Positions 1 through 26,621 of a stretch of 26,621 nt of DNA are shown here, one piece after another. The stretch spans positions 1 to 26,621 of the forward strand of contig JAZLKY010000275.1 in assembly GCA_045597885.1 (NCBI GenBank), in the 5' to 3' direction. The notes under the pieces are model-generated. The model made no database searches. It saw only the letters and a program-made list of their open reading frames with translations, and was not told the origin of the DNA. A program made the position numbers and the translations under genes. Origin of the DNA: Acutalibacteraceae bacterium. Its GTDB lineage: Bacteria > Bacillota > Clostridia > Oscillospirales > Acutalibacteraceae. The number at the start of each line of letters is the position of its first letter. Within the stretch, counting starts at the first letter, position 1.

Positions 1-5
1 ACCTC

Positions 6-56
6 CCGAATAGCCGAAGGGAGCCGAACTTGGTTCGGCTCCCTTCTGCTATTCGG
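6..56 (-). terminator. 24-bp inverted repeat (1 mismatch), probable terminator downstream of the SDR remnant
   Basis: ccgaatagccgaagggagccgaac (6-29), loop ttg, gttcggctcccttctgctattcgg (33-56). It lies 3 nt past the SDR stop at 60-62. Confidence 0.7.
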
Positions 57-59
57 TCA

Positions 60-485
60 TTATTTGATATCGTAGGCGCCGTCCATGATGACGGTTTCAC
101 CGACGATCTGATTTGCTTCTTCCGACAGCAGGTACATGGCAAGCCCGGCGATTTCCTCTACCGTACCGAACCGCCCGGTCGGGATATGGTCGTTGTGCAT
201 GGAGTCCCCCTTGTGCCAGTTGTTCATTTCTGTGGCGATGGGACCGGGGGCAATGCCGTTGATGACGATCCCATAAGGGGCGAACTGCCGTCCCCAGCCC
301 CGTGTCAGACCGACAACACCGCCCTTGGAAGTCGCATACGGACCGTAATACGGTTCCGTTGCTGCTACACTGGCGATATTGAGGATATTTCCCGGAATTT
401 TATTTTCATAAAAATAGCGGACGGCGGTCTGCATGAAGAAATAGGCGGCTTTCAGATTGGTGTGCATGATCGCATCCCATTCCTC
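60..485 (-). pseudogene. 5'-truncated classical SDR (FabG-like) oxidoreductase, C-terminal half only
   Basis: EEWDAIMHTNLK, NIASVA, YATSK (YxxxK), NGIAPGPIAT and GETVIMDG motifs are present. There is no TGxxxGIG or NAG N-terminal part, and the frame closes at a stop at 528-530. Confidence 0.8.
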
Positions 486-677
486 TATAACCGTATTGCC
501 CCGGCAATGGATATGATCAAAAGCCGATTATCCGACCAGGCGCTGACGGTCACTGCACTGGCAGAGGGTTGCGGGATCAGTGTCGCTACCCTTAACCGCC
601 TGTTCCATCAACTGTACGGGATGCCGGTATCCCGCTATCTGATGAGTCGCCGTATGGAAATGGCGAAGGCTCTGCTT
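486..677 (+). pseudogene. Internal fragment of an AraC-family regulator (first HTH only)
   Basis: YNRIAPAMDMIKSRLSDQALTVTALAEGCGISVATLNRLFHQLYGMPVSRYLMSRRMEMAKALL matches the AraC HTH1 pattern. The N-terminal sensor domain and the second HTH (IA..xGF...YF.R.FK) are absent. Confidence 0.75.
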
Positions 678-716
678 TTTTCGGCTATTGTCAGCCGATG
701 TATTGACAGATGGGCA

Positions 717-2981
717 TTATGCTCCGACCGGATCTTTTTTCTTTTTCTTTCTCAGATGGGTGGTGGTGATGATACTGCCGCCTGCCGCCCCGATGATAAG
801 AGCGACCGCCGCAATGATCGCCGCAACGCCGCCGGAGATCGCGCTTCCCGCATAGGAAGCGGATGTTTCCCGTTCGAAGAGGATATAAGTTCCGCCGTAT
901 TTGTCCTCCTTGCCGGTGTAGAGCGGATCAAGCAGATTGATGGCGGCGGTTTCGTTGAACAGGTGAGCAAAGGATGCATTCTCACCAAAGTTTTTGCTCC
1001 CTGTCTTTATCAGCAGATCGCCGGCACAGATGGGACTGCCGGCATCAGTGTCTTTTGTCGTATACAGCACAAGCCAACCGGTCTTGGCATCCGCCTCGTG
1101 GTTGTTCACATCCGCCGCATCGCCGTCAAGTGTTTTGACTGTCTGATAGTAGACATAATCCTCGCCGTAGGGTGTCATGGCTGTTGACATGATGTGGTGG
1201 GGTATGTTTTCCTCAACAGGCTTTTCCTGTGTAAAATAATCCACCAGTGTGTAGATGTCATAGGCAAGGGCGACAACAAGAAGCACAAATGAGGCGACCT
1301 TGATCACGGATGAGAATTTGACCGTTCGCTGTACACTGTTATAATTCTCGGTCGCTCTGTTGAGGCGGTAACGGTACTGCGGGAACATCTCATCCAGCCC
1401 CGCCTCGTTGACCTCACGGGCGAATGCCGGACTGCCGCCATCCCAACGGTTGAGATATTTTTCGTATTCTTCCTCGTACTTCTGTACGGCGGCGTTAAGT
1501 TTCTCGGTTACTTTGGGGAGCTTTTTGAGTGCATTTTTCTTCAGTACCGTCGCAGTGACACCCGTCGCCGCCAGTCCGCAGGTCGATGCCCAGCAGATAA
1601 TCGTCCGCTTGCTCCAGTAGGACAGATCGCCGCCGACGATCCCGCCTAATTTTTCAAGCCAACTGTCATCGGAGAGGGATTCGTGATTGACGGCACTGCT
1701 GGTGAAGGCGACACCGTCATCGAAAACGGTCCTGTCCACACCGTCGAATATGGAAACGGGTTCCAGTGCTTCGGTGAATTCTTCATATTCTGCGATAGCA
1801 TCGGATGTGCCTTCCTCGGCATCTTCTTCGGCGGAGAAAGCACTTTGCAGGATCTCTTTGATGCCGATGAAATCCACCTGCTTTTTCTGACCGTCGCTCA
1901 TGCAGTAGACGAGCGGATACAGATCGGTCTTGTCGATCTGTGACGACGGTTGTTTAAAGAAGGAGAGTAGGGTGCCGGTGCCGTACTTTGAGCTTGCCAG
2001 CAGGGTGTAAAATCCAAAATCCGTCGTGTTGTCAAGTGCTTCCGGAATCTCAGCCAGTTCGTCTGCCTGTGCGACAAGTTCCTTTTGCTCATCGCTCAAG
2101 CCATCGGTGTCGCTCCCGTCGCTTTCGGTGGGATCAAATGCATCGTCTTTCACTTCAAGTTGACCGTTCTTGTCCTCTGCTACTACGTCCTTTTCAACAT
2201 TCAAAAGATAGTTGTAGAAGAAATCCCAATCTTTGTAGAGCGTGTCGGCTACCGTGCCGTACCGGCTCGCCAGATCCTCTTCAAATGCCGCATGGGTGGG
2301 GAAGCTTTTTTCGTACTGATCCAGCACATTGGGGCCGACATTTGACAGGCGGTCTACCAGTGTGGTGTCATCGGGATCACCTGCAAAAGAGAGCGCCCGG
2401 ATCATCGACATCACGATATCATCATTTGCCTGCATCAGTGTGTCGGTCAGTGCACGGATCGCTTCGGGTGAAGAATCAAAATCGAGAAAGTAATCACCCA
2501 TCAGTTTTTCGCTGTCATCGTCCTTGAACAGATTGAGTGCCTGATAGGCGAGGAGAGCGTTTTTGGTTTCGTTATTATAGCCGTTCTGGAATTCTTCGAT
2601 GAATGAACCGATATCCTCGACCACGGCTTCAATATTCTCTTCATAGTCCTTCATGATCTGCTGATAGTCAGAATAACTGAATTTGCCGAGCATATTCATG
2701 GCGGCGATATCCGTGATCGCTTCTTTCCTGTTTTCGGTTTCTTTATAACCAAGATATACACCGGTATCCAGTGTCAGGTTAAGATTGCCGACGACCATCT
2801 TGTATCCGGCGGACGCCAGCTTGCTTTTCGCATCTGCCGGAGTGGCTGCGGCAACAGTGACGATCTCACTGACATACTTTTTGCCATCCGTTGCGGCAAA
2901 TGCCTGCAACGGCAGTGTTGTGACTGCCATGATCAGCGCAAGCGCCAGGGAGAAAGCTTTGACAAAGTGTTTCATTTTCAT
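717..2981 (-). CDS. Exported, membrane-anchored protein (754 aa): signal peptide, beta-prism-like repeats, helical domain with two internal hydrophobic segments, C-terminal TM anchor. Paralogue of the N-terminal half of 3708..8393
   Basis: RBS GGAGGT before ATG. Signal peptide ends LQAFA|A. Repeat NLN..VYLGYKETENRKEAITDI. Hydrophobic segments at about 1542-1604 and 1232-1307. C-terminus GSAISGG-TM-RKKKKK. Confidence 0.85.
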   Translation of the reverse strand: MKMKHFVKAFSLALALIMAVTTLPLQAFAATDGKKYVSEIVTVAAATPADAKSKLASAGYKMVVGNLNLTLDTGVYLGYKETENRKEAITDIAAMNMLGKFSYSDYQQIMKDYEENIEAVVEDIGSFIEEFQNGYNNETKNALLAYQALNLFKDDDSEKLMGDYFLDFDSSPEAIRALTDTLMQANDDIVMSMIRALSFAGDPDDTTLVDRLSNVGPNVLDQYEKSFPTHAAFEEDLASRYGTVADTLYKDWDFFYNYLLNVEKDVVAEDKNGQLEVKDDAFDPTESDGSDTDGLSDEQKELVAQADELAEIPEALDNTTDFGFYTLLASSKYGTGTLLSFFKQPSSQIDKTDLYPLVYCMSDGQKKQVDFIGIKEILQSAFSAEEDAEEGTSDAIAEYEEFTEALEPVSIFDGVDRTVFDDGVAFTSSAVNHESLSDDSWLEKLGGIVGGDLSYWSKRTIICWASTCGLAATGVTATVLKKNALKKLPKVTEKLNAAVQKYEEEYEKYLNRWDGGSPAFAREVNEAGLDEMFPQYRYRLNRATENYNSVQRTVKFSSVIKVASFVLLVVALAYDIYTLVDYFTQEKPVEENIPHHIMSTAMTPYGEDYVYYQTVKTLDGDAADVNNHEADAKTGWLVLYTTKDTDAGSPICAGDLLIKTGSKNFGENASFAHLFNETAAINLLDPLYTGKEDKYGGTYILFERETSASYAGSAISGGVAAIIAAVALIIGAAGGSIITTTHLRKKKKKDPVGA

Positions 2982-3009
2982 GACCTCCGTTTATAAGTTT
3001 ATAAATTGT

Positions 3010-3711
3010 TCAATCAAATCCGTAATGGTATAGCATCCTGCCATCGCCGTACCGGGCATTTTCGATCGCCGTATCCGTGTTCTGCCCGGAAAATACACCG
3101 CCGTACTGGTCATATGCCGGCTTGCTCCTGTCGACAGTGCCTCCTTTACACAGCAAAGCCGCCTGCGGTGTGTGGCAGGTGATCACCGCATCACTGTCGT
3201 AATAGGCAGAAGAAACATAATCGGTGTCGGTGTTGATGCGGTATCCGTTCAGCAAAATATTCTCCACGGTAAAGGCAAGCCGTTCACCGCCGTCCATATT
3301 CAGATGGACCTTGACACTGTCAACGATGCCCGGCACCCATACCGAGAAGTGTGTCATATATTCGTTGTCATTCGGGCGAACGAAGGCGGCTTTCAGCACA
3401 TCAGCATTCAGATTCTGCTTTTTGTTTTTGTTCCACGACAGATCAAAACGGTAGGTCGAAGAATTACCGTAGCCGTTGTTGGCTTTGTATCCGAAATCGA
3501 ACCAAAGCTGATAGACGGCATCGTTATCCATATCATTTGAGTTGCACGGATTATACAGATAGATGTCGATATCGTAACGGTACATTCCGCTTGCCGCTTC
3601 GTTTCCGGTGCTTTGATCGGCTGTTCCGTCGGCGGCATTGGCTGCAAATGTCGTCAGCAACATAGCGAGCAGTAATACTATCGCTGTGACAGATGATTTG
3701 ATCCGGCTCAT
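3010..3711 (-). CDS. Secreted protein (about 233 aa) with a beta-sandwich domain, possibly PLAT/LH2-like
   Basis: Start moved to MSRIKS, an ATGA overlap with the upstream stop at 3708-3710. Signal peptide ends FAANA|A. Beta-rich pattern YRYDIDIY...VYQLWFDF...FVRPND...HFSVWVPGIVDSVKVHLNMDGGERLAFTVENILL. Confidence 0.75.
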   Translation of the reverse strand: MSRIKSSVTAIVLLLAMLLTTFAANAADGTADQSTGNEAASGMYRYDIDIYLYNPCNSNDMDNDAVYQLWFDFGYKANNGYGNSSTYRFDLSWNKNKKQNLNADVLKAAFVRPNDNEYMTHFSVWVPGIVDSVKVHLNMDGGERLAFTVENILLNGYRINTDTDYVSSAYYDSDAVITCHTPQAALLCKGGTVDRSKPAYDQYGGVFSGQNTDTAIENARYGDGRMLYHYGFD

Positions 3712-6700
3712 TTTAACACCAGCTTTCCGTATTTCATCGTGTTCCATGTCACGCCGCTCACGATCCCCGCACCGTCTTTGACACTGTTGTCGAATCGGTG
3801 AGCGAACAGATAGATCCGTGTATCTTTGTCGTGCCCCTCTTCGCTGGCAAAGACACCGTCGTTGAAATCACACCGTCTGCCCGAAGTTGTCATGACATTT
3901 TCCCATACGAGCTTATCTGAATTTTCCGGAACGAGGTCTTTTTCTCCCGCCGCCAGATTCATGACGGGTCGATTGGCGGTCCCGGTGGTATAATACAGAT
4001 ATATTCTTAATCCGTTCGTTCCTTCATTGAATGAAATGGCCTTTGTTCGGTCGCCACTGTATAGGTAGCGGTCACACGCCCGCTTGTATGTTACGCCGTC
4101 TATGTCGATGCTTGGTGCGCCGTCGTGCCCCACGGTGCAGAGCAAATCTCTGACGGCATATTTGGCAGTGCCGTTTTTGTCGGTATATCTGTCATAGCCT
4201 ACAAAAACGTATTTGCCGTTGGCACCTTTGTTCATATCGAGATTAATGAAAGCATTACACCCCATATTCAGCAGGTCGATCATCGCTTCATCACGGGTGT
4301 TGCCGCTGCCGATGTACAGATCACTGATGTAGGTTTTGGCGGTTTCATACTTCGAATGAATATAGTTTGTTTCGCCGGTATATCCTTTCAGTTCACCGGT
4401 TTTCCCTTCTCTGACGACCTCACCGTTATAGATCCTTTGCTGAACATCCTTTTCGGTCGCCGTCAGGGCGGAGGCGCAGTCCTTGACGAGAGGGACGGCA
4501 CTGAAGTCGATCGAGGTGATCGGTTCATTGGGGGCACATCCGACACTTGTGGAATAGTAGAGATAGTAGTCGCCGTTTTTATCATGGATCGGTTCGCTGC
4601 CGGCACGGGTGTACTCTGTCCCGCTCACGGTGATCGTCAGCGTTGCGTCACTTTTGTTCTGCGGTTTAAATTTGATAATGGAACAGATGGCATCCAAAGC
4701 GTTGTCCGTCCGTGTCACGCCGATGTATGCCGCTTCTTTCGGCTTGTTGTCAAATGCACTCTGCACCGAGTCGCTGTATCCGACCGCCAGATTTTTAAGT
4801 ATGACCTCATCGGCGGCACTCTGTATGGCATTGACGATGCATATATCGTCTTTCATATTGTTGTACCGCTCGGTCATTTCTTCTTTTTGGTCATCGTCCA
4901 GCTTCAGAAAACTCTTTTCTTTTCCGACTGTGGCATCAAAGCTCCATGAATAGACCGACAGAGCGGAAATATACTTTTTTTCGTGCGGCTTTTCGTCCTT
5001 GACGAACAGATACTGCGGCTTCTTTGCGCTGAAAGCGATATTATGCGCCGCAGTCCTGTTGGGTGTTTTGGCATCCTGTACGCTGTAAAGCCCCGCCCCG
5101 TTGTATTCCTGTTCTTTTTCCGGGTTGTCTGTGAGCTTGATGTCATCGGGTGTCAGTGGGGGAATGCCGGGGATCATGCCACTGACATAGAGATTTTTCA
5201 GTCTCGGTCTGGAGTCGCTCCATAAATACTGCTCATAGTCCTCGGCGGATTGAACAGGGTACTCAGCGATCCGGGGCAGGATCTCCTGTCGGGAGTCTTC
5301 ATTGATCCCGTTCCATGCATTGGATGTAAGGATACCTCGGTAGAATGAGGTGATTTTCACATCGTCTTCCTGTATCTGCCCGCAGAACTGATAGAACACA
5401 TTGCAGGCGGCAAAGCTTTTTGACAGGGTGACGGTCTTATTGTCTGCTTTCGGCTTTGGAACGGTCACTCTGCCGGATACGATCATCTCATTGAGGGCGA
5501 CAACACTGTCGGACAGTGCCGTATACGATTTGACGGAATAGACCGCCCGGTAGGGGTTGCAGGTGGTCGAATAACCGAGGTAGGTGACGATGTTGTCAAC
5601 CGTCTTTTCGCTGGATGTTTTGCCCTTGCCGATATGCCGGACGATCTCAAATGTCATATCGTAGTCTTCGGCAAAATCGTTCTCCCATACCGTAAACCCG
5701 TTTTCTTTGGCGTATTGCACGATCTCGTTGCCGTCCTTGGCACTGGTGTTTTTGCCGGTAAAGAATGCCAGTCCGCCGATATACTGTTCTCCCGATGTAT
5801 AAGTGACACTCGGATGGAAATAGATATATACATTTTGATCGCTTTTCCAGTTTTGATAGGTGAGGGAATAGGGATGATATTCGCTGTCGCCCGTGGCGTT
5901 GAGGTTATACGCATCACCGCCGCAGAACAGGTTGACAGGTTCAAACCCCTCACGGGCGGACGATTTACTGCTCACGATCTGCAGGTCAGCATAGACGGGC
6001 GTACCGGCGTAGGATGACTTACCGTAATAGATCGACGGGATAAAGGAAGGGATATCCTCTCCCGCCCGGACATAGGTTGTGACACCGTATGCCATCGAAT
6101 CCCCCGTACCGATCCCCTGCGGGACGATGCGGATATCTGTGATGGCTTCAGAGGCAACGGTCGTCGTTTTGTAACCGAGGTAGGTGTACGTGCCGCCCTT
6201 TTGGCTGTAAAATGAGGTCAGATTTTTATCAATCGGGGTGAAGCCCATTTTTTTGAGTTTGTCCTTTGCGGCTGTTTCCGTTTTTTCAACAGCGACATAA
6301 AGGGATTCCAGATACGGTGTGCCGGCAGGCGCATCCGATTGTTCTCCTTCGTTGATTCCGGTCGTTTCACCCGCATAATAGAAAAGATAAATGGCGGGAG
6401 CACTCTTATTTTCGGAGTAGGAATTGAGATCGGCAACCGAACCGGGGCCGAAATACCGTACCGGTCGATAGCCGGTTGGGGTGAGCGTATCTCCCTTGAC
6501 CAGTTTGAATGTGGCGCCTGTCGAATCGACACGGATGGGTTCGCCGGCGGTATCCTGCTTTGAATAATACAGGGCGGCAAATCGCTTGCCCTTGCCTGCG
6601 TTAAGGTCGCACGGAACTCCGTCCGCTCCCCTTACCGCATCGTATCGCATGTAGTGCGATTGGCGATAGTCGTAAACGTGGATCGGAATATCTTCTGCCG

Positions 6701-8393
6701 TATATTCCAGCACATCCTCTTCATCCATGACGCTGTCGATGATCCAGTCGATGAGCATATACGCCAGAACGATGACGGTAAATGCCGTCATTACCCATGT
6801 TCCGATGATCAGTACGACGCCCATATAGCCGAGAATGGTGGCGATCGCCCCCGTCCCTGCGGCAGTCGCCGCATGGGCGCACAACGCCCACATGCCGGTG
6901 GCTTCTGCTGTTGCCCAGCCGTAAAAGCCGAGTCGTGCCATTTGTACGACATTGACGGTGATGTTGGCGAGAACAACGACTGAATCAATCACCGTGGAAC
7001 CGATGGAAAAAGCGGTCATCAGATAATTGAGGTTTTTATCCTTCTGTTTTTCCGCAATCAGGTCGGAATACTCTTCCGCCGAGGCGGTCTCCCGTATTCC
7101 TTGGTAAGTAAGCGCGATTTCACTTGTATAGGGGATGGGATCGGTTCCTACCCAAACCGAGAGCTTTTCAGAGCCGTCCTTGTTGTACTTGGCGATATTG
7201 CTTTTCAGCTCGTCGGTGTACTTTTGGGTTTCGCTGATCTTGGCGTTGTCATTGACCAAAGAGAGCGCCATCTGCGGGATGCCGACGATCCGCATCACAC
7301 CGAACTGCCCTTTGGTGAGTGAGGCGGCAAGGGGATAGATCCTTCTGACATCCTCCATGGACGTATATTCTGCCTGACCGAGCGAAACGATGTAATCCCC
7401 GACTCCCCTTCCGTCCGCCAGAATATAGGTGTTCAGCAACTCATATGCCATCAGATAGAAGGCACTTTTATCCTTGTCCTCCAATTCTTCACAAGCGGTT
7501 ATATTATTGATGACTTCATCGGGGATCTCGTAATCTTCGGTGTTTTCCTCATCCTTATCTTTGAGCGCATCATACCCGTTTTTTTCAACGAACGCCTGGG
7601 CTGTGCCTACATTTTCGGCAAAGTCACGAAGCGGTTGACGCAGGTCCTTGGCGATCTTCTCATACTCACGGTCAAGCTGGCAGTCAAGATCCTCTGCGGT
7701 GATCTGCCGATGGACCGGGCTATTGACAAGGCGTTGCGCCCAGTTGTCTTCCGTACAGTCGGTGACACCCGCTGCCATGGTGTTGATCACCGTGAGCATG
7801 ATGCCGGTATTGGCTTGACAGAACAACTTTTTGATGAAGTCCTCGCTACAGTCATCACCTGCCAGATAATCCCCAAGAGTCACGTTGTTTTTTTCGGGGA
7901 TGTACAGCAGGTCCAGTATTTCTTTCGCTTCTATGGCGGCAGGGCTGTTGTTTTGGAGATTGTTTGCATATTCGTTGAACGATACCATCAGCGCAGACGT
8001 TATTTTTGAGACCTGCTCCATTTCCTTTTCAACGATGTACGAATAATTTTTCGTTTCGTAGCCGGTGTTCATTTCCAGCACCGACAGATCGGTAACGGCT
8101 TCATATTGATTCGTAGTGGTTTTATATCCGAGGATCACGGCATTGGCATCGTTTCCTTCATTGAGATCGCTGTCTACGGGTATATACCCACCGTCTTTAC
8201 ATTTTTTGATCGCTTCGGCTTTCGTTGGGGCGGAAAAAGTACAAACGGATTCGATATAAAGCTCCTGCGCCGCCGCCTGCGTTGTGTTTTCTGCCGTCGT
8301 TCCTAAAGCGGCAGAGGCGGGGTTGATAAGGAGGGCTGCTGTCAAAAGGTAGGTCAGCACCGTCATGGCGACAGATTTCATCTTACCGCTCAT
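3708..8393 (-). CDS. Large exported protein (1561 aa): signal peptide, helical domain, roughly 95-aa hydrophobic Gly/Ala-rich segment, multiple beta-prism-like repeats, no C-terminal anchor
   Basis: Long open frame overlapping the upstream stop by 11 nt. Signal peptide ends PASA|A. Repeats DLNEG..ILGYK..AVTDL, DLNAG..ALYY..GEPI, TYLGYKTTTVASEAITDI, DMNKGANGKYVFVGY and FNEG..IYLYY..RPV. Hydrophobic stretch at about 6740-7025. Confidence 0.9.
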   Translation of the reverse strand: MSGKMKSVAMTVLTYLLTAALLINPASAALGTTAENTTQAAAQELYIESVCTFSAPTKAEAIKKCKDGGYIPVDSDLNEGNDANAVILGYKTTTNQYEAVTDLSVLEMNTGYETKNYSYIVEKEMEQVSKITSALMVSFNEYANNLQNNSPAAIEAKEILDLLYIPEKNNVTLGDYLAGDDCSEDFIKKLFCQANTGIMLTVINTMAAGVTDCTEDNWAQRLVNSPVHRQITAEDLDCQLDREYEKIAKDLRQPLRDFAENVGTAQAFVEKNGYDALKDKDEENTEDYEIPDEVINNITACEELEDKDKSAFYLMAYELLNTYILADGRGVGDYIVSLGQAEYTSMEDVRRIYPLAASLTKGQFGVMRIVGIPQMALSLVNDNAKISETQKYTDELKSNIAKYNKDGSEKLSVWVGTDPIPYTSEIALTYQGIRETASAEEYSDLIAEKQKDKNLNYLMTAFSIGSTVIDSVVVLANITVNVVQMARLGFYGWATAEATGMWALCAHAATAAGTGAIATILGYMGVVLIIGTWVMTAFTVIVLAYMLIDWIIDSVMDEEDVLEYTAEDIPIHVYDYRQSHYMRYDAVRGADGVPCDLNAGKGKRFAALYYSKQDTAGEPIRVDSTGATFKLVKGDTLTPTGYRPVRYFGPGSVADLNSYSENKSAPAIYLFYYAGETTGINEGEQSDAPAGTPYLESLYVAVEKTETAAKDKLKKMGFTPIDKNLTSFYSQKGGTYTYLGYKTTTVASEAITDIRIVPQGIGTGDSMAYGVTTYVRAGEDIPSFIPSIYYGKSSYAGTPVYADLQIVSSKSSAREGFEPVNLFCGGDAYNLNATGDSEYHPYSLTYQNWKSDQNVYIYFHPSVTYTSGEQYIGGLAFFTGKNTSAKDGNEIVQYAKENGFTVWENDFAEDYDMTFEIVRHIGKGKTSSEKTVDNIVTYLGYSTTCNPYRAVYSVKSYTALSDSVVALNEMIVSGRVTVPKPKADNKTVTLSKSFAACNVFYQFCGQIQEDDVKITSFYRGILTSNAWNGINEDSRQEILPRIAEYPVQSAEDYEQYLWSDSRPRLKNLYVSGMIPGIPPLTPDDIKLTDNPEKEQEYNGAGLYSVQDAKTPNRTAAHNIAFSAKKPQYLFVKDEKPHEKKYISALSVYSWSFDATVGKEKSFLKLDDDQKEEMTERYNNMKDDICIVNAIQSAADEVILKNLAVGYSDSVQSAFDNKPKEAAYIGVTRTDNALDAICSIIKFKPQNKSDATLTITVSGTEYTRAGSEPIHDKNGDYYLYYSTSVGCAPNEPITSIDFSAVPLVKDCASALTATEKDVQQRIYNGEVVREGKTGELKGYTGETNYIHSKYETAKTYISDLYIGSGNTRDEAMIDLLNMGCNAFINLDMNKGANGKYVFVGYDRYTDKNGTAKYAVRDLLCTVGHDGAPSIDIDGVTYKRACDRYLYSGDRTKAISFNEGTNGLRIYLYYTTGTANRPVMNLAAGEKDLVPENSDKLVWENVMTTSGRRCDFNDGVFASEEGHDKDTRIYLFAHRFDNSVKDGAGIVSGVTWNTMKYGKLVLK

Positions 8394-10521
8394 CGTTTAC
8401 AGCCGCCTCCTTTTTTCTGCGCTTGTTTATGACAAAGAAAACGATCCCCGCCGCCAGCATCACGGCGATGCCGGAAAAGATCAGTATCGGGTTTCCGCTT
8501 CCGATGGCGGAGGTGATCAGTTGCAGCCGTTCGGTTTTCGCTCCGTCAGCCGTGAAGGCAAATGTTTTTGAAGAATCGTCCTGCCAAAAATATCTCTTCT
8601 GATACTCTGAGATGTTCTCAGAAACCGTGTGCTCGGAATCGCCTGTCCTCACCCATATTTCCGAACCGGCATCAAGACCGCCGCAAAAGATTTTTGCCTC
8701 CGTCAGCCCGAAATCGTCAAGATACAGGTCGTCCCGGATATTCTGCGGTGAAAAGTTGTCCCGGATGAGCAGGCATCCCTGCACACTGACATCGTACAGT
8801 TCATCGACATAAACGCCGCTTCCGTGACCGGCAGAGGTGTTGCGGGTGATGCTGGCATCCGAAAGGCTGACCGAATTGCCGCATACAGTTATTGCCCCGC
8901 CGTTTTTACCCGAAGTGTTGTACTGATAACTTCCGGAAAGGCGGGTGCCTTTGCTTGAATTACAATATACTGCTCCGCCGCCGCCATCTGCCCGGTTTGA
9001 CCGAAAGTCGCATCTGTCAAAGGTAGCATAGGCGCCGCTCTCGATATATACTGCTCCGCCGTCGTCCTTACTCTTATTGTTGCTGAACAGACAGCCGGAC
9101 GCCAGAAACCTTCCGTCATTCACATATACAGCACCGCCGTTATCCTCGGAATAGTTTCCCTCAAATATACAGTTGTCAGCAGTGATCACACAATCCTCGT
9201 GATCTTCATATATAGCACCGCCGTGACAGTTATCGGTGCTGTCGCAGGTCATGTTGCAGTAGAAGCCGACATTTTTCAGTGTCACCCTAACGCCGCTTTC
9301 CGTCACACGGATCGCTCCGCCGTGGTCGTTAGTCACACAGTTGACGACCGAGCCGTTTTCCATGGTGAGTGATGCCCCTTTTTTGAGGTGAAAACAGCCT
9401 CCGACGCCGTCACCTGCTCCGCCGGTTATAACGCCGCCGGAGATCCCCGATGAATAGTTCTTTCGTTTTGGAGACGAATCAATTATTTTGAGTGACGAGT
9501 TTTCATCCAAATAAAAGATATATCCGTCCGACGTCATTCTGCCTGCCTTGTTCCGGTTCACCGTATAGCCATTGAGATCGAGGGTAAAGGAGGCATTTTT
9601 TGCCAGTTTTATCGGCTTTGTTAAATTGATGTCGGAGAAGAGCTCTATCACCGGCTTTCCGGTGGTGTCGGAACAGACAGCAGTAAACGCACTGTCGGCG
9701 TTTTGATAATCCTTTATCGTTCCTCCGGTCTGTACGACCGCCTTGACACCTGAGGCAGGGGAGTATTGTCCGTACTCATAGAATGTGATCGTTTTGTAGG
9801 TGATGTTTTCGATTCGCTTTGCTGCCGTTTTATCACCGCCCAATTGCATCTGCCGAATCCCCGCCAATGCGCACGGGTGGCTTTTGACCAGTTCCCGGTT
9901 GACATCATGATAGGACAGGCTGACTGACAGCCTGCCTGCTTCATATGCTACCGTCAGAACACATTCTTCGTTTGCTCCGATCTTGGCATTTTTGGCGGTG
10001 AGGACATCCTCGGCGGGAGCAGCTGATGCGTGGTTGATTTTTTCTCCGCCTACATATACATCTCCGTTTTCCGCTACGGATAAAAGGACAAGCGGATCAT
10101 TCAGAACAAGGCTCTTCCCGAACGTTTCGGCTGACAAGTACAGAAATGCTTTCCCGTTGTCGGCATCGCCGTCATCGGATGCGGTGCTGTATGCGATCTC
10201 CATCCGAAAATCCTTCAGTTGGTTCAGAGGGTTATTTTTATACAGAGAAAGGATACCCGCCGGTACGGTAAGACCGTCACTGTCTTTTGTTGCTTCTCCT
10301 GTTTCGGTCAGTTTCCACTGGGATGTCCCCGAAACAAGCACTTCTTTGGCTCTGGAGGCAGTGTATACCGTCTCTGTATTGCTCCTGAAATCGTGGACCT
10401 CTGAGCGGTTAAATACATTTATTGCCGACACGTTCGATACAAAGATTACTGCACAGCCTGCTATACACACTGCCAGCGACAGCAACCGAAGCCGATTGGC
10501 ACAGCGATTTGCATTTTTCAT
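8383..10521 (-). CDS. Surface adhesin-like protein (712 aa): N-terminal beta-sandwich, right-handed beta-helix with Pmp-type GGA[IV]/FxxN repeats, C-terminal TM anchor
   Basis: TLDLNGYT cap. Repeats HGGAIRV, HGGAIYE, FEGNYSEDNGGAVYV, FSNNKSKDDGGAVYI, FRSNRADGGGGAVYC and NGGAITV. Ends TSAIGSG-TM-KRRKKE. ATGA overlap with the upstream gene. Confidence 0.85.
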   Translation of the reverse strand: MKNANRCANRLRLLSLAVCIAGCAVIFVSNVSAINVFNRSEVHDFRSNTETVYTASRAKEVLVSGTSQWKLTETGEATKDSDGLTVPAGILSLYKNNPLNQLKDFRMEIAYSTASDDGDADNGKAFLYLSAETFGKSLVLNDPLVLLSVAENGDVYVGGEKINHASAAPAEDVLTAKNAKIGANEECVLTVAYEAGRLSVSLSYHDVNRELVKSHPCALAGIRQMQLGGDKTAAKRIENITYKTITFYEYGQYSPASGVKAVVQTGGTIKDYQNADSAFTAVCSDTTGKPVIELFSDINLTKPIKLAKNASFTLDLNGYTVNRNKAGRMTSDGYIFYLDENSSLKIIDSSPKRKNYSSGISGGVITGGAGDGVGGCFHLKKGASLTMENGSVVNCVTNDHGGAIRVTESGVRVTLKNVGFYCNMTCDSTDNCHGGAIYEDHEDCVITADNCIFEGNYSEDNGGAVYVNDGRFLASGCLFSNNKSKDDGGAVYIESGAYATFDRCDFRSNRADGGGGAVYCNSSKGTRLSGSYQYNTSGKNGGAITVCGNSVSLSDASITRNTSAGHGSGVYVDELYDVSVQGCLLIRDNFSPQNIRDDLYLDDFGLTEAKIFCGGLDAGSEIWVRTGDSEHTVSENISEYQKRYFWQDDSSKTFAFTADGAKTERLQLITSAIGSGNPILIFSGIAVMLAAGIVFFVINKRRKKEAAVNDER

Positions 10522-11921
10522 CTGTTTTGGCTCACCTCGCTATCTTTTCTCTTGCGTCTGTTTGAGGCTGTGATGCAAACACCTGTTACCGTCATTGCCG
10601 CCACCAGGAAAGCGGCAATGGCGATAAGACTGCCCCCGCCGATCGCCGAACCGGGGATCTCTTCGGTTTTGCGGCTGCCGTCAGCAGTCTTTTCGTCTTC
10701 CTCTGCCTGCTTATTGATGGCGTTGTCCTCGATATCCCGTGACTGCCCGTCAATGGGATAGGCGTTTTCCGCCATACCGTTTTTGCTCTTCACTTCTTTT
10801 GCTACTGCATCGGCAACGGCAGTCAGTCCGTTTTTGCCTAAAACGATATACAGTCCGGATCCGGAGACGGCTTTTTCGTTTTCAAAACAGTTGACAGGTA
10901 ATTGCGTATATTCTTCTTTTGACTGTGTCAAATCGCCGTAGGCTTCTTCGTTGAATACTTTGGAGGCGCCGGCAGTGGTTTTGCCGCCGAAATACGACCT
11001 TGCCCAGTCGCCGAGCGTAAAATCTTCGCCCATCACAGCACCAAGTGTTATGTCGGTTATCGGATTCCCGATCCTTTCCGATCGGGTAAAAAACAATTCC
11101 CTCGCTTTTCCGTCACAGATCATTTTGCCTGCCGATGTGAAAGGAACGCCGCAGAGAGAGGCAGTGTCGGACACCGCCACATATCTTACCGCCTGTGCCT
11201 TATCTGCTGTTCTGTTATAGCAGAGATAAGTGGCGGTATTACCCGATGTACAGATGGGGGCATCAATGAAATAATCGCATCCGGTCGAAGTCAGTTTGCT
11301 CAAAAGACGGTCGCCGTTTGCCACCTCGACTGTCTTTATTTCACTGATATACGGAAGACATACCGTACGGCGGATCATAAAGAAATACAGTTCGTATCCG
11401 TCTATTCCCGCCTCAAAATCGGCGGCACTGCCGTCTGCCGTGCGTACCGGCACGGAACCGTCGCTGAAGAAGTCCGGAAGGGCGGCATCGTTTTTCGGAT
11501 TGCGGGAAAATGACAGCAGTGCCACGATACCGTCCCCTGCCTTTTTGTCCTTTGTGCAGTAAAGATAAAGGGGAAAACCGGCAGTTCCTGCATTAAGATC
11601 CTTTTCGGACACCAGGGTGTATGTGACCGAACCTATCGAAAGAGAGGGCCTCTTTTCCGGGGATACAACAAGACCGGTGATGGCATCGTCTCCGGTTTTA
11701 TAGCCCATATAAATCATTTCTCCCGATCCCGGCGCATGATTGAGATTCTGATAGATCACCGTGTATCCTTTTTTCTCCAATTCGGTGATCGCTTCTTTTC
11801 CCACGGCGATCTTTATTTCCGACAGGCATGAGCCGGAAGCCGCAAAAGTCGAAAAGGGCGGAAATAACATAATAACGGCAAGCACAGACAGCAGTATCCG
11901 ACGCCAATCATTTCTTTTCAA
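10518..11921 (-). CDS. Exported, TM-anchored protein (about 467 aa) with two triplets of beta-prism-like (MABP-like) repeats; first gene of the operon
   Basis: TTG start (MKRNDWRR) after RBS GAGGTGG. Signal peptide ends STFA|A. Repeats NLN..IYMGYK..AITGL, DLNAG..LYLYCTK..GIVAL, DFEAG..LYFF, PYISEI..TYLCYNR and ELFFTR..NPITDI. Ends GSAIGGG-TM-RRKRK. Confidence 0.85.
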   Translation of the reverse strand: MKRNDWRRILLSVLAVIMLFPPFSTFAASGSCLSEIKIAVGKEAITELEKKGYTVIYQNLNHAPGSGEMIYMGYKTGDDAITGLVVSPEKRPSLSIGSVTYTLVSEKDLNAGTAGFPLYLYCTKDKKAGDGIVALLSFSRNPKNDAALPDFFSDGSVPVRTADGSAADFEAGIDGYELYFFMIRRTVCLPYISEIKTVEVANGDRLLSKLTSTGCDYFIDAPICTSGNTATYLCYNRTADKAQAVRYVAVSDTASLCGVPFTSAGKMICDGKARELFFTRSERIGNPITDITLGAVMGEDFTLGDWARSYFGGKTTAGASKVFNEEAYGDLTQSKEEYTQLPVNCFENEKAVSGSGLYIVLGKNGLTAVADAVAKEVKSKNGMAENAYPIDGQSRDIEDNAINKQAEEDEKTADGSRKTEEIPGSAIGGGSLIAIAAFLVAAMTVTGVCITASNRRKRKDSEVSQNR

Positions 11922-11998
11922 AACAGACCACCTCACTATGTTACTGATATGCCGCCCTTCGGCTGCGCTGAAAATTTCTTAAAATGGGGATATACATA

Positions 11999-12027
11999 TT
12001 GAAAAACAAAAAGGAACATATTATAAT
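11999..12027 (+). promoter_or_regulatory. SigA-type promoter for the 7TM-prsW pair
   Basis: TTGAAA (11999-12004), 17-nt spacer, TATAAT (12022-12027). Confidence 0.75.
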
Positions 12028-12099
12028 TTTATTGTGAAGAACCAACCCAAATCCCACCGGAAAGGAGGCTTTCGCCCGTCGAAAGCCAAGGCGGTCACG

Positions 12100-12768
12100 A
12101 TGAAAACATATCTTATATCAAACATACACATCCTTATTTGCTGTGCTGTCGGGCTTGCTTACGGTATCGCACGCATCAACAGCAAAAATAAGCCTCCGAT
12201 GTATCTGCTTTTTTCTCTTTTTGCCCTTGTCAGTGCATTTCTGTCGAGAGTATTCTATACCTTGTCCATCGTCTTTCACGGGGGGATCCCCGATACGTTC
12301 AACATCGGCTTTCTCGGCTATGCGGCAACATTCCTGTTTTTTCTCTTGGCGAATATCGGTCAGATGGACTGGCTCGTAGATGACAGGAAATCATTGAGAC
12401 CGATATACCGCATCATTCCTGCCATTGTGCCGACGGCAGAGCTTTTTGCCGCAGTGATCGGATTGTTTCTCAAAAACGTAACATTTTCCGTCCGCCTCTC
12501 GTTCCTTGTCATCACCGTTGTTGCGGGCTTCGCCGGGTATTTCAATATAAAGCACATCATTGTTCCCGATATTGAATTCGGTATTGTCAAAGCGGTCAGG
12601 GGTAACAATCTGATCGAATTTGCTATCGGTATCCTCTCTCTTGCGGAGATCGGATTCAGTGTCTACGGGCTCAACGAGCTTATTCTCTATGTTCAGATAG
12701 TGCTCGGCGTCCTTTACATTGCCGTCATTCCCGTTCTCAGTATGGAGGTGAAGAAATGGACACGATGA
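12100..12768 (+). CDS. Integral membrane protein (about 222 aa) with about 7 hydrophobic helices, function unknown
   Basis: ATG at 12100, downstream of the promoter. Seven hydrophobic stretches by eye. Its stop overlaps the start of the next gene. Confidence 0.75.
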   Translation: MKTYLISNIHILICCAVGLAYGIARINSKNKPPMYLLFSLFALVSAFLSRVFYTLSIVFHGGIPDTFNIGFLGYAATFLFFLLANIGQMDWLVDDRKSLRPIYRIIPAIVPTAELFAAVIGLFLKNVTFSVRLSFLVITVVAGFAGYFNIKHIIVPDIEFGIVKAVRGNNLIEFAIGILSLAEIGFSVYGLNELILYVQIVLGVLYIAVIPVLSMEVKKWTR

Positions 12769-13454
12769 ACTATATCCTTTTTATCTGTACCGCCACGCCG
12801 ATGCTTCTGATGCTCATTCCCATAGAAAAGGGATCGAGAAAAGTGATATTCTTTATGCTCATCGGGATGTTTTGCTGTCTTTTCATCAGCGAGGTCAACG
12901 GCTTTTTTCTCAACATATCCGATTTTGATCTTTTGTATTTCACCATCAATATCACGCCTGTCACGGAAGAGATCATTAAGACACTGCCGGTGCTTCTGTT
13001 CGCCTTAATCTGCTCCGATAGCAGGAAAGACATCATCACCGCTTCGTTCTCCGTCGGTGTCGGATTCGCCATGCTTGAAAATCTCATGATATTGACACAG
13101 AACTTTCAGTCGGTCGATCTTTGGTTTGCGCTCATCCGAGGATTCTGTTCGGGGCTGATGCACAGCATCTGCACAATAGCCATCGGTTTCTTCATCGTCT
13201 TCATCAAAAAGCGGCACAAGATATTTGTGGCGGGCAGTATCACTGCGCTGAATCTGGCGATCGTCTATCATTCGGTCTATAATCTTCTTGTCCAGGCGTC
13301 TTCCCGGATCGCAAGGATTTCCGGGCTTGGTCTCCCACTGATCACCTATACCATAGTCAATCTGACACTGATCGTGCGGATCAGGCAGACTGTCAATAAA
13401 CCCCACAACCGTCAAAAACAGTTACTAAAGGATCAAATCGACCGGGGGAAATGA
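12756..13454 (+). CDS. prsW: PrsW-family glutamic-type intramembrane protease
   Basis: PVTEEIIK, GVGFAMLEN, GLMH and YHSVYN follow the PrsW motif order (EExxK, FxxxEN, H, HxxxN). RBS GGAGGTG. The last 24 residues or so are encoded inside the repeat element. Confidence 0.85.
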   Translation: MDTMNYILFICTATPMLLMLIPIEKGSRKVIFFMLIGMFCCLFISEVNGFFLNISDFDLLYFTINITPVTEEIIKTLPVLLFALICSDSRKDIITASFSVGVGFAMLENLMILTQNFQSVDLWFALIRGFCSGLMHSICTIAIGFFIVFIKKRHKIFVAGSITALNLAIVYHSVYNLLVQASSRIARISGLGLPLITYTIVNLTLIVRIRQTVNKPHNRQKQLLKDQIDRGK

Positions 13455-13591
13455 TCGTCTGTTTTTTTGAACAACTCAAAAAGTTAATATAATCAACCGT
13501 TTTGACTTCCTGCGCCGATCACCCCCTACCGTACCTTTGTACGCCGACGGGGTCGATCGGCTTGTCTTGCGGGGCTTCTTGACAGTCTGCC
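13384..13591. mobile_element. Small non-autonomous inverted-repeat element (MITE or internally deleted IS)
   Basis: Terminal inverted repeats ggcagactgtcaataaaccccaca (13384-13407) and tgcggggcttcttgacagtctgcc (13568-13591) match at 21/24. Internal hairpin 13514-13561. No transposase ORF. Confidence 0.65.
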
Positions 13592-13672
13592 AGCGTGTCA
13601 ATAAACCCCACAACCGTCAAAAACAGTTACTAAAGGATCAAATCGACCGGGGGAAATGATCGTCTGTTTTTT
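13391..13672 (+). repeat. 77-bp exact direct repeat, two copies (13391-13467 and 13596-13672)
   Basis: tgtcaataaaccccacaaccgtcaaaaacagttactaaaggatcaaatcgaccgggggaaatgatcgtctgtttttt occurs twice, offset by 205 bp. Confidence 0.95.
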
Positions 13673-14429
13673 GATTTCCCCAAATGCGCTGTCGCCATTC
13701 GCCGGGCGTACAGCCGTTATGTTTGACAAAGGCTTTGTAAAAATTGACATAATTGCCGAATCCGCATTCTACAGCGATATCAGACAGGGAACGGGAGGAA
13801 TTTTCCATTAGGACCTTGGCGGTATTCAGCCGCCATTCGGTCATATAGGCGCAGGGAGACACGCCGACCTCTTTCCGGAACAGTTGGATGAGCCGATTGC
13901 TGCTGTAGCCGCAGTGGCTTGCCATTTCGCCAAGAGAAAGCGGGCGGGACAGATCCTGCCGTGCCAGCGCCGTTACCTCTTCGATCGCCCTCCTGCCGGG
14001 GGTGGACGGCTCTCTTGGAAGAAGTTGAACCAGTATAGAGAGAAAGACGGCGTTTTTTTCCAAAATGGCACTGCCGGGATCCTGCTCGGTTTCTTCCAGT
14101 CTTTCCCAAAGCTGCCGCATTTCATTGATGCGATATTTCCCCCGTATCGGGATGCCGCCCTCGCCATAGGCACCGATAAAGTGGATGTAATAATACCGGG
14201 CGGTTTCACTGGGGATAACGCCCCGTTGTCTGAGTCCCCGCCGTTGGATATAGTATTCTCCGGCGGAACATTTCTGCTCTGTTCCGTCTTCTTCAAAGTA
14301 CAGTGTTCCCGCCGTCATCAGGATCAGCACATCCTCGGCGCAGATGCGGTCGACATGCTTCTCTCCCAGCAGGAAAGACTTCGTTCCGTTGTGACAGAAC
14401 CGGGGCAAAACATCGGTTTGCAATCCCAT
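13638..14429 (-). CDS. AraC-family transcriptional regulator
   Basis: RBS GAGGTGG. Cupin-like N-terminus. Both HTHs are present (LSLGEMASHCGYSSNRLIQLFRKEVG; LSDIAVECGFGNYVNFYKAFVKHNGCTP). Confidence 0.9.
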   Translation of the reverse strand: MGLQTDVLPRFCHNGTKSFLLGEKHVDRICAEDVLILMTAGTLYFEEDGTEQKCSAGEYYIQRRGLRQRGVIPSETARYYYIHFIGAYGEGGIPIRGKYRINEMRQLWERLEETEQDPGSAILEKNAVFLSILVQLLPREPSTPGRRAIEEVTALARQDLSRPLSLGEMASHCGYSSNRLIQLFRKEVGVSPCAYMTEWRLNTAKVLMENSSRSLSDIAVECGFGNYVNFYKAFVKHNGCTPGEWRQRIWGNQKTDDHFPRSI

Positions 14430-14446
14430 GATACCACCTCAGTGTC

Positions 14447-14524
14447 AGTATAGCACGAATTATGATATTTGCAATAGAAATGTTGATATTTTTCATTGTT
14501 CGGATGAGGAAAAGGTGGTATGAT
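14447..14524. promoter_or_regulatory. Divergent promoters with two TGATATTT direct repeats 21 bp apart (putative AraC half-sites)
   Basis: Minus strand: TTGCAA (14469-74), 16 nt, TGcTATACT (-10 at 14447-52). Plus strand: TTGTTC (14496-501), 17 nt, TGgTATGAT (-10 at 14519-24). tgatattt at 14463-70 and 14484-91. Confidence 0.55.
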
Positions 14525-14624
14525 CCATATAGGTAAGGCGACCTCTGAAAAAGATCAAGCAAAATGGATGCAAGGGGATTTTTCAGAGGTATCTACATAT
14601 CAGAAATGTATGGAGGGAACCGTT

Positions 14625-16460
14625 ATGATGAAAGAGCTTGATCCTCGTTTTTTCCATCCCGCCGGATGGATGAGAAAACAACTGGAAATACAGGCAGACG
14701 GGTTGTCGGGACATCTTGACAAGATGTGGCAGGATATCCGGGACAGTGCCTGGATCGGCGGTAATTGTGAAGGGTGGGAGCGGGTACCGTATTGGCTTGA
14801 CGGCTTTATCCCATTGGCATGGTTGCTCGACGATACAGATAAAAAGGGGCGTGCCAAGCGGTATGTGGATGCCATCCTGCAACGGCAAAAGCCGGACGGC
14901 TGGATATGCCCCTGCACCGATGAAGAGCGGGCGGGATATGATGTGTGGGCGGCATTTCTCATCTGCAAAGTGCTGACACTGTATCATCAGTTCACCGCAG
15001 ATGAAGCGGCGCTTAAAGGCGCAAAGCGGGCGCTCCTGTGTTTGCTCCGCATGATGGAAGACGGAGAGATCCGTCTGCGTGACTGGGGAAAATTCCGGTG
15101 GTTCGAATGTTTGATCCCGTTGCAGTATCTCTATGACCGTCAGCCGGAAGACTGGATCCTCCGACTGGCGCATCTGTTGCGGGAGCAGGGAGCGGATTAC
15201 GGTGACTATACCGAGGAATGGAAACACCGTGCCACCGGATGGACCTATCAAAACCATATCGTCAACCTGTGCATGATGTTCAAGGCAGATGCCCTTTATC
15301 GCCATTTGACCGGGGAGGATATTCCCGACCGTGCCGCCGATTTTTGGCACATCCTCGAAGAATACAACGGTACGGCGGTGGGGACATTCACCGGAGATGA
15401 ATGCCTGGCGGGAATCGGTGCGGATCACGGGACGGAACTCTGCTCGGTGGTCGAGCTGATGTATACCTGTGAATGGATGCTGATGCTCACCGGTGATCCG
15501 GTCTGGGGCGACCGGTTGGAGAAGGCGGCATTCAACGCCTTCCCTGCCACCGTCAGCGAGAATATGTGGACACACCAGTACGATCAGCAGGTCAATCAGA
15601 TCGCCTGTCAACGGTTGGGCGAAAAGGTGGTCTTCACGACCAACGGACCGGAATCGCATTTGTTCGGATTGGAACCGCATTACGGCTGTTGTACTGCTAA
15701 TTTTAATCAGGGATTCCCGAAACTGGCGATGCATTCTTTCCTTCGTTCGTCGGACGGACTCGTCAGTGCTGTGCTGATCCCCGGCGCAGTGAAGGCGGAT
15801 ATTGACGGTACGGCGGTGACGGTGGAGCTGAAGACCGAATACCCGTTCCGCAACACCCTGCAGTATACGGTCACGGCAGAACAGCCGGTCATGTTTGATC
15901 TGTCGGTGCGGGTCCCCGGCTGGGCAGAGGGTGTGACGGTCGACGGTGTGACAACTGACGCGTGCGGCTTTTTGCATTTGCGGCGGGAATGGAGAGGTAC
16001 TGCCACTGTGACGGTGGAACTAAGTGCCACGCCGCATCTGCAGCCCCGTCCCAATGCGATGGCAGTAGCGGAATACGGTGCGCTGGTATTCTCTCTGCCC
16101 CTGACGGTGTCATGGAACAAGCTGGAATATGAGCGGGATGGCGTAGAACGTAAATTCCCGTATTGCGATTATGAACTGACCACGGATGACGAGTGGCGGT
16201 ACGGCTTTGCGGACGGGAAGCTGACGGTGCGGGAACTGCCTGTTGACAAATCTGTTGCGCCGTTTTCCGATACACAGCCCCGTCTGGTATTGGAAATGGC
16301 ACTGAACCGGGTGGCATGGAACGAGAACCCCGACTGCCCGACTGTGGCGTCGGCTCTGCCGGTTTCTGCCGAACCGATCGGTGAGCCGGAGCAAAAAGTG
16401 CTGTTCCCCTACGGTTGCGCCAAGCTACGGATGACCGAAATGCCGATCAAATACAAATAA
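14625..16460 (+). CDS. GH127/GH146-type (DUF1680) glycoside hydrolase, beta-L-arabinofuranosidase-like
   Basis: Start moved to MMKELD after RBS GGAGGG. Motifs GWERVPYWLDG, ELCSVVE, RLEKAAFNA, YGCCTANFNQGFPKL and TEYPF. Confidence 0.85.
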   Translation: MMKELDPRFFHPAGWMRKQLEIQADGLSGHLDKMWQDIRDSAWIGGNCEGWERVPYWLDGFIPLAWLLDDTDKKGRAKRYVDAILQRQKPDGWICPCTDEERAGYDVWAAFLICKVLTLYHQFTADEAALKGAKRALLCLLRMMEDGEIRLRDWGKFRWFECLIPLQYLYDRQPEDWILRLAHLLREQGADYGDYTEEWKHRATGWTYQNHIVNLCMMFKADALYRHLTGEDIPDRAADFWHILEEYNGTAVGTFTGDECLAGIGADHGTELCSVVELMYTCEWMLMLTGDPVWGDRLEKAAFNAFPATVSENMWTHQYDQQVNQIACQRLGEKVVFTTNGPESHLFGLEPHYGCCTANFNQGFPKLAMHSFLRSSDGLVSAVLIPGAVKADIDGTAVTVELKTEYPFRNTLQYTVTAEQPVMFDLSVRVPGWAEGVTVDGVTTDACGFLHLRREWRGTATVTVELSATPHLQPRPNAMAVAEYGALVFSLPLTVSWNKLEYERDGVERKFPYCDYELTTDDEWRYGFADGKLTVRELPVDKSVAPFSDTQPRLVLEMALNRVAWNENPDCPTVASALPVSAEPIGEPEQKVLFPYGCAKLRMTEMPIKYK

Positions 16461-16472
16461 GGGGGAAAACCG

Positions 16473-17453
16473 ATGCGACAAGAACTGTTACAACGCATCT
16501 ATGAGCGTGTCCGAACCCCGTATAAATACGGTGCGGTACTGAAACTGTCCGACCGGCTGACGGATTCTCCTGTTGTCTTCCGGCATGACAGCCGGTATTA
16601 TATGAGTTATGTTTCCATTGACCGAAACTGTACCGGGGGATATACCACCCATTTGGCGGTGAGTAATGACCTCTTTCATTGGGAGTCGCTGTTCCCTGTT
16701 CTGACTGCTCCTTCGGCGTGGGATGCGAGCCAGTGCGGGGGATATGCCCAGTTTGTTGATAATGCATTCGGGGGGACGAATGCGATTACTTCGGTCAACG
16801 GACGGTATTACTTTGCCTATATCGGCGGTAATCTTTCCGGATACGAGACCGATCCACTGTCGATGGGGCTTGCCTATACACCCGATCTGCTTGTTCCCGA
16901 TGCGTACCGCAAATTCCCCCGTCCCATCCTCACGGGGCAGGATGCCGATGCCCGGCAGGGGGAAACGCTGACGGTCTATAAGGCGGATATGTTCCGGGAT
17001 GAGGCACAGATGCTGGGACACCCCTATGTCTGTGCCTACAATGCCAAGGACAGCACCCATCGAGAGAGCATCTTTTTGGCAGTGTCCGATGACGGGGAAC
17101 ACTGGGAGCGGTATGGTGACCGGGCGGTCATTGCCGTCACCGATTGTCCCGACACCGTTCATATCAACGGCGATCCGCAGATCGTGCGGATGGACGGAAC
17201 ATATGTGATGTTCTATTTTGTGATGGACGGGTCGGTGGCGTACAATACCTTTGCCGTGTCGGACGACCTTATCCACTGGACGAAGTGGACGGGAGAACCG
17301 CTCATGACGGCACAGTATCCGTGGGAGAATGTATTTGCCCACAAGCAGTGGATATTGGAAGAGGACGGGACTGTATACCATTTCTACTGTGCGGTCAACG
17401 AACAGAACGAACGGTTCATAGCGTTGGCAACATCACGGGAAATAAAAAAGTGA
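16473..17453 (+). CDS. Five-bladed beta-propeller glycoside hydrolase (GH43/GH32/GH130-like; family unresolved)
   Basis: Blade motifs DSPVVFRHDSRYYMSY, LAVSNDLFHWE, LAVSDDGEHWER, GDPQIVRMDGTYVMFY and AVSDDLIHWTKW. Starts 12 nt after the GH127 stop. Confidence 0.75.
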   Translation: MRQELLQRIYERVRTPYKYGAVLKLSDRLTDSPVVFRHDSRYYMSYVSIDRNCTGGYTTHLAVSNDLFHWESLFPVLTAPSAWDASQCGGYAQFVDNAFGGTNAITSVNGRYYFAYIGGNLSGYETDPLSMGLAYTPDLLVPDAYRKFPRPILTGQDADARQGETLTVYKADMFRDEAQMLGHPYVCAYNAKDSTHRESIFLAVSDDGEHWERYGDRAVIAVTDCPDTVHINGDPQIVRMDGTYVMFYFVMDGSVAYNTFAVSDDLIHWTKWTGEPLMTAQYPWENVFAHKQWILEEDGTVYHFYCAVNEQNERFIALATSREIKK

Positions 17454-17477
17454 CTACAAAAGCGAAAGGATGACAAG

Positions 17478-18368
17478 ATGAAAACGGGCAACGGGAAAAC
17501 AGCAGTGATCACCGGGGCGACCGGCGGACTGGGGCAGATCCTCTGCCGCCGATTGGCGGAACAGGGTTATGCCTTGATCCTTATGGACCGTAATCCGCAG
17601 AAGGCGGCAATGCTGGACGTGAAACTCAAGAAAGAATTCCCTGACCTGTCTCTTCGGCATGAGATCGTCGATCTGGAATGTCTTGACAGCGTTCGGGCAG
17701 TGTGTGACAGATTAGAAGCCATGCCGATCGACGTGCTCATCCATAATGCGGGGGCATATGCCATTCCCCGACACGCCTGTGATACCGGATACGACACGGT
17801 GTTTCAGATCAATTTTGTCTCCCCCTATTATATTACCCGACGGTTGCTGCCATTGCTTCGACAGCGCAGCGGTCATGTCGTGGCGGTGGGGAGCATCGCT
17901 CACCGTTACAGCAGGACCGATCCGAACGACATTGATTTTTCCGGTCGTCCGGCGGCGGCGAAAGCATACGGCAACGCTAAACGGTATCTGATGTTTTCAC
18001 TGTATGAACTGTTCCGGGAAGAGACGGCGGTCACTCTGTCGGTGGTGCACCCCGGTGTGACATTCACCAACATCACTGCACATTATCCGCCTTGGTTGTT
18101 CGCCATCATCAAATATCCCATGAAGGTGATCTTCCCGCCGCCAAAACGGGCGGTAAACAGTCTGGTTCGTGGGGTGGCTGAACCCTGCGGCTACGGTGAA
18201 TGGATCGGACCGTGGCTGTTCGATGTATGGGGAGCACCGAAAAAAAGCCGCCTGCATGGGGTGACGGCTGAAGAAAGACAGCGTATCGGGGAAACGGCAA
18301 GAGCAATATGGGAGCATATCCGCCCCGCAGGAGAAGCCGCCGATCCTTCGGTCAACGGTCATCTTTAA
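17478..18368 (+). CDS. SDR-family NAD(P)-dependent oxidoreductase
   Basis: TGATGGLG Rossmann motif, HNAG, and YGNAK (YxxxK). Confidence 0.9.
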   Translation: MKTGNGKTAVITGATGGLGQILCRRLAEQGYALILMDRNPQKAAMLDVKLKKEFPDLSLRHEIVDLECLDSVRAVCDRLEAMPIDVLIHNAGAYAIPRHACDTGYDTVFQINFVSPYYITRRLLPLLRQRSGHVVAVGSIAHRYSRTDPNDIDFSGRPAAAKAYGNAKRYLMFSLYELFREETAVTLSVVHPGVTFTNITAHYPPWLFAIIKYPMKVIFPPPKRAVNSLVRGVAEPCGYGEWIGPWLFDVWGAPKKSRLHGVTAEERQRIGETARAIWEHIRPAGEAADPSVNGHL

Positions 18369-18426
18369 ACAAATAACGAATGCTTCGACGGGAAAGACCG
18401 TCATAAAGATTTTGACAGAATAATAG

Positions 18427-18466
18427 ACGGGGCTGTTAAAAAACTTTCGTTTTTTAACAGCCCCGT
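18427..18466. terminator. Perfect 18-bp hairpin between convergent SDR and valS, probable bidirectional terminator
   Basis: acggggctgttaaaaaac, loop tttc, gttttttaacagccccgt. Confidence 0.8.
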
Positions 18467-18471
18467 AGGTT

Positions 18472-21183
18472 TTATTGCATCTGTTTCATGGATTGTTCAA
18501 GCAGTGCCAGTTTTTCCTGTAATGTGGCGGCTTGCTCCCGTGCGCCGTTGACCACGGCGGCGGGTGCTTTGTCGGTGAAGGCGGGGTTGTTCAGCCGGGC
18601 GAGGACACCGTCCAGTTGCTTTTGCACGTTGGTTTTTTCTTTGTTAAGCCGGGCAAGCTCCGCCGCTTTGTCCACCAGCTCATCGAGCGGGATCTTGACG
18701 GTGGCGGCGGCGGTGACGATGTTCACCGTGCCGTCGATGGCAAACTGTTCTCCGATCTGCACCTCTGCCGCAGATGCCAGCCGTTGTAAGAACGGGATGC
18801 CGGCGGTAAAGGTGTCTGCGAAGGCGGTCTCGATATACAGATCTGCCTTCTTGGATGGGGGAACATTCATCTCCGCACGGCGGTTGCGGATGGCACGGAT
18901 CGCCTCCATGATGCGCTCCATCTCTTTTTCTTCTTCGGGGAAGGCGTGATCAGCGCAGTAGGTCGGCCAATCGGATGCCATGAGCGCTTCGCCTTCGTGC
19001 GGCAGGGACTGCCAGATCTCCTCGGTGATGAAGGGCATGAACGGGTGGAGCAGTTTGAGCATCCCGGTCATGATATAGACGAGCATCTGCCGTGCATCGG
19101 ATGCACCGTCTCCCTGCAGGCGGGATTTGCACAGTTCGATATACCAGTCGCAGAAGTTGTCCCAAATGAAGTCATACAGTTTTTGTACCGCAACACCCAA
19201 CTCAAACTTTTCGAGGTTGTCGGTGACCGCCTGCACCAGATCATTGTACCGGGAGAGGATCCATTTGTCCTCCAGTGTCAGCGTATCCGGCAGTGCTGTC
19301 TTGACATCCTCGTCCCCGATGTTCATCAGGATGAACCGGGCGGCGTTCCACAGCTTGTTGGCAAAGTTGCGGCTTGCTTCCACCTTGTCGGTCATGTACC
19401 GCATGTCGTTGCCGGGGCTGTTGCCGGTAGCGAGCATAAAGCGCAGGGCATCCGCACCGTACTTGTCGATCTCCTCCAACGGGTCGACACCGTTGCCGAG
19501 TGATTTTGACATTTTCCGTCCCTGCGAATCCCGCACCAAGCCATGGATGAGCACCGTGCGGAACGGTACCTTTCCGGTATATGCCAAGCCGGAGAAGATC
19601 ATCCGGCTTACCCAGAAGCCGATGATATCGTACCCGGTGACCAGTGTGTCGGTGGGGTAGAAATAATCCAGTTCTTCGGTCTGATCGGGCCAGCCGAGTG
19701 TAGAGAAGGGCCACAGTGCCGAGGAGAACCAGGTGTCCAGCGTGTCGGGATCCTGTGTGAAGTGGGTGCCGCCGCACTGCGGGCAGACGGCGGGAGTATC
19801 TGCCGCCACCACGGTCTCGCCGCAGGCATCACAATAGTATGCGGGGATCTGATGTCCCCACCACAACTGACGGGAAATGCACCAGTCACGGGTGGCACGC
19901 ATCCAGTTGAGATAGTTTTTGGTGAACCGTTCCGGGACGAAGGTGATCTCGCCCTTTTCCACCGCTTCGATGGCGGGTTTTGCAAGCGGTTCCATCCGTA
20001 CGAACCACTGCTTTGATACCATCGGTTCGATGGTGGAATGACAACGGTAGCAGGTGCCGACATCGTGCTTGAGCGGTTCGACCTCTTTGAGATAGCCGCC
20101 CGCCTCCAGATCGGCAAGAATGGCTTTGCGGGCTTCCATGGTAGTCATGCCGGCATATTTGCCACAGTCCAATACGGTGGGTTCGTCCACTGCTGCTCTG
20201 CCGGAGGCGATCAGTTCATCAGCCGCCGCCTTGTCTGCCGCACCGGTCATATGCCCGTCATAGGTGAACACCCGGACGATGGGCAGGCTGTGCCGCTTGC
20301 CGACCTCAAAGTCGTTGGGATCGTGGGCGGGAGTGATCTTCACCACGCCGGTCCCCTTGGTCATGTCGGCGTGTTCGTCGCAGACGATGGGGATCTCTTT
20401 GTCGAGCAAGGGCAGGGTCACATGACAGCCGTGCAGATGGGCATACCGCTCATCCTCGGCATTGATCGCCACGGCGGTATCACCGAGCATGGTTTCGGGA
20501 CGGGTGGTGGCGAGTTCCAGTTGTTCGCCGGTCTCCTTGACCGTGTACAGCAGATGCCAGAAATGCCCGTCTTTTTCTTCATATTCCACCTCGGCATCCG
20601 AAATGGAGGTGTTGCAGGTGGGACACCAGTTGACCATCCGGTTGCCACGGTAGATGAGATCCTGCTCATACAGGCGGATGAACACCTCTTTGACCGCTTT
20701 GGAACAGCCCTCGTCCATGGTGAACCGTTCCCGCTCCCAGTCACAGCTGGAGCCGATGGTCTTGAGCTGGCTGACGATACGCTTGCCGTATTTATCACGC
20801 CATGCCCATGCCCGCTCCAGGAAGCCGTCCCTGCCGAGCATCTCTTTGGTCAGTCCCTCCTGCCGCATGGCTTCCACCACCTTTGCCTCGGTGGCGATGG
20901 AAGCATGGTCGGTACCGGGCATCCACAGTGTTTCGTATCCCTGCATCCGCCGCCAACGGATGAGAATATCCTGCAGGGTGTTATCCAGTGCGTGCCCCAT
21001 GTGCAGTTGCCCCGTGATGTTGGGGGGCGGCATCATGACGGTATAGGGCTTTTTCTCTGCACCGGTGCTGTCCTTTGCGTGGGGGACAGCATGGAACCAA
21101 CCCCCGTCGAGCCAGAACTGATAGGTGCGGCTTTCCACCTCACGGGGATCATATGTCTTTGCTAATTCTTTGCGTTGTGCCAT
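18472..21183 (-). CDS. valS: Valine--tRNA ligase
   Basis: PPPNITGQLHMGHAL (HIGH), WCISRQLWWGH, KMSKS, C-terminal coiled coil. Start set at MAQRKELAKTYDP. Confidence 0.98.
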   Translation of the reverse strand: MAQRKELAKTYDPREVESRTYQFWLDGGWFHAVPHAKDSTGAEKKPYTVMMPPPNITGQLHMGHALDNTLQDILIRWRRMQGYETLWMPGTDHASIATEAKVVEAMRQEGLTKEMLGRDGFLERAWAWRDKYGKRIVSQLKTIGSSCDWERERFTMDEGCSKAVKEVFIRLYEQDLIYRGNRMVNWCPTCNTSISDAEVEYEEKDGHFWHLLYTVKETGEQLELATTRPETMLGDTAVAINAEDERYAHLHGCHVTLPLLDKEIPIVCDEHADMTKGTGVVKITPAHDPNDFEVGKRHSLPIVRVFTYDGHMTGAADKAAADELIASGRAAVDEPTVLDCGKYAGMTTMEARKAILADLEAGGYLKEVEPLKHDVGTCYRCHSTIEPMVSKQWFVRMEPLAKPAIEAVEKGEITFVPERFTKNYLNWMRATRDWCISRQLWWGHQIPAYYCDACGETVVAADTPAVCPQCGGTHFTQDPDTLDTWFSSALWPFSTLGWPDQTEELDYFYPTDTLVTGYDIIGFWVSRMIFSGLAYTGKVPFRTVLIHGLVRDSQGRKMSKSLGNGVDPLEEIDKYGADALRFMLATGNSPGNDMRYMTDKVEASRNFANKLWNAARFILMNIGDEDVKTALPDTLTLEDKWILSRYNDLVQAVTDNLEKFELGVAVQKLYDFIWDNFCDWYIELCKSRLQGDGASDARQMLVYIMTGMLKLLHPFMPFITEEIWQSLPHEGEALMASDWPTYCADHAFPEEEKEMERIMEAIRAIRNRRAEMNVPPSKKADLYIETAFADTFTAGIPFLQRLASAAEVQIGEQFAIDGTVNIVTAAATVKIPLDELVDKAAELARLNKEKTNVQKQLDGVLARLNNPAFTDKAPAAVVNGAREQAATLQEKLALLEQSMKQMQ

Positions 21184-21199
21184 ATCATTCTCATTCCTT

Positions 21200-23152
21200 T
21201 CAGTGGATCGGGCTGCCGGGGGCGATGCCGTCTGCAAACAGCACCCGGACATTTTCACCGCCGTCTTCTTTTGCTTCGCTTGCCGCCAGTATCATGCCCC
21301 GGCTTTCTACGCCGCACAGGGTGGCGGGTTTGAGGTTGGCGACCAATACTACACTGTGACCGATGAGCTGTTCCGGTGTATACCACGGAGCGATGCCGGA
21401 ACAGACCGTGCGGGGGGTGGGAGTGCCGTCATCCAGCGTGAGTCTGAGCAGTTTTTTTGCTTTTTTGATCGGTTCGCAGGCGGTGATCTCCGCCACCCGC
21501 AGATCGACCTTGGCAAAATCATCAATACCGATCTCCGACAGAAATGCGATGCCCTCGGCTTTTTGTTTCTCTTCCTCGGCTGCCTGCTGTTCGGCGGGGG
21601 TCTCCGCCAGTACCTTCTCGGTGTCGAGTCGGGCAAACAGGGGGGTGGGAGTGCCGACAGCGTATTCCCTGACCGTCCCGTGTGTCAGCGCATCCGCTCC
21701 CGTGACGGTGTCATCCACCTGCAACTGGGCGTGGATCGCCTTGCTGGTGGACGGCATGAACGGGGAGAGCAGAGTACCCAAAATGCGGATGCATTCGAGC
21801 AGGTTGTACAGCACCGCTTCCAAGCGGTCACGGTCATCCTCGTTCTTTGCCAGTGTCCACGGGGCGGTCTCATCAATATATTTATTGCACCGCTTGGCAA
21901 GCGCCATGACCGTCTCGGCGGCATCGGCATTGTGCCAGCTTTCCATCTGTTCGGTGTATTGCCGGACGGTGTCGGCACAGACCGTCAGCAGATCGCCGTC
22001 TGCCTCGGCAACGGCGGCAGGCTTGCGTACCGTGCCGCCGAAATACTTGTTGGTCATGGCGATACTGCGGTTGACGAGATTGCCGAGTGTATTGGCAAGA
22101 TCGGTGTTGTAGCAGTTGATCACATTTTCATAGGTGATAGTGCCGTCCTGGGCGAAGGGGATCTGGGAGAGCAGATAGTACCGCACTGCATCCACACCGA
22201 ACCGCTTGACAAGATTGTCCGCATAGATGACATTGCCCTTTGATTTACTCATCTTGTCCTCGCCGGACAACAGCCACGGGTGACCGAGCACCTGCTTGGG
22301 AAGCGGCTCGCCCAGCGCCATCAGAATGATCGGCCAGTAGATCGTATGGAATCGGACGATATCCTTGCCGATGACATGAAGATCGGCAGGCCAGTATTTT
22401 TTGTACTGATCCGACGGGCTGTCGGTATCAAAACCGATGCCGTTGATATAGTTCGTCAACGCATCCAGCCACACATACACCACGTGCTTGTCGTCAAAGT
22501 CCACCGGAATGCCCCAGGTGAACGAAGAACGGGATACACACAGGTCCTGCAGACCGGGCTTGAGGAAGTTGTTGATCATCTCATTGCGCCGGGATGCGGG
22601 GGCAAAGAAGTCCGGGTGATCCTCGTAGTATTTGAGCAGGCGATCCTGATATTTACCCAGTTTAAGGAAGTATGCTTCTTCGCTGGCATCGACGCACTCC
22701 CGTCCGCAGTCGGGGCATTTGCCGTCCTGCAGCTGGGAAGGCGTGAAGAACGACTCACACGGGACACAGTATTTTCCTTCATAACTGCCCTTGTAGATGT
22801 CGCCCTGTTCGTACAGCTTGCGGAAGATCTTTTGCACCGAGGCGACATGATCGGCATCGGTGGTGCGGATGAACCGGTCGTAGGTCACATCCATGCAGTC
22901 CCATACCGCTTTGATCTGTTCGGAGATGCGGTCAACATACTCCTGCGGGGGGATGCCCTCCTCTTTGGCGGTCTGTTCGATCTTCAGCCCGTGCTCATCT
23001 GAACCTGTGAGAAAGTATACATCATAGCCGGTGAGCCGCTTGTACCGGGCGATCATATCCGCCAATACGATATCGTAGGTATTGCCGATATGGGGCTTAC
23101 GGCTGGTATAGGCGATGGCAGTGGTGAGATAAAATTTCGGTTTTTCCGACAT
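21200..23152 (-). CDS. metG: Methionine--tRNA ligase with C-terminal tRNA-binding domain
   Basis: FYLTTAIAY..PHIGN, YVWLDALTNY, KMSKS, and a C-terminal IDDFAKVDLRVAEI...ESRGMILAA domain. RBS AGGAGG. Confidence 0.98.
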   Translation of the reverse strand: MSEKPKFYLTTAIAYTSRKPHIGNTYDIVLADMIARYKRLTGYDVYFLTGSDEHGLKIEQTAKEEGIPPQEYVDRISEQIKAVWDCMDVTYDRFIRTTDADHVASVQKIFRKLYEQGDIYKGSYEGKYCVPCESFFTPSQLQDGKCPDCGRECVDASEEAYFLKLGKYQDRLLKYYEDHPDFFAPASRRNEMINNFLKPGLQDLCVSRSSFTWGIPVDFDDKHVVYVWLDALTNYINGIGFDTDSPSDQYKKYWPADLHVIGKDIVRFHTIYWPIILMALGEPLPKQVLGHPWLLSGEDKMSKSKGNVIYADNLVKRFGVDAVRYYLLSQIPFAQDGTITYENVINCYNTDLANTLGNLVNRSIAMTNKYFGGTVRKPAAVAEADGDLLTVCADTVRQYTEQMESWHNADAAETVMALAKRCNKYIDETAPWTLAKNEDDRDRLEAVLYNLLECIRILGTLLSPFMPSTSKAIHAQLQVDDTVTGADALTHGTVREYAVGTPTPLFARLDTEKVLAETPAEQQAAEEEKQKAEGIAFLSEIGIDDFAKVDLRVAEITACEPIKKAKKLLRLTLDDGTPTPRTVCSGIAPWYTPEQLIGHSVVLVANLKPATLCGVESRGMILAASEAKEDGGENVRVLFADGIAPGSPIH

Positions 23153-23196
23153 GGTGTTCCTTGCCTCCTAATGATAATTCTGCATTCTATCCTTTC

Positions 23197-23224
23197 ATTT
23201 TACCATGAAATGGGGAAATTACAA
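23197..23224 (-). promoter_or_regulatory. SigA-type promoter for metG-valS
   Basis: Reverse complement gives TTGTAA (23219-24), 16 nt, TGgTAAAAT (extended -10 at 23197-202). Confidence 0.55.
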
Positions 23225-23331
23225 TAGAAAAAAGAAAAAATACCCAATAAAGATGAAAAAAGATGAAAAATCATGAAAGGGATCTTTCCCTTCCGTCGCA
23301 GATTTTTACGCTTTCGGTTGATAAAAAACAT

Positions 23332-23360
23332 TTGTTTTCCGGGCGGGAAGGTGATACAAT
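23332..23360 (+). promoter_or_regulatory. SigA-type promoter for recX
   Basis: TTGTTT, 17 nt, TGaTACAAT (extended -10). Confidence 0.5.
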
Positions 23361-23382
23361 GAGAAAAAAGGAGGTGGTGGCG

Positions 23383-24024
23383 GTGCTGATCACAGATGTG
23401 ATAGCCGCTCCCCGGCGGCTGTATCGGTTGGTGTTGGACGGTGCAGATGGGATGACGGTGGACAGAAGCACCTTTGATGAATCCGGCTACCGTATCGGGA
23501 GTGACCTGACGGAGGAACAGTTGGAGCGCTTGCTGACCGATTCCGCCACCCGACGGGCAAAGGAAAAAGCATTGTTTTTGCTGGGACGGCGGGATTACGC
23601 ACGGGCAGAATTGCAGAAGAAACTGGAACAGGAAGCCCCGCCGGCGGTCGCCGCCGGTGTGGCGGAACGGCTGACAGAATTGGGATTGTTGGATGATGCC
23701 GCTTATGCCCGCCGGTTGGCACGGCATTTAAGCGAATACAAGGGATATCCCCGGCGGCGGGTGGAACAGGAATTGCTCCGGCGGGGGATCGAATGGGAAC
23801 TGGCGCACCGGGCGGCGGCAGAGCCGGAACAGGACGACACCCAACGGGCGGTCACTCTGATCCGTAAGAAATACGCCGGAAAGATCGGAGACCGGGATGC
23901 ACGGCAAAGGACGGCGGCGGCACTGGTGCGGCGGGGTTTTTCCTACGACACTGTGCGGCAGGCGTTGGAAGCGGTCGCCGATGCAGACGAAGACGAATAC
24001 GCCGGTGCGGACGGGGACGAATAA
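23383..24024 (+). CDS. recX: RecX-family regulatory protein
   Basis: RAKEKALFLLGRRDYARAEL, LLDDAAYA, RRRVEQELLRRGI and LVRRGFSYD. GTG start 8 nt after AGGAGG. Confidence 0.93.
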   Translation: MLITDVIAAPRRLYRLVLDGADGMTVDRSTFDESGYRIGSDLTEEQLERLLTDSATRRAKEKALFLLGRRDYARAELQKKLEQEAPPAVAAGVAERLTELGLLDDAAYARRLARHLSEYKGYPRRRVEQELLRRGIEWELAHRAAAEPEQDDTQRAVTLIRKKYAGKIGDRDARQRTAAALVRRGFSYDTVRQALEAVADADEDEYAGADGDE

Positions 24025-24029
24025 TTTTC

Positions 24030-24058
24030 TTGCAATTCTGTTGCGGAACAGGTATAAT
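24030..24058 (+). promoter_or_regulatory. SigA-type promoter for rimO-pgsA
   Basis: TTGCAA, 17 nt, TATAAT. Confidence 0.7.
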
Positions 24059-24093
24059 AGGTGGGAGAAAACAGGCGAAGAGAGGAAAAACCC

Positions 24094-25422
24094 ATGGGGA
24101 TCAAAGTGGGAATGGTTTCGTTGGGATGTCCCAAGAATCAGATGGATGCCGAATTGATGCTCGCAAAGATCGAGCAGGCAGGTTTTACGCTCACGGCGGA
24201 CAGTGGGCTGGCGGATGTGGTCATCATCAACACCTGCGGCTTTATTGAAGATGCTAAAAAAGAGTCCATCGACAACATCTTGGAATTTGCCCAACTGAAA
24301 AAAGAGGGACAGATCAAAAAGATCATCGTGACCGGATGCCTGGCACAACGGTATCAGCAGGAACTGGCGGATGAGATGCCGGAATGCGACGGCGTGTTGG
24401 GACTGGGTGCCAACGGGGATATCGTTGCGGCGATCCGCACGGTGACGGCGGGCGAACCGTATCACCGTTATCCGTCGCTGGACTGCTGGCAGTTGGACGG
24501 TGACCGGGTGCAGACGACACCGCACTTCTTTGCCTATCTGCGGATTGCAGACGGTTGCGACAACCGTTGTACTTATTGTGCCATCCCCTATATCCGGGGG
24601 AATCTGCACAGCCGCCGGATGGAAACACTGGTGGAAGAGGCAGAAAAACTGGCGACAAACGGGGTGAAGGAACTGATCGTGGTGGCACAGGACACTACCG
24701 TTTACGGCAGGGACCTGTATGGCAAGTCCTGTCTGCCCGAACTGCTTCAGAGGCTGTGCCGCATTGACGGGCTGCAGTGGATCCGTTTGCTGTATTGCTA
24801 TCCGGAACATATCGAAGAAGAACTGCTCACCGTGATGGCGGCTGAGCCGAAGATAGTGCCGTATATGGATCTGCCCATCCAGCACGCCGCCGGCGGGGTG
24901 CTGAAGGCGATGCACCGCCCCGGTGACCGGCAGACCTTGACCGAGCGTATCCGTATGATCCGGGAGCGGGTGCCGGGAATTGTCCTGCGTACCACCGTGA
25001 TGGTCGGTTTTCCCGGTGAGACAGAAGAGAATTTTGAAGAATTGTGTGAATTTGTCAAGGAGATGCGGTTCGACCGGCTTGGGTGTTTTGCGTTTTCACC
25101 GGAAGAAGGAACGCCGGCGGCATCTATGCCGGATCAGATTCCCGACCGGGTGAAACAGCGCCGACGGGATATTGTGATGGAGGAGCAGGCACGTATTTCT
25201 GATCGGCTCTGTCGGGAAAAGATCGGAACAGAGATGACCGTTTTGGTCGAAGCATATGATAAGTATGCGGGATGCTGGTTCGGGCGCAGTGCGGGGGATG
25301 CCCCCGATATTGACGGCAAGGTGTTCTTTTCGGCTCCGGCGGGTGATGTTGCCCCCGGCGATTTGGTTCGTATCAAAATTACGGATGCCATGGACTGGGA
25401 TCTGATGGGAGAATTGTCCTGA
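24094..25422 (+). CDS. rimO: Ribosomal protein S12 methylthiotransferase (radical SAM, TRAM domain)
   Basis: SLGCPKNQMDAE, INTCGFIEDAKKESI, GCDNRCTYCAIP (CxxxCxxC) and DAPDIDGKV. Confidence 0.96.
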   Translation: MGIKVGMVSLGCPKNQMDAELMLAKIEQAGFTLTADSGLADVVIINTCGFIEDAKKESIDNILEFAQLKKEGQIKKIIVTGCLAQRYQQELADEMPECDGVLGLGANGDIVAAIRTVTAGEPYHRYPSLDCWQLDGDRVQTTPHFFAYLRIADGCDNRCTYCAIPYIRGNLHSRRMETLVEEAEKLATNGVKELIVVAQDTTVYGRDLYGKSCLPELLQRLCRIDGLQWIRLLYCYPEHIEEELLTVMAAEPKIVPYMDLPIQHAAGGVLKAMHRPGDRQTLTERIRMIRERVPGIVLRTTVMVGFPGETEENFEELCEFVKEMRFDRLGCFAFSPEEGTPAASMPDQIPDRVKQRRRDIVMEEQARISDRLCREKIGTEMTVLVEAYDKYAGCWFGRSAGDAPDIDGKVFFSAPAGDVAPGDLVRIKITDAMDWDLMGELS

Positions 25423-25487
25423 AGATAAATCTCTTAGGCGGCATTCTGCGGTTTTCCCAAAAAGAAAATGAAAGGAAGAAACATACG

Positions 25488-26081
25488 ATGAATTTACCAA
25501 ACAAACTGACTTTGGCACGCTGTGTCCTTGTCCCCGTATTTTTGGCGGCATTGCTTATGCAGTTTCCGTACCATTTTGCGGTGGCATTGCTGATATTTAT
25601 CGTTGCTTCGCTGACCGATCTGCTGGACGGCAAGATCGCCCGCAAACGGGGTTTGGTCACCAATCTCGGCAAGTTTCTCGATCCGTTGGCAGATAAGGCA
25701 CTGACCACCACGGCATTTTTGGGGATCATGTGTTATCGGACGATCGGTTGGTGGGAGACCCGCAGCCTTTGCTGGGCGTTGACACTGATCCTTGCACGGG
25801 AATTTGCGGTCACCTCGGCGCGCCTGCTCGCCGCACGGGACGGCAAGGTGGTCGCCGCCAGCATGGCAGGAAAGATCAAGACCGTGTTGGAGATGATCTC
25901 TATCATGTATATGCTTGCCTTGATGCAGGCGGTGGGCATGTTCGGACATCAGTGGGGGAAATCGGTTTTCACTGTTTTGGTGTTGATCGGACACGGATTG
26001 ATATGGATCTCGGTCGTGGCGGCTATTGTGTCCGGTATCCAATATGTGTGGAACTGTCGTCACTATTTTGCCGAAAAGTAA
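25488..26081 (+). CDS. pgsA: CDP-diacylglycerol--glycerol-3-phosphate 3-phosphatidyltransferase
   Basis: MNLPNKLT, TDLLDGKIARKRGLVTNLGKFLDPLADK (CDP-alcohol motif) and GKIKT. Confidence 0.95.
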   Translation: MNLPNKLTLARCVLVPVFLAALLMQFPYHFAVALLIFIVASLTDLLDGKIARKRGLVTNLGKFLDPLADKALTTTAFLGIMCYRTIGWWETRSLCWALTLILAREFAVTSARLLAARDGKVVAASMAGKIKTVLEMISIMYMLALMQAVGMFGHQWGKSVFTVLVLIGHGLIWISVVAAIVSGIQYVWNCRHYFAEK

Positions 26082-26089
26082 AAAAACAG

Positions 26090-26117
26090 TGGACAAATGA
26101 AAAATGTGCGGTATAAT
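26090..26117 (+). promoter_or_regulatory. SigA-type promoter for the T-box leader
   Basis: TGGACA, 16 nt, TATAAT. Confidence 0.6.
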
Positions 26118-26129
26118 GATATGTGTTGA

Positions 26130-26424
26130 ACGGCTATGAGCGGGAGAAGTATCCCGGCACGGCATGACAGAGAGGGGACGGCGGAACACATCCGGCTGTG
26201 ACTGTCCCTCATGTACGGCAGAGAGAAATGCACCCGGTCGCCTTCTGTGGGAAGATGCGATGCATTGCGTATCACAGGACGGATGTCTCCGTTATCGGAC
26301 GGGTTTTTGACAGGCATCTTTTCGGTTGCCTGACGCAAACCGAGAGTGAAAGACCGGAGTGGAACCGTGAGCATACTCACCTCCGTTGTCCCGTTTTTAC
26401 GGGATAACGGAGATTTACTTTTTT
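26130..26424 (+). ncRNA. T-box riboswitch leader with Cys (UGC) specifier
   Basis: 5' GCTATGAGCGGGAGAAGTA; AGAGAG and GCTGTGA stem I motifs; specifier GAAA-TGC-A (TGC at 26229-31); T-box GGAGTGGAACCGTG (26356-69). The downstream gene is cysE. Confidence 0.85.
26381..26424 (+). terminator. T-box attenuator terminator
   Basis: ctccgttgtcccg, loop ttttta, cgggataacggag, followed by atttactttttt. Confidence 0.85.
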
Positions 26425-26448
26425 AAGGGATCTGAAGGAGGGACGGCA

Positions 26449-26621
26449 TTGTTTGACAGGATGCGGGAGGATATCGCCACGATCCGGGATCGGGACCCGG
26501 CGGCATCGTCCGCTTTTGAGGTGTTCTGGCTGTATAACGGATATAAGGCACTGCGCTCCCACCGCCGTGCCAACTGGTTACAGAGGCACGGGATGCGGCT
26601 GCTTGCCCGATGGGAGTCTCA
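26449..26621 (+). CDS. cysE: Serine O-acetyltransferase, 5' part (runs off the window)
   Basis: TTG start after GAAGGAGG. MFDRMREDIATIRDRDPAASSAFEVFWLYNGYKALRSHRRANWL is a typical CysE N-terminus. It follows a Cys T-box. Confidence 0.88.
   Translation, partial: MFDRMREDIATIRDRDPAASSAFEVFWLYNGYKALRSHRRANWLQRHGMRLLARWES

Follow-up and report, generated by a model that had tools for sequence, protein, structure and literature searches.

Several described systems bear on the locus reported here. In the myxosortase-type systems (MrtX/MrtC/MrtP, MrtJ, MrtS and MrtA), CPBP proteases, which are related to PrsW, process C-terminal sorting signals of the MYXO-, JDVT-, Synerg- and CGP-CTERM types (10.1101/2023.06.07.544157; PMC11980579). 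Each such signal is tripartite (motif, transmembrane (TM) helix, basic cluster) and is carried by otherwise unrelated surface proteins; the glutamic-type intramembrane protease is paired with it by neighbourhood and co-occurrence, and some of these systems are dedicated ones with adjacent targets. In B. subtilis, the prototype PrsW is triggered by stress and performs the site-1 cleavage of an anti-sigma factor, which leads to sigma-W activation; the bond cut in RsiW, Ala168-Ser169, lies outside the membrane (PMC8767453). Fused PrsW domains serve as peptidases that release toxins (PMC3482391). Sortase-dependent adhesin and pilus islands place a cluster of surface proteins with a common C-terminal signal beside its own processing enzyme. 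MACPF pore formers bind membranes through MABP beta-prisms (de Souza and Aravind 2010, PMC2881412), GGA[ILV]/FxxN-type repeats characterize chlamydial Pmp and other beta-helix adhesins, and the alpha-pore-forming toxins (YaxAB/XaxAB, Hbl/Nhe) comprise two helical paralogues with hydrophobic segments that are encoded together.

The locus lies in a 26,621-nt stretch of Acutalibacteraceae DNA (the window). As in the myxosortase systems, a tripartite C-terminal signal on unrelated surface proteins is paired with a neighbouring intramembrane protease; the enzyme, however, belongs to the PrsW branch (PF13367) rather than to CPBP (PF02517), is always accompanied by a 7-TM partner, and is hosted by Gram-positive-type Clostridia, and the motif lacks Cys and contains a Ser that is invariant. 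The layout recalls a sortase island, but an LPXTG motif is missing, searches gave no domain of the sortase, pilin, cohesin or dockerin type, and the processing enzyme is instead a glutamic protease of the intramembrane kind. Searches of Pfam, NCBIfam, PADLOC and PHROGs returned only Pmp repeats, in agreement with an earlier, sequence-only reading that had recognized no named system of this architecture. The genes constitute a conserved, co-transcribable and undescribed set for exported or anchored proteins. The best explanation, which we hold with slightly better than even confidence, is that gut Oscillospirales carry these genes as a conserved accessory cassette encoding a multi-protein surface binding assembly outside the cytoplasmic membrane, the anchors of which are processed by the 7-TM/PrsW pair.

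Proteins of the surface operon

Five coupled minus-strand ORFs lie in a row at positions 717-11921. Base-by-base reading of the junctions showed ATGA overlaps at 10521-10518 (genes 1/2) and 3711-3708 (genes 3/4), an overlap of 11 nt between genes 2 and 3 (8383-8393), and a 28-nt gap (2982-3009) between genes 4 and 5; all of this was as described previously. Sequence inspection and a hydropathy scan gave predicted signal-peptide-like N-terminal segments in all five proteins and a C-terminal TM helix with a Lys/Arg tail in the 754-, 712- and 472-aa proteins, a feature that the 1561- and 245-aa proteins lack. The earlier claims of five signal peptides (as predictions) and of three anchored and two unanchored proteins were thereby upheld. 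The products are predicted to be exported by a Sec-type route, and the ectodomains consist of modules of types that bind membranes or sugars: MABP beta-prisms, a beta-helix of the Pmp type and a PLAT-like sandwich.

Gene 1 (10518-11921, minus strand) encodes an exported protein of 467 aa with two MABP-type beta-prism units (residues 37-177 and 195-258), an acidic linker, and the C-terminal signal, TM helix and basic tail. Its ORF is open over 10518-11936, which would give 472 aa from a GTG at 11936 or 467 aa from a TTG at 11921; the latter is the likelier start, as GAGGTG (a Shine-Dalgarno sequence) precedes it. Orthologues in other genomes have about 430 aa and stand first in the cassette.

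Gene 5 (717-2981, minus strand) encodes an exported 754-aa membrane protein with a split MABP beta-prism and the C-terminal signal, TM helix and KKKKK; its true start may be the second ATG (2975), 8 nt after GGAGG. The family numbers 1510 representative clusters. In the AF2 model (pLDDT 69.6), a single prism is interrupted by an insert of about 500 residues, made up of a helical ectodomain plus a TM hairpin that is extended by a polar helical part. According to the model and the hydropathy scan, the long helical hairpin (residues 458-584; 1230-1610, minus strand) has hydrophobic segments at 461-481 (marginal) and 553-584 (strong), both at its base, and a polar tip at 513-517; Lys/Arg residues lie beside the loop side of both segments. 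Because the first segment is only marginally hydrophobic, we infer the topology of this hairpin.

The exported 1561-aa product of gene 3 (3708-8393, minus strand) has no C-terminal anchor. The proposal that it and the 754-aa protein are paralogues was borne out over its first 680 residues (25% identity, E 5e-15). This part comprises a split prism, a helical region and a hydrophobic block of about 100 aa (residues 457-556; 6726-7025, minus strand) that, from the hydropathy scan and the sequence, probably forms two or four membrane spans; more prism units follow downstream (units at residues 45-173/555-673, 691-860, 868-972 and 1353-1532). The protein has 116 homologous clusters, none named.

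The suggested MABP character of the prism repeats was confirmed using the structure model, which matched the beta-prisms of Plu-MACPF (2qp2) and Mp2Ba1 (8b6v) with Z-scores of 13.7 and 13.6 (rmsd 2.4-2.8 over 133-138 residues); the Pfam MABP model had no sequence match to the repeats. In contrast to the MACPF pore formers, the cassette prisms are repeated, one prism in each of two proteins is split by a helical/TM insertion of about 500 residues, and the window contains no MACPF domain.

Gene 2 (8383-10521, minus strand) encodes an exported 712-aa beta-helix protein whose Pmp repeats, noted earlier, were recovered by Pfam Chlam_PMP (PF02415; E 7.5e-13) and TIGR01376 (E 2e-12). Like the chlamydial adhesins it is predicted to be exported and surface-exposed, but it has no autotransporter beta-barrel, and the C-terminal TM helix with the cluster-specific signal serves as its anchor. 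An additional N-terminal domain of about 300 aa had no fold assignment; except in the closest clade, orthologues have about 495 aa and align only to residues 307-711.

Gene 4 (3010-3711, minus strand) encodes a secreted, unanchored 233-aa protein with one PLAT/LH2-like beta-sandwich. Its ORF (3010-3747) would yield 245 aa from an ATG at 3747 and 233 aa from an ATG at 3711; the latter fits the N-termini of the orthologues, most of which contain a tandem duplication of the PLAT-like domain (436 aa). PLAT domains were the top matches of the AF2 model (pLDDT 81) in four libraries, lending moderate support to the earlier assignment.

The protease pair and the shared C-terminal signal

Divergent from the operon are the genes of a 222-aa 7-TM protein (12100-12768, plus strand; ATG at 12100, where the profile match also begins, in an ORF open from 12034) and, overlapping it by 13 nt, a 232-aa PrsW-family glutamic-type intramembrane protease (12756-13454, plus strand; PF13367, 61.5 bits). 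All catalytic motifs of the latter (EExxK, FAxxEN, R, MH and HxxxN) are present and invariant, so the enzyme is predicted to be intact and active. Its equivalog score of 34.8 bits (cut-off 225) means that it is not the orthologue of B. subtilis PrsW, although family and catalytic motifs are shared. In contrast to RsiW, the presumed substrates here are surface proteins with type-I anchoring. The 7-TM protein had no relative in Pfam, NCBIfam or the PDB; that it might itself be a PrsW homologue was ruled out by comparison. We know of no obligatory 7-TM partner for PrsW.

The three anchored families end alike, with [AG]-S-[VAI]-[FIL]-[SG]-x-[GS], a TM helix of about 22 residues, and a Lys/Arg cluster. 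On the minus strand of the window, this signal occupies 720-866 in gene 5 (G-S-A-I-S-G-G, TM, a five-Lys run; tail-profile E 6.7e-11), 8386-8526 in gene 2 (T-S-A-I-G-S-G, TM, an Arg/Lys cluster; E 2.4e-14) and 10521-10661 in gene 1 (G-S-A-I-G-G-G, TM, an Arg/Lys cluster; E 4.1e-14); the 1561-aa and PLAT-like proteins do not carry it. The core motif fell within the last 60 residues in 50/56, 44/48 and 21/35 members of the three families, while its combination with TM helix and basic tail occurred in none of 343 control ORFs from the same loci. A 45-position tail profile retrieved only the three cluster proteins from this genome (E 1e-11 to 1e-14), the next match (E 2.6e-3) aligning to the TM helix only, and only cluster genes from genomes G145 and G250. 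No NCBIfam sorting-domain model matched the signal; TIGR01167 aligned to the TM/basic part only.

More distant 7-TM + PrsW pairs adjoin BspA-LRR, GLUG and beta-helix proteins that bear the same motif and TM helix. One such pair (locus L047) is preceded by genes for an ECF sigma factor and for a small anti-sigma-like protein that has two TM helices and bears the motif ahead of the second one, recalling the PrsW/RsiW arrangement. The signal tracks the protease pair rather than the passenger protein. Several distant pairs had no recognizable substrate, either adjacent or elsewhere in their genomes. Two related operons run on into MACPF lipoprotein genes lacking such a tail, so that the pair may have another or an additional role. 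In sequence, the prism repeats resemble the prism at the C-terminus of a clostridial MACPF protein whose gene comes right after a related pair (BLAST 9e-12).

Conservation of the cassette

Synteny was sampled in the 80 nearest PrsW loci of GTDB species genomes. The 7-TM gene stood beside PrsW in 78 of them and at least one surface family was present in 67, most of the remaining 13 being on short contigs. The conserved order (prism protein, one to nine copies of the 754-aa type, beta-helix protein, a protein of about 1540 aa, PLAT-like protein) was kept, with the adjacent pair, in six further genera of this family. Recurrence of the set in those genera and in most of the 80 loci is far beyond chance. 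Scattered homologues had been named as the observation that would count against a functional unit; since synteny is strong across genera, that objection fails.

The unit is larger than the five genes, as the 7-TM + PrsW pair (12100-13454) travels with it. Nor is the stoichiometric five-gene complex of the sequence-only reading tenable: because the 754-aa type varies from one to nine tandem copies (six in G145, nine in G250), the stoichiometry is not fixed, and the small PLAT-like protein is single or duplicated. Among 300 family genomes, the cassette was patchy (8/300), and close 7-TM orthologues (E<1e-50) were found in exactly the six that encode the large protein. The cassette was absent from the two same-genus genomes searched. 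The closest relatives are Acutalibacteraceae metagenome-assembled genomes, and the distribution is that of uncultured gut Oscillospirales.

Proposed function and alternatives

According to the explanation favored here, the 754- and 1561-aa paralogues would be held in the producer's membrane by their internal TM hairpins and form a platform. The neighbouring pair probably cuts the anchor signal of the three proteins: it would recognize the juxtamembrane signal and cleave it at the outer face, where, by the positive-inside rule, the catalytic motifs should also lie, near the outer leaflet. By analogy with the Ala|Ser bond of RsiW, the bond that is cut may be [AG]|S. Cleavage would release the beta-helix and two-prism proteins from their anchors, to be held by the platform only or shed, and would trim the C-terminus of the 754-aa platform protein. 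Counting against this explanation are the lack of the signal in the 1561-aa and PLAT-like proteins, the distant pairs with no recognizable substrate, the tail-less MACPF lipoprotein genes and the absence of co-variation among motif variants (below). More speculatively, the assembly may bind a target surface, such as lipid or glycan of a host or microbial membrane, and would then serve for adhesion or contact instead of acting as a soluble toxin, the adhesive role being suggested by the domain types only.

The sequence-only reading had proposed a contact-dependent apparatus for membrane attack, delivery or fusion, targeted by the prisms, PLAT domain and beta-helix, in which the helical hydrophobic inserts of the paralogues enter the target membrane as in two-component alpha-pore-forming toxins. 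This is unlikely, even though the prisms match those of MACPF pore formers and of the MACPF protein following a related pair, a second pair precedes another MACPF lipoprotein, clostridial alpha-toxin and lipases use PLAT domains for lipid binding, and two paralogues have hydrophobic helical regions. The YaxAB analogy found no structural backing: the helical region had no match to ClyA/Yax/Xax-type toxins (XaxB and PaxB only at Foldseek E>5, XaxB at E 5.2; TM 0.07), and other matches were generic hairpins with Z of 9 or below. The presumed toxin-like hairpin has its hydrophobic segments at the base and not the tip, and with its polar tip and Lys/Arg-flanked loop is better explained as a TM hairpin that resides in the membrane and extends into the cytoplasm. 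As the proteins have signal peptides and additional C-terminal anchors, Sec would integrate them into the producer's membrane. The variable paralogue number also argues against such a toxin, and the window contains neither MACPF or toxin domains nor an immunity gene.

Abi/CPBP proteases protect producers against bacteriocins. The pair might similarly shield the producer from its own membrane-binding proteins, or it might be a sensor or signalling module that cuts the anchored proteins only upon envelope stress or contact (regulated shedding or regulated intramembrane proteolysis), and in neither case be a maturation enzyme. The stress-triggered prototype, the toxin-releasing PrsW fusions, the motif-bearing small membrane protein of the ECF sigma/anti-sigma-like operon and the pairs linked to tail-less MACPF genes point this way. 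We nonetheless consider it improbable: neither the window nor the close loci contain sigma or anti-sigma genes, and a linkage so tight and almost obligate to many tail-bearing substrates resembles dedicated sorting systems. It also overlaps the favored explanation, in that the pair still cuts the motif and only timing and purpose differ. Small-residue motifs beside TM helices often mediate helix packing, and the shared motif could be an assembly interface (juxtamembrane plus TM) uniting the anchored subunits of a stable membrane-anchored coat, comparable to an S-layer or a structural layer of the envelope, the protease being linked by regulation or chance only. Tandem paralogue expansion would suit a repetitive coat, and motif variants did not co-vary between families within a locus (identity 0.265 against 0.258). 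This explanation is somewhat less probable still, as single, mutually unrelated proteins (LRR, GLUG, beta-helix, anti-sigma-like) bear the motif too and have only the 7-TM + PrsW pair as a common neighbour, and the patchy distribution argues against an essential envelope layer.

The intergenic region (11922-12099) from which the surface operon and the protease pair diverge contains a strong sigma-70-like site on the plus strand (11999-12027; TTGAAA-17-TATAAT, 11/12 matches).

Structure, conservation and spread of the cassette

The cassette is real and is larger than five genes: it consists of a membrane-anchored surface assembly together with a dedicated pair of genes encoding a 7-TM protein and a PrsW-type protease. 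The source genome is metagenome-assembled (88% complete, 1.84 Mb), and the window is one contig of it. Positions 717-11936 of the minus strand are filled by five ORFs, encoding proteins of 472, 712, 1561, 245 and 754 residues. Base-by-base reading of the junctions agreed with the sequence-only reading: ATGA overlaps are located at 10521-10518 and 3711-3708, an 11-nt overlap at 8383-8393, and a 28-nt gap at 2982-3009. For the first gene, the TTG at 11921, which has GAGGTG upstream, is the better start. The ATG at 3711 of the small-protein gene agrees with the orthologues, and for the 754-aa gene the true start may be the second ATG (2975). A promoter scan yielded no clear minus-strand promoter, and the terminators from a terminator scan were not above shuffles.

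All five products were judged from sequence to carry signal peptides, as had been claimed: in each, a basic N-terminal stretch leads into a hydrophobic one and then a cleavage-like site of small residues. Likewise, the 754-, 712- and 472-aa proteins have a hydrophobic C-terminal helix with a run of Lys/Arg after it and the 1561- and 245-aa proteins do not, so that three are anchored at the C-terminus and two are not.

The expectation of a conserved gene order was borne out in six other genera, where a ~430-aa prism protein is followed, in this order, by one to nine tandem copies of the 754-aa type, a ~495-aa beta-helix protein, a ~1540-aa protein and a PLAT-like protein. The order in the window, with the 754-aa gene last, was seen again in three further loci. 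Tandem copies of the 754-aa type numbered six in one other genome of the family (G145) and nine in another (G250). This variable copy number contradicts the fixed five-part stoichiometry that had been proposed. The arrays in these two genomes (loci L029-L032; G145:C7 and G250:C2) were composed of full-length paralogues, with short overlaps between neighboring genes.

The profile of the 754-aa family recovered 1510 representative clusters among 1.8 billion proteins (636 at E ≤1e-30), none of them annotated; the 1561-aa family comprised 116 clusters from gut metagenomes, all unnamed. The large protein was present in 8 of 300 genomes of the GTDB family, and a search of two genomes from the window's own genus did not find it; the cassette is therefore accessory and patchy. 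A contig scan with the single 1561-aa sequence returned no match. A mobile-element origin was also considered, and tblastn searches of plasmid and phage collections gave no match to the cassette.

A scan of all GTDB species genomes with a PrsW alignment identified 404 relatives. The 80 nearest loci, which are the nearest relatives of one protease and not independent, came from MAGs of Acutalibacteraceae, Oscillospiraceae, Ruminococcus and Lachnospiraceae (human-type, horse and ruminant samples). A 7-TM gene was located beside the PrsW gene in 78 of these 80, and at least one surface family was found in 67; most of the other 13 were short contigs. Several record titles in one MAG set were clearly mislabelled, and the taxonomy was based on the better-labelled records. 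Many cassette contigs (L059-L090) derive from one “cleanbin” MAG set and are titled Escherichia coli, Bacteroides faecis, Collinsella, etc.; these titles look unreliable and are not to be taken as gene transfer.

Domain architecture of the surface proteins

Searches of Pfam, NCBIfam, PADLOC and PHROGs with all seven proteins detected Pmp repeats and PrsW only. The AlphaFold2 model of the 754-aa protein, for which 27 paralogues and orthologues were used, reached pLDDT 69.6. It featured a small beta-alpha-beta unit (residues 36-96), a helical region (104-450), a very long helical hairpin (458-584), and a beta domain (596-702) followed by a C-terminal helix. In an exhaustive structure comparison, residues 33-706 without the insert superposed on the C-terminal beta-prisms of Plu-MACPF (2qp2_A, residues 357-509; Z 13.7) and Mp2Ba1 (8b6v_A; Z 13.6), in accord with the MABP-type fold put forward earlier; the next structures were generic helical hairpins at Z ≤9.2. 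One MABP-type prism is thus split by a ~500-residue insertion. A beta-prism interrupted by a helical and transmembrane insert of 500 residues is an unusual architecture. Other MABP prisms are known from toxins that form pores and from trafficking proteins of eukaryotes.

The ESM Atlas matches were MACPF + MABP proteins, and none of the five proteins matched Pfam PF10240 (MABP) in sequence at E ≤0.1. Foldseek with the 754-aa model returned no PDB match at E ≤0.001 and only two unnamed family members among the AFDB clusters. PDB sequence profiles for the 754-aa, 7-TM and PLAT-like families gave nothing meaningful, and the language-model atlas returned “hypothetical protein” clusters only. Over its first 680 residues, the 1561-aa protein is a paralogue of the 754-aa protein, as had been noticed from the sequence; an iterated prism search located further units at residues 691-860, 868-972 and 1353-1532 of the large protein and two units in the 472-aa protein.

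The 754-aa protein contains two hydrophobic segments, one marginal (461-481) and one strong (553-584). In the modelled hairpin both lie at the base, and the tip (513-517) is polar; Lys/Arg residues flank the loop side of both segments. A toxin-type hairpin has its hydrophobic part at the tip; the position of these segments at the base therefore argues against such a hairpin. Both prism halves must share one side of the membrane. On the simplest reading, the hairpin would span the membrane of the producer and carry a helical extension into the cytoplasm. The likeness to alpha-pore-forming toxins (ClyA/Yax/Xax/Hbl) failed: XaxB/PaxB were matched only at E 5.2-7.4 with a TM score of 0.07, and no structural match was found for the helical insert. 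In the family alignment, the region between the two hairpin segments was the least conserved.

The small protein (AlphaFold2 model, pLDDT 81) had PLAT/LH2 domains as its best matches in four libraries, namely those of lipoprotein lipase (E 1.5e-3, probability 0.98), lipoxygenases (15-LOX, Z 7.0) and clostridial alpha-toxin (Z 7.2); the AFDB and Atlas clusters that matched it were PLAT clusters as well. This gives the earlier PLAT-like assignment moderate support, but all Z scores were below 8, TM scores were 0.3-0.44, and Pfam PF01477 was not matched. Because the scores are modest (Z 7.2 at best), the protein is termed only PLAT-like. It comprises a single domain in the window (3010-3711) and in its closest relative (locus L004); elsewhere, it is mostly a 436-aa tandem duplication of the domain (e.g. 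L029:6796-8106).

The Pmp repeats recognized earlier in the 712-aa protein were recovered by PF02415 (E 7.5e-13, three stretches) and TIGR01376 (E 2e-12), with GGA[ILV] and FxxN motifs. Unlike chlamydial Pmp proteins, which end in an autotransporter beta-barrel, this protein ends in a single transmembrane helix and a basic tail, with no autotransporter domain by Pfam. The protein (8383-10521) has an extra N-terminal domain of ~300 residues with no Pfam match. This domain is common only to the closest relatives (L004, 710 aa); other orthologues (~495 aa) begin at the beta-helix.

A shared C-terminal signal and the protease pair

The three anchored families, which are unrelated in their passenger domains, share the motif [AG]-S-[VAI]-[FIL]-[SG]-x-[GS] immediately before a transmembrane helix of ~22 residues and a Lys/Arg cluster. 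The core motif was found in 50/56, 44/48 and 21/35 complete members of these families, compared to 2/30 large proteins and 1/15 PLAT-like proteins. The combination of motif, transmembrane helix and basic tail occurred in none of 343 control ORFs from the same loci. In the window's genome, a 45-position tail profile retrieved the three cluster proteins (E 1e-11 to 1e-14) and, after them, a match at 2.6e-3 that covered the transmembrane part only. In G145 and G250, only cassette genes were retrieved, and there was no full-length match in three genomes that harbor distant protease pairs without neighbors. No NCBIfam sorting-domain (CTERM) model fits. TIGR01167 (LPXTG_anchor) matched weakly, only from model position 6 (the transmembrane and basic part), and the LPXTG pentapeptide of the sortase system is not present in the cassette tails.

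The genes for the 7-TM protein (12100-12768) and the protease (12756-13454) overlap on the plus strand and diverge from the operon. The protease belongs to the PrsW family (PF13367, 61.5 bits vs. a cut-off of 23.5) and has all of the catalytic motifs (EExx[KR], FxxxE/H and HxxxN); residues E71, E72, K75, F104, E108, N109, R128, H136, H172 and N176 were invariant in 14 sequences. PrsW has so far been known mainly as an anti-sigma site-1 protease. The window protease scored 34.8 bits against the B. subtilis PrsW equivalog (NF033739), below the cut-off of 225, and there is no sigma or anti-sigma gene in the window. For the 7-TM protein, no known relative was detected by Pfam, NCBIfam, PDB profiles or the language-model atlas; the idea that it is a degenerate PrsW paralogue was rejected (profile-profile probability 0.7%).

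The pair adjoins the cassette in loci of six other genera. Among the 300 sampled genomes, those with close 7-TM orthologues (E<1e-50) were exactly the six holding the large protein; in one of them the pair was on another contig. It is the protease pair, not the prism proteins, that the motif accompanies: distant pairs are preceded by motif-bearing BspA-type LRR, GLUG and beta-helix proteins. By the positive-inside rule, the catalytic motifs of the window's PrsW would lie near the outer leaflet, as does the C-terminal motif, and the 7-TM protein's conserved acidic and basic motifs would face the cytoplasm, as do the Lys/Arg tails. The 7-TM/PrsW pair most probably recognizes and cuts the shared C-terminal signal. 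No signal of covariation within a locus was obtained for the motif variants of different families (0.265 vs. 0.258) in what was a weak test, the script having sometimes taken a match internal to the transmembrane helix.

At one locus with a related pair (L047:9213-11298), an ECF sigma gene and the genes for a small, two-TM anti-sigma-like protein, the 7-TM protein and PrsW form one operon. The small protein carries an Ala-Ser-Ile-Phe motif in a short outer loop before its second transmembrane segment, and a second similar small protein and an FG-GAP surface protein of >2600 residues follow. The same small protein, a 7-TM gene and PrsW were seen at L048:54-1658. The arrangement at L047 mirrors sigma-W/RsiW/PrsW and looks like a circuit of that style with the same recognition motif; in the sigma-W system, the PrsW cut in RsiW falls between Ala168 and Ser169, outside the membrane (PMC8767453). 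The window's genome holds a second, diverged pair (contig C259:5237-6534; PrsW 37% identical) on a 7.3-kb contig, beside an 813-aa protein having neither a family match nor a recognizable tail signal.

The closest described systems are of the myxosortase type (MYXO-, JDVT-, Synerg- and CGP-CTERM), in which CPBP proteases are paired with Cys-containing CTERM signals (10.1101/2023.06.07.544157), with experimental support (PMC11980579). Those systems have an invariant Cys and a PF02517 protease, whereas the cassette motif lacks Cys, the protease is of PF13367, a 7-TM partner is present, and the host is different. PrsW fused to toxins has been proposed as a releasing peptidase (PMC3482391). A literature search retrieved no description of a PrsW-dependent C-terminal (anchor) signal or of the cassette.

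Candidate roles and flanking regions

The reading ranked first, and held to be somewhat more probable than all others combined, is a binding or contact layer with protease-processed anchors: MABP, PLAT-like and Pmp beta-helix domains are binding modules, and two of these types are typical of membrane-directed proteins. An attack or fusion machine is ranked as unlikely. The alpha-toxin analogy failed its tests, and no MACPF domain is present in the window's proteins; the only MACPF genes found were in other genomes, next to related protease pairs. In two other Clostridia families (L046:7485-10496 and L045:8001-10493), the 7-TM/PrsW operon runs directly into a gene for a MACPF lipoprotein. Both of these lipoproteins lack the C-terminal signal, and the L046 protein has a C-terminal prism similar in sequence to the cassette prisms. 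Such genes after two related pairs, one with a cassette-like prism, keep the membrane-targeting idea alive, although the linkage would be no demonstration of pore formation. More doubtful still is a fuller version, a novel cell-bound machine of Gram-positive gut bacteria that engages membranes and is related to MACPF-MABP toxins through its prisms. In it, subunits would be armed or released when the pair cuts their anchors, the split-prism paralogues would use their helical inserts to engage or perforate the membrane of a nearby cell, and the pair would also define a C-terminal sorting signal, Cys-free and PrsW-dependent, that has not been described before.

The pair itself might instead serve stress-triggered shedding, signaling or self-protection, which is given the same low standing as the attack machine. 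Least probable of all is a motif that acts purely as an assembly element, or a structural coat. Uncultured gut Clostridia that carry the cassette number in the hundreds and come from samples of human, horse and ruminant origin; the 754-aa family alone accounts for ~1500 representative clusters. The cassette is a concrete candidate for a new sorting or shedding signal handled by a PrsW-type protease, and through it MABP prisms are tied to the cell surface of commensal bacteria. Should the binding role prove right, the proteins would be candidates for contacting host or microbes in the gut.

Gene remnants are found at the cassette's downstream border (window positions 1-717), which looks like an insertion or rearrangement scar. 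An ORF at 60-467 (minus strand) matches only positions 101-233 of a short-chain dehydrogenase model, and the match of a plus-strand frame at ~558-680 to an AraC HTH domain is limited to the domain's first half. A long plus-strand ORF (3-1187) that overlaps the end of the 754-aa gene is probably spurious. Beyond the protease pair, 13638-18368 is an ordinary sugar-utilization block encoding an AraC-family regulator, a GH127-like beta-L-arabinofuranosidase, a GH43/GH32-like protein and a short-chain dehydrogenase; valS and metG are located at 18472-23152.

Follow-up and report, generated by a model that had tools for sequence, protein, structure and literature searches.

The window analysed here (the whole stretch of 26,621 nucleotides) encodes two proteins, P0001 of 754 aa and P0002 of 1561 aa, which are ancient paralogues with a common module of about 680 aa. 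This module is predicted to consist of a signal peptide and a beta-prism of the MABP type, the prism being split after subdomain 1 by an insertion of about 490 aa. The inserted part comprises a helical ectodomain and, after it, a hydrophobic helical hairpin. P0001 belongs to a group of proteins that we call SHORT and P0002 to a group called LONG, and the LONG proteins carry an extension of about 875 aa, whose four beta units include at least two MABP prisms. LONG and SHORT obligately occur together, in a conserved and unannotated envelope gene cluster of gut and rumen Clostridia. The features of the two proteins are collected in Table 1.

Table 1. Features of P0001, P0002 and the gene between them. 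Nucleotide positions are those of the window; the last four lines give matches to the prism HMM.
Feature	Residues (aa)	Position	Strand	Basis or remark
SHORT paralogue P0001, 754 aa		717..2981	(-)	ORF and translation; SHORT subclade S3
P0001 signal peptide	1-29	2895..2981	(-)	N-terminal hydrophobic segment, end AFA/A
P0001 MABP beta-prism subdomain 1 (beta-alpha-beta-beta-beta)	34-96	2694..2882	(-)	HMM, AF2 strands, VIA
P0001 inserted helical ectodomain	97-456	1614..2693	(-)	AF2 helices 103-421; aligned to P0002 107-455
P0001 helical hairpin, two hydrophobic segments around a charged, variable loop	457-585	1227..1613	(-)	hydropathy, AF2
P0001 MABP beta-prism subdomains 2-3	590-706	864..1214	(-)	AF2 strands 596-702; HMM; VIA
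P0001 C-terminal tripartite signal: GSAISGG motif, G/A-rich TM helix, K-rich tail	707-754	717..863	(-)	sequence, hydropathy
245-aa exported protein between the paralogues		3010..3747	(-)	homologues in 18 related loci
LONG paralogue P0002, 1561 aa		3708..8393	(-)	ORF and translation; LONG clade
P0002 MABP subdomain 1	44-106	8076..8264	(-)	HMM match
P0002 inserted helical ectodomain	107-455	7029..8075	(-)	alignment to P0001 97-456
P0002 hydrophobic block, nearly uncharged	456-557	6723..7028	(-)	hydropathy
P0002 MABP subdomains 2-3	566-686	6336..6698	(-)	HMM; alignment to P0001 590-712
P0002 second MABP prism, contiguous	693-870	5784..6317	(-)	HMM
P0002 two divergent beta-rich units	871-1122 and 1126-1349	4347..5783	(-)	AF2 model residues 186-664 mostly strands
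P0002 C-terminal MABP prism	1351-1537	3783..4343	(-)	VIA, Foldseek, PDB-sequence profile
Prism HMM 3-68	P0001 32-97			i-E 7e-14
Prism HMM 88-118	P0001 630-661			i-E 5e-4
Prism HMM 3-75	P0002 42-115			i-E 6e-14
Prism HMM 91-152	P0002 602-667			i-E 5e-8

Homology of the two proteins

BLASTP aligned residues 36-431 of P0001 with residues 46-433 of P0002 at 24% identity (E=2e-16), and a second collinear segment joined residues 559-663 of the former to 527-643 of the latter (E=1e-3). The sequence-only reading had proposed the paralogy on the basis of five pairs of motifs, all of which lie inside these collinear segments. We also compared an alignment of 22 short-family sequences (alignment A1) with one of 12 long-family sequences (alignment A2) by profile-profile comparison using hhalign. 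The two profiles matched with a probability of 100% and an E-value of 4.4e-68 over 631 columns, placing P0001 3-712 on P0002 5-686. This range indicates that the homology comprises the entire short protein as far as its C-terminal anchor, the helical region included. Both comparisons thus uphold the proposed paralogy, and the similarity is significant well beyond the short repeat motif. There is virtually no chance that the similarity is fortuitous or limited to this motif, since the hhalign match spans the helical region of about 350 aa and the BLASTP match is itself significant.

Full-length homologues of P0001 numbered 21 (26-66% identity) and homologues of P0002 numbered 13 (25-75% identity), and all of them are unnamed metagenomic or MAG proteins. 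When the whole proteins P0001 and P0002 were searched against Pfam at E<=0.1, no family was matched. NCBIfam likewise gave no family for either protein; P0002 produced only a sub-threshold, chance-level match to the Nif11 leader (14.3 bits versus a cut-off of 32.3).

The split prism and the further parts of the proteins

The position of the split is indicated by an HMM of the contiguous P0002 prism (aa 690-870). This HMM matched P0001 and P0002 in two halves and in the right order (Table 1), which places the insertion between subdomain 1 and subdomains 2-3. The same pattern of two halves in order was obtained by a profile search within the own genome. With regard to structure, the region ~31..706 of the P0001 model matched, using VIA, Plu-MACPF (2qp2; Z 13.5, 139 residues aligned, rmsd 2.7), Mpf2Ba1 (8b6v; Z 13.4) and the MABP domain of MVB12B (3tow; Z 9.8, 131/152 aligned). 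Since about 139 residues were aligned (the 2qp2 prism has 154) and the N-terminal unit contains only about 65, both ends of P0001 appear to be needed to build the prism, as expected if it is split.

The AF2 model of P0001, which was built on A1, had a mean pLDDT of 72.8. Its strands in subdomain 1 comprise residues 36-45, 61-66, 74-82 and 91-96, the hairpin was modelled as very long helices (458-512 and 534-584), and the terminal helix was modelled as well. Within the hairpin, residues 553-584 form a strongly hydrophobic segment and residues ~458-480 a weaker one. The C-terminal TM anchor that had been claimed for the 754-aa protein is indeed present, as a TM helix followed by a K-rich tail. 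A C-terminal TM helix was also found in 175/178 SHORT homologues, with a related motif upstream of it in the tails inspected.

P0002 likewise starts with a signal peptide, and its extension of about 875 aa agrees with the figure of about 880 aa given earlier. From the AF2 model of residues 686-1561 (pLDDT 79.5, pTM 0.77), residues 1352-1535 matched in the VIA comparison 8b6v_A (Z 15.8, 142 aligned, rmsd 2.6), 2qp2_A (Z 13.4) and 3tow_A (Z 10.6), the next match being at Z 4.3, and Foldseek matched the C-terminal prism to 8b6u (E=2.6e-4). Residues 693-870 are homologous to this C-terminal prism (i-E 3e-9) as well as to both halves of the split prism, and the A1 profile matched them in two pieces and in the correct order. 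The two units at 871-1122 and 1126-1349 gave weak matches to MABP profiles (i-E 3e-5 to 2e-3).

The assignment to the MABP domains is based on structure as well as on sequence. The predicted prisms (the split one of P0001 and the C-terminal one of P0002) superpose on solved three-subdomain MABP domains. A sequence relation to a solved MABP protein was obtained when a profile of the long-family extension was searched against PDB sequences, which matched the Mpf2Ba1 prism over 43 positions (E=1.1e-5); HMM matches connect this unit with the remaining ones. The Pfam model for MABP, PF10240, matched neither the whole proteins at E<=0.1 nor the single domains at E<=10. Foldseek returned no PDB entry at E<=0.001 for the full P0001 model, and a profile search of PDB sequences with the inserted module gave chance-level rows only and no relative. 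A shape search of the ESM Atlas yielded TM values of only 0.19-0.26, including two MACPF rows, one of them with MABP on 25% of its members, which we regard as a lead only; the corresponding feature search returned an unnamed cluster alone. The MABP domain was originally defined by de Souza and Aravind, whose examples already included a wall-type protein from Clostridia that combines MABP with beta-helix repeats (PMC2881412).

Clades, gene order and membrane topology

A scan of species-representative genomes gave 69 loci, the majority in gut and rumen MAGs of the Acutalibacteraceae, Ruminococcaceae and Oscillospiraceae, and the HMM scores of their ORFs separated cleanly into SHORT and LONG. No locus contained more than one LONG gene, and the number of SHORT genes, arranged in tandem, was 1-7 or more. 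The SHORT subtypes occur in a fixed order: in many loci this is S0 (n copies), S2, one gene and LONG, and in the lineage of the window it is LONG, the ~245-aa gene and S3 in 1-3 copies. The description of the two proteins as an A/B pair should consequently be replaced by one LONG to 1-7 or more SHORT.

The LONG|SHORT split received a support of 100 both in a FastTree tree of 206 modules (28 LONG, 178 SHORT) and in an IQ-TREE tree of a 55-sequence subset, which is consistent with the old duplication that had been suggested. It should be noted that both trees are unrooted, so that either group could be nested in the other. The expectation of two co-occurring clades was confirmed by the distribution as well: both types were present in 21/31 loci of >=15 kb, and when 151 genera of the window's own family were sampled, all 5 genomes that carry the module had exactly one LONG together with 1-6 SHORT. 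Five of the nine SHORT-only loci (5/9) are arrays that are cut off at the end of the locus. Four loci (L014, L063, L064 and L071) had SHORT without LONG within 10 kb, and SHORT may thus not always need a nearby LONG. The two clades have also diverged in structure, in agreement with the sequence-only reading: SHORT has the C-terminal motif, TM helix and basic tail plus a variable loop, and LONG has a contiguous hydrophobic block plus the four beta units.

The family extends well beyond these loci. A profile search of the full library with the inserted module returned 760 clusters at 50% identity, 413 of them at E<=1e-30. Among the best 150 of the 760 clusters, the module always started ~95-150 residues into the protein, and the protein lengths were bimodal (~700-910 and ~1480-1760 aa).

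In the window, five genes on the minus strand, from 11936 to 717, abut or overlap one another. For 717-8393 itself, neither a sequencing run nor a holder of RNA was listed. Four kinds of neighbour recur in related loci: a protein of ~470 aa with two MABP units and a SHORT-like C-terminal tail, a beta-helix protein with PMP repeats and a tail of the same type, the exported protein of ~245 aa, and a divergent gene pair for a polytopic protein and a protease of the PrsW family.

To describe the membrane segments family-wide, we counted them in homologues from 74 loci (178 SHORT and 28 LONG). Two internal hydrophobic segments were found in 153/178 SHORT sequences, of which 142 also had a signal peptide and a C-terminal TM helix. 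The loop between the two segments has a median length of 69 aa (range 22-128), and across the 153 sequences the loop side is enriched in K+R, the outer sides in D+E. Among SHORT copies residing in the same locus, identity was only 14% in the loop, compared to 67-69% in the prism and 59% in the first helical part. The prism and the first helical part are accordingly the most conserved, indicating that the parts assigned to the outer face are the constrained ones. The charge bias and the variable, charged loop together point to a simplest topology, in which the prism and the helical domain would lie outside, on the producer's membrane, the hairpin would cross this membrane and the loop would be inside.

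For the 1561-aa protein, the label 'non-anchored' does not hold. This protein contains a hydrophobic block of ~95-100 aa at 457-556, and an internal block of this kind (46-101 aa) was kept in 28/28 LONG homologues; a C-terminal TM helix was found in 0/28. The LONG block is about 90-100 aa long and nearly uncharged, and its number of passes is ambiguous as two or three helices could fit; if the number were odd, the extension would lie inside the cell.

Tripartite toxins of the ClyA family (Hbl, Nhe, AhlABC) consist of several diverged paralogues from one operon, each of them helical with a hydrophobic hairpin, which act jointly. LONG and SHORT could by analogy be a multi-part alpha-helical toxin that forms pores in or inserts into a target membrane, after release that might follow PrsW cleavage of the C-terminal tail. 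In favour of such a toxin, MABP prisms serve as targeting domains in the MACPF toxins Plu-MACPF and Mpf2Ba1, and alpha-pore-formers are in general built from a helical domain with a hydrophobic hairpin; moreover, the components are paralogous and come from one operon, and the hydrophobic block of LONG is contiguous and carries hardly any charge. The loop of SHORT, however, is charged, variable and positive-inside with its median of 69 aa, which fits a resident polytopic protein and not a toxin hairpin, and SHORT also has a TM helix at its C-terminus, together with a basic tail. In addition, no Pfam toxin family was matched, and in fold comparisons with the P0001 model the long helical hairpin alone aligned, at Z-values (AhlB 8.3, IpaB 9.5, colicin Ia 8.7) that lie within the noise produced by long helices. 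Because of the loop and the anchor of SHORT in particular, we regard a toxin as unlikely. We had also considered the argument that a hydrophobic hairpin excludes secretion and dropped it, as Sec-secreted toxins carrying hydrophobic hairpins exist; the case for a resident membrane protein is instead based on the charge of the loop and on the anchor at the C-terminus.

Proposed function and relation to known systems

The explanation that we favour, and consider fairly probable, is that LONG and SHORT are split-prism paralogues which serve one surface system and probably come together in the membrane by means of their shared module. In SHORT, the module is closed by the conserved motif, the TM helix and the basic tail, and this form is the one that is tandemly amplified in relatives. 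LONG is the single-copy member without the SHORT tail, and its four extra beta units could reach outward through the wall. Both would then work in one envelope system. That LONG and SHORT associate physically by way of their common module, LONG then reaching outward, is a guess that we hold to be possible but not probable. A complex prediction with the inserted modules (A1 97-592 and A2 107-565) scored 0.00 in two runs, which has no bearing on the matter either way. It is an improbable though conceivable further step that a new membrane-embedded envelope machine of gut Oscillospirales, built from the split-prism module, has LONG and the SHORT subtypes as its subunits. A single LONG would project through the wall, a variable number of SHORT would surround it, and the PrsW-family protease would act on the C-terminal tag of SHORT as a new kind of sorting enzyme.

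The main rival to the favoured explanation is that the proteins are displayed independently and form no complex. The SHORT array would then consist of membrane-tethered binding proteins that have diversified, LONG would be a version with a longer reach, and the operon would reflect shared regulation and export or processing. The variable copy number of SHORT (1-7 or more), the overall difference of 30-50% between co-resident copies and the few loci that have SHORT with no LONG nearby all agree with this, as does the role of MABP prisms as binding modules in toxins and trafficking proteins (PMC2881412). On the other hand, it speaks against independent display that every positive genome has exactly one LONG, that no locus has two, and that the order of the SHORT subtypes relative to LONG is kept across many loci. 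Moreover, the prism is the part expected to bind, yet it is the most conserved and not the most variable among the copies. Independent display thus appears rather unlikely to us.

The strict genetic pattern of one LONG and several SHORT subtypes in fixed order is, together with the split-prism architecture, what makes the family of interest, and the one-LONG/many-SHORT pattern suggests a surface system of several parts. The module itself is large as well as conserved, with its 760 clusters at 50% identity in public data, and we found neither a family model nor a name for it. Its carriers are Clostridia of gut and rumen that are uncultured or have received little study. A model in the domain databases would be merited even if the proteins did not bind each other, and about 7.7 kb of the window would then no longer be called 'hypothetical'. 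In the literature on MABP in Clostridia and on PrsW as a sorting enzyme we found no paper on the LONG/SHORT family, and no description of a prism with a membrane-spanning insertion; the paralogy itself is ordinary.

Of the systems to which LONG and SHORT can be compared, the ClyA-family toxins share with them the diverged paralogues in one operon and the combination of a helical domain with a hydrophobic hairpin. They show no sequence similarity or convincing fold similarity to the present proteins, which differ by having a prism, a long loop of cytoplasmic type in SHORT and a C-terminal anchor.

A second likeness is to the sorting signals that are recognised in the pairs LPXTG/sortase, GlyGly-CTERM/rhombosortase and MYXO-CTERM/myxosortase. 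Like these signals, the C-terminus of SHORT carries a motif, a TM helix and a basic tail, an arrangement that LONG lacks, and the gene for a membrane protease, here of the PrsW family, is a conserved neighbour. The SHORT motif differs from those of the known systems, and its cleavage by PrsW is putative; to our knowledge, no PrsW-family enzyme acts as a sorting enzyme.

With the known MABP domains (2QP2, 8B6U/8B6V and 3TOW), the proteins share the three-subdomain beta-prism over nearly the whole domain (Z 13.4-15.8 for the toxins and 9.8-10.6 for MVB12B). In contrast to the known MABP proteins, P0001 and P0002 have no MACPF, DENN or UMA partner domain, each of their first subdomains has an extra helix, and PF10240 does not match them. 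The first prism is here split after subdomain 1 by the helical and hydrophobic insertion of about 490 aa, which is the first case known to us of an MABP prism interrupted by a membrane-spanning insertion.

The C-terminal tail of the anchored proteins

P0001, the 754-aa SHORT paralogue, ends in a C-terminal tail that is common to P0004 and P0005 and consists of a small-residue motif (GSAISGG, TSAIGSG and GSAIGGG, respectively), a G/A-rich transmembrane helix and a K/R tail. The same layout recurs among the SHORT homologues of the related loci L001-L081, where 175 of 178 proteins carry a C-terminal transmembrane helix, preceded by AGSVFS.G, ASAISNG or a similar motif in the tails inspected. In LONG proteins, a C-terminal tail with a transmembrane helix was never present. 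The tail of P0001, P0004, P0005 and the SHORT proteins looks like a sorting tag.

Features discussed in this part
Feature	Position	Strand	Remark
Tail-encoding stretch, P0001	717-863
Tail-encoding stretch, P0004	8383-8520
Tail-encoding stretch, P0005	10518-10660
244-aa polytopic protein and PrsW-family protease	12034-13454	+	Two mutually overlapping genes, divergent from operon
5'-open ORF	3-1187	+	Partial AraC-type HTH

The PrsW-family protease and the AraC-type reading frame

Both the polytopic protein and the PrsW-family protease are present in each of the 16 large related loci that have either one (31 large loci of at least 15 kb). Since they always occur together in these loci, the pair is a conserved component of the system. 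The AraC-type helix-turn-helix of the 5'-open ORF covers the first half only (Pfam positions 1-41 of 80, aa 186-226), and the frame extends into the P0001 gene, running antisense to its 3' end. The ORF probably represents a regulator gene that has been truncated or has undergone a frameshift, the rest being spurious read-through.

Related loci

Near-identical copies of the Clostridial gene cluster lie on CAV... 'cleanbin' contigs (L031, L036, L048, L049, L055, L058, L079 and others) whose records are assigned by title to E. coli, Bacteroides faecis, Collinsella, Hallerella, Sphaerochaetaceae and other taxa; the taxon labels on these records look unreliable. SHORT genes stand in tandem in L002, L026, L027, L054 and L080, with at least six to seven copies in arrays that continue past the locus end. 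A further tandem array (L043:3-5044) encodes three proteins of ~665-680 aa from SHORT subclade S5. These proteins score unusually high with the LONG N-terminal HMM, at 354-357 bits against ~150-275 for other SHORT proteins, and may represent a form intermediate between SHORT and LONG. In another genome, the match to the inserted module is limited to its first ~108 positions (G076:C35:25149-25475, E=4e-14) within a 1227-aa open frame, which may represent a third architecture or a remnant.

Follow-up and report, generated by a model that had tools for sequence, protein, structure and literature searches.

Three exported proteins encoded in a stretch of 26,621 nucleotides from an Acutalibacteraceae bacterium (contig JAZLKY010000275.1; the whole stretch is referred to here as the window) end in related C-terminal tails. 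The tail is a modular, conserved domain confined to the extreme C-terminus, and in the genome it is linked to a membrane module of two genes, the first for a 7-helix protein (7TM) and the second for PrsW. The three tails probably represent a previously unmodelled tripartite C-terminal domain of Sec-exported surface proteins in gut and rumen Clostridia, and the association of tail, PrsW and 7TM points to an undescribed, sortase-independent form of surface-protein handling. Tripartite tails comprising a motif, a transmembrane (TM) helix and a basic end, such as LPXTG, PEP-CTERM, GlyGly-CTERM and MYXO-CTERM, are sorting signals that work with membrane enzymes. Such signals and their cognate enzymes (sortase, exosortase, archaeosortase, rhombosortase and myxosortase) explain how microbial surfaces are dressed, and the discovery of each further signal–enzyme pair has made thousands of proteins accessible to annotation. 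The features of the window concerned are:

717-2981, minus strand: P0001, exported protein of 754 aa; signal peptide, internal hydrophobic region, tail
720-863, minus strand: tail of P0001, motif GSAISGG at 828-848, Gly-rich TM helix, KKKKK; 40.7-46.7 bits against tail HMM A1
3010-3747, minus strand: P0005, exported operon member of 245 aa, without tail
3708-8393, minus strand: P0004, operon member of 1561 aa, without tail, with an internal hydrophobic segment instead
8383-10521, minus strand: P0002, exported PMP-repeat beta-helix protein of 712 aa with the tail; Pfam Chlam_PMP at 47.7 bits
8386-8529, minus strand: tail of P0002, motif TSAIGSG at 8494-8514, TM helix, KRRKK; 50.7-56.6 bits against the tail HMM
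10518-11936, minus strand: P0003, exported beta-prism (MABP-like) protein of 472 aa with an acidic linker and the tail
10521-10667, minus strand: tail of P0003, motif GSAIGGG at 10632-10652, TM helix, RRKRK; 43-48 bits against the tail HMM
12100-12768, plus strand: gene for the 7-helix membrane protein, the constant partner of the PrsW gene
12756-13454, plus strand: gene for a PrsW-family glutamic-type intramembrane protease, the candidate cognate enzyme; PF13367 at 61.5 bits

In the minus-strand translation, the three motifs lie exactly where the original prediction placed them, each before a TM helix and a basic tail (residues G712-G718 in P0001, T670-G676 in P0002 and G429-G435 in P0003). 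The heptad is followed, after 0-2 residues, by a hydrophobic stretch of ~22 residues and a K/R cluster that ends 5-10 residues short of the stop. For P0003, AF2 places the start of the helix at residue 437, straight after the motif and behind a disordered linker (379-438). The divergence at synonymous sites described there was also found, the codons differing and the tail-coding DNA being only ~50% identical among the three genes. The description of the proteins as otherwise different holds for the most part: between P0002 and P0003, a PMP beta-helix and a beta-prism protein, the sole significant BLASTP segment is the tail, but P0001 and P0003 have a weak N-terminal repeat in common. For the AF2-predicted structure of P0003, the beta-prism domain of Mpf2Ba1 is a match (8b6v, E 2.2e-4), and the MABP domain (3tow) is a weak one. 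Orthologues of P0004 at loci L001, L002, L004 and L006 are tail-less, as is P0004 itself.

Conservation of the motif in orthologues, set beforehand as a test, was found in all three families. All P0003 orthologues (~42% identity) keep AYGSAI[GS][GS]GSLIAIA behind a variable linker, P0002 orthologues retain L[IV]TSA[IV]GxGN, and the P0001 tail is kept in orthologues and tandem paralogues, with the P0001 and P0002 families preserving their own motif versions down to 26-30% identity. The general form of the tail is [A/G]-S-[A/V]-[I/F]-[S/G]-x-G-[S/N], then ~22 hydrophobic residues, then K/R. Of 81 non-redundant tails, 74 have the signature Ser and 62 have G(+5); the K/R cluster lies at a fixed distance, and the helix columns hold only hydrophobic-composition information (~1.1 bits).

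Run against 1.84 billion representatives, the tail profile retrieved 304 protein clusters at E<=1e-3, nearly all matches ending at the extreme C-terminus. As the original prediction required of a sorting signal, the HMM hits form a consistent set located at the far end of exported surface proteins of many architectures: 61 long matches included LRR_5 (10 proteins), Chlam_PMP (8) and ricin lectin (7 and 5) domains as well as Beta_helix, Glug, Flg_new, TPS and PLAT, and beta-prism and Cys-rich proteins were also among the carriers. The tail has the generic layout of a tripartite sorting domain, with signature, TM helix and basic cluster at the extreme C-terminus of signal-peptide proteins, and it occurs on multiple unrelated architectures. 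True tails scored 30-57 bits with alignments starting at model position <=6 (positions 1-43 of model A1 for P0001), whereas generic TM+KKK or LPXTG tails scored <=32 bits with starts at >=10, the limits for accepting a tail as true (model start <=6-7, score >=18-30 bits) having been set after the score distributions were viewed; an LPXTG protein at L068 reached 2.6 bits.

It is hardly credible that the likeness of the tails is a chance or low-complexity resemblance among Gly/Ser/Ala-rich segments preceding TM helices. The motif is indeed short and made of common small residues; however, [GTSA]SAI[GSA][GSA]G occurs only four times in the six-frame ORFs of the 1.84-Mb assembly, and its only three C-terminal instances are the tails of P0001-P0003, the fourth having neither a hydrophobic helix nor a basic cluster after it. 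Chance resemblance is further contradicted by retention of the motif in orthologues, by HMM scores cleanly apart from those of generic tails and by the enrichment beside the 7TM–PrsW pair described below. Judged on its sequence conservation, the tail motif is not due to chance.

Existing family models pass the tail over. When P0001-P0005 and 61+20 further tail proteins were scanned against Pfam and NCBIfam, no CTERM model exceeded its cut-off. TIGR01167 and PF00746 reached 11-14 bits against cut-offs of 15.9 and 20, in alignments covering only the helix and basic part. NF041738 (GG_III-CTERM), a 28-position model of a C-terminal TM region, gives weak matches to the Gly-rich helix in some tails of the P0001 type, its best scores being 17.2 and 13.9 bits in distant P0001-like proteins against a cut-off of 22; these matches span the helix alone, excluding the signature, and none was obtained in P0001-P0003 or in the common GSVLSEGN-type tails. 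A description of the tail/PrsW/7TM system was not found in the literature on PrsW with sorting signals or on GGIII.

The classical role of PrsW is regulatory. In the window, the PF13367 match lies above the gathering score of 23.5, and the EExxK, FxxxEN, H and HxxxN motifs are invariant in seven homologues and, by the positive-inside rule, sit in the outer-leaflet halves of their helices; on these predicted residues, the PrsW of the module is catalytically intact. Against the NF033739 equivalog model it scores 34.8 bits, below the cut-off of 225. The PrsW gene lies directly downstream of the 7TM gene in 77 of 80 loci. The 7-helix protein, in which D94 and Y-x-N-x-K-H are invariant, is predicted to form a 7-helix bundle (AF2, pLDDT 80). 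No Pfam or NCBIfam family matched it, and its relatives in the ESM Atlas are hypothetical Bacillota clusters only. Foldseek against the PDB yielded only rhodopsin/GPCR-like 7TM matches, which were non-significant (E>=0.09), and the protein is similar (TM 0.69) to 7TM modules of the sensor type that are found fused to GGDEF/EAL proteins.

Genome surveys supported the proposed pairing with the adjacent PrsW, in that the tail co-occurs with PrsW and its 7TM partner and is usually encoded beside them. Among 401 genomes of the order, tails were detected in 13 and 7TM in 13, with both in ten, tails only in three and 7TM only in three (Fisher 3e-15, a value uncorrected for phylogeny that overstates significance because the genomes are related). 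Completeness of the three genomes with tails only is 73-87%. In the family to which the window belongs, tail and 7TM fall in the same five of 26 genomes. Sampling at class level added five genomes with 7TM, a clear tail lying beside it in G749 only; the other four have divergent pairs with different neighbours. Retrieval by 7TM alone gave 80 independent loci (0.99 Mb in total), of which 43 contain a tail ORF, among them 17 of the 20 with full flanks (>=18 kb). The chance expectation is ~0.06 tail ORFs in 0.99 Mb, which corresponds to a ~700-fold enrichment beside the pair. Tail genes adjoin the pair in the window and at L001, L002, L004, L006, L008, L041, L042, L045, L046, L047, L050, L051, L052, L064, L068 and L069. 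Like a generic sorting domain, the tail co-occurs with, and neighbours, a dedicated membrane protease family.

No tail protein was in view at the pairs L007, L010, L055, L056, L061, L062 and L063; L010 (C259) is the second 7TM–PrsW pair of the window genome and lies on a 7.3-kb contig. The distant pairs L065 and L066 directly follow an ECF sigma gene and a single-pass anti-sigma-like gene. Tail-less and sigma/anti-sigma-linked pairs together indicate that the module is not exclusively tied to the tail. The latter arrangement also matches the classical role of PrsW (PMC8767453) and would suit a signalling module performing regulated proteolysis as on RsiW, linked to surface-protein loci for regulation and not using the tails as substrates. 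We regard this as very improbable, since no sigma or anti-sigma gene was found within the window or is present at most tail-linked loci, the regulators adjacent to the pair (AraC, HTH_3, HK/RR) are not conserved, and the association tracks the tail across unrelated cargo proteins.

We favour, with some reserve, the reading that the tail is a new tripartite sorting or cleavage signal with the PrsW-family glutamic protease as its cognate enzyme; on comparative evidence, the CTERM signal of the original prediction remains a well-supported candidate. A Sec-exported protein would be held in the membrane by the tail, with the signature at the outer face. PrsW, with its catalytic residues predicted in the outer leaflet, would recognize the signature and cut there or close by; the [A/G]|S bond is a possible site, by analogy with Ala168|Ser169 of RsiW. 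The cut would mature or release the surface protein. The 7-helix partner may serve as an adaptor for substrates, perhaps through contact with their basic end on the cytoplasmic side, although this role is speculative. A glutamic protease is a hydrolase and cannot transfer, so that release or trimming fits better than sortase-like covalent anchoring. More tentatively, and as a possibility we would not yet lean on, these components may form a second, sortase-independent surface pathway of gut and rumen Clostridia. The part of the 'sortase' would be taken by PrsW together with the 7-helix protein as obligatory cofactor, and its target would be a Ser/Gly-signature tag on hundreds of adhesin-like proteins, the [A/G]|S cut at the outer membrane face deciding display, release or assembly, here of a beta-prism/beta-helix surface apparatus.

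The nearest enzymatic precedent is that PrsW of Bacillus subtilis cuts RsiW extracytoplasmically at Ala168|Ser169 (PMC8767453). It shares the PF13367 family and catalytic motifs with the window PrsW, and its Ala|Ser site resembles the [A/G]-S of the tail signature. However, RsiW is a single type-II protein with a regulatory function, in which the cut falls ~40 residues from the end, whereas the candidates here are many type-I surface proteins with a common juxtamembrane signature, and the window PrsW has a dedicated 7TM partner. For PrsW domains in polymorphic toxins, the predicted role is processing and release of exported proteins, not sigma-factor regulation (Zhang et al. 2012, PMC3482391); these domains form the N-terminal part of the toxin itself and act in cis by autoproteolysis, while the window PrsW is a separate gene product that would act in trans on a common C-terminal tag.

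The closest signal precedent comes from the related CPBP glutamic proteases, which have been predicted or shown to sort proteins whose CTERM signals contain Cys (10.1101/2023.06.07.544157; PMC11980579). MYXO-CTERM, to which JDVT-, Synerg- and CGP-CTERM are related, is likewise a tripartite signal on many unrelated exported proteins, and its myxosortase (the CPBP/Rce1-type enzyme MrtX/MrtC/MrtP) is, like PrsW, a glutamic-type intramembrane protease of the same superfamily, paired with its signal by co-occurrence and neighbourhood. Signals of that type have an invariant lipid-modified Cys and a PF02517 CPBP enzyme; the tail instead has fixed Ser and Gly and no Cys, and its module a PF13367 PrsW with a constant 7-helix partner, in monoderm Clostridia. 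Tail and adjacent enzyme accordingly fall outside the Cys-type CTERM/myxosortase class. LPXTG signals of sortases A and B match the tail in position, tripartite layout and kinds of cargo (LRR, beta-helix and lectin adhesins), but the tail has no LPXTG-like motif, and PrsW is a membrane-embedded glutamic hydrolase, whereas sortase is a Cys transpeptidase. The window genome also encodes two sortases and separate xTGD-type tails.

Among the alternatives to a processed signal, a permanent, lineage-specific C-terminal anchor, with the PrsW module acting only as a conditional sheddase or quality-control protease and not as a constitutive sorting enzyme, is unlikely but deserves weight. The tail shows every feature of a stable type-I anchor, a glutamic protease hydrolyses and does not transfer, the 7-helix partner is sensor-like in its resemblance to the GGDEF/EAL-fused modules, and two-component genes lie next to the pair at L061 and L069. 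A plain anchor, however, has no need of a Ser and a Gly kept almost unchanged beyond the helix, or of the dedicated, translationally coupled protease found in most loci.

The original prediction had also offered a TM oligomerisation motif, and we consider it distinctly unlikely that motif and helix form an assembly element docking the proteins to one another or to the 7-helix protein without proteolysis. The P0001 family does conserve a glycine-zipper-like pattern (G-x3-G-x3-G) in its helix, and the three tailed window proteins are co-operonic with untailed P0004, which has internal TM segments. Against this, most of the 304 clusters, like the P0002 and P0003 families, have a freely varying helix; in those two families it is the motif, lying outside the helix, that stays constant, and oligomerisation is the less favoured reading. 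Single, unrelated adhesin-like proteins encoded next to the pair bear the tail too, and the PrsW catalytic residues are strictly retained.

Many adhesin-like proteins of diverse kinds bear the tail in gut and rumen Clostridia that are abundant but little studied, and current Pfam and NCBIfam models miss this tail. If PrsW and 7TM do process the tail, the role of PrsW would extend past anti-sigma cleavage, the glutamic-protease sorting paradigm would reach a Cys-less signal and monoderm bacteria, and one tag, two genes and point mutants would provide a simple test system. Tail and sortase systems can be direct neighbours, as exemplified by L068, where the PrsW cassette and a tailed protein stand beside a sortase cassette with LPXTG substrates.

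The minus strand of the window carries a five-gene operon, and divergent from it lie a gene for a seven-helix membrane protein (7TM) and, directly after it, one for a PrsW-family protease (hereafter the pair):

10518-11936, minus strand: P0003, 472 aa, C-terminal motif GSAIGGG
8383-10521, minus strand: P0002, 712 aa, C-terminal motif TSAIGSG
3708-8393, minus strand: P0004, 1561 aa, without a tail
3010-3747, minus strand: P0005, 245 aa, without a tail
717-2981, minus strand: P0001, 754 aa, C-terminal motif GSAISGG
12100-12768, plus strand: 7TM, divergent from the operon
12756-13454, plus strand: PrsW-family protease (PF13367, 61.5 bits), its start overlapping the end of the 7TM gene

The original prediction of a shared C-terminal signal on three otherwise different proteins was largely borne out. 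Translation reproduced the three heptads exactly (828-848, 8494-8514 and 10632-10652), each preceding a hydrophobic helix and then a K/R cluster. Synonymous sites in the motif codons do vary, and the three genes are just ~50% identical over their tail-coding DNA; the likeness is therefore not explained by gene conversion. The proteins are for the most part distinct, as claimed: the tail is the only significant similarity between P0002 and P0003, although a weak N-terminal repeat is common to P0001 and P0003. PMP repeats mark P0002 as a beta-helix protein. In the AF2 model of P0003, a beta-rich ectodomain leads into an acidic linker, which is disordered, and then a helix that begins right after the motif; the ectodomain matches the beta-prism domain of Mpf2Ba1, a pore-former (E 2.2e-4), and has a weak match to the MABP domain. 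Across the source assembly (1.84 Mb, 440 contigs), these three proteins are the only ones with the motif pattern at the C-terminus. An open frame entering from the left edge (3-1187, plus strand) encodes an AraC-type HTH of which just the first half is present (HTH_18 positions 1-41 of 80); it overlaps P0001, which is on the opposite strand, at that gene's 3' end and may represent a truncated or frameshifted regulator.

Conservation in orthologues, as had been anticipated, extends to all three families, each retaining its own version of the motif. P0003 orthologues (~42% identity) all carry AYGSAI[GS][GS]GSLIAIA followed by the helix and K/R residues, preceded by a variable linker; P0002 relatives retain L[IV]TSA[IV]GxGN, which is degenerate in more distant members (ASIFSNGS and ASLFGEGA, for example); and P0001 relatives, of which other genomes have up to eight as paralogues in tandem, retain [AG]GS[AIV][IF][ST]xG. 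Loci L005 and L006 have at least 6-8 P0001-type genes in tandem, every copy encoding a signal peptide and a tail of its own. Only S and G reach at least 90% in an alignment of 60 tails. Among 81 non-redundant tails, information peaks at position 0 (S in 74/81, 3.4 bits), +2 (I/F, 2.4 bits), +3 (S/G, 2.0 bits) and +5 (G in 62/81, 2.7 bits), signature columns that the anchoring pattern constrains somewhat, while the helix columns carry ~1.1 bits and the onset of the K/R cluster is fixed at +28/+29. Judged from this sequence profile, the tail appears to combine a recognition signature with a generic helix that comes after it, rather than to form a packing helix; that the motif instead serves assembly is possible, at lower odds.

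A tail HMM recovered the consistent set that had been predicted, with 304 clusters at E<=1e-3 among 1.84 billion cluster representatives, nearly all matched at the protein C-terminus. True tails, at 30-57 bits, align from model position <=6, whereas generic TM-plus-basic or LPXTG tails reach <=32 bits and match only from position 10 onwards, these thresholds having been set after the score distributions had been seen. Domains on 61 long matches include BspA-type LRR, PMP/beta-helix, ricin-lectin, GLUG, Listeria-Bacteroides repeat, TPS and PLAT, among others, a distribution showing that the tail is a modular domain, widespread on unrelated surface proteins and not specific to one operon. No C-terminal model of Pfam or NCBIfam reached its cut-off in the tail proteins scanned; NF041738 (GG_III-CTERM) gave a sub-threshold match, confined to the Gly-rich helix, in a few P0001-like proteins. 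The commonest variant in the 304-cluster search is GSVLSEGNLWII...KKKKKPALA. As seen among P0177-P0316, this variant also retains a cytoplasmic extension past the Lys run (KKKKKPALA-x-GENTDEE), a hint that the tail is possibly recognised from the cytoplasmic side too.

The 7TM-PrsW pair accompanies the tail across genomes. In L001 and L002 it lies beside the orthologous operon, and in L004 and L006 beside very diverged versions of that operon; paralogous pairs in other genomes adjoin tailed proteins of very different kinds: a 294-aa Cys-rich protein (L008), a 1039-aa LRR protein (L042), a 437-aa GLUG protein (L051) and others of 297, 465, 468, 483, 489, 1245 and 1975 aa. Of three top matches from the global tail search, two come with sufficient flank for a verdict, and each is positioned right behind a pair; the tail gene of L068 overlaps the stop of the PrsW gene, and in L069 four tailed proteins follow the pair in a row. 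The suggested co-occurrence with a protease locus was recovered in a 401-genome sample of the order, where tails with the motif occur in 13 genomes, 7TM in 13 and both in 10 (Fisher 3e-15, a value inflated by kinship); the three tail-only genomes are 73-87% complete, and in the family to which the window belongs both are carried by the same 5 of 26 genomes. Eighty loci were then retrieved by 7TM alone from named species genomes of gut and rumen (Acutalibacteraceae, Ruminococcus, Eubacterium, Lachnospiraceae and Oscillospiraceae). PrsW directly follows 7TM in 77 of them, and 43 contain a tail ORF, a share that grows with the sequence length available (1/16 below 6 kb, 15/25 at 6-12 kb, 10/19 at 12-18 kb and 17/20 at >=18 kb). 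Genome-wide tail frequency in the order sample predicts ~0.06 tails in the 0.99 Mb of these loci; L100, L141 and L149 hold additional sub-threshold tails. Near-identical cassettes (L084, L086, L087, L088 and L090) occur in bins named Phascolarctobacterium, Collinsella, Escherichia coli, Bacteroidaceae and Hallerella, names most likely reflecting binning errors rather than transfer. Immediately downstream of the L068 cassette lies a signal-peptidase/SpaA-pilin/two-sortase pilus cluster (9719-17015), the two surface-protein systems being encoded side by side.

The PrsW catalytic motifs (EExxK, FxxxEN, H and HxxxN) are invariant among the homologues compared; judged by loop K/R content, they lie in the outer-leaflet halves of the helices, which would be the level of the signature on the substrate. 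In B. subtilis, PrsW cleaves RsiW between Ala168 and Ser169 on the extracytoplasmic side (PMC8767453), and the best-kept dipeptide of the tail signature is [A/G]-S. CPBP glutamic proteases, which are related, have been predicted or shown to act on Cys-type CTERM signals (10.1101/2023.06.07.544157; PMC11980579). On the basis of the outer-leaflet motifs, the RsiW Ala|Ser precedent and the CPBP/CTERM precedent, we propose the tail as a tether for the exported protein and PrsW, with help from 7TM, as the enzyme that would cut at or near the signature. For a hydrolase such as this enzyme, covalent re-anchoring is less likely than release or maturation; a permanent anchor with conditional shedding is also possible, at lower odds than the proposed cleavage. 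7TM is predicted as a confident seven-helix bundle (pLDDT 80) with invariant polar residues (D94, Y-x-N-x-K-H, N170 and W220) at the predicted cytoplasmic face; structure and family searches returned no significant match, and a role as adaptor is speculation. Literature on PrsW yielded only its roles as RsiW site-1 protease (PMC8767453) and as a cis-fused toxin-releasing domain (PMC3482391), and the sorting-signal work of Haft deals with Cys signals and CPBP enzymes and does not extend to PrsW (10.1101/2023.06.07.544157).

Several pairs have no tail protein within the sequence in view, among them the second pair of the source genome (L010, G000 contig C259, 5240-6534, minus strand), whose 7.3-kb contig encodes no tail-bearing protein. 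That the pair is a regulatory module is a further possibility, less probable than the proposed processing of tails. A conserved 203-aa membrane protein lies upstream of the L010 pair, and a congener (L007) shows this whole arrangement too. Distant relatives of the pair directly follow genes for an ECF sigma factor and a small anti-sigma-like protein with a single membrane pass in L065 (G369:C75) and L066 (G241:C1), a setting that may be the ancestral regulatory context; in L066 the pair also precedes a 1955-aa SLH-type surface protein. The pair in L063 (G572:C4) is followed by a 541-aa lipoprotein (5988-7610, minus strand) that ends in a beta-prism-like strand (…GGPYIYLWEKR) without a C-terminal tail and would therefore be anchored N-terminally instead. 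The source genome also contains two sortase genes (C347 and C268), and several of its proteins (C145, C353, C380, C396 and C415) end in xTGD, a TM helix and a K-rich tail, e.g. DNTGDASNVWLW…; these tails are separate from the signature tails and are probably variant sortase signals.
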